Source: an uncultured Thermodesulfobacteriota bacterium | GTDB lineage: Bacteria > Desulfobacterota > GWC2-55-46 > JADFVP01 | NCBI GenBank assembly: GCA_964605225.1 | Contig: CAZSAY010000003.1 | Coordinates: forward strand, 1,863 to 65,862 | Length of the DNA stretch: 64,000 nt | Direction of reading: 5' to 3' | Shown: positions 1-64,000 of the stretch, in pieces | Position numbering within the stretch: the first letter of the stretch is position 1 | How the letters are laid out: each line of letters begins with the position of its first letter | Program-made: the position numbers and the translations under genes | Notes under the pieces: model-generated | Told to the model about the DNA's origin: nothing | What the model saw: the letters and a program-made list of their open reading frames with translations, nothing else | Database searches by the model: none

Positions 1-553
1 GGACAAGTTTTATCTCCCTGTCAAGGGCGGGTAGCTCGAAGAGGCCCGCGACGTGTTCGATATAAGGGGGAATTATCTCAACGGAGCGCAGGTCTCCAAG
101 GGCGCCTGTCCATACCGGGGGGTTGGCGAAGACCTCTTTCAAGGCGGCCCCTATCTTTTGAATTTCAGCCCCGTGAATGGTCTCTTTACCGATACTAATC
201 TTAAAGCCGTTATACTCCGGGGGGTTGTGACTGCCCGTTATCATGAACCCGCCGTCAACGGTAAGGCTCTGCATGGAAAAATACTGCAGGGGTGTGGGGC
301 AGACACCGATGTCTATGACGTCTATGCCGCTCTCTTTCAGCCCCCGGACAAGGGCGTTTTTGAGGGGATCGGAGCTTACGCGGACGTCTCTACCCACGCT
401 TACGGTAATGGGGTCGGTGAGGAGTCCGGCCCCGCGCACATAGGCGGCGTAGGCTTTTCCTATGCCCTCGGCTATCTCATCTGTAAGGTCTTCCCCGTAG
501 ACGCCCCTTATATCGTATTCCCTGAATATGTGTTTCGGTACATTATGACTCAT
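1..553 (-). CDS. Phosphomannomutase/phosphoglucomutase (alpha-D-phosphohexomutase family), N-terminal part; the gene runs off the left edge
   Basis: My own minus-strand translation from the ATG at 553-551 gives MSHNVPKHIFREYDIRGVYGEDLT. The catalytic-serine loop MITGSHNP is encoded at 244-221. It is absent from the ORF track because no stop lies in the window. The + ORF 53..1129 is its antisense shadow. Confidence 0.8.
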   Translation of the reverse strand, partial: MSHNVPKHIFREYDIRGVYGEDLTDEIAEGIGKAYAAYVRGAGLLTDPITVSVGRDVRVSSDPLKNALVRGLKESGIDVIDIGVCPTPLQYFSMQSLTVDGGFMITGSHNPPEYNGFKISIGKETIHGAEIQKIGAALKEVFANPPVWTGALGDLRSVEIIPPYIEHVAGLFELPALDREIKLV

Positions 554-618
554 CTTCGTTCCTCACTTTTATTGTGGGTTAAAATCTTGGTAAAAATTAG
601 CGCATTGAGACGCGCTAA

Positions 619-1137
619 CTATCTCTTTCGTAGCTCGCTGAAGAAGTTTTTAAGCTGTGCGCCCGCCTCTTCGGCACGGACCCCCTTTGTTACGCTTATG
701 TTGTGGTTAAGCCTCTTATCCGATGATAGGTCGTATAAAGAGCCGCATGCCCCTGCCTTGGGGTCATCTGCCGCAAAGACGAGCCTCGGCACACGGGCGG
801 CAATAAGGGCCCCCATGCACATAAGGCAGGGCTCCAGCGTTACATACATAGTGGTCTCCGTAAGGCGCCACGCGGAGAGGGCCTTTGCCGCGTTTGTGAT
901 GGCCACTATCTCGCCGTGGAGCGTGGGGTCGCAGGAGGTTTCTTTTCTATTATATCCCCTTGCGATAACCTTGCCTTTCGCTGTAATTACGGCCCCTACG
1001 GGCACCTCGCCAAGATTTGCCGCCCGGGAGGCCTCAAAGAGGGCCTCGGCCATGAAGGCCCTGTCCGCCTCGGTTGCCTGCAGGAGAGCTTTCCCTTCGA
1101 AGGGCTTTAGAAGAGCGGGATTATTTTGAGATATCAT
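619..1137 (-). CDS. tadA: tRNA-specific adenosine deaminase
   Basis: CDA-fold zinc motifs H(G)E (TLHGEIVAI) and PCxxC (EPCLMCMGAL) are present. The length and GEVPVGAV segment are typical of TadA. The true start may be an internal Met. Confidence 0.85.
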   Translation of the reverse strand: MISQNNPALLKPFEGKALLQATEADRAFMAEALFEASRAANLGEVPVGAVITAKGKVIARGYNRKETSCDPTLHGEIVAITNAAKALSAWRLTETTMYVTLEPCLMCMGALIAARVPRLVFAADDPKAGACGSLYDLSSDKRLNHNISVTKGVRAEEAGAQLKNFFSELRKR

Positions 1138-1164
1138 AATATGACCTTTTCATATGTAATTACC

Positions 1165-1785
1165 TTATGCCTTTTTTTCAAGGCCTTTCATTATCACGAA
1201 GAGGGCCTTTGGTAGCGGTGTAAGGGTCCCCTGATATACCGTTTCATCTATGGATAAGATGTTGAAGCGCGGAGAAAATATCTTTTTTATCTCAGCGGGG
1301 CTGAAGCGGTAGGGACCTCCCTCCATGGTCTCTTTTATATTGAAGCATTTTAGAAAAAAGACACCTTTTGGTGCAATAAGCGAATGTATAATCTCTCTGT
1401 ATGATTCCCTTTCCAATGGCGGCAATGCGTGAAAGCACCCCCTGTCAAATATCACATCAAAGTCCGGGGTGACCTTGCTATGGAGGATATCGTCTACATA
1501 AAATCTTACGGAGAGACCCTTAATACGGGCCTTGTCGCGGCATAGCCTTATGGCCTCCGCTGATATATCCGTAGCCGTAACCTCAAAACCAAGGCCTGCG
1601 AGCGCCATGGCCTGTGTGCCGGGGCCCGTGCCGATGTCAAGGGCCCTGCCTGACCTTATCTTCATTTTCGAAAGCGCGGCCTCAAGGTCGGGGTCAAGTT
1701 CCGGGTAATACCAGGGCATCTTTTCTGTATCTGTATCAAAGTAAAATTTTTCCCACTCAATGGGTTCCATCATCTTCTCCTCCAT
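1165..1785 (-). CDS. Class I SAM-dependent methyltransferase
   Basis: SAM-binding motif I is present (ALDIGTGPGTQAMALA), followed by an acidic residue in VTATDIS. Substrate is unknown. Confidence 0.7.
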   Translation of the reverse strand: MEEKMMEPIEWEKFYFDTDTEKMPWYYPELDPDLEAALSKMKIRSGRALDIGTGPGTQAMALAGLGFEVTATDISAEAIRLCRDKARIKGLSVRFYVDDILHSKVTPDFDVIFDRGCFHALPPLERESYREIIHSLIAPKGVFFLKCFNIKETMEGGPYRFSPAEIKKIFSPRFNILSIDETVYQGTLTPLPKALFVIMKGLEKKA

Positions 1786-1898
1786 GATTGCGCCCTGCCG
1801 CAGGTAAGGGAGCGGTAATAATCACCAGAGGGGGCATTGACAGAAAAGGGCGCATAACGTAAAGTTATCATATAAATTTTATGATTTAAAGAGGGGAT

Positions 1899-2297
1899 AT
1901 GCCTGATTTTACCTTGAGAACCACAAAGAGGAACGAGCTTGTCTGTATAACGGAGGAGGTGGCCGCCTCCGTGAGAGATAGCGGCGTGCAGGAGGGGCTT
2001 GTTGTGGTCTTCTGCCCCCATACCACGGCGGGTATTACCATTAACGAGAACGCCGACCCTGATGTGGCCTCTGATATGGTGATGAAGCTCTCGAAGCTTA
2101 TAGAGCACAGGGACGCAGGGTATCGTCACGCTGAGGGCAACTCTGACAGCCACGTGAAGTCCACGCTCACAGGGGCCTCGGAGACAATAATAATCAGCGG
2201 CGGCAGGCTCAGGCTCGGAACGTGGCAGGGTGTATACTTCGCCGAGTTTGACGGCCCGAGAACGCGGCGCGTATATGTAAAGATAATGGCGGGCTGA
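1899..2297 (+). CDS. YjbQ/UPF0047 family protein (secondary thiamine-phosphate synthase-like)
   Basis: Family hallmarks are present: CPHTTAGITINENADPDV, NSDSHVKS, GTWQGVYFAEFDGPR. Confidence 0.85.
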   Translation: MPDFTLRTTKRNELVCITEEVAASVRDSGVQEGLVVVFCPHTTAGITINENADPDVASDMVMKLSKLIEHRDAGYRHAEGNSDSHVKSTLTGASETIIISGGRLRLGTWQGVYFAEFDGPRTRRVYVKIMAG

Positions 2298-2629
2298 GTT
2301 GGGGCAGGCGAGTTAAGGGCGTAAGGTGGTGATTTTTTCAAGTAATACTTATTGCCCTGTGATTTTAAGGCCCTATCATGTATAGTATGGCATTATAAAT
2401 AGGGCGAATTTAATGCCAGAGAACCTTGCCGGCCCTAATGGACTGGTAGGGGATAAAGAGGCAGGCGGGTTAAAGGCGGGTAAGGATTTCGTTCCCTGGA
2501 GCAGATACCCGTAATGCCTGCAGGCATAGGGGGCAAAAAGATAGAAAAGGCGTAAATAAGATTGGGGCGCGAGGGTTTTTTTATTAATAACTTCGTGGGG
2601 CGTAAAACGCAGGTTTATATATAACGGCC

Positions 2630-2697
2630 CTCTCCATTGATTGGTTTTTTACCCCACTTTCTTTTTTCCAAAAGGAAGTGGAAAGGTTTTTTTTAAA
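2630..2697 (+). repeat. Copy 1 of the dispersed intergenic repeat: CCATTGATTGGTTTT box plus a 12-bp A/T-rich hairpin and T-run
   Basis: The arm ccactttctttt (2654-2665) pairs with aaaaggaagtgg (2670-2681), with one G-U pair and loop ttcc. A T8 run follows at 2687-2694. The box and stem recur at 15716, 60584 and 60667. Confidence 0.7.
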
Positions 2698-2719
2698 TTC
2701 TTCAAGGAGATTTTTTCAG

Positions 2720-3907
2720 ATGTTGAGATCAAAGAAAATAATGGACGGAGTTTTCTGGGTAGGCGCCGTTGATTTTTCAAGGCGTCTCTTTGACGCGCTC
2801 GTGCCTCTGCCAGACGGCACGAGCTACAACGCCTACCTTGTAAAAGGCAGTGATAAGACGGCCCTTGTGGATACGGTGGACCCTTCCACTACGGACGCTC
2901 TCATGAATCATCTTGAAGACGTGGAGAGCCTGGACTACATTGTTGCAAACCACGCGGAACAGGATCATTCCGGGGCCATACCTGCCGTGCTTGAGAAGTA
3001 TAAAGAGGCGCGCGTCGTGGCCAATGAGAGGTGCAGGGGCCTGCTCATGGACCATCTTTCCATACCCGGAGATAGGTTTGAAGTTGTCAAGGACGGCGAG
3101 ACCATCGACCTTGGCGGCAAGACCCTTGAGTTCATATCCACGCCATGGGTGCACTGGCCGGAGACGATGTGCACATATCTGCGTGAGGGCGGCGTGCTCT
3201 TCAGCTGTGATCTCTTCGGCTCACATCTTGCCAGCGCCGAGCTCTACTCAACGCGCGAGGAGCGCGTCTACGAGGCCATAAAAAGGTACTACGCCGAGGT
3301 GATGATGCCCTTCAGGGTGATTATCAGAAAGCACCTCGACAAGCTCTCCGCCTTTGATATCTCCGTTATCGCCCCGAGCCACGGCCCCGTGCACAAAGAT
3401 ATTTCCTTTGTAATGGATACGCATCGCGAATGGGTATCCGATGAGCCCTCCAATACCGTTATCATCCCCTATGCCTCCATGCACGGGAGCACGGAGAGGA
3501 TGGTGGACCACCTTACCGAGGCGCTCTCGGAAGAGGGGATAAAGGTGGAGAGGTTTGATCTTGCCGTAGCCGATATAGGCAGATACGCCGTATCTCTTGT
3601 TGACGCGGCTACCATAGTCATGGCATCACCATGTTTTCTTACAGGCGTTCATCCTCTTGTGGCGAGCGCCGTTTTTCTTGCCAACGCCCTTAAGCCCAAG
3701 CTGAAGTTCGCTTCCATAATAGGCTCTTACGGCTGGGGTTCGAGAATGGTGCCTCAGCTCAAGGGCTTTATGTCCGGGCTCAAACTCGAATATATCGAAC
3801 CCGTAGAGGTTAAGGGAGAGCCTGGAGGCGCTGACCTCAGGGCCCTGGATGAGCTTGCCCATAATATCAAAGAGAAGCACCTGGAGGCGGGGCTCATAGA
3901 TGGCTAA
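2720..3907 (+). CDS. fprA: Flavodiiron protein (FprA-type O2/NO reductase: metallo-beta-lactamase-like domain plus flavodoxin domain)
   Basis: Di-iron motif HAEQDHSG. A C-terminal flavodoxin-like segment (IIPYASMHGSTERM) is present. I prefer the ATG at 2720 (AAGGAG 10 nt upstream) over the track start 2678, which lies inside the hairpin. Confidence 0.85.
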   Translation: MLRSKKIMDGVFWVGAVDFSRRLFDALVPLPDGTSYNAYLVKGSDKTALVDTVDPSTTDALMNHLEDVESLDYIVANHAEQDHSGAIPAVLEKYKEARVVANERCRGLLMDHLSIPGDRFEVVKDGETIDLGGKTLEFISTPWVHWPETMCTYLREGGVLFSCDLFGSHLASAELYSTREERVYEAIKRYYAEVMMPFRVIIRKHLDKLSAFDISVIAPSHGPVHKDISFVMDTHREWVSDEPSNTVIIPYASMHGSTERMVDHLTEALSEEGIKVERFDLAVADIGRYAVSLVDAATIVMASPCFLTGVHPLVASAVFLANALKPKLKFASIIGSYGWGSRMVPQLKGFMSGLKLEYIEPVEVKGEPGGADLRALDELAHNIKEKHLEAGLIDG

Positions 3908-4259
3908 GCCCCTGCCCGCAGGGTCTTCGCGCCCGATTTAAGTCTATTAAAGATTAGTATCCTGCCTTACCTTCGGGGTTAATTGCCCCGGGGCCACCCA
4001 CCCATGGCGTTACCACCTTTAAGCCGGAAGGGCTAATATGTGATATATGTCCTTTACAAAAGGTCCTTTCAGTAGTAATTTCAATAGGATTTTATCTTTA
4101 CCGGGGGTCTCCGGGGCCCGGTGTTGGAGGTGCGGGGTTTGGGAAGGCGCCTCTAATGTTCTTCTAATGGTGTGGCTCGTATCGTGCAAGTTTGTTTTAA
4201 TAAAGACAGTGGCCGGGGACTGGTTGAAAATAATAATTAAATATTAAGGAGAGGGAAAG

Positions 4260-5474
4260 ATGGGATGTGATAAGAAGCCTTTGTTTAATGCCCTTGCAGT
4301 CTTTGTAGGAATATTTATCATGACGGGCTTTTTTGGAGGCATGGCCTACGGAGCCGACGATATAGGCGGCTGGAAGTGGAGGGCTGAGGCGAGTACGGGT
4401 TTTGCCTATGACAGCAACGTATTCAAGCTCTCATCCACGCAGAGCGCCCGTTTTGACCAGAATCTCACAAAAGACCAGACAAGCGGACGCTTCAAGAACA
4501 TGGATTCTGTCGATGACTTTATCTTCACGCCGCGCATTCGGGCCTCTTTTAGTAGATCCGGCATCATGGGCGGAGAGTTCTCCGTAAGACCCTCCATCGC
4601 CTATAATGTATACGCTCAGAGTCAGGAAAAAAACTTTTTCAACTTTGGCCTTGACCTAAAACAGAACCTTGGAAAGCAGGGAAATATCGGACTGAAGTTG
4701 GCTTACGCCCCTAATATATTTAAAAAGAATTATCTCTCTGGCGCCAAGGACGCCGAGACTATAGGTTTTCCGGGTCATGGCATCTCAGGGAGTGAGAAGG
4801 TCTTTTCCCCGGCCCACTATGATAAGACAAGCGCGATCCTTAGCTACGGCAGGCGTCTATGGAAAAACCCCACCAATACAGGTTCCGGTCATATACTCGC
4901 CGGTTACGAGAACAGGAGCTTCGACGACCCCTTTACGGTCCGTACCGAGGACAGTCTCCTCGCGGGTTTTGATGTGGGTATGACCATTCATAAGAATACG
5001 AGCATTGTCCTAAACTATCTCTTCAAAAACATCGACACTACCGTGGGCACGGAGGTCCTCATACGTAATGAGACAAACTTCGGCGGTGTTGACTTCGATG
5101 GTGACGGTTTTATAGAGCCCATTAACACGGTCACGGAGCAGACAGTGGACCGCTCGCGCAACCAGAATACCGTGGGTGGAAAGGTCTCCACAAGGCTTAG
5201 AAAAGGCTGGAGGGGTTACGCAAAATATGAGGCTCGCTTTACCCATTATAAATCAGAAGAGCAGTTTGACGTAACGCGCCTTAACCGTACGGACACGCGT
5301 CAGAGGGTGGGTGTTGGCGTGAAGGGTCAGCTTGCCAAGAGGTGGTCCCTGACCCTCGGCTGGCTCCTAACTCACAACGCGGCCGCCCGTGACGGGCTCG
5401 CCCTCGTAGACAAGGCGGAAGCGAAATCCTATGACAAAAATGTCGTCTCGGCGATTATTTCTTACAGGTTATGA
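4260..5474 (+). CDS. Putative outer-membrane beta-barrel protein with signal peptide
   Basis: The N-terminal signal peptide ends in AYG/ADD. The body alternates amphipathic beta-strand-like segments rich in Y/G/N/T. No enzymatic motif is seen. The C-terminal residue is L rather than the usual F/W. Confidence 0.5.
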   Translation: MGCDKKPLFNALAVFVGIFIMTGFFGGMAYGADDIGGWKWRAEASTGFAYDSNVFKLSSTQSARFDQNLTKDQTSGRFKNMDSVDDFIFTPRIRASFSRSGIMGGEFSVRPSIAYNVYAQSQEKNFFNFGLDLKQNLGKQGNIGLKLAYAPNIFKKNYLSGAKDAETIGFPGHGISGSEKVFSPAHYDKTSAILSYGRRLWKNPTNTGSGHILAGYENRSFDDPFTVRTEDSLLAGFDVGMTIHKNTSIVLNYLFKNIDTTVGTEVLIRNETNFGGVDFDGDGFIEPINTVTEQTVDRSRNQNTVGGKVSTRLRKGWRGYAKYEARFTHYKSEEQFDVTRLNRTDTRQRVGVGVKGQLAKRWSLTLGWLLTHNAAARDGLALVDKAEAKSYDKNVVSAIISYRL

Positions 5475-5516
5475 GTTATTCCGTCCGAGTATATAGGGAC
5501 AGAGGGGAGGCGGGCG

Positions 5517-6635
5517 ATGGGCGCTGAAAAGAAGAGGATTCTCTTTACAGGTTACGCGCAGGTTCACTTCGTATGCTTTTTACCCGTGTATCAAGTGCTC
5601 GCAAAGGACCCTGACATTGATATCTTCCTCTCCGGCGGGTTTAAACGAAAAGAGGGCGATAGCGTCTCATACGAGCTCAAGGGTTTTTATGACCCCTTTC
5701 CCGTTGATAAGGACCATGTCATACCCCTTGAGCAGGTGCGGAGCGAGCACTATGACGTCCTCGTCTCGGCCCATCTCTCTGATTCACTCTTTCCCAAATC
5801 CGTCGGCAAAAAGGTGCAGATCTTTCACGGCGTCTCAATCAAAAACCTCGCCGTGCGCGCGAAGGCACTGCGTTACGACATGCTATGCATGCCGGGACGC
5901 TATCATGCCGAGCAGTACATGGAAAACGGTCTTATCCGCGATGACGGCACAGAGTGTTTTATTACGGGCTTTCCCAAGACCGACCCGCTCGTGGGGGGCG
6001 GATTCGATAGAGAGAGCCTTATTCGCGGCATGGGGCTTGACCCGTTGTTACCTACCATACTTTTTGCCCCCACCGGCGAAAAATATAACGCCCTTGATAC
6101 CATGGGCAAGGAAGTTGTGGAGGCCATCAGCAGGGTAGGGGCCTGGAATCTCCTTGTTAAACCCCATGACCATCCCAAAAAGGATATTGACTGGTTCACC
6201 GAGCTCGCCCCCTATGAGAGCACTCAGGTGCGCCTGGTGCGGGACAAAGACATCGCGCCATATCTCTTTGCCGCGGACCTTCTTATTACGGATATGTCCT
6301 CTGTGGCCGTAGAGTACACGCTTATGGACAGACCCATTATCTTTCTGGATATTCCAAGGCTAATGAGTCGGGTTGCAAAGCGCGCTCCGGCCCTGGACCT
6401 CAATACTTACGGCAGAAAGATAGGCCGCCTTGTCAGTACCCCTGATGGACTTGAGAGCGCTATAACCGATAGCCTCGCAAACCCCCATAGGGAGAGTGAG
6501 GTGAGAAGGCGCATGGCCTCCCATCTCTTTCACGCCCCGGGGCACGCCGCCGGCAATGTGGCCGCTGTGGTGCGTTACGCGGCGGGCCTCGAAGAGGCCC
6601 TGCCTGAATGCGTAGTGATATTGGATGCGCAGTAG
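5517..6635 (+). CDS. CDP-glycerol glycerophosphotransferase family protein (TagB/TagF-like)
   Basis: TagF-family landmarks are present: IFHGVSIK, GFPKTD, ILFAPTGE, KPHDHP, LITDMSSVAVEYTLMDRPIIF. Confidence 0.65.
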   Translation: MGAEKKRILFTGYAQVHFVCFLPVYQVLAKDPDIDIFLSGGFKRKEGDSVSYELKGFYDPFPVDKDHVIPLEQVRSEHYDVLVSAHLSDSLFPKSVGKKVQIFHGVSIKNLAVRAKALRYDMLCMPGRYHAEQYMENGLIRDDGTECFITGFPKTDPLVGGGFDRESLIRGMGLDPLLPTILFAPTGEKYNALDTMGKEVVEAISRVGAWNLLVKPHDHPKKDIDWFTELAPYESTQVRLVRDKDIAPYLFAADLLITDMSSVAVEYTLMDRPIIFLDIPRLMSRVAKRAPALDLNTYGRKIGRLVSTPDGLESAITDSLANPHRESEVRRRMASHLFHAPGHAAGNVAAVVRYAAGLEEALPECVVILDAQ

Positions 6636-6729
6636 CGGGTTAAGGCAGGTAAGATAATCCGTAGATGTTATTAAGGCTCCGGGCCTACCTCTTCAATACA
6701 ACCCTGTCAGTCTTAGATCAGCCGGATAT

Positions 6730-8484
6730 ATGAAGTGGAGCGAGAAGAAAAAGAATCGGGCCTTTGAGACCCTCTTAACCTACGGTGGGCGTCACAGCTT
6801 GTGGCTCTACAAGGGGGCGGCGGCTACGCTGGGCGTTGTTGTTTTTCGCCTGCTCATGCCCTGGCCGCTACGGGGCGTAATAGAGATAGTCTTTCCCAGG
6901 GGCTCCCATAAGGGCGCGATTATGGTGCATTATCTCCCCGGCTGGGGTAATCCCGTAATCATGCTGGCCCTGCTTTATCTCCTCTTTGCCATCGGCCTCG
7001 GTATATCAGAGATGTTTCAGCGTGTAAACTTCAAGAGGTTTTCCGCCTCTACCGCTCATGATATGCGCGCCGCGGCGGTTTACGGCGCAGGGACAATGCC
7101 GCTGCACAAGCGCACTGCCACGGGAGATATCGTGGCGCGCATCATCGGCGACAGCGCCCGCATCAAGGCCGGTCTCTCTGGCATAATGGTACACGGTCTA
7201 AAGAACGGCATGCTCTTTATCGCGGCCTGCGCCGTGATAACCTGGGTATCCATTGTCTTTGGGGTTATATTTTTTATATCGGGTCTTATAGCCATATATA
7301 TCGGGTTCTACATTAGCACGCCCGTGGCCGGAACTGCGAGCAAACTGCGGCGAAAGGAGGGGGTGTACGCCACGGCCCTTGCCGAGGGTCTTGACGCAGG
7401 GGTCATGGACCTCAAGATGGATGACATCAACTGGTCCAACGCCCGCAAAAGCGTGAGTATTACGAGGATGATAGCCCGTTCGTCCGTTTGTATTCATCTG
7501 GTTCTCGGCGCCTCGGTTTCCCTTGCCCTCGTGGTGGGGGCAAGGGGCGTGAAGGCGGGCACCATCGCCCCCGGGGACCTTTTCATATTTATCGCCTATG
7601 CCCTCACGCTGCATCGCCGCATGGTGCAGGTGGGTCGGCAGATAGCCCGTACAGGCAAGGTCCTGGCCTGCGCCGAGAGGATAGGGGCCTATGCCCGCTA
7701 TGCCCCGTCTGGAGACGGGGATGCCCATATGACAGATACTCCTTCAGGTCCCCTGCCGCTTGTAACGGGGCTTCGCCTTGAACGGGTCCGTCTTGATATG
7801 GGCCGCGGCAGGGAGGGGAAGCCAAGGCTACGCCGCACGGACCTCCTGCTTGAGCCGGGGAGCCGTGTCGTGGTAATGGGAAGCGTAGGTTCCGGCAAGA
7901 CGAGCCTTATGCATCTGCTCGCCGGCGTGGAGGTTCCCGACAGGGGAAGGGTTTACTGGGATGAAGAGAAGATACTTAAAAAAAATGGCGGCCTCTCATC
8001 GAGGGTGGGCTATCTGCCTCAGACCCCTGTCTTTCCCGCCGCCAGGGTATGGAATCATCTCGGCCTGGCCGACCCCGAGTCCCTGAGCCCTGAGGACGAG
8101 CAGACCCTGCGGCGTCTCGGGTCGTGGAAGATAATAGAGAGTTTCAAGAAGGGACTTGGGCAAAAGGTAGCCTCCAACTCCCTCTCAAGGAATGAGGCGC
8201 GGCTCCTTCGTCTTGCCGGTATCCTTCTCTCTGATACCTCGCCTGTCTGGGTGCTTGATAACCCTCTTGGCGGCCTTAGCGGCGCAAAGGCCCGCCAGTG
8301 TCTTGATGAGATTATCATGCGGGCCTCTCATCGTCTTCTCGTCGTGGCCCTGCCGAACCAGCGTCATGCCATGCGTTTCGAGAGACTGCTCTATCTGAAT
8401 AAAGGTAAAATTCGTTTCGATGGTCCGCCATCGGAGTTCGATGAATGGAAGTCTAATAAGGACAAAGAGAAACAACCGGTATAA
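6730..8484 (+). CDS. Fused ABC transporter permease/ATP-binding protein (exporter type) with a degenerate NBD
   Basis: The N-terminal half is hydrophobic with multiple TM segments. Walker A is GSVGSGKTS and the Q-loop is LPQTP. The signature motif reads LSRNE (not LSGGQ) and Walker B reads VWVLDNP (Asn in place of the catalytic Glu). Confidence 0.75.
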   Translation: MKWSEKKKNRAFETLLTYGGRHSLWLYKGAAATLGVVVFRLLMPWPLRGVIEIVFPRGSHKGAIMVHYLPGWGNPVIMLALLYLLFAIGLGISEMFQRVNFKRFSASTAHDMRAAAVYGAGTMPLHKRTATGDIVARIIGDSARIKAGLSGIMVHGLKNGMLFIAACAVITWVSIVFGVIFFISGLIAIYIGFYISTPVAGTASKLRRKEGVYATALAEGLDAGVMDLKMDDINWSNARKSVSITRMIARSSVCIHLVLGASVSLALVVGARGVKAGTIAPGDLFIFIAYALTLHRRMVQVGRQIARTGKVLACAERIGAYARYAPSGDGDAHMTDTPSGPLPLVTGLRLERVRLDMGRGREGKPRLRRTDLLLEPGSRVVVMGSVGSGKTSLMHLLAGVEVPDRGRVYWDEEKILKKNGGLSSRVGYLPQTPVFPAARVWNHLGLADPESLSPEDEQTLRRLGSWKIIESFKKGLGQKVASNSLSRNEARLLRLAGILLSDTSPVWVLDNPLGGLSGAKARQCLDEIIMRASHRLLVVALPNQRHAMRFERLLYLNKGKIRFDGPPSEFDEWKSNKDKEKQPV

Positions 8485-8521
8485 TCTATATGCTTTTTTT
8501 ACTTGATAAAGGACATTAATC

Positions 8522-9769
8522 ATGCAGGCAGTAATCTTGGCGGCGGGATACGGTAGCAGACTGGAGAGGGTCTCGAATGGGCTCCCAAAGTGCCTTGTGC
8601 CAGTAGGCGGCCGTCCCATTATAGAACATCAGATAGAGGCGTTGAACGACGCCGGCATAGGTCAGGTGCTTGTTGTTGTGGGGTACAAGGCCGAAGAGGT
8701 TCGAAAGGAACTTGGCGCGCGTGTTGAGTATATTGAGAACACCCGTTATGACGAGACGAACAGCATATATTCGCTCTGGCTCGCCCGTGACTGGATAGAT
8801 GGCCCCTTTGTCATGATGAACTGCGATCTGCTCTTTCATCCCCAGATACTGGATCGCCTTTTGTCTCAGGGTGGCAACGGCCTTGCCTTTGATTCTTCCT
8901 CCACCGGTGGGCGTGAGCAGACAAAGGTGGCCGTGCAGGAGGGAAGGGTAGTGGACCTTGGAAAAGATCTACCCTCTGAGTTGTGCCGCGGCGAGAGCAT
9001 CGGCCTTACCTGTTACGACGCCAAAGGGGTGCACAACCTCATGGCGCGCGCCGATGCGCTTATTAAAAACGGCGCGGAGAATTCCTGGAGCATAGAGGCC
9101 ATACGGGGCATATGTTCAACCGTTAAAATGAAGGCATATAACGTAGCCGGCATGCCATGGGTAGAGGTTGATTTTCCAAATGATCTCGTTCGCGCCGAGA
9201 AAGAGGTCTGGCCCGCCATCATGAAGAGCAGATGGAAGAGAACCGTACACTGGAAAAAGACAAAATACCTTGCCATGGCCCTTGTAGCCGCGCTCCTTAT
9301 CTTTTCAGGTTTTGCGTTGGATCACTTTTCCGCCCCCGAGAAGGTTGATTGGACCTCAGAGGCCCCCATAGACGGGCAAAAGACCCTTCTGAAGGCTTCG
9401 AAGGGCTATCAGAAGTGGTGGATATCCACGGCTGGAACGCCCCTCAGGGTCAAGTTTGCGGGGCCGCTTCACGTCAGGGCCTATATGCGCCTTCTTATGC
9501 CTCCGGGAACGGCGAAGCCGGGCAGATATGTCGTGCAGGTTACCCTTGATGGTAAGCCCTACGCGTGGAGCGTCTTCAAGGCAACACCGGACAAGAAGGT
9601 CGCTTATGCAGGGGCCGTGGTGGGAGACCGCGACAGAGTGGATGTTGATGTGCCGGCGGGGTCTCATACGGTGGAGCTCGACCTTGTGGCCGGTGTAAGC
9701 AAGAGGTTTCTCGGGCGTATTCGATATCCTGAACCCGTGACCACGGAGGTGAATAAGAAGGGAGATTGA
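8522..9769 (+). CDS. Sugar/alcohol-phosphate nucleotidyltransferase (LicC/MobA-like NTP_transferase) fused to one TM helix and a C-terminal extracytoplasmic domain
   Basis: The N-terminus MQAVILAAGYGSRL...LPKCLVPVGGRPII carries the nucleotidyltransferase signature. A TM helix (YLAMALVAALLIFSGFAL) sits at about residue 250. It is followed by ~150 aa that are beta-rich and motif-free. Confidence 0.7.
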   Translation: MQAVILAAGYGSRLERVSNGLPKCLVPVGGRPIIEHQIEALNDAGIGQVLVVVGYKAEEVRKELGARVEYIENTRYDETNSIYSLWLARDWIDGPFVMMNCDLLFHPQILDRLLSQGGNGLAFDSSSTGGREQTKVAVQEGRVVDLGKDLPSELCRGESIGLTCYDAKGVHNLMARADALIKNGAENSWSIEAIRGICSTVKMKAYNVAGMPWVEVDFPNDLVRAEKEVWPAIMKSRWKRTVHWKKTKYLAMALVAALLIFSGFALDHFSAPEKVDWTSEAPIDGQKTLLKASKGYQKWWISTAGTPLRVKFAGPLHVRAYMRLLMPPGTAKPGRYVVQVTLDGKPYAWSVFKATPDKKVAYAGAVVGDRDRVDVDVPAGSHTVELDLVAGVSKRFLGRIRYPEPVTTEVNKKGD

Positions 9770-9848
9770 TCCCGCCTTATCCCTTACTCACAATCTTTTC
9801 CACCCCCTGCCTCCGCATACCAGCCCGGCTTCACGGGCACGCCCTTTC

Positions 9849-9876
9849 TTGCAATACTCTTCTTCTGGTGTATAAT
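9849..9876 (+). promoter_or_regulatory. Candidate sigma70-type promoter for the Rieske/Grx/FTR operon
   Basis: TTGCAA (9849-9854), 16-nt spacer, TATAAT (9871-9876), located 52 nt upstream of the 9928 start. Confidence 0.4.
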
Positions 9877-9927
9877 AGAGGTCAAAGTCAGGTCATGGCG
9901 GTTTAGACTTATGAGGAGAAAGGTTCC

Positions 9928-10245
9928 ATGTCTTCAGATCCATGGGTAAATGTGCTTGCCGAGTCGGCCCTGCCCGATTCCAGGCCTTTTGTGACTTTTC
10001 CTCGCGGTGTGCCCGTATTGCTCGTAAAAAAAGATGGTATAATCTACGCCCTCTCAAATAAGTGCGCCCATATGGGTTGCCCCCTTGACGGCGGTACTCT
10101 CAGTGGATTTTTTATACAATGCCCCTGTCATGAATGGAGCTATGATATAAGGACGGGCGCCTTTGTTGACGCAGTGGAGATAACCCTTAAAAAGTACGAA
10201 TTGAAGGTCCGGGATGGCCGTGTATTTATAAGGATTGAGGTGTGA
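9928..10245 (+). CDS. Small soluble Rieske [2Fe-2S] domain protein (Rieske-type ferredoxin)
   Basis: Rieske motif CAH(M)-x17-CPCH is present. The protein is 105 aa with no TM segment. Its stop overlaps the next start. Confidence 0.8.
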   Translation: MSSDPWVNVLAESALPDSRPFVTFPRGVPVLLVKKDGIIYALSNKCAHMGCPLDGGTLSGFFIQCPCHEWSYDIRTGAFVDAVEITLKKYELKVRDGRVFIRIEV

Positions 10246-10520
10246 TGATGAAGAAGATCTTTTTTTATGCCCTTGCCACCTGCCCGGGGTGCAGAAAGAC
10301 CAAAAAATTTTTTATTGAACATAACGTGGATTTTGAATATATGGAGTACGATAACGCCACTGAGGATGAGCAGGCAAGGATACAGAAGGAAATGGACACA
10401 TCGGGTTCTCCGGCCTTTCCATGGGTAAGGATAGGCGAAGATGTTGTCGTGGGCTTTAACCCCGCGAGATACGCGGAGCTACTGGGGATAAGGCTGGAAA
10501 AGAAACCATGGGAGAGGTAA
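10242..10520 (+). CDS. Glutaredoxin/NrdH-like thiol-disulfide oxidoreductase (CPGC active site)
   Basis: An N-terminal beta-strand is followed by CPGC. A cis-Pro region (AFPWVRIGEDVVVGFN) is typical of the Grx fold. The start is GTG 10242 or ATG 10245, overlapping the upstream TGA. Confidence 0.7.
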   Translation: MMMKKIFFYALATCPGCRKTKKFFIEHNVDFEYMEYDNATEDEQARIQKEMDTSGSPAFPWVRIGEDVVVGFNPARYAELLGIRLEKKPWER

Positions 10521-10861
10521 GGGAAAAAGATAATGTCCCGGTGGAGGCCCGCAAAAAGGCCCTGAGGTTTCTCTTCGAGTATGTAGTGGATCTATTAGGT
10601 TATAAGTTCAGCCCCGATGAGGAAACCGTGGATTTTTTGCTTTTGCAGGAGGTCCTGATAGAGACCCGTAAGGGCTCGCCCTTTTGTCCCTGTCAGGGGC
10701 TTACAAAAGACCATGAGCAGAACATGCGCATAGTCTGTCCCTGCATACCATTTCACAGGGCCCATTTCGATCGTATGAGACGGTGCTGGTGCGGGTTATT
10801 CGTCCATAAGGACGTAACGGACCCCGATTCCCTTGATATTATCGCGCCCCATGAGGTGTAG
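10508..10861 (+). CDS. Ferredoxin:thioredoxin reductase catalytic-subunit-like protein (divergent)
   Basis: Three Cys pairs occur as CPC-x14-CPC-x13-CWC (nt 10685-10792). This resembles the FTR beta-chain CPC...CPC...CHC 4Fe-4S/disulfide motif. The gene overlaps the upstream gene by 13 nt. Confidence 0.7.
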   Translation: MGEVREKDNVPVEARKKALRFLFEYVVDLLGYKFSPDEETVDFLLLQEVLIETRKGSPFCPCQGLTKDHEQNMRIVCPCIPFHRAHFDRMRRCWCGLFVHKDVTDPDSLDIIAPHEV

Positions 10862-10872
10862 GGTCATATGAT

Positions 10873-11322
10873 ATGTTTGTAGAGGTAGCGAAAAAAGGCG
10901 ATATAGCCCCGGGCGGCATGAAGGGCTATACTGTGGAAGGCACTGAAATTGTGCTATGTAACGATGCCGGCAAGTACTACGCCGTCTCAAGAAGATGCGG
11001 ACACATGAACGCCCCCCTTGATAAGGGCACTCTCGTGGGTTATATCCTCACCTGCCCCATGCATTACTCGCAGTTCGATGTAAAGAGCGGCAGGGTCCTC
11101 TGCGGTCCCATGCTCCATGATTACACGAGAAGGTATAAGCTGCCCGAGGGCCTCTCGGCCCTTTTCAAGCACATGGGCGGGCTTATGACCGGTATAACAA
11201 AGTGTAAGATAGATACATTCTTTTTCAAGCGCATGGGTGGACTAATGGCCCATATAAAGACGTGTAATCTCAAGACATTCAAGGTAAGGGTCGAGGGTGA
11301 GAGCATACTGGTCGACCTCTAA
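10873..11322 (+). CDS. Rieske [2Fe-2S] domain protein with an internal 20-aa tandem duplication
   Basis: Rieske motif CGH-x17-CPMH is present, and the C-terminal strand FKVRVEGESILV is typical. An inserted, duplicated segment lies before it. Confidence 0.75.
   Translation: MFVEVAKKGDIAPGGMKGYTVEGTEIVLCNDAGKYYAVSRRCGHMNAPLDKGTLVGYILTCPMHYSQFDVKSGRVLCGPMLHDYTRRYKLPEGLSALFKHMGGLMTGITKCKIDTFFFKRMGGLMAHIKTCNLKTFKVRVEGESILVDL
11161..11280 (+). repeat. In-frame 60-bp tandem duplication inside the second Rieske gene
   Basis: Blocks 11161-11220 and 11221-11280 align without gaps: cttttcaagcacatgggcgggcttatgacc... against tttttcaagcgcatgggtggactaatggcc.... They encode FKHMGGLMTGITKCKIDTF / FKRMGGLMAHIKTCNLKTF. 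Confidence 0.85.
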
Positions 11323-11519
11323 TCTCCTTGCTCAGCCATGCCGTCGAGGGTAGGTGGCGGGCCGTGGGATTAGCTCCTTCTATATTTTAGTTCTTTTAGT
11401 CAGTACTCATGAGGACCTCTCCGTTCCTCGCTTCCCCCTGCCCTGCGGCCATGGCGGAGCGAGCACGGGCCTTTTATGGTGTCTGAGTTAAAACTCTCTA
11501 TGAGGAGGCCGCCCAGGGC

Positions 11520-12671
11520 ATGGACATAGTTTATAACGGCACGGAAGACCATACCGTGGGTGTGGAGCTCGAGCTTCAGCTCGTCGACGCAAAGACCCTT
11601 GAGCTTGTGCCCCGGGCCTCGCAGATAATCGAGTCCCTCGACGGGCTCGCGGGTTCCGTAAAGCACGAGCTCATGAGGTCCAACCTCGAGGTTATCTCAA
11701 AAAAATGCTATAGCGTCGCCGAGGCGCAAAGAGACCTATCCTCGAAACTCGCCCCTGTCATAAAGGCCGCGCGCGGCCAGGGCGTGCTTATCGCGGCGGC
11801 AAGCACCCATCCCTTCTCCCGTTGGCAGGCGCAGAGCGTTACACCTGACCCGCGATATAATGAGCTCCTGGATAATCTGCAGATGGTGGCCAGACGGTTT
11901 AATATCTTCGGGCTTCACGTTCATGTGGGGGTCAGCAGTGCTGAAAAGTGCATATATGTAACGAACAGGATACTCTATTACCTGCCCCATCTCCTTGCCT
12001 TATCATCAAACTCGCCTTTCTGGGAAGGAGCGCTTACGGGGCTCCAATCATACAGGATAAAGGTCTTCGAGAACCTTCCCATCGGCGGACTGCCTTTTTA
12101 TTTTCATAATTTTGCCGATTACTCGAAACTCGTAAATACTTACTTGAGGACAGGCACCATAAAGACCATCCGGGAGTTATGGTGGGATGTGCGGCCCCAC
12201 CCTGATTTTGGCACCATAGAGGTGAGGATATGCGACATCCCTTCCACCCTCGGTGAGGCCATGATAATAGCCGCCTTCATTCAGGCGCTGGTAAAGAAGT
12301 TCGGAGAGGATTTTGATAAGGGCGTATGCTTTATAAGACCCCATTCTGCGATAATCAGGGAGAATAAATGGCGTGCCTGCAGGTACGGCCTTGAGGGCGA
12401 GTTTATAGTCGAAGACGGCTCAAAGACCATGGGCGCGCGCGAGGCCCTCCTGGAGCTTCTCGGCTGGTGCGCCGAGGGGGCGGGGAGCCTTGGCGTGGAG
12501 CAGTATCTGGCCGGGCTTGAGTCGACCCTTCGACGCGGGCATACGGGGGCAGTGAGGCAGATAAATATATATGAGGAAAAGGGCGGCCTGAAGGCCCTTA
12601 CAAGAGAGCTGGCTTCTCTACTTGCCGATGAGATTTTGCCGGAGCGAACAGAGGGAGGCAAAGGAGATTGA
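11520..12671 (+). CDS. ybdK: Carboxylate-amine ligase, YbdK / glutamate-cysteine ligase family 2
   Basis: The N-terminal TVGVELELQLVD motif and the overall GCS2 pattern (HVHVGV, WWDVRPH, IEVRICD) are present. Confidence 0.8.
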   Translation: MDIVYNGTEDHTVGVELELQLVDAKTLELVPRASQIIESLDGLAGSVKHELMRSNLEVISKKCYSVAEAQRDLSSKLAPVIKAARGQGVLIAAASTHPFSRWQAQSVTPDPRYNELLDNLQMVARRFNIFGLHVHVGVSSAEKCIYVTNRILYYLPHLLALSSNSPFWEGALTGLQSYRIKVFENLPIGGLPFYFHNFADYSKLVNTYLRTGTIKTIRELWWDVRPHPDFGTIEVRICDIPSTLGEAMIIAAFIQALVKKFGEDFDKGVCFIRPHSAIIRENKWRACRYGLEGEFIVEDGSKTMGAREALLELLGWCAEGAGSLGVEQYLAGLESTLRRGHTGAVRQINIYEEKGGLKALTRELASLLADEILPERTEGGKGD

Positions 12672-14218
12672 GGGGCATAATAGCGGCCGGACACGAGCTT
12701 ACGGCACGGGCCGGGGCGAAAATGTTTGAGCGCGGAGGTAATGCCTTTGACGCGGCCGTGGCCGCTTCATTCGCTTCTTTTGTGACTGAGAGCGCCCTTA
12801 CGAGCGCGGGCGGCGGCGGTTTCATGACCCTTCATACGGCCGCGGGGGATAATCTTGTATATGATTTTTTTATCAGTATGCCCGGTCTCGGCATCTCACC
12901 GGAGAAGGGTAAAGTTGATTTTTTCCCTCTTCAGATAGACTTTGCCGACGCCCTTCAGACGGTATTCATCGGCAGAGCCTCTGCGGCCGTGCCCGGCGTT
13001 ATAGCGGGCCTTGAAGAGGTGCGTAAAAGGCACTGCACCCTGCCCCTTGATGTCCTCCTTGAGCCGGCCATCACCATGGCAGGGGAAGGCATAAGCATCA
13101 ACAGGGCGCAGGGCTACTTTAATACCCTTCTTGAGCCCATGCTACGCTCCTCGGAGGAGTCCCGCGGCGTTTACTTTCCAGGCAAGGCTTCCATAGGCGT
13201 TGGCGAGGTTATTAAACACAAGCTCATGGCCCGCACCTTCGAGTCCCTCGTAAGCGACGGCCTTATGAGTTTTTATACGGGACATATCGCGGAGGCCCTT
13301 TTGAAGGGTTTTGGCCCTGAAGAGGGCGGGCTTATTACGGCCCGGGACCTTGCCGGTTACCGCCCCATTATAAGAAAACCCCTTGAGCTCGGTTTTAGAG
13401 GGAGGACCATATATACAAATCCGCCGCCGTCGTCAGGCGGCGCCCTTATCGCCTTTGCCCTGAGACTTCTTGAAGGGGCCCATATCACCGGTCCGGGACA
13501 TAATAGCGCTCATTACATGAGACGGCTTGCCCGGATCATGGAAGTAACGGACGAGGCCCGGCGCGCCTCCTTCGACCATAGTCTCCATGAAGAAGGCCTT
13601 ATTGACAGGTTCCTCTCTGAAAGGCATATGGAGCCCTTTAGAGAGATCCTTGACAAAACCGCCCGTCCCCCTGGAGACACTACGCAGATAAGCGTTGCCG
13701 ACGGTGAGGGTAACCTCGTATCCCTTACGACCTCCGTGGGCATGGGCTCCGGTTTTATGATACCCGGCACGGGGATAATGATGAATAACATGCTCGGTGA
13801 GCACGACCTTAACCCCCATGGCTTTCATAAAACAGAGGCAGGCGTACGGCTTAGCTCCATGATGAGCCCCACTATCGTTATGAGAGATGGGGCCGGGGAG
13901 ATGGTCCTCGGTAGCGGCGGCTCAAAGAGGATAAGGAGCGCGGTGCTACAGACCATACTTAACGTCATTGATTTTAATATGTCCGTGGATGGGGCCGTGA
14001 ACGCCCCGCGTATACACTTTGAAGATGGGGTCCTTGATGTTGAGGCAGGGGTAGCCCCCGAAGAGATAGAGGCCCTTATTGGCCTGGGGCTGAAGGTAAA
14101 GAGGTGGAAAAAGAAGGATATGTATTTTGGCGGGGTTCATACCATACACTGCGACGGAGCCAAGATGAGGGCCGCCGGCGACAGGCGCCGCGGCGGTGCA
14201 GTAGAGGATTTTTTTTAA
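12668..14218 (+). CDS. ggt: Gamma-glutamyltransferase family protein with no signal peptide
   Basis: The autoprocessing/nucleophile region GDTTQISVADGEGNLVSLTTS and PPPSSGG are present. The N-terminus MRGIIAAGHELTARAG has no signal sequence. The TTG start overlaps the ybdK stop. Confidence 0.85.
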   Translation: MRGIIAAGHELTARAGAKMFERGGNAFDAAVAASFASFVTESALTSAGGGGFMTLHTAAGDNLVYDFFISMPGLGISPEKGKVDFFPLQIDFADALQTVFIGRASAAVPGVIAGLEEVRKRHCTLPLDVLLEPAITMAGEGISINRAQGYFNTLLEPMLRSSEESRGVYFPGKASIGVGEVIKHKLMARTFESLVSDGLMSFYTGHIAEALLKGFGPEEGGLITARDLAGYRPIIRKPLELGFRGRTIYTNPPPSSGGALIAFALRLLEGAHITGPGHNSAHYMRRLARIMEVTDEARRASFDHSLHEEGLIDRFLSERHMEPFREILDKTARPPGDTTQISVADGEGNLVSLTTSVGMGSGFMIPGTGIMMNNMLGEHDLNPHGFHKTEAGVRLSSMMSPTIVMRDGAGEMVLGSGGSKRIRSAVLQTILNVIDFNMSVDGAVNAPRIHFEDGVLDVEAGVAPEEIEALIGLGLKVKRWKKKDMYFGGVHTIHCDGAKMRAAGDRRRGGAVEDFF

Positions 14219-14312
14219 AAGGGCATCGATAAAGTTCCGGGTGAGACGGGGGGGAAGAGGGGGCGGCTCAGAGGCAGGGGATATATTATATTTTATAAGG
14301 AGTTTTGTTCTT

Positions 14313-15557
14313 ATGGCAGATAAGAGTAAAGAAGAGGCCGAGTTATTTGAGTTAATATTCAAGGGGGCCGAGGCGGTGGAAGAAAAGGTCCGGGATGTGA
14401 GGCGGCAGATACACAGCTCTCCCGAGTTATCGGGTGAGGAAAAAAACACCGCCGCCCTTGTTGCCCGCGCCCTTCAAGGCCTTGGTCTTGAGGTTACAAA
14501 AAATGTAGGCGGCCACGGGGTTATTGGAGTTGTAAGGGGCATGGCCGGCAAGGGGCGCACCATAGCTCTCCGGGCGGATATGGACGCCCTGCCGCTTCAG
14601 GATTTAAAAGAAGTGGATTACGCCTCGGGCGTGCCCGGCGTGATGCATGCCTGCGGCCATGATGTCCATACCTCCGTGCTTCTCGGTACGGCTATGGTCC
14701 TTGTCTCCATAAAAGACAGGTTGCGGGGAAATGTAAAACTCATATTCCAGCCATCCGAGGAAAAGAGTGTGACAGGGGCGAAGAAGATGATAGAGGACGG
14801 GGCCCTTAACGAGCCCGTGCCCGAGGCCATTGTAGCGCTCCATTGCTACCCCGAGTTGGAGGCCGGGGTAATAGCCCATAAGCCGGGGATAATGACTGCG
14901 GCGGCCGATAAGTTCAAGGTAGTGGTGCTAGGGAAAAGCGGTCATGCCTCACGTCCACATCAGTGCGTTGACGCCGTGCTCCTTGCCGCCTTGGTTGTAA
15001 ATGCCATGCAACACATTGTGAGCAGACGCACGGACCCGCTTCATCATGCCGTTATCTCCATAGGGACCATACACGGCGGCACGGCCCTTAATATCATAGC
15101 AGACAGGGTGGAGATGGAGGGCACTGTGCGAACCCTGAGTAAGGGCGAGAGGCTAAAGGTGCGCGACCTCGTGGAAGATACGATACGCGGCGTTACCGAG
15201 GGCATGGGCGGCGGTTATGAGCTCGATTATGAGTTCGGCACACCAGCCGTATTGAACGACGCCGGCGTGGACGGGCTGATAAGACGGTGCGGCATGCACG
15301 TTGTAGGGGAAGACAATGTGGTAACCATGCCTGACCCCAAGATGGGGGCCGAGGATTTTGCCTATTTCACAGAGCAGATACCCGGCGCGCTTTTTCGTCT
15401 CGGCACATCCAATAAGGCAAAGGGCATTACGGCAAAACTGCATACGCCGGATTTTGATGTCGATGAAAAGGCCCTTGATGTGGGCGTGAAGACCCTCTCA
15501 TGGATATCGGCATGTTATCTTCTCTCAGGACTCCCCGAGGTGATACCCTGCCCCTGA
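14313..15557 (+). CDS. M20-family amidohydrolase (N-acyl-amino-acid / peptide hydrolase type)
   Basis: Metal-site motif MHACGHDVH is present, with the dimerisation-domain pattern typical of M20D. I prefer the ATG at 14313 with AAGGAG upstream over the track start 14241. Confidence 0.8.
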   Translation: MADKSKEEAELFELIFKGAEAVEEKVRDVRRQIHSSPELSGEEKNTAALVARALQGLGLEVTKNVGGHGVIGVVRGMAGKGRTIALRADMDALPLQDLKEVDYASGVPGVMHACGHDVHTSVLLGTAMVLVSIKDRLRGNVKLIFQPSEEKSVTGAKKMIEDGALNEPVPEAIVALHCYPELEAGVIAHKPGIMTAAADKFKVVVLGKSGHASRPHQCVDAVLLAALVVNAMQHIVSRRTDPLHHAVISIGTIHGGTALNIIADRVEMEGTVRTLSKGERLKVRDLVEDTIRGVTEGMGGGYELDYEFGTPAVLNDAGVDGLIRRCGMHVVGEDNVVTMPDPKMGAEDFAYFTEQIPGALFRLGTSNKAKGITAKLHTPDFDVDEKALDVGVKTLSWISACYLLSGLPEVIPCP

Positions 15558-15633
15558 GCCGCGTCTCAGGCAGGTGGCGCGGTATTATGATATTATGTGG
15601 CCGCTTAATCCGGCCTATTGGTCTCAAACAAAA

Positions 15634-15666
15634 AGGCCCCTCTAAAAGGAGGGGCCTTTTTGTTTT
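15634..15666 (+). terminator. Rho-independent terminator after the M20 hydrolase gene
   Basis: A 9-bp GC-rich stem pairs aggcccctc (15634-15642) with gaggggcct (15649-15657) around a 6-nt loop. It is followed by TTTTTGTTTT, and an A-run lies upstream (possibly bidirectional). Confidence 0.7.
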
Positions 15667-15715
15667 AAGGGGTAGCGTGGGACGCAAAAAGTATATTCAA
15701 TAGTTAAAAGGATAT

Positions 15716-15774
15716 CCCCCTATTGGTTTTCTTTGCCAAGCTTTCTTTTGTTTTGTTTTTTTTAAAAAGAAAGT
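15716..15774 (+). repeat. Copy 2 of the dispersed intergenic repeat (CCTATTGGTTTTCTTTGC box plus hairpin)
   Basis: cctattggttttctttgc is identical over 18 nt to the copy at 60689. The stem pairs ctttctttt (15741-15749) with aaaagaaag (15765-15773). It abuts the 3' end of tRNA-Cys. Confidence 0.7.
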
Positions 15775-15777
15775 AAA

Positions 15778-15853
15778 TGGAGGCGGCGAGCGGATTCGAA
15801 CCGCTGGATGGCAGTTTTGCAGACTGCTCCCTTAGCCACTTGGGTACGCCGCC
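15778..15853 (-). tRNA. tRNA-Cys (anticodon GCA), CCA encoded
   Basis: The reverse complement is GGCGGCGTACCCAAGTGGCTAAGGGAGCAGTCTGCAAAACTGCCATCCAGCGGTTCGAATCCGCTCGCCGCCTCCA. It has a 7-bp acceptor stem, anticodon loop CUGCAAA, TTCGAAT T-loop and discriminator U. Confidence 0.9.
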
Positions 15854-15907
15854 GGAAGATTTGATTGTGGAGTCACGCGGCCCTCTCTATCTTTGAGCCG
15901 AAGGACC

Positions 15908-15936
15908 TTATATCACAGTATGGTGTGAATAGTCAA
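15908..15936 (-). promoter_or_regulatory. Candidate sigma70-type promoter for tRNA-Cys
   Basis: The minus strand reads TTGACT (15936-15931), 17-nt spacer, ATATAA (15913-15908), about 55 nt upstream of the tRNA 5' end. Confidence 0.4.
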
Positions 15937-16331
15937 TAAGGCACGCAGGAGGGGGTGTGGGGTACAAGTGCCATTCTCATTAGGTTATCTATTTCAGAGT
16001 CCCCCTCCATTGCTCTTTTTTACCAGAAAAAGGCCGCTACAACCGCGGGACCCGCTTTTTTCAAGCCCTGCTATTTTTTAAACCCCGCCTTTTTTGCCTT
16101 TCCCCGGCAGGCCCCCGTCTTTTTTCTTTGAGATAAACCTTTGCCCTAAACTTTCATCGTTGCCCGCCGATAGTAAATAACATAGACACTCTTAGAAACG
16201 CGCGCAGGGCGGTCTCAGGGTACAGATCATAGCGCGCTCACCTGGGATAGTCGCGGTAGCACGGCATGTAAACCGGATTTTTCACCCATGACGGCCTCGT
16301 AAGGGCGTCCTTTATCTTAAGGGGTTTTAAT

Positions 16332-16931
16332 ATGAGCAGAGTCAGACTTCTTGAGCGTGATTATCAACTCAAGTTCTGGTTGAGGTTCTGCGGCCTTACC
16401 ATAGGCGGCTTTACGGCCTTCGCCCTTTTTCTGTATCTCACCACCGGCCGTGACCTTGGCCGATCCTACGGCGAGGCCATGTACACTATTTACGCCCTGA
16501 GAATAAATATCTCTTCCCTTATTCTGGCCTCTGTTTATTCCATCGTCATCATGGTCCTCACGGCGGTTTTCATTTCCCTGGTCTCCATATTTTTTACTCA
16601 CCGCATGGCAGGACCCATCTTCAGGTTTACTCAGGACCTTGAGCCTCTTGCCTCAGGGGATATCAGAGGTGAGACGAGGTTCAGGAGACTGGATCAGTAC
16701 GCTCTGCTGGCGATGGAGAAAAATAATATGACAGAGAGGCTGAGGTCTCTTGTAGTGGCGTCAAGGGATGATTTTTCGGCCGTGAGGGGGGCTTGTAAGA
16801 GGCTCGTTGAGATGGCCTCAGGTGGTGAGGGTTCCGAAGGCGAGGAGCAGATGAGAGAGGCCCTTAAGGACCTTGGTCTGCTCGTGGAGCAGATGATGGC
16901 CAGGGCCCAAAAGATAAAGACAGGCATATAA
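16332..16931 (+). CDS. 2-TM membrane protein with a cytoplasmic HAMP-like domain and coiled-coil tail; no output domain
   Basis: Two hydrophobic helices flank a ~25-aa loop. A HAMP-like segment follows (HRMAGPIFRFTQDLEPLASGDIRGETRFRRLDQYALLAMEKNNMTERL), then ~60 aa of helical, charged tail. Confidence 0.6.
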   Translation: MSRVRLLERDYQLKFWLRFCGLTIGGFTAFALFLYLTTGRDLGRSYGEAMYTIYALRINISSLILASVYSIVIMVLTAVFISLVSIFFTHRMAGPIFRFTQDLEPLASGDIRGETRFRRLDQYALLAMEKNNMTERLRSLVVASRDDFSAVRGACKRLVEMASGGEGSEGEEQMREALKDLGLLVEQMMARAQKIKTGI

Positions 16932-16935
16932 TATC

Positions 16936-17784
16936 GTGGCGCACAAGACCCCTGCCCTTCGGGGCGGCGGAGGTTATAGACAGGTGATAAAGGTTCTGTT
17001 CCTACTCTTATTGGCGGCGGCTATCCCAGTTTTTTCAGACTCCCAGGCATCTCCGGAGCCAGGGTATCACGATTTTAGCGGCCTATGCCTTGATTGCCAT
17101 ATAAAAATGCCCATGCCCGGAGAAAAAAGGCCCACCCTTAAAAAAGACGTGACCGTATTATGCGATAAGTGCCATAAACAGGAGGACGGCCTCTCACACC
17201 CCGTTGACATAAGGCCAGCCATGGACGTGCCCGATAATCTGCCCCTTGACTGGAGGGGCATGGTTACCTGCGTTACCTGCCACAGCGTTCATAAGCCTGG
17301 TTTCGGCCCTTCTCACATGAGGACAAGGGCCCGGGGGCAGGGCTTTTGCGTGCTCTGCCATAGTGGTCCTGACGAGAAGATGCACAGCGTCTTTGGTGTG
17401 GGCGCGCATATGGGCGGGGTGGTAAAGGCGGCCTATGCTCCCGGCAATATCGGAGTGGTGCGCCTTGATGAGATGAGTATAAAGTGCATGAGCTGTCATG
17501 ACGCGATATTAGGCTCTGAGTCTACTGTTACAAACGTGGATATCTACAGGAGCCAGCATAGCAACACAACGGGGCTGACCCATCCCGTGGGGGTCTCTTA
17601 TGCCGAGGCAAAGAGAAAATACAGGGGCGCTTACAGGGACATGGCTAAACTGCCCCCGCAGATAAAGTTCTACGGCGGCAGGGTCGGTTGCGGAACCTGC
17701 CACAGCCCTTACGCGAGGGGACATTCGCAGCTGGTAATGGACAATTACGGGAGTAATCTCTGCCTTGCCTGTCATATTAAATAG
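16936..17784 (+). CDS. Periplasmic heptahaem c-type cytochrome
   Basis: Seven CXXCH motifs are present (CLDCH, CDKCH, CVTCH, CVLCH, CMSCH, CGTCH, CLACH). There is an N-terminal signal-like hydrophobic segment. The start is GTG. Confidence 0.85.
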   Translation: MAHKTPALRGGGGYRQVIKVLFLLLLAAAIPVFSDSQASPEPGYHDFSGLCLDCHIKMPMPGEKRPTLKKDVTVLCDKCHKQEDGLSHPVDIRPAMDVPDNLPLDWRGMVTCVTCHSVHKPGFGPSHMRTRARGQGFCVLCHSGPDEKMHSVFGVGAHMGGVVKAAYAPGNIGVVRLDEMSIKCMSCHDAILGSESTVTNVDIYRSQHSNTTGLTHPVGVSYAEAKRKYRGAYRDMAKLPPQIKFYGGRVGCGTCHSPYARGHSQLVMDNYGSNLCLACHIK

Positions 17785-17838
17785 GCAGGCCCGTAGTTGA
17801 AAGCAGTTTAATGTTATGCTATGATAGGGAGGTCTCAA

Positions 17839-18447
17839 ATGGGCAGATACCCCTGGTTCAGGAGAAGGCGGTTTTTTATCCGCAAAGGCCCGCAGGGCCG
17901 TTTCGTTGTGGGGATGGCCGTTGTCGTAACTCTGGGGCTGTTAATCAACATTATTGCCGCTTATTTTCTCATTGATAACAGGCTTGCCGCGAGGCTTTAT
18001 AAAATTCACTTGCAGGCGAGCTCTACCTTGGATATAATCTGGCCTGTTATATGGAAGTTGACCCTTGGGAGCGCTTTTTTTGTAGTCCTCGCCGGGGTTG
18101 CCCTGGGGTATTACCTCACAAGGCGTCTTGATATCGTGCTCGTATCTTATCTTGATGTCATGAAAAGGGCGGGCCAGGATAAGGACCTCACCGTGAGGGT
18201 CAGGACCTCGTCTCATGACCTTTCTGACGCGGGTAGCGCCTTTAACAGGGCTATAATGTTTTTTGATGAGAGGCTCGGAAAGGCAAAGGTCGCTGCTACA
18301 GAGATAGAGACTTCCATGAAGGAGATAAACCGCCTCATGGGAGCCCAAGAGGAGCCGTTAAGAAGAGAAGAACTCATAGCAGAACTGAATCATATGATGT
18401 CACGAAGCAATGAAGCGTTAAACGATATCTCAATTTTCAGGGTATGA
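17839..18447 (+). CDS. Second 2-TM HAMP-only membrane protein (architectural paralogue of 16332..16931)
   Basis: It has the same layout: an R-rich N-terminus, TM1, a ~30-aa loop, TM2, then a HAMP-like segment (TRRLDIVLVSYLDVMKRAGQDKDLTVRV...LSDAGSAFNRAIMFFDERL) and a coiled-coil tail. I prefer the ATG at 17839 with GGGAGG 7 nt upstream. The track start is 17821. Confidence 0.6.
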   Translation: MGRYPWFRRRRFFIRKGPQGRFVVGMAVVVTLGLLINIIAAYFLIDNRLAARLYKIHLQASSTLDIIWPVIWKLTLGSAFFVVLAGVALGYYLTRRLDIVLVSYLDVMKRAGQDKDLTVRVRTSSHDLSDAGSAFNRAIMFFDERLGKAKVAATEIETSMKEINRLMGAQEEPLRREELIAELNHMMSRSNEALNDISIFRV

Positions 18448-18453
18448 TATTAT

Positions 18454-19605
18454 ATGAGACAAACTTCGCGAAGAAGCTACGCTACGGTATTTATTAAATT
18501 TTTCATAGCCATCGTCTTTTTTTCCCTTCCCGCCCTTATGCTTCCGGTAAAGGCCTATGCGGATTGGCCTATGTTCATGAAGGACAGGGCACATTCCTCA
18601 TTTGCCGCCGCGGCTCCGAGGCCTCCTCTTAAGGTCCTCTGGAAATTCTCCACAGACGGCCCTGTTTATTCATCACCTGTTGTCTCTGGCGGCAAGGTCT
18701 TTGTGGGCTCTTATGACAACAGGCTTTATGCCCTTAAAGAGGATTCCGGAGTTAAGCTCTGGAGTTTTGCCACTGGCGGTGAAATCCTATCAACTCCGGC
18801 TGTCAAGGACGGTCATGTCTATTTTGGCTCAAAGGACGGCAAATTCTACTGCATTGACGCCAGGGACGGAAAACTCATCTGGAGTTTCACTACAGAGGGG
18901 TCCATACTTAACTCTCCCGTAGTGGGCGACGGTAAGGTCTTTTTCGGTTCATCGGACATGTTCTTCTACGCCCTTGATGCTGGCACGGGTAAGAAGATCT
19001 GGCGGACGAAGCTCCTCGCTTACGATAGATACAGCGGCATATACTCATCTCCCATGTACTACAAGGGCGCCGTAGTCTTTGCCGGCAAAAACGGATTGGT
19101 CTACTCACAGGAAGGCAAGAGCGGCGCCAGAAACTGGGGGTATAACTCCAATTCCGCCATATACTCAAGCCCCGTTGCGAAGGACGGCACAGTATACATG
19201 GCTCTCGGCAAACGAAAATTAATTGGTTTTAACGCAAAAACCGGCGACATTACCTTCAGAAAAAACACCGGTAAGTCCCTCATATATTCCTCACCCGTTG
19301 TGGCGGGAGGTAAGATTTATCAGGCCTTTAAAGACGGCCATATAAGGGCTTTCGGGATGCGGCGCGGCAAAGTTCTCGCCGATTACAAGCTCCCCGCTCC
19401 TGTTAACTCAACGCCTGTTGTTACCTCTAATGGTTTTATATATGTGGGGTGCGATGACGGCCGTCTCTATGCCATTGACATTATCCTTGGCGAGGTGAGC
19501 TGGAGTTATGCCACGGGCGGCGCGGTACATAGCTCACCGGCCGTATCAGGCGGCAGGCTCTTTGTCGGTTCAAAGGACGGCTCGGTCTATGCCTTCGGGC
19601 AATAG
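18454..19605 (+). CDS. Secreted PQQ-like (BamB-type) beta-propeller repeat protein
   Basis: A signal peptide is present (…VKAYA/DW). Blades of the form SSPVVxxGKVFVGSxDxxLYALDxxTGKxxW are repeated about 8 times. Confidence 0.8.
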   Translation: MRQTSRRSYATVFIKFFIAIVFFSLPALMLPVKAYADWPMFMKDRAHSSFAAAAPRPPLKVLWKFSTDGPVYSSPVVSGGKVFVGSYDNRLYALKEDSGVKLWSFATGGEILSTPAVKDGHVYFGSKDGKFYCIDARDGKLIWSFTTEGSILNSPVVGDGKVFFGSSDMFFYALDAGTGKKIWRTKLLAYDRYSGIYSSPMYYKGAVVFAGKNGLVYSQEGKSGARNWGYNSNSAIYSSPVAKDGTVYMALGKRKLIGFNAKTGDITFRKNTGKSLIYSSPVVAGGKIYQAFKDGHIRAFGMRRGKVLADYKLPAPVNSTPVVTSNGFIYVGCDDGRLYAIDIILGEVSWSYATGGAVHSSPAVSGGRLFVGSKDGSVYAFGQ

Positions 19606-19694
19606 CCTCTAATGGCTTTTTAATCTTTAGTTATGTAAAAGATAAACTTCAGGCAAGGGCGTAAGGGCCGTGCCTGTATAAGGGTCAATTTATC

Positions 19695-20291
19695 ATGCGT
19701 ATTGCGTATACCGTATTTTCAAGAAGCATTGCCATCCTCTGCCTCCTCATCTTCGCCTGCTCTGGTCCTGCCATCGCGGCGAAAAAAAAGGTGGTTAGAA
19801 AGCTCTCTTATGACAAGGCCTCTGCCAGAAAGTCCCTTATAGATCCACACGAACAGATAAATGACGAAGGCGAGATACTCTGGTCAAAGTGTCTTATCTG
19901 TCACAGGAAGATGCCTGATATGGAAAATCTGAAATCGCCTTTGAACTGGGAGCTTCGTTTCAGCGGCGATATTGATAAAAACTGTTATATCTGCCACGTT
20001 GTAAAAAAACACCCCGGCTCCCAGGGTATAGGTGTTGCTATGAGCGGCTTCAAGGCGCCCAGTCATCTCAGGGAGCTCTCAAGAAAATTATACCTTAACA
20101 TGAGGCTTGAGAAAAAGGATGTACCTGTCCTTCTTCCCCTTGATCCCGCCACAGACAAGATATTCTGCGGGACATGTCATAGCCCCCATGAGAGGGGCTT
20201 GCTTTACGGCAGAGCAGACTGGGGCGCGGGACAGGAGACGCGCCTGAGGACAGAGGGGCTGGATATCTGTCAGTACTGTCATAGAAAATAG
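19695..20291 (+). CDS. Tetrahaem c-type cytochrome with signal peptide
   Basis: Four CXXCH motifs are present (CLICH, CYICH, CGTCH, CQYCH), with an N-terminal hydrophobic leader. Confidence 0.8.
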   Translation: MRIAYTVFSRSIAILCLLIFACSGPAIAAKKKVVRKLSYDKASARKSLIDPHEQINDEGEILWSKCLICHRKMPDMENLKSPLNWELRFSGDIDKNCYICHVVKKHPGSQGIGVAMSGFKAPSHLRELSRKLYLNMRLEKKDVPVLLPLDPATDKIFCGTCHSPHERGLLYGRADWGAGQETRLRTEGLDICQYCHRK

Positions 20292-20309
20292 GTGGCATCT
20301 GGTAAAATT

Positions 20310-21449
20310 ATGAAAGAGAATCCTTCTTTGAACGGTTGTTTTAGCTCCTCAAGTGGGCAGTGGACCGGAGCCCCGGGACGCGCTTTGGCGCTCTTCTTGC
20401 CATGTCTTCTGGTCGTTGCCCTTTTCTTCGTCGCCGTCGGCTGCGGAAGCCCTGATATATCCTCACAACAGTCAAAAGACTTCAAACACAAACCCCTCAT
20501 CTGGCCGGAACCTCCCGCGGCGGCGCGTATAGCCTTTGATATTTCAATAGCAAGGCCCGAGGACGCAGGCATCAAGAAGGGGCTCTTTAAAAAAATTGTC
20601 GATGTCGTTATGGGCGAGGACAAGCGCTCCATGGTGAAGCCCTACGGTATCGCCGTGGATAACAATGGCAGGGTTATTGTGGCTGATACGGCCTTTAAGA
20701 GGCTTCATATATATGACAGGAAGAAAAAGAAGTATTTTCATATAGACAGGGCAGGCAAAACCCCTCTGGTCTCGCCCATAGGGGTGGCCACGGACAACGC
20801 GGATAACATATATGTAAGCGATTCCGTGGCGCGAAAGGTCTACGTCTTTAACTCAAAGGGGCATTTGCTACGCTCTATTGACGGCGGCGTGCGGCCCACG
20901 GGTATAGCCGTTGACGCCCCGCGAAAGCGTCTTTATGTGGTGGACACGGGCGCACATGAGGTGAGTATATTAACCCTGCAGGGTAAACTCATAGGGAGTT
21001 TTGGAGGCCTCGGCTCGGGAGAGGGTCAATTTAATTATCCCATGGATATCTTTGTTGACGACAGGGGCGATATATATGTGACGGATTCCATGAACTACAG
21101 AATTCAGATTTTTGACATGAATGGCCGTTATCAGACGAGTTTCGGCGAGCACGGTGACGGCACAGGCGACTTTGGCCGGCCAAAGGGCATAGGGGTTGAC
21201 TCTGAGGGGAATATCTACGTGGCCGACGCCGTATTTGATACGGTTCAGGTATTTTCAAGGAAGGGCGCCTTTCTTCTTAACTTTGGAAAACTTGGCTCAG
21301 GGGCAGGAATGTTCTGGATGCCCGGCGGACTCTTCATAGATGGCGCCGACAATATCTACGTGGCAGACCCGTATAACAGGAGGATAGAGGTCTTCGAGTA
21401 TCTTGGCGGCGGTGGTGATGAGGGAGGGGTGTTCCGTCGGCGCGGTTAG
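20310..21449 (+). CDS. NHL-repeat beta-propeller lipoprotein
   Basis: A lipobox-like FFVAVGC is present. There are six NHL-type repeats (e.g. PIGVATDNADNIYVSDSVARKVYVFNSKG; YPMDIFVDDRGDIYVTDSMNYRIQIFDMNGR). The start is ATG 20310 or GTG 20292. Confidence 0.8.
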   Translation: MKENPSLNGCFSSSSGQWTGAPGRALALFLPCLLVVALFFVAVGCGSPDISSQQSKDFKHKPLIWPEPPAAARIAFDISIARPEDAGIKKGLFKKIVDVVMGEDKRSMVKPYGIAVDNNGRVIVADTAFKRLHIYDRKKKKYFHIDRAGKTPLVSPIGVATDNADNIYVSDSVARKVYVFNSKGHLLRSIDGGVRPTGIAVDAPRKRLYVVDTGAHEVSILTLQGKLIGSFGGLGSGEGQFNYPMDIFVDDRGDIYVTDSMNYRIQIFDMNGRYQTSFGEHGDGTGDFGRPKGIGVDSEGNIYVADAVFDTVQVFSRKGAFLLNFGKLGSGAGMFWMPGGLFIDGADNIYVADPYNRRIEVFEYLGGGGDEGGVFRRRG

Positions 21450-21503
21450 CCAGGGGGGAGGGTTAAACATGGGCCTGCTCTCACAAGGATATGAATTTAA
21501 AAA

Positions 21504-21670
21504 AAGGGGCCTGATTTAAAGGGGGGGGTAAAAAAGGTTTTAATTTTTTACAAGGGGCCTGGTTTTGAAAAGTGTCTGGTTTTGAAGGGGCCTGGTTTTT
21601 ACAAGGGGCCTGGTTTTGAAAAGTGCCTGGTTTTGAAGGGGCCTGCTTGTTAAGGGGTGTGGTTTTAAAG
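21504..21670. repeat. Tandem array: ~9 units of ~17 bp (core GGGGCCTGGTTTTGAA), including two adjacent 51-bp higher-order copies
   Basis: 21550-21600 and 21601-21651 match at 48 of 51 positions. Each comprises three ~17-bp subunits. Degenerate units flank them at 21504-21520 and 21653-21670. The array lies in the ~410-bp gap between the NHL gene and the 11-haem cytochrome gene. Confidence 0.85.
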
Positions 21671-21860
21671 GGGCATAGCGATATAAGCAGGTGCCCGAAG
21701 TCTTGAGCTTTGCCAGTTATGAGAGGCCGCTACGGAGTGCCTCAACACGGGCAGGCGGCAGGCAGAACTTTTATTTTCATAATTTCCGCAGGGGGTTTAC
21801 CCGTTGCCTGCGTTTTTTCATCTCTCATCAAAGTAGGTCTTTAGCCGCTGGAGGGTTGTC

Positions 21861-24077
21861 TTGAGATACGAAGAGTTTATCAAACGTGGAGCGCCTTATG
21901 GACAAAGGTCTTACGGACGTCCCGTGAAGGCACGCTCGTTCTTTCGCGCTTTTGCCCGGGGCATTGGTCTGCTTACTCTCGTGCTCATGTTTCTTGCCAT
22001 GGGGCCCGCCCCCGCCTCTGCCACAGTGGCCGCCACAAAACATAACTTCAGCGTCTTTTCATCGGCCGCTGTGAAGACCGTAACCACCACTAGGATATGC
22101 GTCTTTTGCCATGCCCCCCATAACACAAACCCGTCAGGCCCCATGTGGAACAGAGCGGATTCAGGGGCCACCTATAATATCTACCAGAGCGATACCGTCG
22201 TGGCTACCATGGGTCAGCCCACTGGTTCCTCAAAGCTCTGTCTCTCCTGTCACGATGGCACTATAGCCATAGGCTCACTTCTGAACCTGAGCGGAGGCCC
22301 TGCCAACCTGCCCGTTACAGGCCCGGGTGTTACTTCCGGCAAAATGACCACCGCCTCCACCGCTTTTGTAGGGACGGATTTAAGGGATGACCATCCCATT
22401 TCCTTTGACTACGCTCTCTCGAGCCCGGCAAATGTGGAGATAAAGGCGGCCGCGTCCCTTCCGGCGGAGGTGAAGCTTGAGAAGTCCAATAAGAAGAGCA
22501 TGGTTCAATGCACCTCTTGCCATGATCCTCACGGGACCATATACCCGTCCTTTATGGTAGAGCCCCTTGAGAACGGCGTGCTCTGCGAGGCCTGCCATGA
22601 CAAGAGGTACTGGAACACCAATCCCTCGGTACACAGAGACTCTCTGGCCCTGTGGAATACCCTTGGCCAGAATCCCTACCACCTTGATATGGGCGCATCG
22701 GGCTTTGGCGATGACACGCCAAAGATGCATAGCTGTCTCTCCTGTCACCGCAGTCATGGCGGCATGGCCGGGAAAAGTCTCTTGAAGGGCACAAATCCCA
22801 CAAGCGGACTCATAGAGGATGGGGAGTGGACCTGTCTTAACTGTCATAACGGCAATGTGGCGGCCAAAAATATAGATGGCCTTTTATCCAGGATATCCAT
22901 ACACGACGTCAAGGGTGTCAGCGGCGCCCATATACCCTCGAGGGCCTTTTCCGGAGATCCGGTACGCGAAACCGCTCTCAACCTCGGCACCAACAGGCAC
23001 GCCGAATGTGTGGATTGCCACAATCCCCATGCGACCAAGGCCGGTAACCATCCCATAGGCGGGATCAACGGTAATATCATAGGTTCCAACCTATTAGGCT
23101 CTTGGGGCGTCAGGCCCGTATTATGGCCTTTCTCCGGACCCGTTATCAGCTATCAGGAAGTTGATTTCCTCTCAACTACGCCCGGGGGCTATAACCTTGA
23201 GGGCTACCTCTGCATTAAGTGCCATTCCTATTACGCCTACGGGGTCATACCGCCTGACGTGCCTTCCGGAAACGCCGATGGCAGCATTGTAAAAGAATCA
23301 GACCCCACAGTTGATTTCAATATCAATAATGAGGGCTTTCATCCCGTTTTCGCGGCAGGCAGGAACAGGCCCCTGCCCACGGCCAACCCCAACTGGCCGG
23401 CCAACGGACTTGGCCTTACCAATACATTTACTTATTTCGATTTTTCCGGCATAGGGCCGAGGACAGGTTTTTTCAATGTTAAACACGATTCCACCATAAC
23501 CTGCACGGACTGTCACGGTCCGGATTCAGCCTCTGACCCGCAGGGTCCTCATGGCTCCAATAATAAGTGGATCCTCAGAAATAATCAGAGGACCGTGGGG
23601 TCTATTCAAAACTTCTGCTACAACTGTCACAGGCGCGATGTCTACGGAGACGAGGGCTATGTGGGGCCAAACGCGAACTTTTCCAGGGTGCCGCACCCCG
23701 TTGACGGCCTTGGCCTTGCCTCGCCTTTTTACACGACAGGCGTAGGTACAGGCAATGACAGCAACCGTTTCGGCAATCTCTGCCTTACCTGTCATGGCGG
23801 CGCCTATGACACGGCAAATAACATGATGAAGGGTATACACGGAAGTAACGCCCCTGCCGGAACGGTGGTGGGATCGAGTCCCCTTGGATTCAGGCTTATG
23901 AACGGGGCCTGTATAGAGTCTTATGTGCCGGCCACGACGCTTACAAGTGCAAAGCTCTACTTCAGAACCGTCAGCTCGGCTCTCGATAAGGTATGCAAGA
24001 ATAATTTTGTCAATATTCTTACCACCGGCGTGAAGGCTACATATAATTGCAATACAGTCACCGATTGTTCAAATTAA
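21861..24077 (+). CDS. Large undecahaem c-type cytochrome (doubled-CXXCH-type motifs)
   Basis: Eleven CXXCH motifs are present (CVFCH, CLSCH, CTSCH, CEACH, CLSCH, CLNCH, CVDCH, CIKCH, CTDCH, CYNCH, CLTCH). The signal peptide reads RSFFRAFARGIGLLTLVLMFLAMGPAPASA. The start is TTG 21861 (GGAGGG upstream) or GTG 21924. Confidence 0.85.
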   Translation: MRYEEFIKRGAPYGQRSYGRPVKARSFFRAFARGIGLLTLVLMFLAMGPAPASATVAATKHNFSVFSSAAVKTVTTTRICVFCHAPHNTNPSGPMWNRADSGATYNIYQSDTVVATMGQPTGSSKLCLSCHDGTIAIGSLLNLSGGPANLPVTGPGVTSGKMTTASTAFVGTDLRDDHPISFDYALSSPANVEIKAAASLPAEVKLEKSNKKSMVQCTSCHDPHGTIYPSFMVEPLENGVLCEACHDKRYWNTNPSVHRDSLALWNTLGQNPYHLDMGASGFGDDTPKMHSCLSCHRSHGGMAGKSLLKGTNPTSGLIEDGEWTCLNCHNGNVAAKNIDGLLSRISIHDVKGVSGAHIPSRAFSGDPVRETALNLGTNRHAECVDCHNPHATKAGNHPIGGINGNIIGSNLLGSWGVRPVLWPFSGPVISYQEVDFLSTTPGGYNLEGYLCIKCHSYYAYGVIPPDVPSGNADGSIVKESDPTVDFNINNEGFHPVFAAGRNRPLPTANPNWPANGLGLTNTFTYFDFSGIGPRTGFFNVKHDSTITCTDCHGPDSASDPQGPHGSNNKWILRNNQRTVGSIQNFCYNCHRRDVYGDEGYVGPNANFSRVPHPVDGLGLASPFYTTGVGTGNDSNRFGNLCLTCHGGAYDTANNMMKGIHGSNAPAGTVVGSSPLGFRLMNGACIESYVPATTLTSAKLYFRTVSSALDKVCKNNFVNILTTGVKATYNCNTVTDCSN

Positions 24078-24222
24078 AGAGAGGCTATGTGTGAGGGGTT
24101 TTCTTAATCAGACAAGGCCTGTTCCATTAAACTCAAGAGGGCTCGCTATCTACAGGCGCATGAAGGGTATCCTTAAATTATTTGAAGAGCCACATCCTGC
24201 TTCACGTCGCGGGGATGTCATT

Positions 24223-24639
24223 ATGCATGGAAGAAAAGGCCTTTATTTTATTGCGCTAACAGTTGTTCTTGTCCTTATGTTCGGCCTCCAGCTAAGTCAC
24301 TCTACCGTGGCAGGGGCCGCCTCCACAGGTAACAACCCTCATGATTTTTCCAATAAAGAGGAGTGTTCCTCCTGTCACGGGAGCTCAATGCCGTCCTTGA
24401 GTTTCGACTCCGTTACAGTCTGCACGCGTTGTCATGAGGGGTTTCTTGGCAACCATCCCGTGGCAAAACACCCCATAGGCAAGATACCGGAGATAAACAT
24501 AACCAAACTTATGCCCCTTAGCTCTGATGGAAAGATGGTATGCTATACCTGTCATGATAATCATAACAGTTCAAGTTATCCTAAGATGTTGAGGACAGAT
24601 TACATGCGGTTATGCTCATCGTGCCACAGAGGGTATTAA
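24223..24639 (+). CDS. Tetrahaem c-type cytochrome
   Basis: Four CXXCH motifs are present (CSSCH, CTRCH, CYTCH, CSSCH). A hydrophobic leader follows the Met at 24223. The track ORF begins at GTG 24091, so the start is uncertain. Confidence 0.75.
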   Translation: MHGRKGLYFIALTVVLVLMFGLQLSHSTVAGAASTGNNPHDFSNKEECSSCHGSSMPSLSFDSVTVCTRCHEGFLGNHPVAKHPIGKIPEINITKLMPLSSDGKMVCYTCHDNHNSSSYPKMLRTDYMRLCSSCHRGY

Positions 24640-24669
24640 AAAATCGTCTCTACGGGAGGTCTTTTTAGA

Positions 24670-25602
24670 GTGAAGTTCCTGCGTTTGTCCCTTATACCGG
24701 CCGTTCTTATCGCCGCGTCCATGGCACTGCCGCTCTCGCCGATAGCCGCGGCGGAGTTAAAAGGCCCATCCGGTCCACCTGAATACCACAAGGTTCAGCC
24801 GCCGTCATGGTACGGCTCCGTTGTAATGAAGAAGAATATAAAGAAGGGTGAGGCCGTGGCGCCGGTGGTCTTCAAACACTGGTTGCACAGGAGGTATTAT
24901 ACCTGCAATGTCTGCCACGGAACCCTAGATTTCGCCATGAAGGCAGGCAAAACGGATATCAGGCAGGCGGATATCGAGGCCGGGAAAAAATGCGGGGCCT
25001 GTCATAACGGAGAGGTCGCCTTCGGCCCTGATAAATGCCTTCGCTGTCATTCATATGGGCTGAAAGTAAAGGAAAATTCGCGTTTAGAGTACGCCCTAAA
25101 GGGCATGCCGAAAGATGATTTTGGCAACAAGGTAAACTGGGTCAAGGCCCTTCGTAAGAAAAAGATAAGACCCGCCGCCTCCCTTGAAGGCAAGGGAAAA
25201 CTCAAATCCCTTGATAAGGACATAATTATTCCATCGACCATTTACACCCCGGCCCCTCCGGCGGTGCTCTTTCCCCATAAGGCCCATACCGAGGTCATGG
25301 ACTGCAAGTCCTGCCACCCGGGGCGCTTCAAGGCTAAAAAGGGAGGCACCCCCGGGATGGACATGATGAAGATAATAAATGGCCGGTACTGCGGCGCATG
25401 CCACGGCAAGGTGGCCTTTCCTCTTGAGGATTGTTTCCGGTGTCACTCTCAGGCGCAGATAATACCTGACTGGATAACAGGAGCGGATGAGGTAAAAGAA
25501 AAGGCTGCCAAGGAAAAACAAAAAAAAGAGAGAGAAAAAAAGAAAAAAGAAGAGGAAGAGAGAAAGAAAAAAAAGAAAGGACCGCGTAAATTCCTCTTTT
25601 AG
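24670..25602 (+). CDS. Hexahaem cytochrome made of two c7-like trihaem units, with a Lys/Glu-rich C-terminal tail
   Basis: Six CXXCH motifs fall in two similar blocks (FKHWLH..CNVCH..CGACHNGEVAF..CLRCH, and FPHKAH..CKSCH..CGACHGKVAF..CFRCH). A signal peptide is present. The tail reads EVKEKAAKEKQKKEREKKKKEEEERKKKKKGPRKFLF. Confidence 0.8.
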   Translation: MKFLRLSLIPAVLIAASMALPLSPIAAAELKGPSGPPEYHKVQPPSWYGSVVMKKNIKKGEAVAPVVFKHWLHRRYYTCNVCHGTLDFAMKAGKTDIRQADIEAGKKCGACHNGEVAFGPDKCLRCHSYGLKVKENSRLEYALKGMPKDDFGNKVNWVKALRKKKIRPAASLEGKGKLKSLDKDIIIPSTIYTPAPPAVLFPHKAHTEVMDCKSCHPGRFKAKKGGTPGMDMMKIINGRYCGACHGKVAFPLEDCFRCHSQAQIIPDWITGADEVKEKAAKEKQKKEREKKKKEEEERKKKKKGPRKFLF

Positions 25603-25776
25603 CGCTATGGGTCTATGGAACCCCGGCGCATTATCCCGTTGTGGCGGATTCAGCATTTGAGGGCCATCCCACGGAGGGAGCGGTCTCGGGCCTTGATTGC
25701 CCTTTCACGCCACAGCATGGCATTACCCCTTTTTCCTTCCCTGTAACCTGGTGGCCAAATATGCTAATATAGGGTT

Positions 25777-28407
25777 ATGGAAGTTATCTCCGCCCATGTG
25801 AACGCGGACTTTGATGCCCTTGCCTCGATGGTAGCCGCTTTAAAGCTCTATCCTGAGGCAAAACTCGTCTTTCCCGGCTCCCTTGAGAAGGCCGTAAAGG
25901 GAGCCCTTCCCACACTGACCCTGCCCTGCAGATTTTACAAGATAAAAGAGATAGACCTCTCCCTCATTACCCGTATTATACTCGTTGACGTGAGAAGCTT
26001 GACGAGGATCGGGCCCCTTTGCTCCATAACGGGCAAAGAGGGTATGGATATTCATATCTATGACCATCATCCCTGCCCTGCCCCTTCGGCAGAGGACCTG
26101 CACGGGCAGGTAGAGGTGGTGAAACCATACGGGGCTACGACCACGGTGCTCGTAGAGATATTAAAGGAGAGGGCCCTTGATATAACCCCTGCCGAGGCCA
26201 CCCTCATGATGACCGGTATCTACGAGGACACAGGTTCACTTACATATCCCTCCACCACGGCCAATGACCTCATGGCCGCCGCTTTTCTTCTCTCAAAGGG
26301 CGCGGACCTCTCGGTTGTCTCTGATCTGCTCGTTAGAGAGCTGACGCCGGAAGAGGTATCTTTTCTGAATGAATTATTAAAGAGCGAGACCACCGTGAGC
26401 TTCGGAGGCTTTGATATAGTGATAGCCCAGGGCGTCTTTACGCGTCACAGCGGTGATATTGCCATACTGGCCCATAAGATAAGGGACATAGAGGGCATGG
26501 ATACGCTCTTCATGCTTGTCGATTCCGGCGATAGAATTCACGTTGTGGCAAGGAGCAGGGGGAGTGGCGTGGACGTTGGTCTCATATTAAAGGGCGTTGG
26601 CGGCGGCGGACATGTGCACGCGGCCTCGGCGACGCTAAAGGGCCTTACATTGATCGAGGCGAGGGAGGTGCTTTTATCGGCCATCAAAAAGGGTATCTCC
26701 TCGGCGCAGAGCGCGGGGGACATCATGAGCTTTCCCCCTATTACCGTTGGAGAGAAGAGGCCCCTGCAGAACGTTGCCGCCATACTTGGCAGATATAATA
26801 TAAACGCCATACCCGTAGTGGATGATAACGCGCTAAAGGGTGTCATTACGAGGCAGACCATTGATAAGGCCATGTATCACGGCCTCGGGCGTTCTCCTGT
26901 AAGCGATTTCATGACCATAGATACCCAATGCGTTAGCCCCGATACCCCTGTGGATGAGATAAGGGAGATGTTTATACAGCATGGCCAGAGGCTTATACCC
27001 GTGGTAAGAGCTGAGGAGGTGAAGGGCGTTATCACCAGAACGGATATACTGCGGCTTCTTCAGGAGGAAGTACGGGGTGAGGGGCCGAGGCTCAAGGTTA
27101 TCTCAAAGCTCATGGGCGAGGTGCTTCCGGCCTGGCTTATGGAGATACTGACCTCCCTTGGCAGGGTTGCCGAGACCCTTAACTGCAGGGCCTATGTGGT
27201 GGGAGGTTTTGTGCGCGATCTTTTGTTGCAAGAGGACAACCTTGACGTGGATATCGTAATAGAGGGCGGCGACGGCATAGCCTTTGCCAGAAGCTACGCT
27301 AAAGAGATGGGACTGCGTGTGCGCGCCCACAAGAGATTCAGGACAGCGGTCCTTATATTCCCCGACGGGTTCAAGATAGACGTGGCCACGGCGCGCCTTG
27401 AGTATTACGAGAGCCCCGGAGCCCTGCCCACCATTGAGCAATCTTCCCTGAAGCTCGATATATACAGAAGGGATTTTATCATCAACACCCTTGCCGTTGA
27501 GCTTAACCCCGCACGTTTCGGCACCCTTATTGATTTTTTTGGAGGTCAGCGTGATATAAAGGAAAAAAAGATAAGGGCCCTCCATAACCTGAGCTTTATC
27601 GAGGACCCCACGCGCGCCTTCAGGGCGGTGAGGTTTGCCGTTAAGTTTGGTTTTTCCATAGAGCCCCATACGCGAAACCTTATCAAAAAGGCCCTGGCCC
27701 TTAATGTTTTCAAACATCTTTCGGGACCGCGAATCCTTGAGGAACTTCGGAGCATCCTTGAAGAGGATTCGGCCGTCAAGGCCATAAAGGGGCTGAAATC
27801 CCTTGGTCTTCTCTCTGTTATCCACAGGCACATTACCTGCGACACGCCGCGGGAGGCCTTTTTTGAGAGGGCCAGAGAGGCCATTGCCTGGCACAGGCTC
27901 CTCTATACGGGAGAAACTGCCGAGGCCTGGCTGGTGCTTTTTCTGGCGTTGACGGACGGGCTCAGCGAGGCCATGCTGAGGTCAGTGATAAAGAGGCTAT
28001 CCATATCCGGCAGGAAGAGGGTGGAGATACTCGGCGCGAGGCACGCTTGCCAGAGGGCCTTAAAACGCCTTGGCTCGGAGCGCCGCCCCGATAAGAACAG
28101 CGAGCTCTACGGTATGCTCCTCCCCCTTCCCATTGAGGGGCTACTCTATATGATGGCGAAGACTGAAGACGAGGGTATAAAGAGATCTATCTCAACCTAT
28201 ATTACATCTCTTCGAGGTATTACCCCGGAGCTTGGGGGCTCGGACCTTAAGGCCCTTGGCGTGAAGGAGGGGCCGGAGATAGGCCGTGCGCTCGGGGTCC
28301 TGCTCTGCAGGCGTCTTGATGGAGAGATAGAGAAAAAAGAGGAGGAGATAGCATATATAAAGGAGTACCTGGAGAAGGGGCGGGAAAAGGGGGTGCCCCT
28401 TCCATGA
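25777..28407 (+). CDS. Multidomain DHH/DHHA1 phosphoesterase - tandem CBS - poly(A) polymerase/CCA-adding nucleotidyltransferase family protein
   Basis: The N-terminal segments HVNADFDALAS and IYDHH are DHH motifs, and GGGGH matches DHHA1. A CBS pair is present (FPPITV...NAIPVVDD, LIPVV). The nucleotidyltransferase head motif is VVGGFVRDLLLQEDNLDVDIVIEG. Confidence 0.8.
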   Translation: MEVISAHVNADFDALASMVAALKLYPEAKLVFPGSLEKAVKGALPTLTLPCRFYKIKEIDLSLITRIILVDVRSLTRIGPLCSITGKEGMDIHIYDHHPCPAPSAEDLHGQVEVVKPYGATTTVLVEILKERALDITPAEATLMMTGIYEDTGSLTYPSTTANDLMAAAFLLSKGADLSVVSDLLVRELTPEEVSFLNELLKSETTVSFGGFDIVIAQGVFTRHSGDIAILAHKIRDIEGMDTLFMLVDSGDRIHVVARSRGSGVDVGLILKGVGGGGHVHAASATLKGLTLIEAREVLLSAIKKGISSAQSAGDIMSFPPITVGEKRPLQNVAAILGRYNINAIPVVDDNALKGVITRQTIDKAMYHGLGRSPVSDFMTIDTQCVSPDTPVDEIREMFIQHGQRLIPVVRAEEVKGVITRTDILRLLQEEVRGEGPRLKVISKLMGEVLPAWLMEILTSLGRVAETLNCRAYVVGGFVRDLLLQEDNLDVDIVIEGGDGIAFARSYAKEMGLRVRAHKRFRTAVLIFPDGFKIDVATARLEYYESPGALPTIEQSSLKLDIYRRDFIINTLAVELNPARFGTLIDFFGGQRDIKEKKIRALHNLSFIEDPTRAFRAVRFAVKFGFSIEPHTRNLIKKALALNVFKHLSGPRILEELRSILEEDSAVKAIKGLKSLGLLSVIHRHITCDTPREAFFERAREAIAWHRLLYTGETAEAWLVLFLALTDGLSEAMLRSVIKRLSISGRKRVEILGARHACQRALKRLGSERRPDKNSELYGMLLPLPIEGLLYMMAKTEDEGIKRSISTYITSLRGITPELGGSDLKALGVKEGPEIGRALGVLLCRRLDGEIEKKEEEIAYIKEYLEKGREKGVPLP

Positions 28408-28535
28408 AGGGGAAAAGAGGTGCCGGGGTCTCCATCCATGGGCCCTTCTTCATCTCCTCTGTGCTTTTGAAAAATCCCTGTCTCCGGGCCTTAAGGTAAT
28501 GGCAGGTCTCGTCCGAGGGGCCATGTTTAAAAATC

Positions 28536-28565
28536 TTGACAACACGGAGTTTATTTGAATAGAAT
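28536..28565 (+). promoter_or_regulatory. Candidate sigma70-type promoter upstream of tRNA(CAU)
   Basis: TTGACA (28536-28541), 18-nt spacer, TAGAAT (28560-28565). It lies about 100 nt upstream of the tRNA. Confidence 0.35.
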
Positions 28566-28663
28566 ACAAACTTAAATATTGACGTTATTTTTTGATCGCC
28601 ATCTTCAGTAGAGGGTTGAAAACCTGCTACTCTTTTGGCCTTTCCCCCTTTTGTCCTTACAGC

Positions 28664-28739
28664 GGGCCCATAGCTCAGTTGGAAGAGCCACCGGCTCATA
28701 ACCGGTCGGTCCCAGGTTCGAGTCCTGGTGGGCCCACCA
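28664..28739 (+). tRNA. tRNA with CAU anticodon (elongator Met or Ile2/lysidine type; not initiator), CCA encoded
   Basis: Sequence GGGCCCATAGCTCAGTTGGAAGAGCCACCGGCTCATAACCGGTCGGTCCCAGGTTCGAGTCCTGGTGGGCCCACCA. Position 1-72 is paired and the anticodon stem lacks the 3 G-C pairs, which argues against tRNA-fMet. Confidence 0.9.
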
Positions 28740-28792
28740 ATTTTTATCTCAGGAGAGAGTTCTTGTCACGACCGATAGAGATACTTGAAGGC

Positions 28793-29485
28793 ATGCAGAA
28801 GATTGACCTTGTCATAAAGGGCATGGAGGATGAGGAAAGGGATTATAAAAAGCGGATATCAGTCTTTGAGGCTGAGCTGGAGTCTATTAAGGGAAGTATG
28901 GAAGTTATAGAGAAAGAGGCCGGTGGACTTAAAGAGACTGTTGGAGAGATAGACCTGCGGATAAGCCAGGCCAATGAGAGGATACGCAAAAACGAGGAGA
29001 AGATACGTTCTGTAAGCGGCAATAGAGAGCTTAAGGCGCTTAACAAAGAGACGAGTACCGCCGGAAAGATAGTACGGCAGGCAGAGAAGGACGCATCGGA
29101 ATTGAGGGCCAGGTTAACGGAGCAGGGACTCTTAAAAGAGGCCAAAGAACTTGAGGTAGAGAGGATAGAGACTGAGATAAAGGTCTTGAATGACGAGCTC
29201 ACAGAGAAACGCGCCACCTGGGGAGACCTTCTTGATGGCAAGAAGGCGGAGCGCGAGGCCCTGATGGCCGGGCTCTCCGATTCACTCTACAGTGTATATG
29301 AGAGTATCAGGTTAAAAAGAGGCGGTAGGGCCGTTGTCCCATTAAGGTCCGAGGCCTGTCAGGGTTGTTACATGCATGTGCCGCCGCAACTCTATGTTCG
29401 GCTCAAGAGGGGCGATGAAGAGATAATAAGGTGCCCCCATTGTGATAGGATACTTTACGTAGAGGGCGCGGGCGAGGCTTTGTGA
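28793..29485 (+). CDS. Coiled-coil protein with a C-terminal C4 zinc ribbon (COG1579-like)
   Basis: A long heptad-like E/K/L-rich region ends with CQGC-x21-CPHC. The track ORF start 28592 reads through the tRNA gene, so I chose the first ATG after the tRNA. Confidence 0.7.
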   Translation: MQKIDLVIKGMEDEERDYKKRISVFEAELESIKGSMEVIEKEAGGLKETVGEIDLRISQANERIRKNEEKIRSVSGNRELKALNKETSTAGKIVRQAEKDASELRARLTEQGLLKEAKELEVERIETEIKVLNDELTEKRATWGDLLDGKKAEREALMAGLSDSLYSVYESIRLKRGGRAVVPLRSEACQGCYMHVPPQLYVRLKRGDEEIIRCPHCDRILYVEGAGEAL

Positions 29486-30138
29486 ATATGTCTCGAAAGC
29501 CTGTCCATTCTACTTCCCCTTCACTCTCGCCCGGCGAGAGGCTTCTTCTCTCCCTTGCCGAGGATCTTGATCTCGATAAATCCATTAAACAACTCAAAAT
29601 CTCCAGAGACGAGGCCAGGGTTCTTCTGCGTGGTTTTATCAAGGACAAAGGGCCTGTTACGCCCGTGAAAACCCCGGGGGCGGCTACAAAAAAAGCGGCT
29701 TCAGCAAGACCCCTCTCCCGGTTAAATGTAAGGGGCAGGGCCTATGAGTTGTATGTAGACGGGGGTTCTCGAGGTAACCCAGGCCCCTCGGGGGCCGGGG
29801 CCGTGATAAAGGGCCCTGACGGTAAGGTTGTAAAGAGGCTCAAAAAAAACCTCGGCAGGGGCACCAATAACAGGGCCGAGTACATGGCGCTTATAATGGG
29901 AGTTGAGGCGGCCATTGAGCTGGGCGCAAAGCGCGTTAATATCTTTGCCGATTCCGAGCTTATGGTAAGGCAGATCAGCGGCAGGTACAGGGTGAAGAGC
30001 CCCATATTGCTGCCCCTTTACAGCTCTGCCGGGAAGCTGCTTTCCTCCCTAAAGGGTTTCACCATAACCCACATACCCCGCGCCTTGAACAGCGAGGCCG
30101 ATGGTCTTGCCAACGAGGCCATGGACGGCAACTCCTAA
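29482..30138 (+). CDS. rnhA: Ribonuclease HI family protein with a ~95-aa N-terminal extension
   Basis: The RNase H core is present: YVDGGSRGNPGPSGAGAVI, NNRAEYMALIMG, IFADSELMVRQI, NSEADGLAN (DEDD residues). The start overlaps the upstream stop. Confidence 0.8.
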   Translation: MNMSRKPVHSTSPSLSPGERLLLSLAEDLDLDKSIKQLKISRDEARVLLRGFIKDKGPVTPVKTPGAATKKAASARPLSRLNVRGRAYELYVDGGSRGNPGPSGAGAVIKGPDGKVVKRLKKNLGRGTNNRAEYMALIMGVEAAIELGAKRVNIFADSELMVRQISGRYRVKSPILLPLYSSAGKLLSSLKGFTITHIPRALNSEADGLANEAMDGNS

Positions 30139-30264
30139 GGCGGTGGCCGGGGTTTCTCTCACATCTTAATCCTTCTTCTCCTTGATTTTAATATCTATTT
30201 TGTTTATTATAAACTATTGATGTAAGAGTGGGCCTCTCTCCGATGAGAGGGCGCGCTACTTACT

Positions 30265-30670
30265 GGAAGGACGCCGGAGGGCATGGGGCGGCCGCTCCCG
30301 GCTCTGGCCGGGGGAGGAAAGTCCGGACACCACAGGGCAGGGAGGTCGTTAACAACGACCGGGGGTAACCTCAGGGACAGGGCCACAGAAAACAGACCGC
30401 CCCTTCCTTGTGAAGGGGTAAGGGTGAAAAGGCGGGGTAAGAGCCCACCAGCCTGCCGGGCGACCGGCAGGGCTTGGCAACCCCCTCCCGGTGCAAGACC
30501 GAATAGGTTCCGTTTCAAGGGCGGCCCGCCCTTCGTCTCCTTCGGGAGAGCGGGCGGAACGGGTAGGTTGCTCGAGGCCTGCGGCAACGCAGGTCCCAGA
30601 TGAATGGCCGCCGTCCCCTTTAGGGGGGATTACAAGATCCGGCTTACAAAATACCCTCCGGCGTCCTTCT
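30265..30670 (+). ncRNA. rnpB: RNase P RNA, bacterial type A
   Basis: Universally conserved blocks are present: GGAGGAAAGTCCGGAC, ACAGAAAACAGACCGCC, GGTAAGGGTGAAAAGGCGGGGTAAGAGCCCACC, CAGATGAATGGCCGCC, ACAAGATCCGGCTTAC. P1 pairs ggaaggacgccggaggg (30265-) with ccctccggcgtccttc (-30669). Confidence 0.9.
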
Positions 30671-30896
30671 CGCATTTGCCGCGGCCACCGGGGCCGTTAA
30701 GGTAGTTCGTTTATCAATGGGCGAAGAGGTGCGTCCTCAAAAACACCATGTACTTCCCTGCCCCCTTTACAGCCAGGGCATGAGTTTTTTAAGACCCCAA
30801 CCCGGAGGCGCGTCAACTATTATCCCACCACAGAAGGCCTTTCCCGGACCACCTTTTAATCGTAAACTTAGGCTTCAGGGCATCTCGGATATTAAA

Positions 30897-32321
30897 ATGG
30901 GTATAAAGTTAAAGTACGCTATAATCCTCTCCATGCTTCTGTGCGCTATAACTTCTGTTATGGGCGTATTCATGGTGGTAAATCAGAAACACTCCATGGA
31001 ATCGCAGATAAGGTCCATGGCCGGCGCTGTGACAGGCGGGTTCTCGCGCAACAGCAAATTCCCCATCCTTGAGGACGACGGCCTCGCCATGAGCCAGCTC
31101 ATAGATAATATCCTTAAAAACCCCACCATATCAGACGCCTACATACTCAACGAAAATTTTATCGTCAAGGCTCAAAGGAATATGCAGACCATAGGCGAGA
31201 GGTTTTCCATGGCCCACCGCCTGGAAAAGCCCCGGGGAGATTACCCCTGGGTGATATCCGAGGACGAGAACGCTATCACCTATGCCACACCCGTATTTTT
31301 TAAGGATACGAAGGTAGGGTACACGGTTGTCTCTTTTTCAAAGGCCTTTATCAGCGAGAGGGTAAGGGCGGTGGTGACGAGTCTTGTCATAATCACCATC
31401 ATATCCATAATCCTTGTATCGTTAATTTCCATACCCCTTGCCTCGGGTTTTTTAGCTCCTATATTCATGTTGCTAAAAGGCACAGAGGAGATAGTACGCG
31501 GCAACTTTGATTACAAGATACCAGAGGGCCGCGGCGATGAGGTGGGCGAGCTTGTAAGGTCTTTTAACTCGATGGCTTCGGAGCTCAAAAAAAAGGAGAT
31601 TATGAAGGAGGTCTTAAACCTCTATGTCAGCCCCGATGTTGCCGACGAGATTTTAAAGTCGCCCGAGAGCCTTGATCTTGGCGGAAACAAACGGAGGTTA
31701 ACCGTTCTTTTCGCTGACATAAGGGGCTTTACCCGTCATGCCCGGTCCATGAGCCCGGAGCAGACCGTTGCCATACTTAATAGATACTTTAGCCTTGTGA
31801 CGGAAGTGGTCTTCAGTTTCGGCGGCACTATTGACAAGTTCGTAGGCGACGCCGTGATGTGCGTCTTCGGCTCCCCGATATATACGGCCGCTCATCTTGA
31901 GCAGGCCGTGAAGACGAGCATAGCCATCCGGGACGTCCTTGATAAGGTGAACGTCCTCAGGCAGGAACGCGGCGAGCCCCCTTTTCTCATGGGCCTTGGA
32001 CTCGATTCAGGCCCGGTAATTGTTGGCAACATGGGCTCAAGGCAGAGGATGGAGTACACGGTGATAGGCGATGCCGTAAATATGGCCTCGCGCCTCTCGG
32101 ACATCGCCGGAGGCGGAGAGATACTCATCAAAGAGGGGCTCTATCCATCGATTGAGGGGTTCTCACGTAGCGTGCCTGTTGAGTCGGCGATTATAAAAGG
32201 TATTGACAGGCCACTCGGCCTTTATAGTATAGTTGAGCTTAAGGAACGCTGGAGGGTTGAGGTTGACGAAGTTGTGGAAAAGACTATCAGGACCTTGTCT
32301 GAGGAGGGCTTTTTGCCTTAG
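30897..32321 (+). CDS. Membrane-bound class III adenylate/guanylate cyclase with a periplasmic sensor region and HAMP domain
   Basis: The layout is TM1, a ~170-aa extracytoplasmic region, TM2 and a HAMP domain (PIFMLLKGTEEIVRGNFDYKIPEGRGDEVGELVRSFNSMASEL). The cyclase core is present (TVLFADIRGFT, KFVGDAVMCVFG, YTVIGDAVNMASRL). I prefer the ATG at 30897 over the track start 30717. Confidence 0.8.
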   Translation: MGIKLKYAIILSMLLCAITSVMGVFMVVNQKHSMESQIRSMAGAVTGGFSRNSKFPILEDDGLAMSQLIDNILKNPTISDAYILNENFIVKAQRNMQTIGERFSMAHRLEKPRGDYPWVISEDENAITYATPVFFKDTKVGYTVVSFSKAFISERVRAVVTSLVIITIISIILVSLISIPLASGFLAPIFMLLKGTEEIVRGNFDYKIPEGRGDEVGELVRSFNSMASELKKKEIMKEVLNLYVSPDVADEILKSPESLDLGGNKRRLTVLFADIRGFTRHARSMSPEQTVAILNRYFSLVTEVVFSFGGTIDKFVGDAVMCVFGSPIYTAAHLEQAVKTSIAIRDVLDKVNVLRQERGEPPFLMGLGLDSGPVIVGNMGSRQRMEYTVIGDAVNMASRLSDIAGGGEILIKEGLYPSIEGFSRSVPVESAIIKGIDRPLGLYSIVELKERWRVEVDEVVEKTIRTLSEEGFLP

Positions 32322-33153
32322 TCTGATAATTACGTCCTTTGGGTTTTTACTTTCCGGGTGCGTAAGTGTTGGTCCGGATTACCTTATGGCCACTAATTAC
32401 AGACAGGCCGAGATGCTTTTTGAAGAGGGCTTAATACCTCAGGCACGGGAAAAGGCCATGGCTGTTGCCATGGAGGACCCTGATTACGCCCGGGCCGGGG
32501 CGCTTCTCAAGGACATTAACGCCCTTGCCAAAAAACTCTCAAGGGAACATATGGAGATGGCCGAGGCCTATGAGAAGGCCGGTATATTGAAGAAGGCCAT
32601 GGCCGAGTATCGCATCGCTTTAGTTTACAACCCATCCAATAACTGGGGCAGAAAAAAGCTTGCCCTCCTTGGCAAGATTCCTACAGGTGATAAGCCGGGC
32701 GAGACTATGCCGGGCCTTGAGGAGATGAGAAAGGAGATACGCAGGGCAAAAAAAGACGATATTGGGCCCGAGGCACAGGCCTCTGGTCATTACGTAAAGG
32801 GTAAGTTCTACTTCATCTCTCGAAAATACAATAAGGCCATAAAGCACTTTCGCGCGGCCCTCAAGGCCATGCCCGATTACAAGGACGCCGATGAGTTTTT
32901 AAAGCTGGCCGTCCTTGAGCGTAAAAATTTTATTGATTTTCATATAAAGCGCGGGGTGACCCTCTTTCAGAAAGAAGAGCTGGAGAAGGCCGTGAAAGAG
33001 TGGAACCAGGTGCTTGCCGTGGATCCGAAGAATACCGAGGCCGCAGACTATAAGAAGAGGGCCGAGGCTATAGAAAAAAAGGTCAAGAAGATTAAAGACA
33101 CTCAGAACGGAAAGAAGGGATCAGTAAAGGATAAGAAAAGAAAAGGGCAATGA
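32233..33153 (+). CDS. TPR-repeat lipoprotein
   Basis: A lipobox (FLLSGC) is present. TPR-like helices are seen (AEAYEKAGILKKAMAEYRIALVYNPSN; YNKAIKHFRAALKAMPDY; EKAVKEWNQVLAVDPKN). The start is uncertain, with several in-frame TTG codons at 32233-32272 overlapping the cyclase 3' end. Confidence 0.65.
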   Translation: MSLRNAGGLRLTKLWKRLSGPCLRRAFCLSLIITSFGFLLSGCVSVGPDYLMATNYRQAEMLFEEGLIPQAREKAMAVAMEDPDYARAGALLKDINALAKKLSREHMEMAEAYEKAGILKKAMAEYRIALVYNPSNNWGRKKLALLGKIPTGDKPGETMPGLEEMRKEIRRAKKDDIGPEAQASGHYVKGKFYFISRKYNKAIKHFRAALKAMPDYKDADEFLKLAVLERKNFIDFHIKRGVTLFQKEELEKAVKEWNQVLAVDPKNTEAADYKKRAEAIEKKVKKIKDTQNGKKGSVKDKKRKGQ

Positions 33154-33645
33154 AGGCCGGGGGTGCCCGGACACGAAGTTTTCTGAAAAAACTTTGCTGA
33201 AGAGATTACAAAATCCACGAGTGCGCGCCACCTCTTGGCAGGCGCTCCCATGGAGCCTCGCTTTAATGAAAAGTAACCTGCAATAACCTTGAAGACCACT
33301 TTGAAAGAAGCCGCCCTGGCGGCATATATCCATTTTGCGCCTTGCCCGCTTAAAAAAGGGGCCCCCTTACCTCTCAAATCCCCCCAATGATATCCTTTTT
33401 TGTTTATCCCCCTTATATCCACGGATTATCCTCTTTTTTCCCTGTTTTTCAACCTCTCTATGTTTTTTAGCTTGATTTTTTTTGTCCCGGTCATCTATGC
33501 CCTGGGCGAGGACCCTCTTTGCCACTGTAGTTATAAGGCCAATGAGGCCAGCGATATGCCCCGGGTTCAAGGCCGCGCAACAAGACCGGGCCGCAAGGCC
33601 TGGAAAATTAATATGGGTCTACAGGCTTGATATGGCAAATATGCC

Positions 33646-33674
33646 TTGACAAAAAAATTAGGGAAGAATATAGT
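33646..33674 (+). promoter_or_regulatory. Pmra-like sigma70 promoter of the dcw cluster
   Basis: TTGACA (33646-33651), 17-nt spacer, TATAGT (33669-33674), 116 nt upstream of the mraZ ATG. Confidence 0.55.
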
Positions 33675-33685
33675 TGAGGCGTACG

Positions 33686-33715
33686 GTGGGATGAAGTGGT
33701 ATAAAGTGGTATAAA
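33686..33715 (+). promoter_or_regulatory. Candidate MraZ operator: three direct 10-bp repeats GTGGGATGAA / GTGGTATAAA / GTGGTATAAA
   Basis: Three contiguous GTGG(G/T)AT(G/A)AA units lie just downstream of the -10 element. MraZ is known to bind arrays of direct GTGG-type repeats at its own promoter. Confidence 0.55.
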
Positions 33716-33789
33716 AGTCTCTTTCAGTGGCATCAATTCTCTCGATAAAGAGGGGACATGTAACCAGGTAAAGTCAGGGGGTTTCAGCG

Positions 33790-34224
33790 ATGTTCAGGGG
33801 CAGATTTGAGCATACCATCGACTCCAAGGGCAGGCTTAGCATACCATCGCGGCTCCGTGAGACCCTTAACGAGAGGTACGACTCAAAGCTTGTTGTAACC
33901 ACATACGATGGTTGTCTCGTGGCCTATCCCCTGATGGAATGGGAGAAGCTGGAGGCAAAGATAGCGGAGTTGCCCGAGTTCAAGAAGGATACGCGGGCCT
34001 TTCTCCGTTTTTTTTATTCAAGCGCCGCTGATTGCGCCATAGACAGGCTGGGGCGCATCCTTATCCCCCAGGCCCTCCGTGATTACGCCGGTTTTGAGAA
34101 GGATGTGGTCCTAATAGGGGCCTTCAGGCAGATTGAGATATGGTCAAGAGAGGCCTGGGACAAGGCCGAAGGCGATGTATCGGCCGATGAGATCGGTAAC
34201 ACCCTTGAACGCCTCGGCCTCTAA
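33790..34224 (+). CDS. mraZ: Transcriptional regulator MraZ
   Basis: MFRGRFEHTIDSKGRLSIPSRLRE and a second SpoVT/AbrB-like repeat (DRLGRILIPQALRDYA) are present. It is the first gene of the dcw cluster. Confidence 0.9.
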   Translation: MFRGRFEHTIDSKGRLSIPSRLRETLNERYDSKLVVTTYDGCLVAYPLMEWEKLEAKIAELPEFKKDTRAFLRFFYSSAADCAIDRLGRILIPQALRDYAGFEKDVVLIGAFRQIEIWSREAWDKAEGDVSADEIGNTLERLGL

Positions 34225-34226
34225 TT

Positions 34227-35162
34227 ATGGGATACGCGCATCTGCCCGTGATGACCGGAGAGGTCGTTCGGTACCTTAATTGCCGGGCAGGCGGTCTGTA
34301 TATTGACGGAACGCTTGGCGGCGGTGGCCATGGCGAGGCTATCTTAAAGGCCTCGGCTCCAGACGGCATCCTCATAGGTATAGACCGTGACGAGGCGGCC
34401 ATAAGGCAGGCCGAGAAGGCCCTGAAGGCATATAAAAACAGGATTATTCTCGTAAGGGCTGATTTTGGAGAGATAAAAGAGATCCTTGTGGAGAGGGGTT
34501 TTAGTGAGGTAGACGGCATAGTGCTTGATCTTGGTGTATCATCCTATCAGCTTGACGAGGCGGCCCGTGGGTTCAGCTTCAGGTTTAACGCCCCCCTTGA
34601 TATGCGGATGGACAGAGGCGGTGGAGTTACAGCCTATGACCTTGTCAATAACCTTGGTCTTGATGAGCTTGCAGGGATAATAAGACGTTATGGAGAAGAG
34701 AGGTTCTCCATGAGGATCGCAAGGGCTATCGTAAGGGCGCGGGAGCTAAAACCCGTTGAGACCACGGGGGAGCTCTCGGAGCTTATCTCGGAGGCCATAC
34801 CAAGGCGCTTTCACGGAACCAGGATACACCCGGCCACAAGGACCTTTCAGGCCATCAGGATAGCCGTTAACAGTGAGCTTGAGGCATTGGAAAGTGGACT
34901 CTCCGATGGCATGGGGCTACTTAAGAAGGGCGGGCGGATGGTAGTCATATCATATCATTCATTAGAGGACAGGATTACGAAGAGGGCCTTTAAAGAGGGC
35001 GCTTCGCCATGTGAGTGCCCGCCGGACTTTCCGCGCTGTGTATGCGGGAAAAAAGCGAGCCTCAAGATTCTTACAGGCCGGGTGGTAAAGGCCGGCGCCC
35101 TTGAGGTGCGCGGTAACCCGCGGGCGAGGAGCGCGAAGCTCCGGGCCGTTCAGAAGATATAG
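34227..35162 (+). CDS. rsmH: 16S rRNA (cytosine1402-N4)-methyltransferase
   Basis: HLPVM...YIDGTLGGGGH, DLGVSSYQLD and ISYHSLEDR motifs are present, in dcw position. Confidence 0.9.
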   Translation: MGYAHLPVMTGEVVRYLNCRAGGLYIDGTLGGGGHGEAILKASAPDGILIGIDRDEAAIRQAEKALKAYKNRIILVRADFGEIKEILVERGFSEVDGIVLDLGVSSYQLDEAARGFSFRFNAPLDMRMDRGGGVTAYDLVNNLGLDELAGIIRRYGEERFSMRIARAIVRARELKPVETTGELSELISEAIPRRFHGTRIHPATRTFQAIRIAVNSELEALESGLSDGMGLLKKGGRMVVISYHSLEDRITKRAFKEGASPCECPPDFPRCVCGKKASLKILTGRVVKAGALEVRGNPRARSAKLRAVQKI

Positions 35163-35283
35163 ACCCCATACTCCGGGGAAGCAGGTAAAGGAAAAAGAAT
35201 TGCCGCAGGCATTTATCAAGAGATTGGGCTTTGGCGGGGCATTGAAGGGGCAGAAGGTCAAGGCGAGGAGAAGCCCCCGTGAC

Positions 35284-35550
35284 ATGAGGTTTATCTCCTC
35301 TGCGTTCCTCGTTTCTCTGGCCATTATGGGCGTGCTCTTTTTTTACATATGGTGCAGGCTTACCGTTGTGAGCATGGGGTATGAGATATCAAAGGCCAAT
35401 ATGGAGCGCAATGCCCTTGTGGAGCGCAATAGACGTCTGAAGATTGATTTTCTGGAGCTTAAATCGCCTCAACGCATAGAGCGGATAGCCATAAATGAGC
35501 TTGGCCTTGTGCACCCCTCGGAGGGACAGATAATAAAGGTCGGTCAGTGA
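35284..35550 (+). CDS. ftsL: Cell division protein FtsL
   Basis: A small bitopic protein with a TM segment (FLVSLAIMGVLFFYIW) followed by a coiled coil, sitting between rsmH and ftsI. The start is chosen at ATG 35284 inside track ORF 35101..35550. Confidence 0.7.
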   Translation: MRFISSAFLVSLAIMGVLFFYIWCRLTVVSMGYEISKANMERNALVERNRRLKIDFLELKSPQRIERIAINELGLVHPSEGQIIKVGQ

Positions 35551-37499
35551 AGAAAAAAAAGCAGAAAAAAAATAATATAAGGCCAAGGGTCTTTGTTGTC
35601 CTTGCCTTCTTTATCGCCGCATTTTCGCTCATATTCATGAGGGCCTTTGAGCTTCAGGTCATAGAGGGCGATGCGCTAAAAAAGATGGCCACGCGCCAAC
35701 ACGTCCGTTCCGTTAATCTTAAATCAAAGAGGGGCGGGATATATGACAGGAACCGGAAGGAGCTTGCCATAAGCATTGACGTTGATTCCGTCTACGCCCA
35801 GCCCAAGGTGATAGGGTCTGTGAGGAGCGCCTCGCGCGCCCTTGCCCCCATTACCGGAATGAGCGCGAGGGTCATTAAAAAACGGCTCACCTCGGGCAAG
35901 AGTTTTGTCTGGCTGAAACGGCAGATAGACCTTAATGAGAACGAGCGGGAGAAGATAGCGGCCATGGGGGGCGTGGGAATCATCAAGGAGAGCAGGCGTT
36001 ATTACCCCAACAAGGGCCTTGCCGCCAACCTTATCGGCTTTACAGGTGTGGACTCTAACGGGCTTGAGGGGATAGAGCATTCGTATAACAGGTATCTTGT
36101 GGGCACGGCAGAGAAGATAAGCGGCGGCAGGGATGCGCGCGGCCGTCTCATACTCTATGGCGACACGGATAAGGATGTCCCTGTAGAGGGGATGAGCGTT
36201 GAGCTTACCATTGACAAGACCATTCAATATGTAACGGAAAGCGCCCTCAATAAGGCCGTGGAGAGCTCAGGCGCAAAGGGTGGCATGGCAGTAGTGCTCT
36301 CTCCTGTAACGGGCGAGGTCCTTGCCATGGCCACGGCCCCTGGATTTAACCCCAATGCCCTGCACCGGTCCTCGCCTGCGCTATGGCGTAACCGCGCCGT
36401 AACCGATGCATATGAGCCTGGTTCCGTAATGAAGGTTTTTCTTGTGGCAGGGGCCCTTGAGGACGGTCTGGTACGGCCCGATGATATATTCTTTTGCGAG
36501 AACGGCAGGTACAGGGTGGCCGACCGGGTCCTTCACGACGCCGAAAAAAACGGCTGGCTCTCAGTATCAAATATCATAAAGTTCTCAAGCAACATAGGCG
36601 CCTCGAAGATAGCCGAGAAGATGGGTAGAGAGAGGCTTCATAGTGTGTACAGTGCATTCGGTATGGGAAGTAAAACAGGTCTTGATCTTCCCGGCGAGAC
36701 AAGCGGGTCGTTACTTGATGTGAAAAAGTGGTCCGGCGTAACACTTCATACCCTTGCCTTTGGACAAGGGTTATCTGTCTCGTCCATACAGCTTGCCACG
36801 GCCCTCGGGGCCATAGCCAACGGAGGGTTTCTCATGAGACCCTATATTGTAAAAGAGGTTAAGGGCGAAGGCGCAGTGCCGGTGAAAGAGAATAACCCCG
36901 TCATAGTAAGGAGGGTTATCTCGGCAAAGACGGCAAAGACCATAAGAGATATGATGGTAAGTGTTACCTCCAGGGGAGGCACGGGAGAGAAGGCGGCCCT
37001 CCGGGGCTTTACTGTTGCCGGAAAGACGGGCACCGCTCAAAAACCGGATTTTAATAAGGGCGGGTACAAGAGAGGCGCCTATGTATCGAGTTTCTTCGGC
37101 TTTTTGCCTGCCGAGAACCCTGTTCTCACCATCGTTGTTACCCTTGACGAGCCTACGAAAGGTCATTATGGCGGAGAAGTGGCGGCCCCTGCTTTTAAGG
37201 AAATCGCCGCCAAGAGTCTGGCCTATCTTGGTGTGACTCCAAATGGGACGGCAGTGGTAAGGCCTGTAAAGCGGGGCAAAGCCCACGTGGCCCTTGATTC
37301 CGGCCGGAGAAAGAGCAAGAGTCTCCGTGAGGGCTTTACCCCTGATTTTACGGGACTTACAATGAGAAAGGTCATGAAGATATCCAGCGAAGGCTCCTTT
37401 AATATAAAGATGGTTGGCGGTGGAGTCGCCTTTCGCCAGAACCCCGGGCCGGGTAGGCCCTTGAATGGCGCCAAGGTAGTGAAGGTCTGGTTTCAGTGA
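35547..37499 (+). CDS. ftsI: Peptidoglycan D,D-transpeptidase FtsI (class B PBP) with a C-terminal PASTA-like domain
   Basis: An N-terminal TM anchor is present. The transpeptidase motifs are SVMK (SxxK), SSN and KTGT. The last ~55 aa resemble a PASTA fold (PDFTGLTMRKVMKI...VAFRQNPGPGRPL...VKVWF). Confidence 0.85.
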   Translation: MKKKKQKKNNIRPRVFVVLAFFIAAFSLIFMRAFELQVIEGDALKKMATRQHVRSVNLKSKRGGIYDRNRKELAISIDVDSVYAQPKVIGSVRSASRALAPITGMSARVIKKRLTSGKSFVWLKRQIDLNENEREKIAAMGGVGIIKESRRYYPNKGLAANLIGFTGVDSNGLEGIEHSYNRYLVGTAEKISGGRDARGRLILYGDTDKDVPVEGMSVELTIDKTIQYVTESALNKAVESSGAKGGMAVVLSPVTGEVLAMATAPGFNPNALHRSSPALWRNRAVTDAYEPGSVMKVFLVAGALEDGLVRPDDIFFCENGRYRVADRVLHDAEKNGWLSVSNIIKFSSNIGASKIAEKMGRERLHSVYSAFGMGSKTGLDLPGETSGSLLDVKKWSGVTLHTLAFGQGLSVSSIQLATALGAIANGGFLMRPYIVKEVKGEGAVPVKENNPVIVRRVISAKTAKTIRDMMVSVTSRGGTGEKAALRGFTVAGKTGTAQKPDFNKGGYKRGAYVSSFFGFLPAENPVLTIVVTLDEPTKGHYGGEVAAPAFKEIAAKSLAYLGVTPNGTAVVRPVKRGKAHVALDSGRRKSKSLREGFTPDFTGLTMRKVMKISSEGSFNIKMVGGGVAFRQNPGPGRPLNGAKVVKVWFQ

Positions 37500-37526
37500 G
37501 GCGCAATGGAGTGTCAGGTATAGCGG

Positions 37527-39047
37527 ATGAGGGTTAAAGAGTTAAAAAATGTGCTGGAGGGTTGTATTATTATTGGTCCTGAAGATATAGAGGTAAGTGA
37601 GATTACCTGCGATTCAAGGGCTGTCCTTGACGATAAGTGCCTCTTTGCCGCTGTCCCGGGGGTAGAGGCCGACGGATATTCTTTTATATCGGATGCCCTG
37701 GATAACGGCGCAAGCTCTGTTCTTACTCCAAGGCGATGGAAGGGGGATGGCGGCGGCAGGACCATAACGGAGATTATAGTCCCCGAGGTAAGAGAGGCCC
37801 TTGGCCGCGCCTCGGCCAGTATCTACGGCGAGCCCTCAGAGGGGCTTACGCTCGTTGGCGTCACCGGCACAAACGGCAAGACAACGGTCACTTATATGCT
37901 CGATTCCATATTCAGCGCCTGTGGTTTCGAGACCGGCCTCATCGGCACGGTAAGTTACAGGTTCGGGAGTAAGATCGTACCCGCGCCGAGGACAACGCCA
38001 GATGCACCCACCCTGCAGAGGCTATTAAGGGATATGAGAGAGGCCGGGGTGACACATTGCGCCATGGAGGTCTCATCCCATGGCCTTGACCAGAAGAGGG
38101 TTGGGGGGTGCGGCTTTGACGCGGCGGTATTTACGAACCTTACGCACGAGCACATGGATTATCACAGAAGTGAAGAGGATTATTTCAAGGCCAAGTCCTA
38201 TCTGTTTACACTCCTGAAAAAGGGCGGCTTTCCGGTAATAAATATAGATGACCCCTGGGGCAGGCGCCTTGCCGGGACCCTTTCGGAACCCGTTACCACG
38301 GGGCTCACAAAAGAGGCTCTCATACACCCGAGAGGGGCTACGGTCACCGAAGATGGCATTGAGGCCCTTGTGGAGACACCGGCGGGGCCGGTATCTGTCT
38401 CCACAACCGTAACGGGCGGCTTTAATCTCTCTAATATCCTCTGCGCCATAGGCGTTGCTTTTGGTCTCGGCATAGAGCGCGGGCAGATGGAGAGGGGGTT
38501 AAGGGAATTTAAAGGCGTGCCCGGCAGGGTTGAGCGTATTAAAGTGGAAGGACGGGAGTTGCCCTACAGCGCCTATGTGGATTACGCCCATACGCCTGAC
38601 GCCATTGTCCGGCTACTCGGGGCCGCAAGGGAGATAGGCCGCGGAAGGATTATACTTGTCTTCGGCTGTGGCGGAGATAGAGACAGGACAAAGAGGGCCG
38701 AGATGGGAGAGGCCGCCGCGAGGGGCGCCGATATTATTATAATAACATCCGATAATCCCCGCAACGAGGACCCAATGGCCATAATCAGCGATATCACCGT
38801 TGGCCTGAAGCACGTAAAATATTATGAGGCAGGAAAACTCACGGATATCCCCGGGGGCAAGAAGGCATACACGGTCATCGCCGATAGAGGCGAGGCCATA
38901 AGAGAGGCCGTTGCCATGGCCCGCAGGGGCGACACCTTGCTCCTTGCCGGCAAGGGGCATGAGGACTATCAGATACTTGGTGACAAGAGGCTTGATTTTC
39001 AGGATGCAATAGAGCTGCGAAGAGCCATGAGGGTAAGCTGTGATTGA
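37527..39047 (+). CDS. murE: UDP-N-acetylmuramoyl-L-alanyl-D-glutamate--2,6-diaminopimelate ligase
   Basis: The P-loop GVTGTNGKTT and the DNPR motif (ITSDNPRNEDP, indicating meso-DAP specificity) are present, in dcw position. Confidence 0.9.
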   Translation: MRVKELKNVLEGCIIIGPEDIEVSEITCDSRAVLDDKCLFAAVPGVEADGYSFISDALDNGASSVLTPRRWKGDGGGRTITEIIVPEVREALGRASASIYGEPSEGLTLVGVTGTNGKTTVTYMLDSIFSACGFETGLIGTVSYRFGSKIVPAPRTTPDAPTLQRLLRDMREAGVTHCAMEVSSHGLDQKRVGGCGFDAAVFTNLTHEHMDYHRSEEDYFKAKSYLFTLLKKGGFPVINIDDPWGRRLAGTLSEPVTTGLTKEALIHPRGATVTEDGIEALVETPAGPVSVSTTVTGGFNLSNILCAIGVAFGLGIERGQMERGLREFKGVPGRVERIKVEGRELPYSAYVDYAHTPDAIVRLLGAAREIGRGRIILVFGCGGDRDRTKRAEMGEAAARGADIIIITSDNPRNEDPMAIISDITVGLKHVKYYEAGKLTDIPGGKKAYTVIADRGEAIREAVAMARRGDTLLLAGKGHEDYQILGDKRLDFQDAIELRRAMRVSCD

Positions 39048-40458
39048 TATAACGGGCATAATAGAGGCTACGGGCGGGACCCCTTCCGGGGGAAACGGCG
39101 CCGAGGTCCTTGGCGTCTCCGTTGATACAAGGACCCTGAAGGCTGGAGACCTCTTTTTTGCCATAGATGGACCTAACTTCGATGGTCACAGGTTTATAGA
39201 TGAGGCCTTTTGTAAGGGCGCGGCCGCGGTTGTGGCACAAAAGGGATCGGGGTGCGAATCCCATGAAAGCGGCGGCCTTGTCATCTCTGTTGACGATACC
39301 GTAAGGGCCCTCGGGGACTTTGGCGCCTTTATGAGGCGGCGTTTTAAGACCCCCCTTGTAGCCGTTGCCGGGAGTACAGGCAAGACTACGACAAAAGAGA
39401 TGATAGCCTCCATATTATCTCGCGACAGGGCCGTATTAAAGACAGAGGGTAATAAAAATAACACCATAGGCCTTCCCCTTACCCTTGCGGGGCTACGCGA
39501 GGAGCACAGCCTGGCCGTAGTGGAGCTTGGCATAAGCGTCCCCGGCGAGATGGCCAGGCTTGTTGAGATAGCGGAACCTGATGTGGCCATCGTTACCAAT
39601 ATCGGGAGGGCCCATCTTGAGAACTTCAGCGGTCTTGAGGCCATTAGCCGGGAGAAGGGGCAGTTATATAAGATGGCCCGGCCCCGTTGCGTGAAGATAG
39701 TAAACATAGACGACCCCCTTGCCGCGGCCGCCGCGGACCTTGATTCATTAAGGCGCTCCGGTATGGAATACGTAACCTTCAGCGCACGCGCGATGGCCGA
39801 TGTGCGGGCCCTTTCGCAAAAAAAGCTTGATGGCCTTAGCGGCACGCTCGTAACATTTGAGGTGAGAGGAGAGGTCTTTGATGTGAGGCTCGGGGTTCCG
39901 GGGCTCTTTAATGTCTCAAACGCCCTTGCCGCTATCGCCGCGGCCTTGCCCCTTGGCGTATATCTTGATGATATACGCGAGGGGCTTGCCGCCTTTACCG
40001 GGCTTGGCGGCAGGATGGAGGTATCACGGCTTGGCTGGATAACCCTCCTTGATGATACATATAACGCCAATCCCGATTCTCTTGACGCGGCCCTTGAGAC
40101 GCTGGCGGGCTCGAGGGGAAGAAAGGTGGCGGTTATCGGCGAGATGTGTGAGCTTGGCGAGGCCTCGAAGCGCGCCCATTTTGAGGCTGGCGCCAAGGCC
40201 GCCGAGGTAGGCATGGATATCGTGGTAGCCGTGGGAGATTGGTCAAAAACAGTGGCCGCAGGTGCCGTGGATGGCGGTATGAGGCAAGAGGAAATCTTTG
40301 CCTTCAAGGATAAAAAGTCGGCCCTTACGGCCCTGCGGGGACATATATTAAAAGAAGGCGATGTGGTCCTTGTAAAGGGATCGAGAGCGGCGGGTATGGA
40401 GTTTATTACAGAAGGACTTAAGAGCGAGGGGGGTGCCTCTTGCGAGGCATGTGGTTAA
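39040..40458 (+). CDS. murF: UDP-N-acetylmuramoyl-tripeptide--D-alanyl-D-alanine ligase
   Basis: AVAGSTGKTTTKEM and DDTYNANP motifs are present. It overlaps the murE stop. Confidence 0.9.
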   Translation: MIDITGIIEATGGTPSGGNGAEVLGVSVDTRTLKAGDLFFAIDGPNFDGHRFIDEAFCKGAAAVVAQKGSGCESHESGGLVISVDDTVRALGDFGAFMRRRFKTPLVAVAGSTGKTTTKEMIASILSRDRAVLKTEGNKNNTIGLPLTLAGLREEHSLAVVELGISVPGEMARLVEIAEPDVAIVTNIGRAHLENFSGLEAISREKGQLYKMARPRCVKIVNIDDPLAAAAADLDSLRRSGMEYVTFSARAMADVRALSQKKLDGLSGTLVTFEVRGEVFDVRLGVPGLFNVSNALAAIAAALPLGVYLDDIREGLAAFTGLGGRMEVSRLGWITLLDDTYNANPDSLDAALETLAGSRGRKVAVIGEMCELGEASKRAHFEAGAKAAEVGMDIVVAVGDWSKTVAAGAVDGGMRQEEIFAFKDKKSALTALRGHILKEGDVVLVKGSRAAGMEFITEGLKSEGGASCEACG

Positions 40459-40464
40459 AAAGGC

Positions 40465-41538
40465 ATGTTCTATCATTTTCTATTCCCTCTGGCGAAGTAC
40501 CATACGATATTCAACGTCTTTCAGTATATAACCTTCAGAACCATATACGCGGCCGTTACATCGCTGGTATTGAGTTTTTTATTGGGGCCCTATCTCATAG
40601 GCAGGCTGAAGGCGCTGAAGGTGCAGGACGTGGTGCGCCAGGACGGACCGCCGACGCACGCGAGCAAAGAGGGTACCCCTACCATGGGAGGGGGGATAAT
40701 CATCCTCGTGGTAATCTCCTCCGTGGCGCTCTGGGGTAACTTTTCCAACTCCTTTATCTGGCTACTCCTCTTTGTTACGGTGGGCATGGGAGTTATAGGT
40801 TTTATAGATGACCTTAAGAAGGTCAGGCATAGAGACAAGAGGGGGCTTAGCGCAAGGGTCAAGATAATCTCACAGGCGGCGGTGGCCCTTTGTGCGGCCG
40901 TTTTTCTCTACGGTACTGGTTTTGATACGGTTGTGACCATACCTTTTTTAAAGGATGTCGCCATTGATATGAAGTTTTTATACATACCCTTTGTAATGCT
41001 CGTTATCGTGGGCTCTTCCAACGCCGTTAATCTTACGGACGGCCTTGATGGCCTTGCCATAGGTCCCATGATAATCTCCATGGGCACATATATGCTTCTG
41101 GCCTATGTAACGGGGCATACGAAGATAGCGGCCTATCTGCATATCATGCATGTATCCAACGCGGCGGAGGTAACCGTGTTCGCGGGGGCTATCGTAGGTG
41201 CGAGCCTTGGTTTTTTGTGGTTCAACACCTATCCCGCACAGGTCTTCATGGGGGACGTAGGCTCGCTTTCACTCGGCGGGGCGCTTGGCACTATCGCGGT
41301 TATGACGAAACATGAGGCCCTGCTCCTTATCGTTGGCGGGATATTCGTTGTCGAGGCCCTCTCGGTGATGTTTCAGGTAGGCTCCTTTAAACTAACGGGC
41401 AAGAGGGTTTTTGCCATGGCCCCCATACATCATCACTACGAGCTGAAGGGGTGGGCGGAGCCGAAGATAATTGTAAGGTTTTGGATAATTTCCATAATAT
41501 TAGCGCTTATCGCCGTAAGTACACTGAAGATAAGGTAG
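40465..41538 (+). CDS. mraY: Phospho-N-acetylmuramoyl-pentapeptide transferase
   Basis: A polytopic membrane protein with PTMGG, NAVNLTDGLDGLA and MGDVGSL...G motifs. Confidence 0.9.
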   Translation: MFYHFLFPLAKYHTIFNVFQYITFRTIYAAVTSLVLSFLLGPYLIGRLKALKVQDVVRQDGPPTHASKEGTPTMGGGIIILVVISSVALWGNFSNSFIWLLLFVTVGMGVIGFIDDLKKVRHRDKRGLSARVKIISQAAVALCAAVFLYGTGFDTVVTIPFLKDVAIDMKFLYIPFVMLVIVGSSNAVNLTDGLDGLAIGPMIISMGTYMLLAYVTGHTKIAAYLHIMHVSNAAEVTVFAGAIVGASLGFLWFNTYPAQVFMGDVGSLSLGGALGTIAVMTKHEALLLIVGGIFVVEALSVMFQVGSFKLTGKRVFAMAPIHHHYELKGWAEPKIIVRFWIISIILALIAVSTLKIR

Positions 41539-41547
41539 AGAGGCGCG

Positions 41548-42972
41548 ATGAATACAGCGGTGGATAAAGTGATGGTGAATTCAGAGACCCCGGGGCCGGA
41601 CAGTCTTCTCCCGGAGGATGCCTTAAGGGGGCGAAGGGTCCTTGTCGTGGGGCTTGGCCTTACGGGTAAGGCCGTGGCGAGGTTTCTCTTTTCCCGAGGG
41701 GCCTCTGTAACGGCCACTGATAGCCGCCCCGGGAGGGCGCTCGGTGAGATGGAAGACCTTCGGGAGATGGGCATAGAGATCAAGGCCGGAGGGTTCAGAA
41801 AAGAGGATTTTTCAGGGGCCGGGCTTATCGTCATAAGCCCCGGAGTGCCGGCCTCCAACCCCCTTCTTGAAGAGGCCCGGGCAAAGGGCGTTGAGGTTAT
41901 AGGGGGACTGGAGCTTGCCTGCCGTTTTATTAAAGCCCCCGTGATTGCCGTAGCCGGAACCAATGGAAAGTCCACGGTAACGAGCCTTATCGGCGAGATA
42001 TTGCAGGGGTCGGGGCAAAGCGCCTTTGTCGGCGGCAACATCGGGACCCCTGTTGTTGATTATTTTTTAAGTGAGACCCCGGCGAGCCGATGCGTACTTG
42101 AGGTCAGCAGCTTTCAGCTTGAGTCCATAGCGGAGTTCAAGCCCCATATAGCCGTCCTCTTGAATATAACGGAGGACCACCTTGATAGATACAGCGGTTT
42201 TGATGAGTACTCAGCCGTAAAGTTCAGGATATTTGATAATCAGGACCGTGGGGACTACGCCATTGTGAACGCCTCTGACGAGGTAATAAGGGCCGGGATG
42301 CTAAGCGGCGCGGCCCGTCACGGCGGGGCCGAACGCATACCCTTTAACTGCACCACAGGTGTAAAGACGGGGCTCTATGAAGATGGAGAAAATATCGTCT
42401 TTGCACTTCATGGTGTTCTTGAGTCCTATCCCATGGAGGGGACGGGTCTCAAGGGCGCCCATAATATTGAGAACGCCATGGCCGCCATAGCCGCGCTCCG
42501 CCTCTCGGGCGTAAGCCCCGAGTCCGTCCGGAGGGGGTTAAGGTCTTTTAAGGGCCTTGCGCACAGGATGGAGTTTGTAAGAGAGAGAGGCGGCGTCTCT
42601 TATGTCAATGATTCCAAGGGCACAAATACGGGGGCCCTTCTGATGGCCCTTCGGAGTACCCCGGCTCCCGTTGTCCTTATAGCGGGCGGAAGGGACAAGC
42701 AGGGAGATTACGGTCTTTTGACCGCAGAGGTGACGCGTAAAGTCAAGCTCCTTATCGCCATAGGCGAGGCCGCTCCAAGGCTTGAGGAGTCTTTCTCTGG
42801 TATTATCAAGGTAAAGAGGGCCTCTTCCATGGAAGAGGCTGTGCGCATTGCGGCAGACGAGGCCGCCTCCGGTGATACGGTCTTATTGTCACCTGCGTGC
42901 TCAAGTTTTGATATGTTCAAGGATTTTAAGGAACGCGGCAGGGCCTTCGAGGCCCTTGTGCGCGCCCTCTAA
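41548..42972 (+). CDS. murD: UDP-N-acetylmuramoylalanine--D-glutamate ligase
   Basis: VVGLGLTGKA (N-terminal Rossmann motif), AVAGTNGKSTV and NDSKGTN motifs are present. Confidence 0.9.
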   Translation: MNTAVDKVMVNSETPGPDSLLPEDALRGRRVLVVGLGLTGKAVARFLFSRGASVTATDSRPGRALGEMEDLREMGIEIKAGGFRKEDFSGAGLIVISPGVPASNPLLEEARAKGVEVIGGLELACRFIKAPVIAVAGTNGKSTVTSLIGEILQGSGQSAFVGGNIGTPVVDYFLSETPASRCVLEVSSFQLESIAEFKPHIAVLLNITEDHLDRYSGFDEYSAVKFRIFDNQDRGDYAIVNASDEVIRAGMLSGAARHGGAERIPFNCTTGVKTGLYEDGENIVFALHGVLESYPMEGTGLKGAHNIENAMAAIAALRLSGVSPESVRRGLRSFKGLAHRMEFVRERGGVSYVNDSKGTNTGALLMALRSTPAPVVLIAGGRDKQGDYGLLTAEVTRKVKLLIAIGEAAPRLEESFSGIIKVKRASSMEEAVRIAADEAASGDTVLLSPACSSFDMFKDFKERGRAFEALVRAL

Positions 42973-42997
42973 GCGTTATTATTAAGGAAAGAGTCTC

Positions 42998-44107
42998 ATG
43001 GCCATACTTAAGAGAACTGATACAGACAGGCTTTTAATCCTCTCGGCCCTGGCGCTACTGGTTATGGGCCTGGTGATGGTCTATTCCACGAGTTATATCG
43101 TGGCCATGAACCGCTTCGGCGATGAGTTTTTCTTTATGAAAAAACACCTCATCTACGCCTTCATAGGGCTCGTGGCCTTTCTTGCGGCCTCAAGGATCCC
43201 ATACACCATGTACCGGAGGCTCGCTTATCCCATCCTTATGCTGGCGGCCCTGTTGCTGGTGCTTATATATGTGCCGGGCATAGGTTTCAAGGCAGGCGGG
43301 GCAAGAAGGTGGATACACCTTGGGCCGCTGGCCTTTCAGCCCTCTGAGCCCGCGAAGCTCGCCGTGGTAGTCTTTCTCGCCTATTCCATATCCTCGAGGA
43401 CGGAGAAGATTAAAGACTTCTACTTTGGTTTTTTGCCTAACATCATCATACCGGGTGTGATTATCGCCCTTATTCTCATGGAGCCGGACCTTGGCACCTC
43501 TCTTACCCTCTCGGCGCTGGTCTTTATCATGTGCTTTGCCGGCGGGGTGCGGCTACGGTATCTTTTCGGGCTCTTTATACCCTTTGTGCCTGCACTCTAC
43601 ATTGTGATTACAAGGTACGCCTATATGCTAAAGCGGATTCTCATATTCATTGACCCCTGGAAGGACGCGCAGGGGGCAGGGTTTCAGATGGTGCAGTCCT
43701 TTATCGCCTTTGGCTCAGGCGGGGTAACAGGCGTAGGGCTCGGCGAGGGCATGCAGAAACTTTTTTATCTCCCCGAGGCCCATACGGACTTCATACTCTC
43801 CGTCATAGGCGAGGAGCTCGGCCTTGTGGGCGTGGGGCTCGTCATTGCCTTTTACGTTATCTTTCTTATCTCGGGGATAAAGATAACCCTTAAGGCCAGG
43901 GACCTATTCGGCGCGTACCTTGCCCTGGGCCTTACCGTGATGGTCTCCATGCAGGCGGCCGTCAATATGGCCGTTGTCATGGGGCTGCTCCCCCCAAAGG
44001 GGCTAACACTGCCCTTTATAAGCTACGGCGGGACCTCTCTTATTATAAACATGGTAGCCGTGGGGATACTGCTTAATATATACATACTTCAGGACGAGGC
44101 TTCTTGA
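42998..44107 (+). CDS. ftsW: Peptidoglycan glycosyltransferase FtsW (SEDS family)
   Basis: A polytopic protein with SEDS motifs QPSEPAKL, LEPDLGT, PEAHTDFI and PFISYGGTS. Confidence 0.9.
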   Translation: MAILKRTDTDRLLILSALALLVMGLVMVYSTSYIVAMNRFGDEFFFMKKHLIYAFIGLVAFLAASRIPYTMYRRLAYPILMLAALLLVLIYVPGIGFKAGGARRWIHLGPLAFQPSEPAKLAVVVFLAYSISSRTEKIKDFYFGFLPNIIIPGVIIALILMEPDLGTSLTLSALVFIMCFAGGVRLRYLFGLFIPFVPALYIVITRYAYMLKRILIFIDPWKDAQGAGFQMVQSFIAFGSGGVTGVGLGEGMQKLFYLPEAHTDFILSVIGEELGLVGVGLVIAFYVIFLISGIKITLKARDLFGAYLALGLTVMVSMQAAVNMAVVMGLLPPKGLTLPFISYGGTSLIINMVAVGILLNIYILQDEAS

Positions 44108-44135
44108 TGAATATCCATATTTTAAGGGTGAGCGA

Positions 44136-45272
44136 TTGAAGTTTATCATGGCAGGCGGAGGCACAGGGGGACATTTGTTCCCGGCGATAGCCCTGGCCGA
44201 GGAATTAAGGGCTCGTGACAGCTCCGTCGAGGTTGAGTTTGTTGGCGTCAAGGGCGGGCTTGAGGAGAAGATTATCCCGGGCTACGGCTATCCCCTTACG
44301 CTCTTGAACGTAGAGGGTTTTAAGGGAGGGCGCGGCGCGCGGCGTGTTGTAGCCATAATAAAGGTTTTGGCCGCCACGATAAAGGCCATACAGATGCTGA
44401 GGGAACTTCGCCCCGACGGCGTCATAGGGAGCGGGGCCTATTCCTCGGCCCCCGTTGTCCTGGCGGCGAGGTTTCTGGGGATAAAGACCGCCATCATGGA
44501 GCAGAACGCCCTGGCCGGGCTGACCAACAGGCTCCTTGGCCATGTAGTAAACAGGGTGTATACGGCATTTCCAGAGGCGGGAGAGTTTTTTCCGCAAAAA
44601 AAGACTCTCCTTGCCGGAAACCCCATGAGAAGAGAGATACTTAACAAGGCCATGGAATTCCGGGGTCTTCAGGGTAAAGAGGTGGAGAAAAAAGATAAGT
44701 CCAGGTTTACCATACTGGTTTTTGGCGGCAGTCAGGGCGCCACGGCCATAAACGCGGCCTTTCTTGATGCCACGGAGTATCTTACGGATATCTGGGGCAA
44801 CCTTGATGTTATTCATCAGACCGGTGAAAAGGGATACTCCTTTGTGAAAGAGTCCTATGAGAGAAAAAAGCTCAATGTGCGGCTCTATAGGTTCATAGAC
44901 TTCATGGCCGATGCCTACGCCTCGGCGGACCTTGTGGTCTGCCGCGCGGGGGCTACCTCCATGGCCGAGATAGCGGCCTTCGGACTTGTCTCCATCCTGG
45001 TGCCATATCCCTTTGCCTCCCAAAATCATCAGGAGGTGAACGCCAGATGCATGGTAACCCGCGGGGCCGCTGTGATGATACGGCAGGAAAAACTTACGGG
45101 CAGATCTCTTGCCGATAGCATAAGGCGATTTTATGAGGACAGGGCTAAATTTTCGAGCACAAGAAAGAAGGCCCTTGATTTTGGCAGGGTCAACGCGGCA
45201 AAGGCCATTGTAGACGATTTTATGGGTATACTTAAGGTTAAGGACGGATTTCAGGTATCAGCGGCAACGTAA
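44136..45272 (+). CDS. murG: Undecaprenyldiphospho-muramoylpentapeptide beta-N-acetylglucosaminyltransferase
   Basis: AGGGTGGHLFPAIALAEEL, VFGGSQGA and CRAGATSMAE motifs are present. The start is TTG 44136 or ATG 44148. Confidence 0.9.
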   Translation: MKFIMAGGGTGGHLFPAIALAEELRARDSSVEVEFVGVKGGLEEKIIPGYGYPLTLLNVEGFKGGRGARRVVAIIKVLAATIKAIQMLRELRPDGVIGSGAYSSAPVVLAARFLGIKTAIMEQNALAGLTNRLLGHVVNRVYTAFPEAGEFFPQKKTLLAGNPMRREILNKAMEFRGLQGKEVEKKDKSRFTILVFGGSQGATAINAAFLDATEYLTDIWGNLDVIHQTGEKGYSFVKESYERKKLNVRLYRFIDFMADAYASADLVVCRAGATSMAEIAAFGLVSILVPYPFASQNHQEVNARCMVTRGAAVMIRQEKLTGRSLADSIRRFYEDRAKFSSTRKKALDFGRVNAAKAIVDDFMGILKVKDGFQVSAAT

Positions 45273-45295
45273 TCTTAACTTAGAAGAGGCTTAGT

Positions 45296-46699
45296 ATGTA
45301 CAGGGGAAGGATAAAAAGGATTCATTTTGTGGGTATAGGCGGTTCGGGCATGAACGGTATCGCTGAGGTTCTCTTGAACATGGGTTACGAGGTCTCGGGC
45401 TCTGATATCACCTGGTCGGCGACGGCAAAGAGGCTACGAAACCTCGGGGCCTCAATACATATAGGGCACAGGGAAGATTACATACGCGGCGCTCAATGCG
45501 TAGTGTATTCATCGGCTATCCGCGATGACAACCCCGAGCTTTTGGCCGCCTCCACGGCCAATATCCCCATAATACCCCGGGCGGAGATGCTCGCCGAGCT
45601 CATGCGCATGAAGTACGGCGTAGCCATAGCCGGGACCCACGGCAAGACAACGACTACCTCCCTTATAGCCTCCATACTCGCCGGCTCGGGGCTTGACCCA
45701 ACGGTAGTAACAGGTGGCAAACTTAACAGCCTCGGGGCCAACGCGCGCCTCGGTAAAGGCGATATCCTTGTAGCCGAGGCCGATGAGAGTGATGGTAGTT
45801 TTTTAAAGCTATCTCCCACCATAGCCGTAGTTACAAGCATAGACCGCGAGCACATGAATCACTACAGCGGCATGGATGATGTCTATGACGCCTACATGGG
45901 TTTTATGAACAAGGTGCCTTTTTACGGTTGCGCCATATTATGTCTGGACCACCCGGCCATTCAGGCCCTTCTTCCCAGAGTATCAAGAAGGTTCATCACC
46001 TATGGCCTCGCGGCTCAGGCCGATATGCACGGCGCCAATCTTGTCTATGATGGCATGAAGACCTCCTTTGACCTCTTTGTCCTTGGGAAAAAACTCGGGC
46101 GCATAAGCCTCAGGCTCCCCGGTGACCACAATGTGCAAAACGCCCTTGCCGCCGCCTCCGTGGCCCTTGAGCTTGATATAGGTTTTGATGAGATAAAAAA
46201 GGGCCTTGAGTCCTTTTCCGGGGTAGAGCGGAGGTTCCACGTAAGGGGCACGCCGCGTGGAGTTACGGTAGTAGACGACTACGGCCATCACCCCGAGGAG
46301 ATAAAGGCCGTGCTCGGCGGGGCCAAGCAGAGCTTCAAAAAGAGGATAGTGGCCGTATTCCAGCCTCACAGGTTCTCAAGGACAGCCGATCTCTTCAATG
46401 ATTTTCTCTCTGCCTTTAATGATGTGGATACCCTTATCGTCACGGATATATACCCCGCCGGCGAGGACCCCATCAAGGGCATAGACGGCCACACGTTAAG
46501 TAACGCCATCAAGGAACACGGTCACAAGGATGTTACATATATAAAAGACGTTGCCGATGTGCCGGCCTACCTTAAGGGCATGGTGCGTAGCGGGGATCTT
46601 GTTATCACCCTGGGGGCCGGAGATGTCTGGAAGGCGGGCACGGGGCTTGTGAAGCTACTTAAGACCGGCGATGAAGGCGTTAATCTAAGGGTACTCTGA
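45296..46699 (+). CDS. murC: UDP-N-acetylmuramate--L-alanine ligase
   Basis: HFVGIGGSGMNGIAEVL, IAGTHGKTTTTS and DDYGHHP motifs are present. Confidence 0.9.
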   Translation: MYRGRIKRIHFVGIGGSGMNGIAEVLLNMGYEVSGSDITWSATAKRLRNLGASIHIGHREDYIRGAQCVVYSSAIRDDNPELLAASTANIPIIPRAEMLAELMRMKYGVAIAGTHGKTTTTSLIASILAGSGLDPTVVTGGKLNSLGANARLGKGDILVAEADESDGSFLKLSPTIAVVTSIDREHMNHYSGMDDVYDAYMGFMNKVPFYGCAILCLDHPAIQALLPRVSRRFITYGLAAQADMHGANLVYDGMKTSFDLFVLGKKLGRISLRLPGDHNVQNALAAASVALELDIGFDEIKKGLESFSGVERRFHVRGTPRGVTVVDDYGHHPEEIKAVLGGAKQSFKKRIVAVFQPHRFSRTADLFNDFLSAFNDVDTLIVTDIYPAGEDPIKGIDGHTLSNAIKEHGHKDVTYIKDVADVPAYLKGMVRSGDLVITLGAGDVWKAGTGLVKLLKTGDEGVNLRVL

Positions 46700-47629
46700 A
46701 TGAAGGATAATAATCTCTCTCGTCAGTATCCGCTTATCTTCGTGGAGCGTTTTAAGGGTAGGATACTCTTCAACGCGCCTATGGCGGATTATACATCTTT
46801 CGGGATAGGCGGACCGGCTGATGTCATGGCCTTTCCAGTGGATGAGCATGACCTGAAGGAGATACTGCGCTTTGCCGTCTCAAAGAAGTTTTCTTTTTTT
46901 ATTATGGGAATGGGGACAAATATCTTGGTAAGGGACGGCGGGTATCGGGGGATTGTAATTAATATGAGAGAGGGCCTGCGCGATACTGTTTGGAATGAGG
47001 AGGCCGCCACTGCCGTTGTGGACGCGGGCGTTAAGACACCGGCCTTTGTGGCTTCGAGTGCAGAGAAAGGCCTCTCGGGCATGGAGTTCGCATGTTCCAT
47101 CCCGGGTTCCATGGGCGGGGCGGCGGTGATGAACGCCGGGGCCTATGGCCGTGACATGAGCGCTGTCATGGAGGGCGTGGAGGTGATGAGCCGTAAGGGG
47201 GTGAAAAGTTTCGTCCCTGCCGCGGATATGGAACTGACCTACAGGTCCTCAAAATTAAAAGAGGCTTCTGTTGTTGTAAGGGTCCATATAAGGCTTGGAA
47301 AGAGCACGCCGGAGAAGGTGAAGGAGAGGATAAAGGGTTTTGTGGAGAAAAGGCGGACCACGGCCTCTATTGCCCACGCCAACGCCGGGTCCATATTCAA
47401 AAATCCCGCGGGGGTACCTGCGGGCAGGCTCATAGAGGAGGCGGGTTTCAAGGGTAGCGCCGAGGGCGGGGCATCTGTCTCAGAGGTACACGCCAATTAT
47501 ATAGTCAATAACGGCGGGGCAAGGGCCTCTGATGTTCTCTCTTTAATGGCCCTTGTGCGTGACGGTGTTTACAGTAGATCGGGAATACTGCTTGAGCCGG
47601 AGATAAAGGTTGTAGGAGAAGATGGCTAG
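46700..47629 (+). CDS. murB: UDP-N-acetylenolpyruvoylglucosamine reductase
   Basis: An FAD-binding region (FGIGGPAD, GMGTNILV) and a C-terminal segment (GSIFKNP, SEVHANYIVN) are present. Confidence 0.9.
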   Translation: MKDNNLSRQYPLIFVERFKGRILFNAPMADYTSFGIGGPADVMAFPVDEHDLKEILRFAVSKKFSFFIMGMGTNILVRDGGYRGIVINMREGLRDTVWNEEAATAVVDAGVKTPAFVASSAEKGLSGMEFACSIPGSMGGAAVMNAGAYGRDMSAVMEGVEVMSRKGVKSFVPAADMELTYRSSKLKEASVVVRVHIRLGKSTPEKVKERIKGFVEKRRTTASIAHANAGSIFKNPAGVPAGRLIEEAGFKGSAEGGASVSEVHANYIVNNGGARASDVLSLMALVRDGVYSRSGILLEPEIKVVGEDG

Positions 47630-47653
47630 AGACGGGTCGGCGGAGAAAGTGTT

Positions 47654-48601
47654 ATGAACTTATTGTCGGATAAGCGTGTAGGGGTGCTCTTAGGGGGGGT
47701 CTCATGCGAGAGGGAGATATCCCTTAAGACGGGGGCTTCTGTCTTAAAGGCCCTAAAGGACGCAGGGTATGAGGCCGTCGCCATAGACTCCGGGAGAGAT
47801 CTATTTACAAGGATTAGCCGGGAGGGGGTAGATGTGGCCTTTATAGCCCTACACGGAGGATGCGGCGAGGACGGCTCGGTGCAGGGGGGCCTTGAGGTCA
47901 TGGGCATACCCTATACTGGTTCCGGCGTGCTCGCAAGCGCCATTGCCATGGATAAGATAAGCGCAAAGAAGATTTTTTCCATCAACTCCATACCCACTCC
48001 GGCCTTCAGCCTTGCCTCCATGGCCGGGGGGCTCGATGGGCTTGGCTTTCCCATTGTGGTAAAACCCTCGGCCGGGGGCTCAACGCTGGGGCTGAGTCTG
48101 GTGAAGGACCCTTCGGGGCTTTCAGAGGCCCTTGAAACCGCCCGTGGTTTTGGCGGCGCAGTGCTTATGGAAGAGTATGTGACGGGTAGAGAGGTGAGTG
48201 TCTCCATACTCGACAAAAGGATCTTTCCCGTAGTGGAGATATTAAAGGAAGGTGAGCTATACGATTACTCCGCGAAGTACTCAAGCGGCGGCGCGCGCTT
48301 CAAGGTTCCAGCTGATATGGAAGAGACCCTTCTTAAAAAAGTATCAGACGTGGCCTTAAAGAGCTACGCGGCGCTTGGTTGCAGGGGCGCGGCGCGCGTG
48401 GATATTATTGTAGACAATGATGGCAATCCCTTTGTCCTGGAGGTCAATACATCTCCGGGACTTACGGAGAGGAGCCTCCTGCCCATGGCCGCGGCCAGCG
48501 CGGGGTTAACCTACAGGGACCTTGTAGTGGAGATGCTCGAAGGGGCCTCTCTGGAGAGTTCCCTCTATGAGTTGGATGAGAATGAGACAGAGGGCTGTTA
48601 A
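47654..48601 (+). CDS. ddl: D-alanine--D-alanine ligase
   Basis: VLLGGVSCEREISL, ALHGGCGEDGSVQG, KPSAGGSTLG and LEVNTSPGLT motifs are present. Confidence 0.9.
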   Translation: MNLLSDKRVGVLLGGVSCEREISLKTGASVLKALKDAGYEAVAIDSGRDLFTRISREGVDVAFIALHGGCGEDGSVQGGLEVMGIPYTGSGVLASAIAMDKISAKKIFSINSIPTPAFSLASMAGGLDGLGFPIVVKPSAGGSTLGLSLVKDPSGLSEALETARGFGGAVLMEEYVTGREVSVSILDKRIFPVVEILKEGELYDYSAKYSSGGARFKVPADMEETLLKKVSDVALKSYAALGCRGAARVDIIVDNDGNPFVLEVNTSPGLTERSLLPMAAASAGLTYRDLVVEMLEGASLESSLYELDENETEGC

Positions 48602-49421
48602 TAAAAAAAAGAAGAAGAGGGGCAACAGGAGGCGCAGGGAGCCATTTTTAAAGAGGGCCGCGCACCGGTTGGCTGTTGCGCTAAAGGCGGGGTTGGCCCT
48701 CGCCCTTGTCTCCTTTATCGTCTACGGCTCATGGTGGACCTATGAACAGGTTATCTCAACGCCCCGTCTCGCCGTAAGGCATCTCTCTGTAAGCGGGGCC
48801 CTCCGGGCACAGCCCCGTGAGATTATAAGGCTTGCCGGGATAGAGGAGGGACAGAATATCTTTTCATTTTCCTCTTCGAAGGTAGTACGCCGGATAGGGG
48901 AAAATCCCTGGGTCCTTGAGACAGCCGTGCACAGGAAACTGCCCGGCACGGTAAAGATTCTCGTTAAAGAGAGGCGGCCCATGGCCATAGTAAAAAAGAT
49001 GAAAGGACTCTTCGTAATGGATAGTTCGGGAAAGGTGTTCAAGAAGCTCGCCTCAGGCGACAGCCTTGATCTACCCCTTGTAACGGGTCTTGGCCGGGAT
49101 GCGGCTGAGAATAAAAGCGCCCTTATGGCCCCTTTTTTGAGGCTCTTCTCCATACTTGAGAACAGGGATGGTTTTAACATTGAGAACGTCTCGGAGGTTC
49201 ACTGCGATTCCGATTATGGTTTTACCCTCTATACCCTTGATGACGGGCTGAGGCTGGAGCTTGGGAGGGAGGATTTTGAGGCGAGGCTCAGCCTCTTTGA
49301 GAGGCTCAAGACCATGAAGAAGGGCCTCCTGAGAGGGGTAGCGGCCGTGGATCTTCGTAAATACGGAGAGGCCGTGGTGAGATACGATAAAGAGACGGCA
49401 AAAGCGGGGGGAAGAGTCTAA
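48567..49421 (+). CDS. ftsQ: Cell division protein FtsQ
   Basis: It has a basic N-terminus, one TM segment, and a POTRA-like region (VSGALRAQPREIIRLAGIEEGQNIF). It sits between ddl and ftsA. The start is uncertain and overlaps the ddl end. Confidence 0.8.
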   Translation: MSWMRMRQRAVNKKKKKRGNRRRREPFLKRAAHRLAVALKAGLALALVSFIVYGSWWTYEQVISTPRLAVRHLSVSGALRAQPREIIRLAGIEEGQNIFSFSSSKVVRRIGENPWVLETAVHRKLPGTVKILVKERRPMAIVKKMKGLFVMDSSGKVFKKLASGDSLDLPLVTGLGRDAAENKSALMAPFLRLFSILENRDGFNIENVSEVHCDSDYGFTLYTLDDGLRLELGREDFEARLSLFERLKTMKKGLLRGVAAVDLRKYGEAVVRYDKETAKAGGRV

Positions 49422-50648
49422 ATGTCCAAAAATGAAAACATAGTCGTAGGCCTTGATATCGGCACCACAAAGATATGCGCCATAGCCGGCGAGAAAACCT
49501 CTGACGGCATCGAGATAATCGGCATAGGCACCCATCCCTCCAAGGGCCTCAGAAAGGGTGTTGTCGTCAATATCGAGAGCACCGTTGAGTCCATTAAACA
49601 GACTATCAAAGAGACGGAGCTCATGGCGGGCTGTGATATTAACAAGGTCTTCTGCGGTATAGCCGGAGGGCATATTCGGGCCTTTAACAGCCACGGTGTC
49701 ATCGCCGTAAAGAGCAGGGAGATTACACGGGCGGATATAGACCGCGCCATAGAGGCGGCGCAGGCCGTTGTAATTCCCCCTGATAGAGAGGTCATACATG
49801 TCATACCGCAGGAATATATAGTAGATGACCAGGCCGGCATAGAAGACCCTCTGGGTATGATAGGCATCAGGCTGGAGGTAAAGGTGCATATAGTTACGGC
49901 CGCCGTCACCTCGGCTCAGAATATTGTCAAATGCGCCAATAAGGCAGGTCTTGATGTAGATGATATCGTCTTACAGCAGCTTGCCAGCAGTGAGGCCGTT
50001 CTCATACCCGATGAGAAGGAGATAGGCGTCGTCCTTGTGGATATAGGCGGCGGCACCACCGATATTGCCCTCTATCATAACGGCACGATAAAATATACCA
50101 CTGTCATCTCCCTTGGCGGTAATCAGGCTACAGGGGATATATCCGTGGGGCTAAGGACCCCGGCGAGCGTTGCCGAGAGGATAAAAAAAGAGTACGGCTG
50201 CGCCCTGACGGCCATGGTGGGAAAGGATGAGACCATAGAGGTCCCCACCGTGGGAGGGCAAAAATCGAAGAAGGTTTCGAGGTTCATGCTCTGTGAAATT
50301 CTGGAGCCGAGGATGGAGGAGTTATTCGAGCTCGTAAACAGGGAGATAGTAAAGTCCGGGTACGACGCCCTTATCTCTTCCGGTATCGTGCTTACAGGCG
50401 GGTCCTCGGCCATGGAGGGAGTGGTGGAGCTTGCGGAACAGGTCTTTAATCTGCCCGTCAGAAAGGGCATCCCAAGGGGCGTGACAGGCCTTGTTGATGT
50501 TGTGAAAAACCCCATGTATTCCACGGGTGTGGGGCTTGTGCATTTTGGCACCAGGAAGGTGAACGGCACTCATTTTCCGCAGAAGGGAGGCAATGTTTTT
50601 AATAAACTCAGCTCAAGGATGAGGGGTTGGGTTAAGGAGTTTTTTTGA
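49422..50648 (+). CDS. ftsA: Cell division protein FtsA
   Basis: An actin-like ATPase with VGLDIGTTKICA, VDIGGGTTDIA and GIVLTGGSS motifs. Confidence 0.9.
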   Translation: MSKNENIVVGLDIGTTKICAIAGEKTSDGIEIIGIGTHPSKGLRKGVVVNIESTVESIKQTIKETELMAGCDINKVFCGIAGGHIRAFNSHGVIAVKSREITRADIDRAIEAAQAVVIPPDREVIHVIPQEYIVDDQAGIEDPLGMIGIRLEVKVHIVTAAVTSAQNIVKCANKAGLDVDDIVLQQLASSEAVLIPDEKEIGVVLVDIGGGTTDIALYHNGTIKYTTVISLGGNQATGDISVGLRTPASVAERIKKEYGCALTAMVGKDETIEVPTVGGQKSKKVSRFMLCEILEPRMEELFELVNREIVKSGYDALISSGIVLTGGSSAMEGVVELAEQVFNLPVRKGIPRGVTGLVDVVKNPMYSTGVGLVHFGTRKVNGTHFPQKGGNVFNKLSSRMRGWVKEFF

Positions 50649-50699
50649 GAGGTCAATTATTATCTATCGGGATTTATTATATATCAACAGGAGGCGCTG

Positions 50700-51890
50700 A
50701 TGGATTTTACAAAGGAGGGGGATATGAATATACGGTTTGATGACGGTTTTAACGCCGGGGCGAAGCTCAAGGTAGTAGGCGTGGGCGGGTGCGGCGGTAA
50801 TGCCGTAAACACCATGATAGACTTCGGTCTGCAGGGTGTGGAGTTTCTCGTGGCCAATACTGACGTGCAGGCCCTTGGCAGATCTGCCGCCGGGATGAAG
50901 ATTCAGATAGGCTCAATGCTCACAAAGGGCCTTGGCGCCGGAGCAAACCCCGAGGTAGGGAGAAACGCCGCCATTGAGAGCAGGGACGTGCTCCTTGATA
51001 GCCTCTCCGGGGCGGACATGGTCTTTATAACCGCCGGCATGGGCGGCGGCACGGGCACAGGGGCCAGCTCCGTGATAGCCGAAGTGGCAAGAGAGACAGG
51101 CGCCCTTACCGTGGCCGTGGTGACAAAACCCTTTGCCTTTGAGGGCTCGAAGAAGATGAGGCAGGCCGAGGAGGGCCTTGAGAGGTTAAAGGATGTGGTG
51201 GATACGGTCATTACCATCCCCAACCAGAGGCTCCTCTCCGTATCGTGCAAGAACACTACCCTTGCCGCGGCCTTTCAGATGGCCGACGAGGTTTTATTGC
51301 AGGCCGTCAAGGGTATATCAGACGTAATAACCGTGCCCGGGCTCGTTAACGTTGACTTTGCCGATGTAAAGACCATCATGAGTGAGATGGGGCAGGCCCT
51401 TATGGGTAGCGGCACGGGTAGCGGCGAGCAGAGGGCTCAGGACGCCGCCCGCAAGGCCATATCCTCACCGCTCCTTGAGGACGTCTCCATCAGCGGCGCC
51501 AGGGGCGTGCTCCTTAACATAACGGGTTCCTCGGATATGAGCATACATGATGTCAACGAGGCCTCAAGCCTTATTCACGAAGAGGCACATGATGACGCGC
51601 ATATCATATTCGGAGCAGTAATTGATGACAGGATGGGTGAGGAGGTAAGGGTTACGGTCATTGCCACGGGTTTTGGCGAAACCGATGAAGAGGCCCTGCC
51701 TGTTGAGCGTATCCCCGCGGCCCATGTGATAAACGACCTTGATGTGCCCACGGTTATAAGGCACGAAAAGGTCAAGTCTCTGGGCTTCAACACCAATGAG
51801 ATAAAAAGGCTCGGCCAGCTCGCGGGGCATAATACCGATGATGAGGATATCTACGATACACCCACGTTCCTCCGTAAGCAGGCAGATTAA
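50700..51890 (+). CDS. ftsZ: Cell division GTPase FtsZ
   Basis: [10 protein letters not shown], the tubulin signature [10 protein letters not shown] and NVDFADV are present, with a C-terminal conserved peptide [20 protein letters not shown] lies 5 nt upstream. Confidence 0.95.
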
Positions 51891-52005
51891 CGGCATAAGG
51901 TACTAAGCTCCGCGGGCCCTTCGGGGGGGGCCGCGGAGACAAGGACTGATTCACAGGCTTGGCAAGAGGGCGTTTTTCGAAGCGTTTAACGTCCTCTTGC
52001 TGATG

Positions 52006-52174
52006 TTCAAGGCAGAGACCCCCAGGGGACTAATAGAGTCTCTCTTCAATGAATCCGTGGCCCCCTCATCCCGAGAGGCGCGGCGGCCCGCCAGACACAA
52101 AATCCTCCATTCAGGTGCAAAAACCTGGTCTTTTTCTTTCCCGTAAAGACCCCGGGGGGGGTCTCTGCCTTGAA
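52006..52174. other. Perfect 18-bp inverted repeat enclosing ~133 nt; candidate structured RNA or palindromic element
   Basis: ttcaaggcagagaccccc (52006-52023) is the exact reverse complement of gggggtctctgccttgaa (52157-52174). The stem can extend by GGGG (52025-52028) pairing with CCCC (52050-52053). Confidence 0.3.
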
Positions 52175-52247
52175 TCTGCCTCTGTTACATGTGATAATAA
52201 ATAGATTGTACTTTGCTCTGCCCTGGCCTTTGGAGGGTAAAGAGATT

Positions 52248-53993
52248 GTGATAAGGAGGGGTCTGGCCATAAGCTGGAAACTGAGGGAAAAGTCGAGAAA
52301 GAAACTCGCTCTGGAAGAGGGGGCCGTAAAAAAAGACCCCGGAGGGCGTCTGAGCGTGGCCCTTGTATACCCCAACCATTACTCGCCCGCCATGTCCAAC
52401 CTCGGTTTTCAGATTGTTTACAACATTCTTAACGACCTGGACGGCGTGCTGGCGGAGCGCGCTTTTTTGCCCGACCATGAAGACATCGCGGAGTTTGAAC
52501 GCTCCGGTCTGGAACTCTTTACCATTGAGTCAGAGAGGCCCCTTAAGGGCTTTGATATAATAGCCTTCTCTATCTCCTTTGAGGAGGATTATATGAATAT
52601 CCCCCTCATACTTGAGTTAGGGGGGGTGCGTGCTTTATCTTCAGAGCGGGGCGACTCCAACCCCCTTGTAATTGCCGGCGGCATAGCCGCCTCTCTTAAC
52701 CCATGGCCCATAGCTGATTTCATGGACCTCTTTCTTATCGGTGAGGCCGAGGGGGGTGTCGCGGAGTTTATGGAGTTTTATCGCGGAGCTCTTGAGGGGG
52801 AGGGCGCTAACTCAAGGCAGGGTTTATTAAAAACCCTTGACTCACTGGAGTACACCCTTGTCCCTTCTTTTTATAAAATGAAGTATTCTCACGAAGGGAC
52901 CTTGATGGATATAGCCAGTGATGAGGGTATAAAAAAAAGGGTAAGGGCCAAAAAGAATCTATCCTTAAAGGGATTTACCATACCCGCTAATTTCATCCGC
53001 ACCCCCCTCAGCGTCTTTAAAGAGGCGTCGCTGATTGAGATAGAGCGCGGGTGCGGACGGGGGTGCAGGTTCTGCGCGGCGGGCTTTGTCTGTCTGCCGC
53101 CAAGGGAAAGAGGGCTTGACTCTGTCCTTACAGCGGTGCGCGGCGGCGCGAAGACGGGAAAGGTGGGGCTTGTGGGAACGGCCGTATCGGATTACTCTCA
53201 TCTTAACGTGGTTGTTGAGGAGGGCGTGAAGGCCGGGGCGGCTGTAACCTTGAGCTCAATGCGCCTCGATGCCCTTACGGAAGAAAAGCTCGTACTCCTT
53301 GAAAAATCAGGTTACAAGACCATAACCCTGGCGCCGGAGGCCGGCTCCGAGAGGATGAGGGCGGAGATAAACAAGGGCCTTACGGAAGAAGATATACTGA
53401 TGGCCGTGGAGATGGTGGCAGGGGCGGGTTTTCGAAAGATGAAGTTCTACTTTCTCTTCGGCCTTCCAACGGAGGCGGACGAAGACGCCGGGGCCATAGT
53501 GGAGCTCACGCGTAAAATCTCAGCCCTTGCCCGGGGCGCGGCCATTACCATAAGCCTCAACCCCTTCATACCCAAGCCCTTTACGCCTTTTCAGTGGACA
53601 GCTTTTGAAAAGAGGGATGTCCTTAAGAGAAGGCTTGGAGTTATAAAAAAGGGGCTAAAATTCATAAAGGGAGTAAGGCTTAAGTCCATGCCCGTTGATG
53701 CGGCCTTTTTTCAGGCCTACATGGCAAGGGGCGATACGCGGGCAGGGGCCTTTATCACCGAGGCCCGTGAGATTGGGATAAAGGCCGTTGTTAAAAAAAA
53801 CTTGGCCTTTATGGAAGGTGAGCTTTACAGAGAGAGGTGCTTTGACGAGCCCCTGCCATGGGAGATTATAGACCATGGTGTTAGGAAAGAGTACCTCTGG
53901 TCTGAGTACCAAAAAGGCCTCGCCGGAGAACATACAAGGCCATGCGTCCCGGGTTGCATAAGGTGCGGGGTCTGCGTCCCGAAGAGGCATTAA
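52248..53993 (+). CDS. B12-binding-domain radical SAM protein (stand-alone paralogue of the next gene)
   Basis: The N-terminal segment LSVALVYPNHYSPAMSNLGFQIVYNILN is a B12-binding-like region. The radical SAM cluster motif is ERGCGRGCRFCAAG. The start is uncertain. I prefer GTG 52248 (GGAGGG upstream) because track start 52170 lies inside the inverted repeat. Confidence 0.75.
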   Translation: MIRRGLAISWKLREKSRKKLALEEGAVKKDPGGRLSVALVYPNHYSPAMSNLGFQIVYNILNDLDGVLAERAFLPDHEDIAEFERSGLELFTIESERPLKGFDIIAFSISFEEDYMNIPLILELGGVRALSSERGDSNPLVIAGGIAASLNPWPIADFMDLFLIGEAEGGVAEFMEFYRGALEGEGANSRQGLLKTLDSLEYTLVPSFYKMKYSHEGTLMDIASDEGIKKRVRAKKNLSLKGFTIPANFIRTPLSVFKEASLIEIERGCGRGCRFCAAGFVCLPPRERGLDSVLTAVRGGAKTGKVGLVGTAVSDYSHLNVVVEEGVKAGAAVTLSSMRLDALTEEKLVLLEKSGYKTITLAPEAGSERMRAEINKGLTEEDILMAVEMVAGAGFRKMKFYFLFGLPTEADEDAGAIVELTRKISALARGAAITISLNPFIPKPFTPFQWTAFEKRDVLKRRLGVIKKGLKFIKGVRLKSMPVDAAFFQAYMARGDTRAGAFITEAREIGIKAVVKKNLAFMEGELYRERCFDEPLPWEIIDHGVRKEYLWSEYQKGLAGEHTRPCVPGCIRCGVCVPKRH

Positions 53994-54028
53994 GGGATAA
54001 TAATAAGAAAAGGAATAAGACGCAATAT

Positions 54029-56575
54029 ATGGAACCCATTGATATCAAAAAATTTCTACCCCTTGTGAGAAGGCCCTCAAGGTATATCGGCGGCGAGGTC
54101 AACTCCATTAAAAAAGACCTCTCGCGCGTTGGGCTAAGGTACGCCCTTGCCTTTCCCGATAGCTACGAGGTGGGCATGAGCCACCTTGGCATGCAGATAC
54201 TCTATCAGATACTTAACTCAAGTGAAGATATCGCCTGTGAGAGGGTATTTGCCCCCTGGACGGACATGGAGGCCCTGCTTCGTGACAAGGGTCTGCCCCT
54301 TGCCACCCTGGAGTCAAATCTACCCCTTAAGGACTTTGATATTATCGGCTTTTCCCTGCAGTACGAGCTTTCCTACACCAACGTCCTGATGATGCTTGAG
54401 CTCGGCGGTGTGGCGCTACGCGCGGCGGACAGAGACGAGGCCGCCCCATTTGTCCTTGGAGGCGGGCCCCTTACATGCAACCCCGAGCCTGTTGCCGATT
54501 TTTTTGACGCCTTTTTACTTGGCGACGGCGAGGAGGCGGCCATGGAGATGGCCCTTGCCGTTATGGAAGGGCGAAAACAGGGGCTTGGCAGGAAGGCGAT
54601 TTTAAGCGAACTTGCCGCCATAAAGGGCGTATATGTGCCGTCTTTTTTCACCCCCTTTTATAACGAGGACAATACGATAAGGGAGGTCCGGGCCCTTGAG
54701 GACGGATACAGTGGCGTGGAGAGAAGGATAGTCATGGACATGGATAGTTTCGCCCCTGTGCGTCCCATAGTGCCCTTTACGGAGACCATTCACGACCGCG
54801 TGACAGTGGAGATAAACCGGGGGTGCACCCGGGGGTGCAGGTTCTGTCAGGCAGGCATGATTTACAGGCCCATAAGAGAGAGAAGCCCCCGCAGGGTCAT
54901 GGAGATAATAGAGAAGGCCCTTGAAAACACGGGTTATGACGATGTGTCGCTATTAAGCCTCAGCGCCGGGGATTACAGCGCCATCGAGGCCCTTATGCAG
55001 GGGCTTATGAAGGGCTTTGTGCGCCGGCGTATCGCCCTTTCCCTGCCTTCTCTTCGAGTAGGCACCCTTGGGGCTTCGCTTGCCAGGGAGATAAGAAAGG
55101 TTCGAAAAACGGGTTTTACCATTGCCCCCGAGGCGGGCTCCGAGCGTCTTCGCCGTGTAATCAACAAGGGCATCACGGAAGAAGACCTCCTTCGGTCTGT
55201 GCGCGAGGTCTTTGATCTCGGTTGGAAGTCCATAAAACTCTACTTCATGATAGGCCTTCCCACGGAGACTGAAGAGGATGTGATGGAGATAGTGGAGCTT
55301 GCCCGGCGCGTCAAGAGAGCGGCCCGGGGGGAAAGAAAGGGCGGGCGCGCACCGAGAATAAGCGTAAGCGTATCGTCTTTTATACCAAAACCCTATACGC
55401 CTTTTCAGTGGGAGCCGCAGGTACAGCCCGAGGAGCTCCGGCGCCTGCAGGCAATGCTTAGAAAACGGCTCCTGGGCCAGGGCATTGATTTTAAGTGGCA
55501 CGCCCCGGATATGAGCCTTTTGGAAGGCGTCTTCGCCCGCGGCGACAGGCGGCTGGCCTCTGTGATAGAGCGGGCATACAAGGGCGGTTGCAGGTTTGAC
55601 GGATGGGGTGAAAAGTTTGATAACTCCCGCTGGCAGAAAGCCTTTTCCGATGAGGGCATGGAGACGGGGTTTTATACGAAGAGAAGGCGTGCCAAAGGCG
55701 AGGTCATGCCATGGGACCATCTCTCACCCGGTCTGGATAAGGAATTTTTGTACACACAGTACAAAAAAGCCATCCTTGCCGAGCAGACGCCTGACTGCAG
55801 GGATGGCGCATGCTCGGTCTGCGGCGTATGCGACCACAGGGCCGTTAAAAATATTATTACCGATGAAGCTCTGCCCGAGCCTGCGGGAGAGCCTGCAGGG
55901 GTGCGCGAAAACCTGCCGTCCTATAAGGTAAAGCTCAGTTTTACTAAGCGAGGGGCCATGAGGTTTCTCGGCCACCTTGAGCTCATGAAGGTGATAAAGA
56001 GGGCCCTAAGGCGGGCCGGGCTTCCGGTGAAGTACTCGGAAGGTTTCCATCCCATGCCCAAATTGAGTTTTTCTCCGCCCACAAGCCTCGGTGTGGAGAG
56101 CCTTGACGAGTCTCTGGTGATGACCCTCGTAGGGGCGCCGCTACCTGTGGAAAAGATAATCACCAGGCTTAACATCCAGATGCCCGAGGGCATGAGTTTT
56201 AAGAGTTCTTCCAGAGAGTCCTTGAAAGTTACCTCCGGCTCTGATATGATGCAAAAGATTGAGTATATTATAAGTTTTGAAGATAACCCAGGTGGTTTTC
56301 ATATAGATTCTGAAAGGATTGATGGGTATATAAAAGATTTTGTTTCAGGGGACACATTTCCGGCGATAATTACAAAAGGCGAGAAATCGAGGTCAGTAGA
56401 CATTAAGAGCCACATCGTAGAGATAAGACGCCTTGAAGGGGCCAGGGTTAGTCTTATCCTTGCTATTCAGGCCACGGCGGGCATACGGCCCATTGACGTA
56501 CTCGTCCATGTTTTCCATATTCCGGCGCCGGAAGCCCCTCTCGTACCCATCCTCAAGACAAGATCCTTTCAATAA
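54029..56575 (+). CDS. B12-binding-domain radical SAM protein fused to a C-terminal DUF2344-like domain
   Basis: It aligns by eye with the upstream paralogue (LRYALAFPDSYEVGMSHLGMQILYQILN; NRGCTRGCRFCQAG). It carries an extra ~230-aa C-terminal domain (KVKLSFTKRGAMRFLGHLELMKVIKRALRRAGLP). I prefer the ATG at 54029. Confidence 0.8.
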   Translation: MEPIDIKKFLPLVRRPSRYIGGEVNSIKKDLSRVGLRYALAFPDSYEVGMSHLGMQILYQILNSSEDIACERVFAPWTDMEALLRDKGLPLATLESNLPLKDFDIIGFSLQYELSYTNVLMMLELGGVALRAADRDEAAPFVLGGGPLTCNPEPVADFFDAFLLGDGEEAAMEMALAVMEGRKQGLGRKAILSELAAIKGVYVPSFFTPFYNEDNTIREVRALEDGYSGVERRIVMDMDSFAPVRPIVPFTETIHDRVTVEINRGCTRGCRFCQAGMIYRPIRERSPRRVMEIIEKALENTGYDDVSLLSLSAGDYSAIEALMQGLMKGFVRRRIALSLPSLRVGTLGASLAREIRKVRKTGFTIAPEAGSERLRRVINKGITEEDLLRSVREVFDLGWKSIKLYFMIGLPTETEEDVMEIVELARRVKRAARGERKGGRAPRISVSVSSFIPKPYTPFQWEPQVQPEELRRLQAMLRKRLLGQGIDFKWHAPDMSLLEGVFARGDRRLASVIERAYKGGCRFDGWGEKFDNSRWQKAFSDEGMETGFYTKRRRAKGEVMPWDHLSPGLDKEFLYTQYKKAILAEQTPDCRDGACSVCGVCDHRAVKNIITDEALPEPAGEPAGVRENLPSYKVKLSFTKRGAMRFLGHLELMKVIKRALRRAGLPVKYSEGFHPMPKLSFSPPTSLGVESLDESLVMTLVGAPLPVEKIITRLNIQMPEGMSFKSSSRESLKVTSGSDMMQKIEYIISFEDNPGGFHIDSERIDGYIKDFVSGDTFPAIITKGEKSRSVDIKSHIVEIRRLEGARVSLILAIQATAGIRPIDVLVHVFHIPAPEAPLVPILKTRSFQ

Positions 56576-56709
56576 AAAAGCGCATAAGATCGCTGTTTTT
56601 CATCAGCGGGCTACCGGTGAGACTGGTTTTTTTATAATCAGTGCCATTGCCGTCCTTTTTTTCGGCGGGGGCTCCATGTTTTTGAGGGATTAGTGCGCAT
56701 AAGGTGAGG

Positions 56710-58218
56710 ATGAAAAAAAATAAAACGATAGAGATGTTCGTTAACTCCAATCCATTTGAGACAAGGGTTGCCATTACGGAAGACGCCGCGCTCTCGGAGC
56801 TCTATGTGGAGCGTCCCGAAGAGAGAAAGGTTACGGGCAATGTCTACAAGGGCCGCGTCGCAAGGGTCCTGCCGGGCATGCAGTCCGCCTTTATAAACGT
56901 GGGGCTCGCGAGGACCACCTTTCTCCACGTATCTGATATTCAGGAGACCCTTGAGGACGTTGACGATCAGGCCGGGGACAAGGCCGGGGACGGAGGCGGC
57001 GCAAGGGGCGCGAAAGGCGGCCGTTACAAGGCACTTAGGATTCAGGACCTCTTAAAAGACGGCCAGGACGTAGTGGTGCAGGTTACCAAGGAGCCCATGG
57101 GCTCTAAGGGCGCCCGCGTCTCGAGTTACATCTCCCTTGCAGGCAGGTATCTCGTCTTCATGCCCTCTTATGACAGGGTTGCCGTATCAAGAAGGATATC
57201 GAGCGACAGGGAGCGAAGGCGCCTTAAGAAGATAGTCCAGGGCATGCGTCCCGATGGCTACGGTTTTATCATCAGGACGGTCTGTGAGGGCGCCTCGGAG
57301 CAGGATCTTAAGGCGGATATGGACTACCTGGTAAGGTTATGGAAGTCTATTGATGAAAAGAAGGTCGCCGCGCCTACTCCGTCACTACTCCACGAAGAGC
57401 TCGACCTTACGCTGAGGATGGCGAGGGATAAATTCTCTTCCGAGGTAAAGAGGTTCGTTCTCGACAGGGAGGATGAGTACGAGAAGGTCAGGGATTTTAC
57501 GAGAGAGGTCATGCCCGCCCTTGAGAAAAAGCTTGAACTATACAAGGGTGAAGAGGGCATCTTCGAGAGGTATGGCATTGAGATAGAGATTGACGGGGCC
57601 CTTGAGAACAAGGTCTGGCTTCGCTCCGGCGGTTTTCTCGTCATAGACCAGATGGAGGCCCTGACGGCCATAGACGTTAATACGGGTAAGTACGTCGGCA
57701 AAAAAAATTCCGAGCATACCATAGTCAAGACCAACCTCGAGGCCATTGACGTTATCGTGAAAAACCTGAGGCTCAGGAATATCGGCGGTATTATCGTCAT
57801 AGACTTTATAGATATGCTGAAGGTGTCGGACAGGGACAAGGTATATAATGCCTTGAGGGAGGCCCTTAAGGCCGACAGGGCCAGAACGAATATATTGAGG
57901 ATATCGGATCTTGGCATAGTGGAGATGACGCGTAAGCGTCTTCGCAATAATCTTATCCAATCGATCTGCAGGACATGCCCCACCTGCGATGGTGTGGGGT
58001 TTATAAAATCAACTCATACCGTTATGATGGATATCTACAGGTCGCTTGAGAGAGACCTCTACGTGAAAAAAGACCTTACCCTCTATTGCGGCACCCTTGT
58101 AGCGCAGAGCCTGAAGGATGCTCCCGCTATCATCGATGACCTTAAGAAGAGGTTTGATGCGAAGGTTACGATCGTCCCGGTGGAGAGGTTTCAGCAAGAC
58201 AGGTTCGAGGTCCTCTAA
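56710..58218 (+). CDS. rng: Ribonuclease G (RNase E/G family)
   Basis: An S1 domain (GNVYKGRVARVLPGMQSAFINVGL) and the catalytic region (IDVNTGKYVGK, IIVIDFIDM) are present, along with the zinc-link CRTCPTCDG. Confidence 0.85.
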   Translation: MKKNKTIEMFVNSNPFETRVAITEDAALSELYVERPEERKVTGNVYKGRVARVLPGMQSAFINVGLARTTFLHVSDIQETLEDVDDQAGDKAGDGGGARGAKGGRYKALRIQDLLKDGQDVVVQVTKEPMGSKGARVSSYISLAGRYLVFMPSYDRVAVSRRISSDRERRRLKKIVQGMRPDGYGFIIRTVCEGASEQDLKADMDYLVRLWKSIDEKKVAAPTPSLLHEELDLTLRMARDKFSSEVKRFVLDREDEYEKVRDFTREVMPALEKKLELYKGEEGIFERYGIEIEIDGALENKVWLRSGGFLVIDQMEALTAIDVNTGKYVGKKNSEHTIVKTNLEAIDVIVKNLRLRNIGGIIVIDFIDMLKVSDRDKVYNALREALKADRARTNILRISDLGIVEMTRKRLRNNLIQSICRTCPTCDGVGFIKSTHTVMMDIYRSLERDLYVKKDLTLYCGTLVAQSLKDAPAIIDDLKKRFDAKVTIVPVERFQQDRFEVL

Positions 58219-58342
58219 AGGCGCCCCGGGGGCAGGTGTGGTAGATGGGGGGGCGGCGGTTAAGGCGAGGGGTTGCGCTTAACCTGTGTATGATTTTCCT
58301 CCATGGGGCGGGGCATCTTTAATATACTTTATCTTGAGAGAT

Positions 58343-59008
58343 ATGAAGACGTCCATACCGTTTTTACTGATAGCGCTTATCGCCTTTTCTTTTTTCCCCC
58401 TTTCTCCTGCCTATGGTTCGGGGCAGGCGGGCGAAAAGGTCTTTAAGGCCAAAGGGTGCGGCCGTTGTCATAGTGTGAGAAAGCCCGTTGGTCTTACGCG
58501 CGCGGGATTTCTTGCCCAAAAAGGCCCGGACCTCTGGTACGCCGGAACAAAATTCCAGCCTGGTTTTTTATCTTCCTGGCTCGCCGCACCCAAACCCATA
58601 AGACCACTTGCCTATAACTCCCTTGTAAAAAAAAATAAAGCCGACCATCCCCGCCTTGCCGTCTCCGGGGCAAAGGCCGTGGCCTCGTGGCTGATGACCC
58701 TTAAGGCCCCGGGCCTTTTGGCCCCCGTGGGGATACGGCCAGGGGTAAACGTAAGAGGCAGGATAGTCTTCATAAAAAAATTCGCCTGTTATGGCTGTCA
58801 TCTTGTGGCGGTGCGCACAACCCCTGCCGGAGGGCTCTCGGGGCCGAGTTTCGAGGGGGTTAGAGAGAGGCTTAACCCCGAATGGATATACGCCTTTTTA
58901 ACTAACCCCCGCGCCTTTACCCCCGTGAGCAGGATGCCTGTATATGAGGGGCTTGCCACAAAGGCCGAGATGAAGGCCCTGGCCGAATATGTCGCGGGCC
59001 TTGAGTAA
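58343..59008 (+). CDS. Dihaem class-I c-type cytochrome with signal peptide
   Basis: Two CXXCH motifs (CGRCH, CYGCH) are present, each followed at a distance by a Met-containing region (SRMP). The leader is MKTSIPFLLIALIAFSFFPLSPAYG. Confidence 0.75.
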   Translation: MKTSIPFLLIALIAFSFFPLSPAYGSGQAGEKVFKAKGCGRCHSVRKPVGLTRAGFLAQKGPDLWYAGTKFQPGFLSSWLAAPKPIRPLAYNSLVKKNKADHPRLAVSGAKAVASWLMTLKAPGLLAPVGIRPGVNVRGRIVFIKKFACYGCHLVAVRTTPAGGLSGPSFEGVRERLNPEWIYAFLTNPRAFTPVSRMPVYEGLATKAEMKALAEYVAGLE

Positions 59009-59009
59009 G

Positions 59010-59402
59010 ATGAAAAAAGTTGGAGTAAGTCTCTTGCGGATAAGGTTTTTTTTAGGGGTACTGGTTTTTCCCCTGCTATTTATCGTTACCTTCGAGACCC
59101 TTGCCATCGCGGCCACGGCAAAGGATAACTATGCCTTTTACTGCGCCCAGTGCCATGGTCCCGGCGGCAGGGGCGACGGCCCCAACGCCACGGAGAGCCA
59201 GCCCGTTGACCCCCGTGACCACACCAGCGCCTATGATATGAAAAAACTCACAGACTCTGATATTATAGATGTCTTGCATAACGGCGGCGCGGCCACGAGT
59301 AAATCCACATTAATGCCGCCGTTTAAAAAAACATTGTCCGATAAAGAGATAGAGGAGCTTAAGGATTATCTGCGGGCCCTCTGCCGCTGTCAGCGCCCTT
59401 AG
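59010..59402 (+). CDS. Monohaem class-I c-type cytochrome with signal peptide
   Basis: YCAQCHGPGGRGDG and a distal LMPPF (Met ligand region) are present, with a hydrophobic leader. The ATG follows directly after the upstream stop. Confidence 0.75.
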   Translation: MKKVGVSLLRIRFFLGVLVFPLLFIVTFETLAIAATAKDNYAFYCAQCHGPGGRGDGPNATESQPVDPRDHTSAYDMKKLTDSDIIDVLHNGGAATSKSTLMPPFKKTLSDKEIEELKDYLRALCRCQRP

Positions 59403-59458
59403 CCATCGGCGTGCAAGAGGTGAGGGCGTGATGTAAATTTAGCGTGGCCTTTCAGGAT

Positions 59459-60562
59459 ATGAAGAAAAAGATTTTCACTATCTTCGCCGTCTCTTTTTTT
59501 ATAACCCTTCTCGCCTTGCCCTCTGTCGCAGAGGCCGGCAGGAATGTAAGGGTCCTTGTCCTGCAGGGTGCGGATGTGATCGCCGTGAAAGGGGCCTCGG
59601 GCATGCGTGGTGATCTGATTCTTAAGAGGAGCGCGGGGAGCGTGGTCCTTGTTAACGGCAGGGCCAGAAAACTGCCGCAGTCCTTTAGCCCGCGCCGCGG
59701 GAAGTTCATATATATAAACAAGAGGCCTTACAGGGGAAGGCTGAGCGTATACGCCGACGGAGGCTCCCGTCTTTTCGTGGTAAATGAGCTGGATATAGAG
59801 GAGTATCTTGCCGGGATAATAAATTACGAGATATCTTCCGCCTGGCCCCAGGACGCCGTTATGGCACAGGCCGTGGCGGCAAGGACCTATGTGCTTTACA
59901 GGATGGAGCGGGCCCCCGCAGGGCCTTATGACATAGAGGGAACAACGGCCGGACAGGTCTACAGGGGCGCCGCCGCCGAGGACGAGGCCGCAACAAGGGC
60001 CGTTAAAAGGTGCCGCGGAGAGGTCCTTGTCTACAATGGCAAACCTGCCCTTACGGTATACCATTCAAACGGCGGAGGCCGTACAGACGCCGCAGTGGAT
60101 ATATGGAGAGGAGGGGATGAGTATTACCCCTATCTGCGCTCCGTCTTTAGCCCCTATGACAAGGTCTCTCCCCGTTATACATGGGATTTTGCCATACCCG
60201 CTCCTATCTTCAGGAGGCTCCTCTTGGGAGAGGGGCACCGCATCGGGAGACTGCGGAGCGTAAAACCAATAGAGGTTACTCCGGGCGGAAGGGTTAAGAA
60301 AATAAGTCTTACAGACGAGCGTGGAAAAAGCCTGGTCATTGGCGGCGAGGACCTTCGAAGGCTTTTTGGATATTCCATCTTGAGGAGCTCCCTCTTCAAG
60401 GTGAGCCGCGAGCGCGGCCTCTTTATCTTCACCGGCAGGGGCTCGGGCCACGGTGTGGGCCTCTCTCAGTGGGGCGCCCGAGGCATGGCAGAGGCCGGTT
60501 ATTCATATAAAGAGATACTGAAGCACTACTACCCCGGGGCAAGGCTGAAAAAATTGTTTTAG
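59459..60562 (+). CDS. SpoIID/LytB domain protein (lytic transglycosylase/amidase-enhancer family)
   Basis: A signal peptide (…LPSVAEA) is present. SpoIID-family motifs are LEEYLAGIINYEISSAWPQDAVMAQAVAARTY, HSNGGGRT and GRGSGHGVGLSQWGA. Confidence 0.8.
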   Translation: MKKKIFTIFAVSFFITLLALPSVAEAGRNVRVLVLQGADVIAVKGASGMRGDLILKRSAGSVVLVNGRARKLPQSFSPRRGKFIYINKRPYRGRLSVYADGGSRLFVVNELDIEEYLAGIINYEISSAWPQDAVMAQAVAARTYVLYRMERAPAGPYDIEGTTAGQVYRGAAAEDEAATRAVKRCRGEVLVYNGKPALTVYHSNGGGRTDAAVDIWRGGDEYYPYLRSVFSPYDKVSPRYTWDFAIPAPIFRRLLLGEGHRIGRLRSVKPIEVTPGGRVKKISLTDERGKSLVIGGEDLRRLFGYSILRSSLFKVSRERGLFIFTGRGSGHGVGLSQWGARGMAEAGYSYKEILKHYYPGARLKKLF

Positions 60563-60583
60563 CCGGCAGGGCAGAGGGGCTGA

Positions 60584-60663
60584 CTTTAGTAAGACAGGGT
60601 TCATCTCCTATTGGTTTACTTTGCCCTGTTTTTTTTGTTTTATATGCCCTTTGGCGAAAAGTG
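60584..60663 (+). repeat. Copy 3a of the dispersed repeat (first unit of an 83-bp-spaced tandem pair), hairpin degenerate
   Basis: 60584-60625 matches 60667-60708 at 39 of 42 positions (ctttagtaagacagRgttcatctcctattggtttWctttgc). Confidence 0.8.
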
Positions 60664-60666
60664 TAT

Positions 60667-60736
60667 CTTTAGTAAGACAGAGTTCATCTCCTATTGGTTT
60701 TCTTTGCTCCACTTTCTTTTTTCCAAAAGAAAGTGG
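60667..60736 (+). repeat. Copy 3b of the dispersed repeat with a perfect 12-bp hairpin
   Basis: The box is cctattggttttctttgc. The stem pairs ccactttctttt (60709-60720) with aaaagaaagtgg (60725-60736) around loop ttcc. It sits directly upstream of the -35 of the queA promoter. Confidence 0.8.
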
Positions 60737-60742
60737 AAGTGC

Positions 60743-60770
60743 TTGTATACTCTGATTTTTATGTTACAAT
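60743..60770 (+). promoter_or_regulatory. Candidate extended -10 sigma70 promoter for queA-tgt
   Basis: TTGTAT (60743-60748), 16-nt spacer ending in TGt, TACAAT (60765-60770). It lies 31 nt upstream of the queA ATG. Confidence 0.45.
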
Positions 60771-60801
60771 GGCCATCTTTAGGTTTTTATGATATGACCT
60801 T

Positions 60802-61839
60802 ATGGAGTTAAAGGATTTTGATTACGCCCTTCCCGGGGGCCTTGTTGCCAGGTATCCCCTTGACGAGAGGGACGCATCGAGGCTATTGTCTCTGGACCGC
60901 GGTTCCGGGCGGCTCACCCATGGGGTCTTCAGGGATCTGCCCCATCACTTAAGGCACGGCGATCTTCTTGTCCTTAACGATACACAGGTTTTTCCAGCGA
61001 GGCTAAAAGGGCACAAAGCCACGGGCGGCTCTGTTGAACTGCTCCTTGTGGAGAGGGTCGAAGGGGATGAGGGGGGGGAGGGCATTTGCTGGCGCTGCCT
61101 TGCAAGGCCCGCGAAGGGGCTTGCAGAGGGGCGTGAGGTTTTTTTTGATGCGGGGATAAGCGCCGTTGTAAGGAGCTCCGAGGGAGGCGGTTTTATCATC
61201 TGCGCCTTTAAGGGGCTTAACGAAGAGGCCCTTAACAAGGCCGGGCTCGTTCCCATACCCCCGTATATGGGCAGGGAGCCCGAGGAAGTAGACAGGAAGA
61301 GATACCAGACCGTCTTTGCCGCGAATACCGGGGCCGTGGCGGCCCCTACGGCGGGGCTTCATTTTACAAGGTCCATGCTGAGCTCCCTTAAAGGGCTTGG
61401 AGTTGAGTTAAAGTACATTACCCTTCATACGGGACCGGCTACATTTTTGCCTGTAAGAGAGGATGATATAGAGAGGATAAGGCTCGGCGGCGAGTCTTAT
61501 TGTATAAGCCCTTCTGTATTTGGCGCCGTGATGAGGGCAAAAAAAGAGGGTAGACGGGTAATCGCCGTTGGCACTACCACGGTGCGCACCCTTGAGGGCG
61601 CCGTAATTGACGGCCTTGAAAAACCCCTGCTGAAGGGAAAGACGAGTCTTTTCATCAGGCCCGGTTTTGATTTTAAGGTGATAGACGGGCTGATTACAAA
61701 TTTTCATCTGCCCTGCTCGACGCTACTCATGCTGACGGCGGCCTTTGCCGGGTACGGGCGTCTCATGGCGGCCTATGAAGAGGCCGTTAAAGAGGGGTAC
61801 AGGTTTTATAGTTACGGCGATGTCATGTTTATTTCCTGA
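60802..61839 (+). CDS. queA: S-adenosylmethionine:tRNA ribosyltransferase-isomerase
   Basis: DFDYALPGGLVARYPLDERDASRLL, IPPYM, AAPTAGLHFT, GTTTVRTLE and FYSYGDVMFI motifs are present. Confidence 0.9.
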   Translation: MELKDFDYALPGGLVARYPLDERDASRLLSLDRGSGRLTHGVFRDLPHHLRHGDLLVLNDTQVFPARLKGHKATGGSVELLLVERVEGDEGGEGICWRCLARPAKGLAEGREVFFDAGISAVVRSSEGGGFIICAFKGLNEEALNKAGLVPIPPYMGREPEEVDRKRYQTVFAANTGAVAAPTAGLHFTRSMLSSLKGLGVELKYITLHTGPATFLPVREDDIERIRLGGESYCISPSVFGAVMRAKKEGRRVIAVGTTTVRTLEGAVIDGLEKPLLKGKTSLFIRPGFDFKVIDGLITNFHLPCSTLLMLTAAFAGYGRLMAAYEEAVKEGYRFYSYGDVMFIS

Positions 61840-62958
<1,119 letters not shown>

Positions 62959-63004
62959 CGACAATAGGGACACATCAACGATACTTAACGAACTGCAGGG
63001 AGGA

Positions 63005-63334
63005 TTGAGTTTGCTTACAATAACACCGGTCGCGCTGGCATTTGCCGCGGACTCAGCAACAGGCGGAGCCAAGGGGATAATCAGTTTTGCCCCCATTATA
63101 GTGCTCTTCGCAATATTTTATTTTCTCATGATACGCCCTCAGCAAAAACGCGCCAAGGCCCATAAGGAGATGCTATCCAAGACGGCCAAGGGCGATTATG
63201 TAGTTACCACCGGCGGTCTGCACGGAAGGGTATCAGGCGTCTCCGAGGATATTATTACAGTGGAGATAGCCGATAACGTCAGGGTAAAGGTAGATAAAAA
63301 CGCTATCTCCAAGAGAAAAATCAAGGGAGAATAA
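63005..63334 (+). CDS. yajC: Preprotein translocase subunit YajC
   Basis: A single TM segment is followed by FYFLMIRPQQKRAKAHKEML and GDYVVTTGGLHGRV. It is located before secD. Confidence 0.85.
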   Translation: MSLLTITPVALAFAADSATGGAKGIISFAPIIVLFAIFYFLMIRPQQKRAKAHKEMLSKTAKGDYVVTTGGLHGRVSGVSEDIITVEIADNVRVKVDKNAISKRKIKGE

Positions 63335-63403
63335 CGAGGCTCACGCCGGCGGCCGCCCGTGGGGCGCGCCGTCCTTGAAGCCTTTAAGGACAGGTTTTCT
63401 TAT

Positions 63404-64000
63404 ATGAAGAGTATAAAGCTACGTCTTTTTTTGCTTGGCATTTTTTCGCTTGTGGCCATAGCCCTCTTTTTGCCCTCAACTCCGGTATCGCACCTCTTGC
63501 CGTCTTTTTGGGGCGATAAGATACCGAAGATAACCCTGGGGCTTGACCTGCAGGGGGGCATGCACCTTGTTCTTGACGTGGATAAGGATAAGGCCGTGGA
63601 GAGCTACACGCAGAGGCTTGTAAATTCCATAGAGGGAGTGCTTCGCACAAAGAACATCCCTTACAGGTATGTAAAACGCAAGGGCATCTCCGGTATGACC
63701 ATCGGCTTTTTTGACGAGAATACGCGCCGTCAGATCGGCGAGGTAGTAAAGGACGAGGCGCAGGTCTTTAATGAGACGGGTTTAAACGCCAATGAGCTCT
63801 CCTTTACCCTTGATGACGATGAGGCAAAGAGGATAAGTGACTGGGCCCATTCACAGGCCCTTGAGACCATCAGAAACAGAATAGACAAGTTCGGCGTCTC
63901 CGAGCCCCTTATTCACAAACAGGGCAAGAGTGAGATAGTTATTCAGCTCCCGGGGCTGAAGGACACAAAGCGCGCCATAGACCTTATAGGCAAGACGGCT
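63404..64000 (+). CDS. secD: Protein translocase subunit SecD, N-terminal part (runs off the right edge)
   Basis: My own translation from ATG 63404 gives MKSIKLRLFLLGIFSLVAIALFL...ITLGLDLQGGMHLVLDVD. The ending ...IVIQLPGLKDTKRAIDLIGKTA is typical of the SecD periplasmic domain. It is absent from the ORF track because no stop lies in the window. Confidence 0.85.
   Translation, partial: MKSIKLRLFLLGIFSLVAIALFLPSTPVSHLLPSFWGDKIPKITLGLDLQGGMHLVLDVDKDKAVESYTQRLVNSIEGVLRTKNIPYRYVKRKGISGMTIGFFDENTRRQIGEVVKDEAQVFNETGLNANELSFTLDDDEAKRISDWAHSQALETIRNRIDKFGVSEPLIHKQGKSEIVIQLPGLKDTKRAIDLIGKTA

Follow-up and report, generated by a model that had tools for sequence, protein, structure and literature searches.

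A nine-gene locus from an uncultured Desulfobacterota bacterium is best read, with a probability of roughly 0.6, as a lineage-specific, reduced multihaem system of the OmcE/Uet type with a HAMP–heptahaem–HAMP signalling module attached. It lies within a 64,000-nucleotide stretch of DNA (the window) that had previously been described from its letters alone as carrying nine co-oriented genes with 32 CXXCH motifs, and as a possible electron-transfer or redox-sensing assembly. Our analysis supports this description. All nine ORFs are present on the + strand, as follows:

16332–16931, + strand: g1, 199-aa 2TM-HAMP-coiled-coil protein, HAMP subfamily A, without an output domain
16936–17784, + strand: g2, 282-aa heptahaem cytochrome c, 7 CXXCH
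17821–18447, + strand: g3, 2TM-HAMP-coiled-coil protein, HAMP subfamily B; likely start 17839
18454–19605, + strand: g4, secreted PQQ_2/BamB-like beta-propeller
19695–20291, + strand: g5, 198-aa tetrahaem cytochrome c, 4 CXXCH, not OmcE-like
20292–21449, + strand: g6, NHL-repeat beta-propeller lipoprotein
21450–21860, no strand: g6–g7 spacer, 411 bp with a tandem repeat
21861–24077, + strand: g7, 738-aa undecahaem cytochrome, 11 CXXCH
21966–22604, + strand: OmcE-like tetrahaem domain of g7, residues 36–248
24091–24639, + strand: g8, tetrahaem cytochrome c, 4 CXXCH; likely true start ~24223
24670–25602, + strand: g9, hexahaem cytochrome, two c7-type trihaem domains

Counting over g2, g5, g7, g8 and g9 returns 7+4+11+4+6 = 32 CXXCH motifs, and no CX3CH, CX4CH or CXXCK variants occur in the cytochromes of the locus. 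In the rest of the window, ORFs of 150 aa or longer (22,206 aa together) contain just two CXXCH motifs, both in a single dihaem cytochrome c at 58286–59008, so the haem density of the locus is far beyond chance. Domain searches of the locus agree with the earlier statement that it has no porin, quinol dehydrogenase, catalytic subunit or regulator: they detected no porin, cytochrome b, NapC/NrfD-type protein, Mo/FeS/Cu subunit or DNA-binding protein, and the same classes were absent among the 20 larger flanking ORFs scanned. Elsewhere in the window, gene sizes between 37.5 and 50.6 kb match a dcw cell-division cluster.

A conserved NHL–undecahaem core

The largest cytochrome, g7, begins at a TTG codon behind a GGAGG ribosome-binding site and carries a signal peptide. 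Its residues 36–248 (213 residues) match PDB 7tfs (OmcE; 5.8e-22) and 9yuq (4.7e-22), spanning the whole OmcE chain, and a profile search gave 4.4e-39. The four CXXCH motifs of OmcE and its four distal histidines (H61, H87, H178 and H224) are all kept in g7, and the eight haem-ligand histidines and four CXXCH motifs of the domain are invariant in 15 homologues. As judged from these alignments, the first four predicted haem sites of g7 are a complete OmcE-like domain, which a 490-residue seven-haem extension follows. The search found 5610 homologues of g7, and exactly 11 CXXCH occur in 84 of 101 long homologues from the sampled loci. The AF2 model of g7 had a pLDDT of 31.

We compared 80 loci with g7 homologues, from Planctomycetota, Ignavibacteria, Calditrichota, Nitrospirota, Gammaproteobacteria and others. 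In 71 of them the gene immediately before the g7 homologue encodes a homologue of g6; g6 itself combines an NHL match (PF01436, 1.9e-29) with a lipobox read from the sequence (..FFVAVGC), which bears out its first description as an NHL-repeat lipoprotein. A putative outer-membrane barrel of ~650–700 aa stands beside the g7 homologue in 63 loci, 53 encode a short OmcE-like tetrahaem cytochrome and 51 have at least two NHL genes. Where full 10-kb flanks are available, a barrel-like protein is present in 30 of 36 loci, and Phe is the last residue of 46 of 58 full-length barrel-like proteins. By these counts, the predicted NHL lipoprotein and undecahaem cytochrome are a pair conserved across many phyla. 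The window's clade of uncultured Desulfobacterota retains the NHL protein, the undecahaem cytochrome and the c7 cytochromes. No second NHL gene is present at the clade's locus. A barrel and a free OmcE subunit are absent from the window and from all six clade loci examined, so a filament or outer-membrane function cannot simply be assumed.

The ~410-bp, repeat-filled gap recorded earlier between g6 and g7 measures 411 bp and contains a 17-bp tandem repeat, GGGCCTGGTTTTGAA(AA), at 21545–21674. In L092, a relative with 81% identity to the window in the g7 protein, the last ~80 bp of the spacer (ATAATT ... GGAGG) are kept and the tandem repeat is missing.

Among the other genes, g4 matches PF13360 (1.2e-49) and PF13570 (9e-60) and has a signal peptide (..VKAYA|DW), as expected of the secreted PQQ-like propeller first proposed; every NCBIfam match fell under its cutoff. 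This gene is kept in the window's clade and also in L007, where it is paired with a g5-like cytochrome. The search returned no PDB relative for g5, which matches the OmcE-like HMM through a C-terminal motif only. A Paired_CXXCH_1 match (3.9e-10) marks g8, and its orthologues of 130–140 aa make a start at ~24223 (~138 aa) likely. Neither g5 nor g8 could be assigned as an orthologue of a component of canonical clusters. TIGR04257 matches g9 in two stretches (1.4e-36), in line with its earlier reading as a six-haem protein of two c7-like units; g9 also matches PF14522 (2.9e-22) and has a Lys/Glu-rich C-terminal tail. Its c7-type trihaem build is like that of the periplasmic UetD/E/G and GSU1996-type carriers.

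A HAMP–heptahaem–HAMP module

Singly, neither g1 nor g3 has a Pfam match. Their family profile matches the chemoreceptor TM2-HAMP-helix region (PDB 6s18, 4.9e-8), with hits to Tsr/PcaY and HtrII, and Pfam HAMP was found in 6 of 15 family members (best 2.2e-7). The AF2 model of g1 (pLDDT 74) has a four-helix architecture of TM1, TM2-AS1, AS2 and a C-terminal helix, and a Foldseek search with it gave no significant match. Iterative searching identified g1 and g3 as paralogues. The two genes, first noted as 2-TM and HAMP-like, are indeed paralogous 2TM-HAMP-coiled-coil proteins by profile, by Pfam matches in relatives and by the AF2 model. The HAMP signature (P, G-D, D...N-x-M) is kept across phyla in this family of small HAMP proteins, whose full-length matches fall into at least ~140 clusters at 50% identity; the window's g3 lacks the HAMP proline, and Nitrospirota-type relatives retain it. 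The extracytoplasmic motif of g3, K-I-H-L-Q-x-x-S-T-x-D-I-I-W-P, is conserved. Homologue lengths make 17839 the likely start of g3, its exact homologue (P0132) having 202 aa.

Between the two paralogues, g2 starts with a signal peptide or signal anchor and has a Paired_CXXCH_1 match (8e-13). Its C-terminal half (residues 177–282) is similar to that of the OmcE-like domain, matching positions 108–227 of the OmcE-like HMM (iE 6.6e-20). The g1–g2 gap is 4 bp in the window, and g1/g2-type genes overlap in other lineages. The full triple adjoins OmcE-type clusters in L017, L025, L091 and L095/L096, and parts of it lie at contig ends in L010, L090 and L097; outside the window's clade it stands at the 3′ end of OmcE-type clusters that include a barrel. 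In L017, L090, L091, L095 and L097 the next genes, in convergent orientation, encode a sigma54 response regulator and a HAMP histidine kinase; L096 ends in an uncharacterised convergent gene where other loci have the sigma54 pair, and in L025 a sensor-less HisKA-HATPase core comes next. Beside the cluster in L011 and L022 lie HAMP kinases whose CXXCH motifs are periplasmic. No linked kinase or regulator was found in the window's clade, where g1 and g3 also lack an output domain. The neighbours of the triple outside the clade, a sigma54 two-component pair or a kinase core lacking a sensor, suggest that it is a split redox sensor. Redox sensing was one of two functions first considered for the locus, and such a role is plausible for the HAMP proteins. 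No description of a HAMP–cytochrome–HAMP module was found in the literature searched.

Proposed mechanism and alternative explanations

In a reduced OmcE/Uet-type system with an attached signalling module, electrons would be exchanged between quinone-linked machinery of the inner membrane, with its genes outside the locus, and small cytochromes of the periplasm (g8, g9 and perhaps g5). From there they would pass to the g6–g7 pair at the inner face or the surface of the outer membrane. Here g6 may act as a chaperone or docking scaffold for g7, not as a pore, and by analogy the g4 propeller may do the same for g5. On the signalling side, g1 and g3 would form a heterodimeric transmembrane HAMP transducer that reads the redox or occupancy state of g2 from the periplasm. 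The signal could then reach a cytoplasmic kinase, whose gene is adjacent in other lineages and would be unlinked here.

An unlikely alternative is a purely periplasmic wire or capacitor, in which the clade has lost the barrel and OmcE and g7 serves soluble donors or acceptors together with the small cytochromes. The c7-type cytochromes are periplasmic carriers in Geobacter, and the TIGR04257 match here fits that location, as does the missing barrel and free OmcE at every clade locus examined; a related genome (GCA_001595385.3) also belongs to the Desulfobacterota class GWC2-55-46, which has unusual ubiquinone-based bioenergetics. However, g7 retains all OmcE-type haem ligands, including the His that ligates the neighbouring subunit's haem in OmcE filaments, and it retains its NHL lipoprotein partner. 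Both are features of the surface-directed system, and the genome could carry a barrel gene outside the locus.

We think it quite unlikely that g1–g2–g3 form an inner-membrane entry point, with the 2TM proteins anchoring g2 for NrfH/CymA-like quinol oxidation and the HAMP-like segments purely structural. NapC/NrfH-type cytochromes have their first CXXCH shortly after an N-terminal hydrophobic segment, and that of g2 falls ~17 residues past such a segment. The locus otherwise has no link to the quinone pool, and the tight packing of these genes suggests a stoichiometric complex. The weak NrfH match of g2 (E 0.047) nevertheless scores 13.8 bits against a cutoff of 134, and no His that could bind a cofactor is conserved in the TM helices of g1 and g3. 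The conservation of the HAMP signature across phyla and the kinase or response-regulator genes that adjoin the triple in L017, L025, L090, L091, L095 and L097 also argue against a structural role.

A further alternative, close to the sequence-only reading, is a self-contained, porin-free outer-membrane conduit, in which the NHL and PQQ-like propellers take the place of a beta-barrel and keep the cytochromes across or at the membrane; the same has been suggested for Desulfovibrio ferrophilus DFE_0448-0451 and DFE_0461-0465. The lack of a barrel gene in the window and the six clade loci is consistent with such a conduit, and D. ferrophilus has cytochrome–NHL clusters and no recognised porin-cytochrome genes. 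We consider it improbable, because propeller and barrel co-occur beside the NHL–undecahaem pair in most of the 80 loci, which argues that propellers are not porin substitutes. Beta-propellers are also soluble folds with no membrane-spanning surface, and g4 and g6 carry an ordinary signal peptide and a lipobox, respectively.

That g1–g5 and g6–g9 are unrelated modules and merely neighbours is highly improbable: the g6–g7 spacer with its probable separate promoter would allow it, as would a downstream flank whose synteny within the clade means that gene-order conservation may partly reflect shared ancestry, but the nine-gene order is kept in relatives in which g7 is 59–62% and g1 only ~36% identical while the upstream flanks vary, the g6–g7 gap is merely ~30–45 bp in L002 and L003, and the triple is linked to NHL–undecahaem clusters in several separately assembled contig sets, overlapping the g7-like gene in L095. 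In related loci, the propeller and HAMP genes are truly co-conserved with the cytochromes.

Relation to known systems

The locus had been proposed as a type that maps to no named layout, which is only partly right. Homology places its core (the predicted NHL lipoprotein, the undecahaem cytochrome with its OmcE-like domain and the c7-type cytochromes) in the already described OmcE-nanowire/uet cluster type, and the nine-gene order is specific to the clade; a check for characterised systems matched the modules and not the order. Clusters of this type are widespread and serve bacteria in electron transfer to or from the cell surface; they build OmcE cytochrome filaments in Geobacter and Desulfuromonas (PDB 7TFS; D. 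soudanensis OmcE, PDB 9YUQ; bioRxiv 10.1101/2025.10.22.684050). The minimal omcE cluster comprises two multihaem cytochromes, two propeller lipoproteins, OmcE and a large barrel (bioRxiv 10.1101/2025.10.22.684050); the partner set of the 80 loci is the same, and of the same kind as the uet cluster. The window shares with the omcE cluster a propeller lipoprotein gene paired with a multihaem cytochrome, in a family found in many phyla, and homology to the entire OmcE chain, every haem ligand included, extends over the N-terminal 213 residues of g7. It differs in having no stand-alone OmcE, no large beta-barrel and one NHL propeller only. Its OmcE-like module exists only fused to the seven-haem extension, and it adds the HAMP–heptahaem–HAMP triple, a PQQ-like propeller and c7-type cytochromes.

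The uetABCDEFGHIJ (undecahaem electron transfer) cluster of Ca. Tenderia electrophaga and Tenderiales, aerobic autotrophs, has been proposed to mediate electron uptake (bioRxiv 10.1101/2022.05.06.490989; PMC5371394). One of our loci, L062, matches the published uetA–J order (PPIase, c7 cytochromes, NHL, undecahaem, ResB), and its gene at the uetJ position is a g7 homologue. Like uet, the window has an NHL protein before an 11-haem cytochrome, c7-type trihaem cytochromes and a tetrahaem cytochrome. Unlike uet, it has no UetC barrel, UetB prolyl isomerase, UetF cupredoxin, adjacent ccsAB equivalents or UetA-type (OmcE-like) tetrahaem cytochrome, and its clade is uncultured Desulfobacterota.

The D. 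ferrophilus IS5 clusters DFE_0448-0451 and DFE_0461-0465, also from Desulfobacterota, likewise interleave cytochrome and NHL genes with no recognisable porin (PMC5815863; PMC9769857); compared by description only, they differ in having 12 and 14 haems and no HAMP proteins or PQQ-like propeller described. Fe(III) oxide reduction in D. ferrophilus survived the deletion of cytochromes from comparable NHL–cytochrome clusters (PMC9769857). The osc (omcS-companion) cluster of G. sulfurreducens, in the account of Shen et al. 2025 as cited in PMC13194489, joins a filament-type cytochrome to propeller-like and channel-like proteins and a prolyl-isomerase chaperone; its protein families are others (OmcS-type hexahaem), and the likeness is one of gene logic alone. 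With the porin-cytochrome conduits MtrCAB, PioAB/MtoAB, Pcc/OmbB-OmaB-OmcB and ExtABCD the locus shares high haem density and likely periplasm-to-surface electron transfer, but it has no barrel, and its cytochrome and accessory families are different, the locus proteins scoring below threshold for the MtrA/DmsE and OmcA/MtrC families.

For the signalling module, the closest parallels are the Geobacter chemoreceptors GSU0582/GSU0935, with a periplasmic c-haem PAS domain (PMC8396549), and the sensory rhodopsin II–HtrII pair. Both have the TM2-HAMP-helix arrangement, the former with c-type haem as periplasmic input and the latter with its sensor on a separate polypeptide. In contrast to both, g1 and g3 lack any domain for kinase control or kinase activity, and the presumed sensor g2 is a separate seven-haem protein flanked by two paralogous transducers.

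Gene content of the locus and its surroundings

The sequence-only reading described nine co-oriented genes, and we recovered all nine (g1-g9) as plus-strand open reading frames where it placed them, separated in order by 4, 36, 6, 89, 0, 411, 13 and 30 bp. They encode two 2TM-HAMP proteins of subfamilies A and B (g1 and g3) on either side of a heptahaem cytochrome (g2), a PQQ_2 propeller (g4), a tetrahaem cytochrome (g5), an NHL lipoprotein (g6), a 738-aa undecahaem cytochrome (g7), a second tetrahaem cytochrome (g8) and a hexahaem cytochrome (g9). A recount reproduced the total of 32 CXXCH motifs (7 in g2, 4 in g5, 11 in g7, 4 in g8 and 6 in g9), with no variant haem motifs in the five cytochromes. 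Pfam and NCBIfam searches upheld the propeller and c7 calls, returning PQQ_2/BamB-like for g4, NHL for g6 and two c7-type trihaem domains for g9; N-terminal signal peptides and the g6 lipobox were read from the sequence. The parts reported as missing are indeed missing: by the same searches, the nine genes include no barrel, cytochrome b, NapC/NrfD-type protein, Mo/Fe-S/Cu enzyme or DNA-binding protein. All other window ORFs of at least 150 aa (22,206 aa) together hold two CXXCH motifs.

Features in and around the locus (window coordinates)
4260-5474: 404-aa ORF with weak autotransporter/Pom β-barrel matches (E ~3e-3), among cell-envelope genes 11 kb 5' of the locus; not homologous to the OmcE-cluster barrel family
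15778-15853, minus strand: tRNA-Cys
16051-16095: T-rich 17-18-bp repeats CCCGCCTTTTTTCAAAC, within the 470-bp region between tRNA-Cys and g1
16332-25602, plus strand: g1-g9
17821-17900: g3 N-terminus, with a conserved RRRxFFIxKGxQGRF motif immediately ahead of TM1, in the g3 subfamily and its orthologues
21545-21674: tandem repeat in the g6-g7 spacer
25490-25602: g9 C-terminus, a Lys/Glu-rich tail of ~35 residues KEKAAKEKQKKEREKKKKEEEERKKKKKGPRKFLF from an AG-rich repeat; g9 orthologues in two other loci (L002, L003) are shorter by 25-40 residues
25777-28407: 876-aa DHH-DHHA1-CBS-polyA-polymerase-family gene, 3' of the locus and syntenic in every clade member
30717-32321: 534-aa HAMP and adenylate/guanylate cyclase protein, 5 kb 3' and with no evident tie to the locus
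58286-59008: 240-aa dihaem cytochrome c, Cytochrome_CBB3/FixO-like, the sole other CXXCH-bearing ORF of the window

The flanking genes are of housekeeping type, comprising peptidases, tRNA-Cys, the DHH-CBS-polyA-polymerase-family gene, RNase P RNA and the dcw cell-division cluster, which was assigned from gene sizes and matches to MraW, PBP and FtsZ. An Rfam scan of the window returned RNase P, two tRNAs and nothing else, including no riboswitch 5' of the cytochrome genes, and promoter and terminator scans gave no signal above background. The g6-g7 spacer holds 5-6 tandem copies of a ~17-bp unit, GGGCCTGGTTTTGAA(AA), with five matches at up to two mismatches against 0.27 expected. The repeat is missing from the relative L092, whose g7 is 81% identical, so we leave it out of the system and regard it as a probable local expansion, not a conserved regulatory site. 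The CCCGCCTTTTTTCAAAC repeats bear a loose likeness to the reverse complement of this unit.

An undecahaem cytochrome with an OmcE-like module

Homologues of g7 number in the thousands. In a search of PDB sequences, residues 36-248 of g7 matched OmcE from G. sulfurreducens (7tfs, 5.8e-22) along the whole chain, and likewise its D. soudanensis homologue (9yuq, 4.7e-22); the g7 family profile reaches OmcE at 4.4e-39. Within this region four CXXCH motifs and four distal histidines are invariant among 15 homologues down to 38% identity, the invariant histidines being H61, H84, H87, H131, H178, H221, H224 and H246 in g7. Judged by alignment, g7 has the OmcE haem-site pattern of four CXXCH motifs and four distal histidines in OmcE order. 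In the OmcE filament, one histidine ligates the haem of the neighbouring subunit (PMC9473688). Because the alignment runs end to end and the haem ligands are invariant, we take g7 to be an OmcE-like module to which a seven-haem extension of 490 residues is joined. The extension has no solved relative among PDB sequences, and an AlphaFold 2 (AF2) model of g7, built from 15 aligned sequences, reached a pLDDT of no more than 31. An identical g7 protein is present in the sequence collection, and exact or close relatives come from uncultured Thermodesulfobacteriota.

A degenerate-pattern scan, restricted to one genome per species and followed by six-frame comparison of ORFs, yielded 80 loci from Planctomycetota, Ignavibacteriota, Calditrichota, Nitrospirota, Acidobacteriota, Verrucomicrobiota, Gamma- and Betaproteobacteria, Desulfobacterota, Aquificota and others. 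The ~650-700-aa barrel-like gene, a putative outer-membrane protein, mostly lies directly 5' of the NHL-undecahaem pair. Such a gene set matches the minimal omcE cluster as published, which comprises OmcE, a large barrel, two propeller lipoproteins and two multihaem cytochromes (bioRxiv 10.1101/2025.10.22.684050).

Composition of the sampled loci
NHL gene immediately 5' of the g7 homologue: 71/80 loci
Exactly 11 CXXCH: 84/101 long g7 homologues
Short OmcE-like cytochrome present: 53/80 loci
Tetrahaem: 53/56 short OmcE-like proteins
At least two NHL genes: 51/80 loci
Barrel-like protein of ~650-700 aa, without a Pfam domain: 63/80 loci
Barrel-like protein in loci with full 10-kb flanks: 30/36
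C-terminal Phe: 46/58 full-length barrel-like proteins

The omcE operons are said to encode no OmcE-like tip or base candidate (bioRxiv 10.1101/2025.10.22.684050). What appears new, judged from the sampled loci, is that the undecahaem family bears a complete OmcE-like module.

The HAMP mini-proteins

Singly, neither g1 nor g3 gave a Pfam match, and direct BLASTP found no similarity between them; their kinship and their orthologues in other lineages were seen only with iterated profile searches of the fetched loci. A profile of 15 family members matched two chemoreceptors, PcaY and Tsr, in their TM2-HAMP-helix segment at 4.9e-8 (PDB), with weaker matches to HtrII and to Af1503 HAMP, and Pfam HAMP was reached in 6 of the 15. 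The alignments contain TM2, the AS1-connector-AS2 arrangement and the P / G-D / D..N-x-M motifs of the HAMP signature. In the AF2 model of g1 (pLDDT 74), TM1 is followed by TM2, which runs on into AS1; a connector then leads to AS2 and its long helix, and the chain closes with a C-terminal helix. A Foldseek search of this model against the PDB returned nothing below E 0.4, the top matches being HAMP proteins. On the strength of the profile, Pfam and AF2 results, the proteins first called HAMP-like are true 2TM-HAMP-coiled-coil proteins; they have an outer loop of ~25 residues and lack an output domain. Unlike chemoreceptors and sensor histidine kinases, they have no MCP signalling or HisKA-HATPase domain, and end ~70 residues past HAMP with no further domain.

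Word-indexed searches returned 10 proteins with g1 and 32 with a g1/g3 alignment, and when 1.84 billion representatives were searched exhaustively by HMM, the family proved far larger. Its best 150 matches include about 140 proteins of 125-241 aa, mostly 180-215 aa, matched over nearly their whole length. The family is thus sizeable, and we found no description of it in the literature searched. A Tat signal was considered for the g3 N-terminus (RRRxFFIxK; compare twin-arginine (S/T)RRxFLK), which is probably only positive-inside charge.

Recurrence of the HAMP triple beside kinase genes

The arrangement HAMP-A/heptahaem/HAMP-B formed by g1-g3 (the HAMP triple) recurs in other lineages, a pattern that we met in none of the papers searched. 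In L017 (Nitrospiraceae), L091, L095/L096 and L025 it stands at the 3' end of an OmcE-type cluster that includes a barrel, and in L095 it overlaps the g7-like gene; portions of it occur at contig ends in L090, L097 and L010. A convergent sigma54-type response regulator and HAMP histidine kinase follow the triple in L017, L090, L091, L095 and L097, and the last gene of the L096 contig, at the equivalent position, is convergent and uncharacterised.

Regulatory genes near the triple or cluster (coordinates within each locus)
L017 12030-14803, L091 10587-13504, L095 9845-12764 (all minus strand): sigma54 response regulator and HAMP kinase, after the triple
L025 8634-9536: 300-aa HisKA-HATPase core, coiled-coil at its N-terminus and lacking TM and sensor domains, after the triple
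L011 11681-13201 and, on the minus strand, L022 8981-10933: CXXCH-bearing HAMP kinases beside NHL-undecahaem clusters

The recurrence of the triple beside kinase and regulator genes speaks for a role of g1-g3 in signalling, in which the heptahaem cytochrome would either sense or be sensed. The triple has no linked kinase in the window's clade. The kinases of L011 and L022, from Calditrichota and Ignavibacteriales metagenome-assembled genomes, adjoin the cluster and carry their CXXCH in the periplasmic part; they are candidates for c-haem redox sensing. Between the undecahaem gene and the triple, L017 (9292-10077), L025 (5739-6491) and L091 (7873-8637) encode a conserved secreted protein of ~250 aa without a Pfam domain, which is missing from the window's clade. 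One further family member, P0160, sits between a c7 cytochrome and a DHH-CBS-polyA-polymerase gene. In another lineage (L093/L094), a HAMP mini-protein follows a c7 cytochrome and lies 52 bp 5' of the DHH-DHHA1-CBS-polyA-polymerase orthologue; this adjacency may reflect shared ancestry or a real link.

Proposed mechanism and alternatives

The domain identities, the OmcE homology, the co-conservation and the lack of barrel and OmcE genes at the locus are established from sequence. In the mechanism that we infer, g8, g9 and perhaps g5 would be electron shuttles in the periplasm, g6 would act as chaperone or docking partner of g7, and g7 would offer a path through 11 haems; in canonical systems its OmcE-like end could bind to subunits of OmcE type. 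The redox state of g2 would be relayed by g1 and g3 to a kinase encoded away from the locus. Beyond this, we tentatively propose a more novel joint reading, at a probability of roughly 30%, in which the HAMP triple is a new redox sensor and the undecahaem cytochrome a base or adaptor of OmcE filaments. HAMP-A, heptahaem and HAMP-B would form a three-protein transmembrane sensor, not previously described, whose periplasmic seven-haem cytochrome equilibrates with extracytoplasmic cytochromes and drives a heterodimeric, output-less HAMP transducer. The transducer would control a separate kinase, which in other lineages would be the sigma54 two-component pair or the sensor-less core. If so, the triple would let cells sense the availability of extracellular electron acceptors or donors, and its position beside kinases makes it a candidate redox sensor of the extracytoplasmic cytochrome pool.

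In the adaptor part, the g7/UetJ family would supply the missing base or adaptor by which OmcE-type filaments are wired to the cell, and the window's clade would be a natural "adaptor-only" variant without filament subunit and barrel. The anchoring, initiation and regulation of cytochrome nanowires and surface cytochromes is an open question in extracellular electron transfer, and the identity of the filament base and tip, and secretion, are posed as questions in the 2025 OmcE paper (bioRxiv 10.1101/2025.10.22.684050). The complete OmcE-like module borne by the undecahaem of OmcE-type clusters makes it a concrete candidate for base or adaptor, and a clade with the undecahaem and NHL proteins but neither barrel nor filament subunit can reveal the pair's own role.

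Among the alternatives, a propeller-based conduit without a porin would give the two propellers the central part; most of the 71 of 80 loci with a g6-g7-type pair also have a barrel and a short OmcE-like gene. A network confined to the periplasm would likewise do without a barrel; against it, g7 retains the OmcE-type haem ligands. A further alternative is a quinol-oxidising anchor formed by g1-g3. Binding of haem b or quinone by these helices was dropped because no TM histidine is conserved, and g2 fails the NapC/NirT/NrfH/CymA family model (TIGR03153, E 0.047, 13.8 bits against a cutoff of 134). Chance adjacency fares worst: the HAMP and propeller genes are co-conserved with the cytochromes, the nine-gene order being kept within the clade and the triple recurring beside OmcE-type clusters.

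Comparison with known systems

The full order is kept in GCA_001595385.3 (class GWC2-55-46; 10.1101/2025.09.17.676790) and CP129479.1, and largely in L008 and L092, with g7 identities of 59-81% and g1 identity of only ~36%. The 3' flank is syntenic across the clade loci and the 5' flank varies, with haem biosynthesis genes in two relatives, CcsA/Lon in L092 and tRNA-Cys in the window. Barrel and second NHL gene are missing from all of these loci, as is a separate gene for an OmcE-like protein.

Compared with Mtr/Pcc/Ext conduits, the combination of a barrel, an MtrA/DmsE- or OmaB-type cytochrome and a surface lipoprotein cytochrome is missing (DmsE family TIGR03508, 52.5 bits against a cutoff of 192; OmcA/MtrC family, 22 against 209). 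Two clusters of D. ferrophilus, DFE_0448-0451 and DFE_0461-0465, resemble the locus in layout; this organism has NHL-cytochrome clusters with no recognised porin (PMC5815863; PMC9769857). Outside the clade, a g4-type PQQ-like gene with a g5-like cytochrome after it was found only in L007 (Pseudomonadota). This locus also carries a cytochrome b gene and two NHL genes, and its g7 homologue precedes ResB and a CcsA-family gene.

OmcE-type nanowire clusters share with the locus a large multihaem cytochrome paired with an NHL gene (g6-g7). In contrast to them, the window has no stand-alone OmcE-like tetrahaem subunit (~200-290 aa): an HMM of 56 short OmcE-like proteins gave a full-length window match only within g7 and partial matches to g2, g5 and g8, and g5 and g8 had no OmcE match in the PDB. 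For g5 and g8, we set aside orthology with the canonical clusters' small cytochromes, the matches being to CXXCH motifs only. The large outer-membrane β-barrel is likewise missing from the window, L001-L004 and L008 by a profile seeded on L017, which recovers 65 of 87 loci, and from the gene list of L092. Where OmcE-type clusters have two propeller lipoproteins, the window has one, g6; its second propeller, g4, is of PQQ_2 type with an ordinary signal peptide.

With uet the locus shares c7-type trihaem cytochromes (UetD/E/G), g9 having two TIGR04257 domains (1.4e-36). The 11-CXXCH protein g7 has a homologue in the uet-type locus L062, encoded where uetJ would stand (32% identity, E 2e-60). The nine genes and flanks lack the UetC barrel, UetB prolyl isomerase, UetF cupredoxin and adjacent ccsAB. 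L062 (888-13307, uncultured gammaproteobacterial) follows the published uetA-J order: OmcE-like tetrahaem, SurA-like prolyl isomerase, a 586-aa protein of unknown type, c7 cytochromes, NHL, undecahaem and ResB. The OmcE-like gene at its uetA position implies that uet and omcE clusters are one kind, and the uet cluster of Ca. Tenderia is of the same kind as these OmcE-type loci; we found no statement of this equivalence in the literature searched.

Measured against omcE clusters the NHL-undecahaem pair corresponds, and against uet the c7 cytochromes; the barrel, OmcE subunit and second NHL gene are missing. The claim that the locus could not be mapped to a named system holds only in part, as its core belongs to a described, mechanistically unresolved cluster type. 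The locus is therefore not a new type of system, and the functions proposed for it remain readings of homology and gene order; one thing that is new is the clade's reduced layout, in which the undecahaem and NHL genes are kept without barrel and OmcE.

Follow-up and report, generated by a model that had tools for sequence, protein, structure and literature searches.

What could two small membrane proteins that appear to keep a HAMP domain, the textbook relay between the input and the output of one protein, be relaying beside a cluster of exported cytochromes? This question is raised by two genes, A and B, in the 64,000-nucleotide stretch of DNA analysed here (hereafter the window). An earlier note on this DNA had proposed that their products may be split redox or occupancy sensors, with an adenylate cyclase encoded further downstream as one candidate partner, or else membrane anchors for the cytochrome assembly. 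Both genes are defined by their ORF, profiles, hydropathy and an AlphaFold2 model:

16332..16931, + strand, mini-HAMP A (199 aa)
17839..18447, + strand, mini-HAMP B (202 aa)

A and B share one architecture and lack an output domain

For B, the start at 17839 was preferred over 17821, as a GGGAGG motif lies 8 nt upstream and homologues start with MGKYPW. Kyte-Doolittle windows placed TM1 and TM2 of A at about residues 19-37 and 62-88, on either side of an outside loop (about residues 38-61, GRDLGRSYGEAMYTIY...); a HAMP segment at about residues 89-140 (THRMAGPIFRF...GDIRG...LDQYALLAMEKNNM) and a helical hairpin (residues 141-199) ending in KIKTGI complete the protein. B begins with the N-terminal motif RRRRFFIRKGPQGRF, has TM1 and TM2 at about residues 22-45 and 69-92, and carries a conserved His in its outside loop (RLYKIHLQASST). 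Its HAMP is diverged (GQDKDLTVRV...SAFNRAIMFFDERL), with neither AS1 proline nor SHKIAGP junction motif, and its helical hairpin ends in SIFRV. In both proteins the outside loop is about 23 residues long, the hairpin about 60, and the HAMP follows the last TM helix directly as a helix, a connector of about 14 residues and a second helix. K/R makes up 5 of 18 N-terminal residues in A and 7 of 17 in B, suggesting that the N-terminus lies inside, the loop outside and the HAMP in the cytoplasm.

The AlphaFold2 monomer models are of low confidence (pLDDT 64 for A and 56 for B) and show TM1, a break, TM2 continuous with helix 1, a non-helical connector of 14-16 residues, helix 2 and, after a turn, a return helix. 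At that confidence, the helices of A span residues 2-39, 51-107, 122-164 and 168-197, those of B are analogous, and the connector takes up residues 108-121 of A and 114-128 of B, a layout with which hydropathy agrees. A Foldseek search of the PDB returned nothing below E=1. Hydropathy, models and alignments thus bear out the single architecture that the earlier note had seen in A and B, namely two TM segments, a short loop, a HAMP-like segment and a helical tail of about 60 residues. Conservation was highest in the outside loop (0.89 in A, 0.80 in B), followed by the HAMP (0.74 and 0.63) and the tail (0.52 and 0.54); TM2 was also strongly conserved (0.85). The loop sequence differs from one subfamily to the next.

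The absence of an output domain, also claimed earlier, held in Pfam and NCBIfam, where neither A nor B matched a kinase, MCP-signalling, cyclase or GGDEF domain. In Pfam, the MCP signalling domain PF00015 was absent from A, B, their close homologues and 147 wider relatives, and neither HisKA/DHp nor HATPase_c was matched by A, B or the wider relatives; the NCBIfam kinase models cover TM2 and the HAMP only. No RNA element, riboswitches included, was found in the 480 bp upstream of A even at E<=1, and promoter and terminator scans scored no higher than shuffled expectation.

HAMP identity and kinship of A and B

As single sequences, neither A nor B matched Pfam HAMP even at E<=1. The HAMP assignment holds at the level of families: PF00672 had weak matches in 3 of 10 close homologues of A, and matches in 101 of the 147 wider relatives (best 1.4e-12). 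A profile of the A family matched TM2 and HAMP of Tsr at 1.7e-7 and PcaY at 3.4e-5 in the PDB, as well as Aer and Af1503-HAMP chimeras, with Tsr and Af1503 HAMPs ranging from 1.7e-7 to 1e-2; the B-family profile found nothing there beyond coiled-coil noise. In hhalign, the cytoplasmic half of A aligned over its whole length with the HAMP-positive core family at 99.7% (E 3e-26), and that of B at 97.7% (E 2e-12). A is tied to HAMP by its own family profile, B only transitively through the core family.

The paralogy of A and B proposed in the earlier note was invisible to BLASTP, which detected no similarity, and emerged in a full-length hhalign comparison (82.7%, E 9.5e-6). Compared by halves, the two were not significantly similar in hhalign (9.9% for the cytoplasmic halves, 1.8% for the TM halves), so that direct homology depends on intermediates. 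The same intermediate proteins were matched by both profiles, at 1e-15 to 1e-25 by that of A, searched against 1.8 billion proteins, and at 1e-10 to 1e-23 by that of B, searched against the hit set from the A search. These common intermediates indicate that A and B are ancient and highly diverged paralogues of one family.

A large family without input or output domains

The A profile retrieved 575 cluster representatives at E<=1e-10. Among the best 150 of these, nearly all are 150-260 aa long, mostly 180-205 aa, and nearly all were matched across most of their length. We define the mini-HAMP family here as proteins of about 180-205 aa (typically about 190 aa) with two TM segments and no output domain; an output-type domain occurred in only 1 of 147 relatives. 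The common plan comprises an N-terminal RRxYFIKKxFQxxF, TM1, a short outside loop, TM2, HAMP, an antiparallel helical hairpin and a C-terminal FK[T/V/L]. An alignment with 48 diverse members covers A and B from one end to the other, both terminal motifs included, and the canonical HAMP positions (P, G, DQ/DE-x-x-x-LA, N-x-M) are retained family-wide together with both cytoplasmic terminal motifs.

In annotation pipelines these proteins go by the name 'hypothetical' or 'HAMP domain-containing'; a third name in use, 'methyl-accepting chemotaxis protein', is misleading. The NCBIfam models CtpM, MtrB and WalK match 125-136 of the 147 members, in the TM2, HAMP and early-helix region only, and on this sequence evidence the 'MCP' labels reflect the HAMP region alone. 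The literature searched held nothing relevant on HAMP-only proteins or on HAMP proteins in omcE/omcS clusters.

Each subfamily is paired with one exported protein

Subfamilies were delimited as UPGMA sequence clusters and neighbours were counted in readable cases. We observed that in every subfamily the gene immediately precedes, often with translational coupling, that of one particular exported or signal-anchored protein. A multihaem cytochrome (7-haem) directly follows the gene in 20 of 20 cases of the cluster containing A, and a PQQ-like propeller in 15 of 15 cases of that containing B. In the majority cluster, a SurA_N-like lipoprotein is encoded upstream (90/106) and a secreted HExxH protein downstream (80/106); this subfamily sits beside a SurA/EpsD-like chaperone within exopolysaccharide export loci. 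The HExxH partner had no family match in Pfam, NCBIfam or the PDB. The pairing of subfamily and neighbour is strict and is kept in relatives down to 29-40% identity. Furthermore, in five independent genomes the mini-HAMP is fused to the downstream HExxH protein, with the signal-peptide-like segment remaining as a third TM.

In related loci the start of the downstream cytochrome usually overlaps the mini-HAMP stop by 4-8 nt. Some loci contain tandem mini-HAMP gene pairs, and a second mini-HAMP lies within 4 kb in 16 of the 17 cytochrome-headed loci with enough sequence; more than one was found in only 7 of 86 SurA-type loci. In the three closest relatives (L001-L003) synteny runs into flanking housekeeping genes, and these loci are therefore not independent evidence.

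We also asked whether homologues always neighbour multihaem cytochromes. They do not, as 79 of 80 homologue genome loci had fewer than three CXXCH motifs within 6 kb. The earlier note had held that homologues with normal output domains and no cytochrome neighbours would speak against its model; the cytochromes are indeed mostly absent, but so are the outputs. That homologues elsewhere mostly lack cytochrome neighbours suggests that the family is not intrinsically a redox sensor.

The cytochrome cluster of the window

The genes that accompany A and B in the cluster are the following:

16936..17784, + strand, 7-haem c-type cytochrome (282 aa), starting 4 nt past the stop of A
18454..19605, + strand, PQQ/BamB-like beta-propeller (383 aa), cleavable-looking signal peptide …AYA/DWPMF
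19695..20291, + strand, secreted 4-haem c-type cytochrome (198 aa)
20292..21449, + strand, NHL-repeat six-bladed beta-propeller (385 aa), lipobox-like VAVGC behind a hydrophobic stretch
21861..24077, + strand, 11-haem cytochrome (738 aa), homology to the OmcE nanowire subunit at residues 36-248
24091..24639, + strand, 4-haem cytochrome (182 aa), with the next gene the end of the conserved cluster
24670..25602, + strand, cytochrome c7-type multihaem protein (310 aa), with which the conserved cluster ends

That A and B each stand immediately upstream of exported redox proteins was thus confirmed for the 7-haem cytochrome on the one hand and for the propeller and 4-haem cytochrome on the other. 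The 7-haem cytochrome has an N-terminal hydrophobic helix with its first haem motif (YHDFSGLCLDCH) within about 10 residues, which makes it probably signal-anchored, and it weakly matches NrfH. The OmcE-homologous tetrahaem domain of the 11-haem cytochrome (residues 36-248) matched 7TFS_A at 5.8e-22 and 9YUQ_N at 4.7e-22. Only the NHL propeller has a lipobox; the PQQ-like propeller has an AxA-type signal peptide.

With 7-haem and 4-haem cytochromes, PQQ-like and NHL propellers and an OmcE-like cytochrome, the cluster agrees in gene content with the published minimal omcE cluster, the beta-barrel excepted, and resembles published omcE-type multihaem cytochrome clusters. A beta-barrel candidate of 666-883 aa with a C-terminal ...SRSFxxF is encoded upstream of A-type genes in related loci L103-L118, and no homologue of it was found in the 64-kb window. 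A crude count gave 7-8 conserved His outside the haem motifs for the 7 haems of the 7-haem cytochrome and 4 for the 4 of the 4-haem cytochrome, hence at least as many as haems, and the idea that the loop His of B supplies a missing haem ligand found no support.

A proposed role as inner-membrane partner subunits

Our preferred reading, to which we give about an even chance, is that A and B are inner-membrane partner or transducer subunits for the adjacent exported proteins rather than autonomous sensors. In the window, the partner of A would be the membrane-anchored 7-haem cytochrome and that of B the PQQ-like propeller. The mini-HAMPs would form a dimer, possibly an A/B heterodimer, on which the exported partner would dock through the subfamily-specific TM1-loop-TM2 region. 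The state of the partner would be coupled to the family-wide cytoplasmic bundle of HAMP and hairpin, and the state of the bundle would be read through protein-protein contact and not by a fused enzyme. The opposite direction, in which the cytoplasm controls the periplasmic partner, would be possible as well.

We infer signalling, as opposed to scaffolding, solely from the canonical HAMP features that the family has kept. The HAMP of B, with its AS1 proline and SHKIAGP junction lost, could perhaps no longer switch. Furthermore, the signal peptide of the propeller looks cleavable, so that contact with B would have to be made via the short loop alone. A more detailed version strikes us as clearly unlikely: A and B would make up a heterodimeric HAMP transducer without output, seated at the inner-membrane base of an OmcE-type cytochrome assembly. 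In it, A would hold the 7-haem cytochrome by its TM anchor, B would engage the propeller or a cytochrome via its conserved loop His, and the shared bundle would report, or gate from inside, wire loading or redox state via the conserved terminal motifs.

Alternative readings

A purely structural role, along the lines of the membrane anchors also considered in the earlier note, is a serious alternative, though one we hold to be rather unlikely. The mini-HAMPs would then anchor or scaffold the exported partner for folding, haem loading or export, with HAMP and hairpin forming a stable dimerisation bundle that carries no signal. Such a role would account for the missing output domain and for our finding no cytoplasmic partner gene conserved beside mini-HAMPs in related loci; it would also suit the assembly context of the majority subfamily beside its export chaperone, the fusion to a periplasmic partner in some genomes, the loss of canonical AS1 features in B and the fact that the assembly of nanowire cytochromes is an open question in the literature. 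However, the HAMP signature positions and terminal motifs that have been kept exceed what a dimerisation bundle should need, and the family is nearest to the HAMPs of MCPs and kinases, which switch.

We consider it quite improbable that A and the 7-haem cytochrome together make up a quinol:cytochrome oxidoreductase, with A as a membrane subunit whose helices contribute to a quinone site, B as a second such subunit and the HAMP incidental. Most of the family lacks a cytochrome partner, the partner of B is a propeller, and neither a quinone-site motif nor a match to a known quinol-dehydrogenase family was found, although the NapC/NrfH-like layout of the 7-haem cytochrome and its weak NrfH match, the translational coupling of its gene to A and the high conservation of TM2 (0.85) would fit such a complex.

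The split-sensor model of the earlier note, with the adenylate cyclase at 30717-32321 (start probably 30897) as the candidate recipient of the signal, appears very improbable. The cyclase gene is real (Pfam HAMP 2.2e-11, Guanylate_cyc 6.6e-22), lies 5 kb downstream of the cytochrome cluster and encodes a TM2-HAMP region similar to the mini-HAMP family. However, unrelated housekeeping genes lie between it and the cluster (encoding a CCA-adding enzyme fusion, a zinc-ribbon protein, an RNase H-like protein and RNase P RNA), and the cyclase, with a large periplasmic sensor region and a HAMP of its own, has no need of a separate sensor. Moreover, the cytochrome-linked related loci all lack a cyclase homologue; the sole two cyclase hits in related loci are on the opposite strand and belong with a non-cytochrome subfamily. 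The partnership is weakly refuted by this missing co-occurrence. A dCache-HAMP-GAF-GGDEF gene, divergent near five related loci beyond hemE/hemH/hemY-like genes, was rejected as a conserved partner, being absent from the cluster of the window and most other related loci.

Finally, that A and B are functionless truncated chemoreceptor or kinase genes deserves next to no credence: some pipelines do call relatives methyl-accepting chemotaxis proteins and the top PDB and NCBIfam matches are MCPs and kinases, but the idea is refuted by the constant length, the family-specific N- and C-terminal motifs, the strict synteny and loop conservation, and the existence of hundreds of diverged members in several phyla.

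Implications

Mini-HAMPs make up a large and conserved family in which the relay has been kept without an input or output domain. With a separately encoded periplasmic partner for each subfamily, one of them found fused, they offer a natural system for studying how a HAMP signal passes between proteins. If the more detailed, unlikely version with a heterodimeric transducer were true, mini-HAMPs in general would be a modular cross-membrane 'partner-switch' serving many systems of exported proteins, the exopolysaccharide-linked SurA/HExxH modules among them. The charging, assembly and export of cytochrome nanowires are explicitly an open question in the literature, and in the literature searched no inner-membrane component with a cytoplasmic domain is described for omcE clusters. 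The A/B pair beside an OmcE-like cytochrome provides concrete candidates.

Comparison with known systems

By sequence, the nearest systems are MCPs (Tsr, PcaY, CtpM) and HAMP kinases (MtrB, WalK, BaeS, CpxA), and the A profile covers TM2, the HAMP and the start of the next helix. Unlike these proteins of 500-700 aa, A and B, at about 200 aa, have no kinase-control hairpin tip, DHp/CA or periplasmic ligand-binding domain. HtrII, the transducer of sensory rhodopsin II, receives its signal laterally from a separately encoded membrane partner and not from a ligand-binding domain of its own. It shares with A and B two TM segments, a very short loop on the outside and a HAMP in the cytoplasm (weak profile match, E 0.43), but runs on into a full MCP signalling domain controlling CheA, whereas A and B end after a hairpin of about 60 residues; moreover, its partner is a seven-helix photoreceptor, whereas theirs are exported proteins. 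Intramembrane-sensing histidine kinases of the BceS/LiaS type combine a minimal two-TM input and a short loop with a kinase output of their own, and leave sensing to a separately encoded neighbour. Their input resembles that of A and B, in which the output is missing or separate.

The omcE clusters of Desulfuromonadia comprise two multihaem cytochromes, two beta-propeller lipoproteins, OmcE and a large outer-membrane beta-barrel (bioRxiv 10.1101/2025.10.22.684050). The window likewise combines two multihaem cytochromes and two beta-propeller proteins with an OmcE-like cytochrome, but here the OmcE-like domain forms the N-terminal part of an 11-haem protein of 738 aa and the beta-barrel gene is missing from the 64 kb. 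HAMP has 0 occurrences in that published description (bioRxiv 10.1101/2025.10.22.684050), suggesting that mini-HAMPs are not a universal part of OmcE systems. The osc (omcS-companion) cluster pairs a prolyl-isomerase chaperone with a beta-propeller protein, which echoes the SurA-like neighbour of the majority subfamily of mini-HAMPs.

A and B lie in a cytochrome gene block

The two small membrane proteins studied here, A and B, are members of a family of ~190-aa proteins that we call mini-HAMPs (two transmembrane segments, a HAMP domain and a helical hairpin). Their genes belong to a block of nine closely packed plus-strand genes at 16332-25602, preceded by a tRNA gene and a 480-bp spacer and followed by unrelated housekeeping genes.

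Genes of the block
16332-16931, plus strand, A (mini-HAMP, 199 aa)
16936-17784, plus strand, 7-haem cytochrome
17839-18447, plus strand, B (mini-HAMP, 202 aa)
18454-19605, plus strand, PQQ/BamB-like beta-propeller
19695-20291, plus strand, 4-haem cytochrome
20292-21449, plus strand, NHL-repeat propeller
21861-24077, plus strand, 11-haem cytochrome (738 aa, 11 CXXCH motifs)
24091-24639, plus strand, multihaem cytochrome
24670-25602, plus strand, multihaem cytochrome

We take 17839 rather than 17821 as the start of B, because GGGAGG is found 8 nt upstream and all homologues start at an equivalent MGKYPW. Around the block, the window carries tRNA genes at 15781-15853 (minus strand) and 28664-28736, and encodes an 876-aa protein (25777-28407) in which DHH/DHHA1, two CBS domains and a poly(A) polymerase/CCA-adding head domain are fused and whose position is kept in syntenic MAGs. 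There are 54 nt between the end of a bacterial class A RNase P RNA (30276-30663, 293 bits) and the long ORF of a HAMP-adenylate cyclase, the real start of which is probably an internal ATG near 30897.

A and B are HAMP proteins without an output domain

Hydropathy revealed two transmembrane segments (TM1 and TM2) in each protein, with ~23 residues facing outward and K/R-rich N-termini, a layout that places the N-terminus and everything after TM2 in the cytoplasm. In low-confidence AlphaFold2 models (pLDDT 64 for A and 56 for B), TM2 passes directly into a helix, followed by a 14-16-residue non-helical connector, a long helix, a turn and a return helix. Within that confidence, the helix-connector-helix layout described in the earlier note was recovered, and its statement that output domains are lacking also held, as no kinase, MCP signalling, cyclase or GGDEF domain was detectable in A or B.

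The same note had proposed that A and B are HAMP-containing paralogues. On single sequences both points appeared to be refuted, as a Pfam search gave no HAMP match even at E<=1 and BLASTP found no similarity between A and B; profiles, however, supported both. Close homologues, all ~200 aa long, formed 10 clusters for A and 12-21 for B and came from Thermodesulfobacteriota MAGs or metagenomes only, with A and B types found together on the same contigs. The A-family profile matched the TM2-HAMP region of Tsr (1.7e-7), as well as PcaY, Aer and Af1503-HAMP chimeras. At E<=1e-3 an exhaustive search with this profile gave 10,162 proteins, of which 575 passed E<=1e-10; among the top 150, almost all were 150-260 aa long (mostly 180-205 aa) and nearly all aligned over most of their length. 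Pfam HAMP was found in 101 of 147 of the best relatives (best 1.4e-12), and an output-type domain, a receiver, in a single one.

Proteins found by the A profile were matched by the B profile at 1e-10 to 1e-23, and both A and B aligned end to end with 48 diverse family members. Compared directly, the cytoplasmic halves of A and B gave a non-significant 9.9%. Each half nonetheless matched the HAMP-positive core family over 103-108 columns (A, 99.7%, E 3e-26; B, 97.7%, E 2e-12). Together with the common matches, this profile evidence indicates that A and B are genuine, very old paralogues of one family. In B, the more derived of the two, both the AS1 proline and the junction motif SHKIAGP have been lost. 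Both proteins are mini-HAMPs, possess a HAMP domain and carry no output domain.

The family consensus begins with a basic YFIKKxFQxxF, followed by TM1, a ~25-residue loop and TM2, continues with SHKIAGPLYRxEK...GDLT...LRxxDQxxxLAxxxNxM and closes with a helical hairpin that has FK[T/V/L] at its end. The whole protein is covered by no Pfam or NCBIfam model, and public entries go under the names 'hypothetical', 'HAMP domain-containing' or 'methyl-accepting chemotaxis protein'. One exact junction pattern occurs at more than 600 places, at least, in species-representative genomes, and the best 80 of these loci are chiefly from Omnitrophota and Desulfobacterales.

Each mini-HAMP subfamily is strictly paired with a neighbouring gene

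Genes were called by greedy ORF choice in 80 genome and 80 metagenome loci, which are those most similar to the two query profiles rather than a random sample. The loci with the closest synteny have flanking genes in common and are not independent. The 202 distinct family members were clustered by UPGMA on p-distances, which is not a phylogeny.

Clusters of mini-HAMPs and their neighbours
Majority cluster, 106 members: upstream, SurA_N-like lipoprotein (90 cases); downstream, ~190-aa HExxH protein of no known family with a signal peptide (80 cases)
Cluster holding A, 32 members: upstream, varied; downstream, multihaem cytochrome (20/20 readable cases)
Cluster holding B, 18 members: upstream, cytochrome (8), otherwise varied; downstream, PQQ-like propeller (15/15 readable cases)
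Clusters 1 and 8, 19 and 17 members: second paired lineage

The subfamily of a mini-HAMP is thus strictly paired with its neighbour gene. Pfam SurA_N_3 matched 61 of 63 scanned upstream proteins of the majority cluster, whose triad (loci L014-L089, e.g. L015 4439-11522) consists of a SurA_N/EpsD-like lipoprotein, the mini-HAMP and the secreted HExxH protein, for which no Pfam, NCBIfam or PDB family was found. Omnitrophota carry the triad within PEP-CTERM/EPS-type exopolysaccharide export loci, together with a priming glycosyltransferase, an EpsD-like isomerase, a beta-barrel and a Wza-like exporter. Homologues therefore do not always adjoin multihaem cytochromes, a point raised earlier: fewer than three CXXCH motifs lie within 6 kb in 79 of the 80 genome loci.

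The adjacency of A and B to secreted redox proteins was itself confirmed. Even relatives with just 29-40% identity to A keep the complete order A, 7-haem cytochrome, B, propeller, 4-haem cytochrome, NHL propeller, 11-haem cytochrome. Another paired lineage, independent of the first, is made up of clusters 1 and 8 and shows two arrangements: in one, mini-HAMP, 7-haem cytochrome, mini-HAMP and small 4-haem cytochrome follow each other; in the other, two tandem mini-HAMPs lie next to 6-haem cytochromes. In the cytochrome lineages, mini-HAMPs have been duplicated to form pairs: a second copy lies within 4 kb in 16 of the 17 cytochrome-headed loci whose downstream sequence is long enough, and more than one is present in only 7 of 86 SurA-type loci.

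Some related clusters, though not that of the window, have one or two genes for TPR-repeat proteins (240-310 aa, N-terminal hydrophobic segment) between the 7-haem cytochrome and the B-type mini-HAMP.

TPR-repeat gene insertions in related loci
L107, 4515-6086
L113, 9677-11365
L103, 8069-8995

Divergent from the cytochrome cluster, five loci (L099 1625-7727; also L100, L101, L108 and L135) carry three genes that are hemE-, hemH- and hemY/hemG-like (haem biosynthesis) by N-terminal sequence only, adjoined by a Pfam-confirmed dCache-HAMP-GAF-GGDEF diguanylate cyclase.

Mini-HAMPs may be transducers or adaptors for the downstream product

In five genomes (L010-L013, L043; match 8001-9170 in each), the mini-HAMP and the HExxH protein are fused into one 388-389-aa polypeptide, in which the FFKV end is followed by a third TM, the retained signal-peptide-like segment of the HExxH protein. 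The 7-haem cytochromes have an N-terminal hydrophobic helix without an obvious AxA site and W.SYH.F.G.C..CH within ~10 residues, a NapC/NrfH-like layout, whereas the propellers have classic AxA/DWPMF signal peptides. The cytochrome start codon usually overlaps the mini-HAMP stop by 4-8 nt.

Conservation in the A and B families is highest in the outside loop (0.89 and 0.80, respectively), followed by the HAMP (0.74, 0.63) and the tail (0.52, 0.54), and loop sequences are subfamily-specific. A loop histidine is kept in at least 90% of B-type and cluster-8 mini-HAMPs and is absent from the non-cytochrome majority; by a crude count, no haem of the neighbouring cytochromes lacked a distal His.

Conserved loop histidine
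17839-18447, plus strand, residues ~53-58 of B (RLYKIH); clusters 7 and 8 in related loci

Each mini-HAMP would bind the product of the next gene via its TM/loop region, and the HAMP, hairpin and terminal motifs would serve one common cytoplasmic function. Because the whole family keeps the canonical HAMP signature positions as well as the two cytoplasmic end motifs, we favor a role as transducer or adaptor, to which we give roughly an even chance, over a purely structural scaffold, which we consider rather unlikely. No reader of a mini-HAMP signal was found. The adenylate cyclase suggested earlier as a partner found no support, as housekeeping genes separate it from the cluster and no such cyclase occurs in any related cytochrome-linked locus. 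That mini-HAMPs are quinol-oxidase subunits is improbable, since this would fit A but neither B nor the wider family.

The block resembles omcE clusters

The 738-aa cytochrome shows homology over residues 36-248 to the nanowire subunit OmcE (7TFS_A, 5.8e-22) and to a second filament entry (9YUQ_N, 4.7e-22). By this homology the block resembles a cluster of the omcE type in which the OmcE domain is fused to a long extra multihaem region. HAMP proteins are not mentioned in a 2025 preprint on omcE clusters (bioRxiv 10.1101/2025.10.22.684050), and our literature searches tied none to omcE or omcS clusters. According to the preprint, nanowire secretion and assembly are so far unexplained, and every minimal omcE cluster has genes for two multihaem cytochromes, two beta-propeller lipoproteins, OmcE and a large beta-barrel. 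Candidates for the barrel are mutually homologous 666-883-aa proteins with an OMP-like C-terminus (...SRSFxxF), encoded directly upstream of A-type mini-HAMPs in some loci; they belong to no Pfam family and have no homologue within the window.

OMP-like proteins in related loci
L103, 4664-6664
L105, 3286-5715
L107, 791-2941
L113, 5213-7864

With the barrel excepted, the cluster of the window has the same gene content as the minimal omcE cluster.
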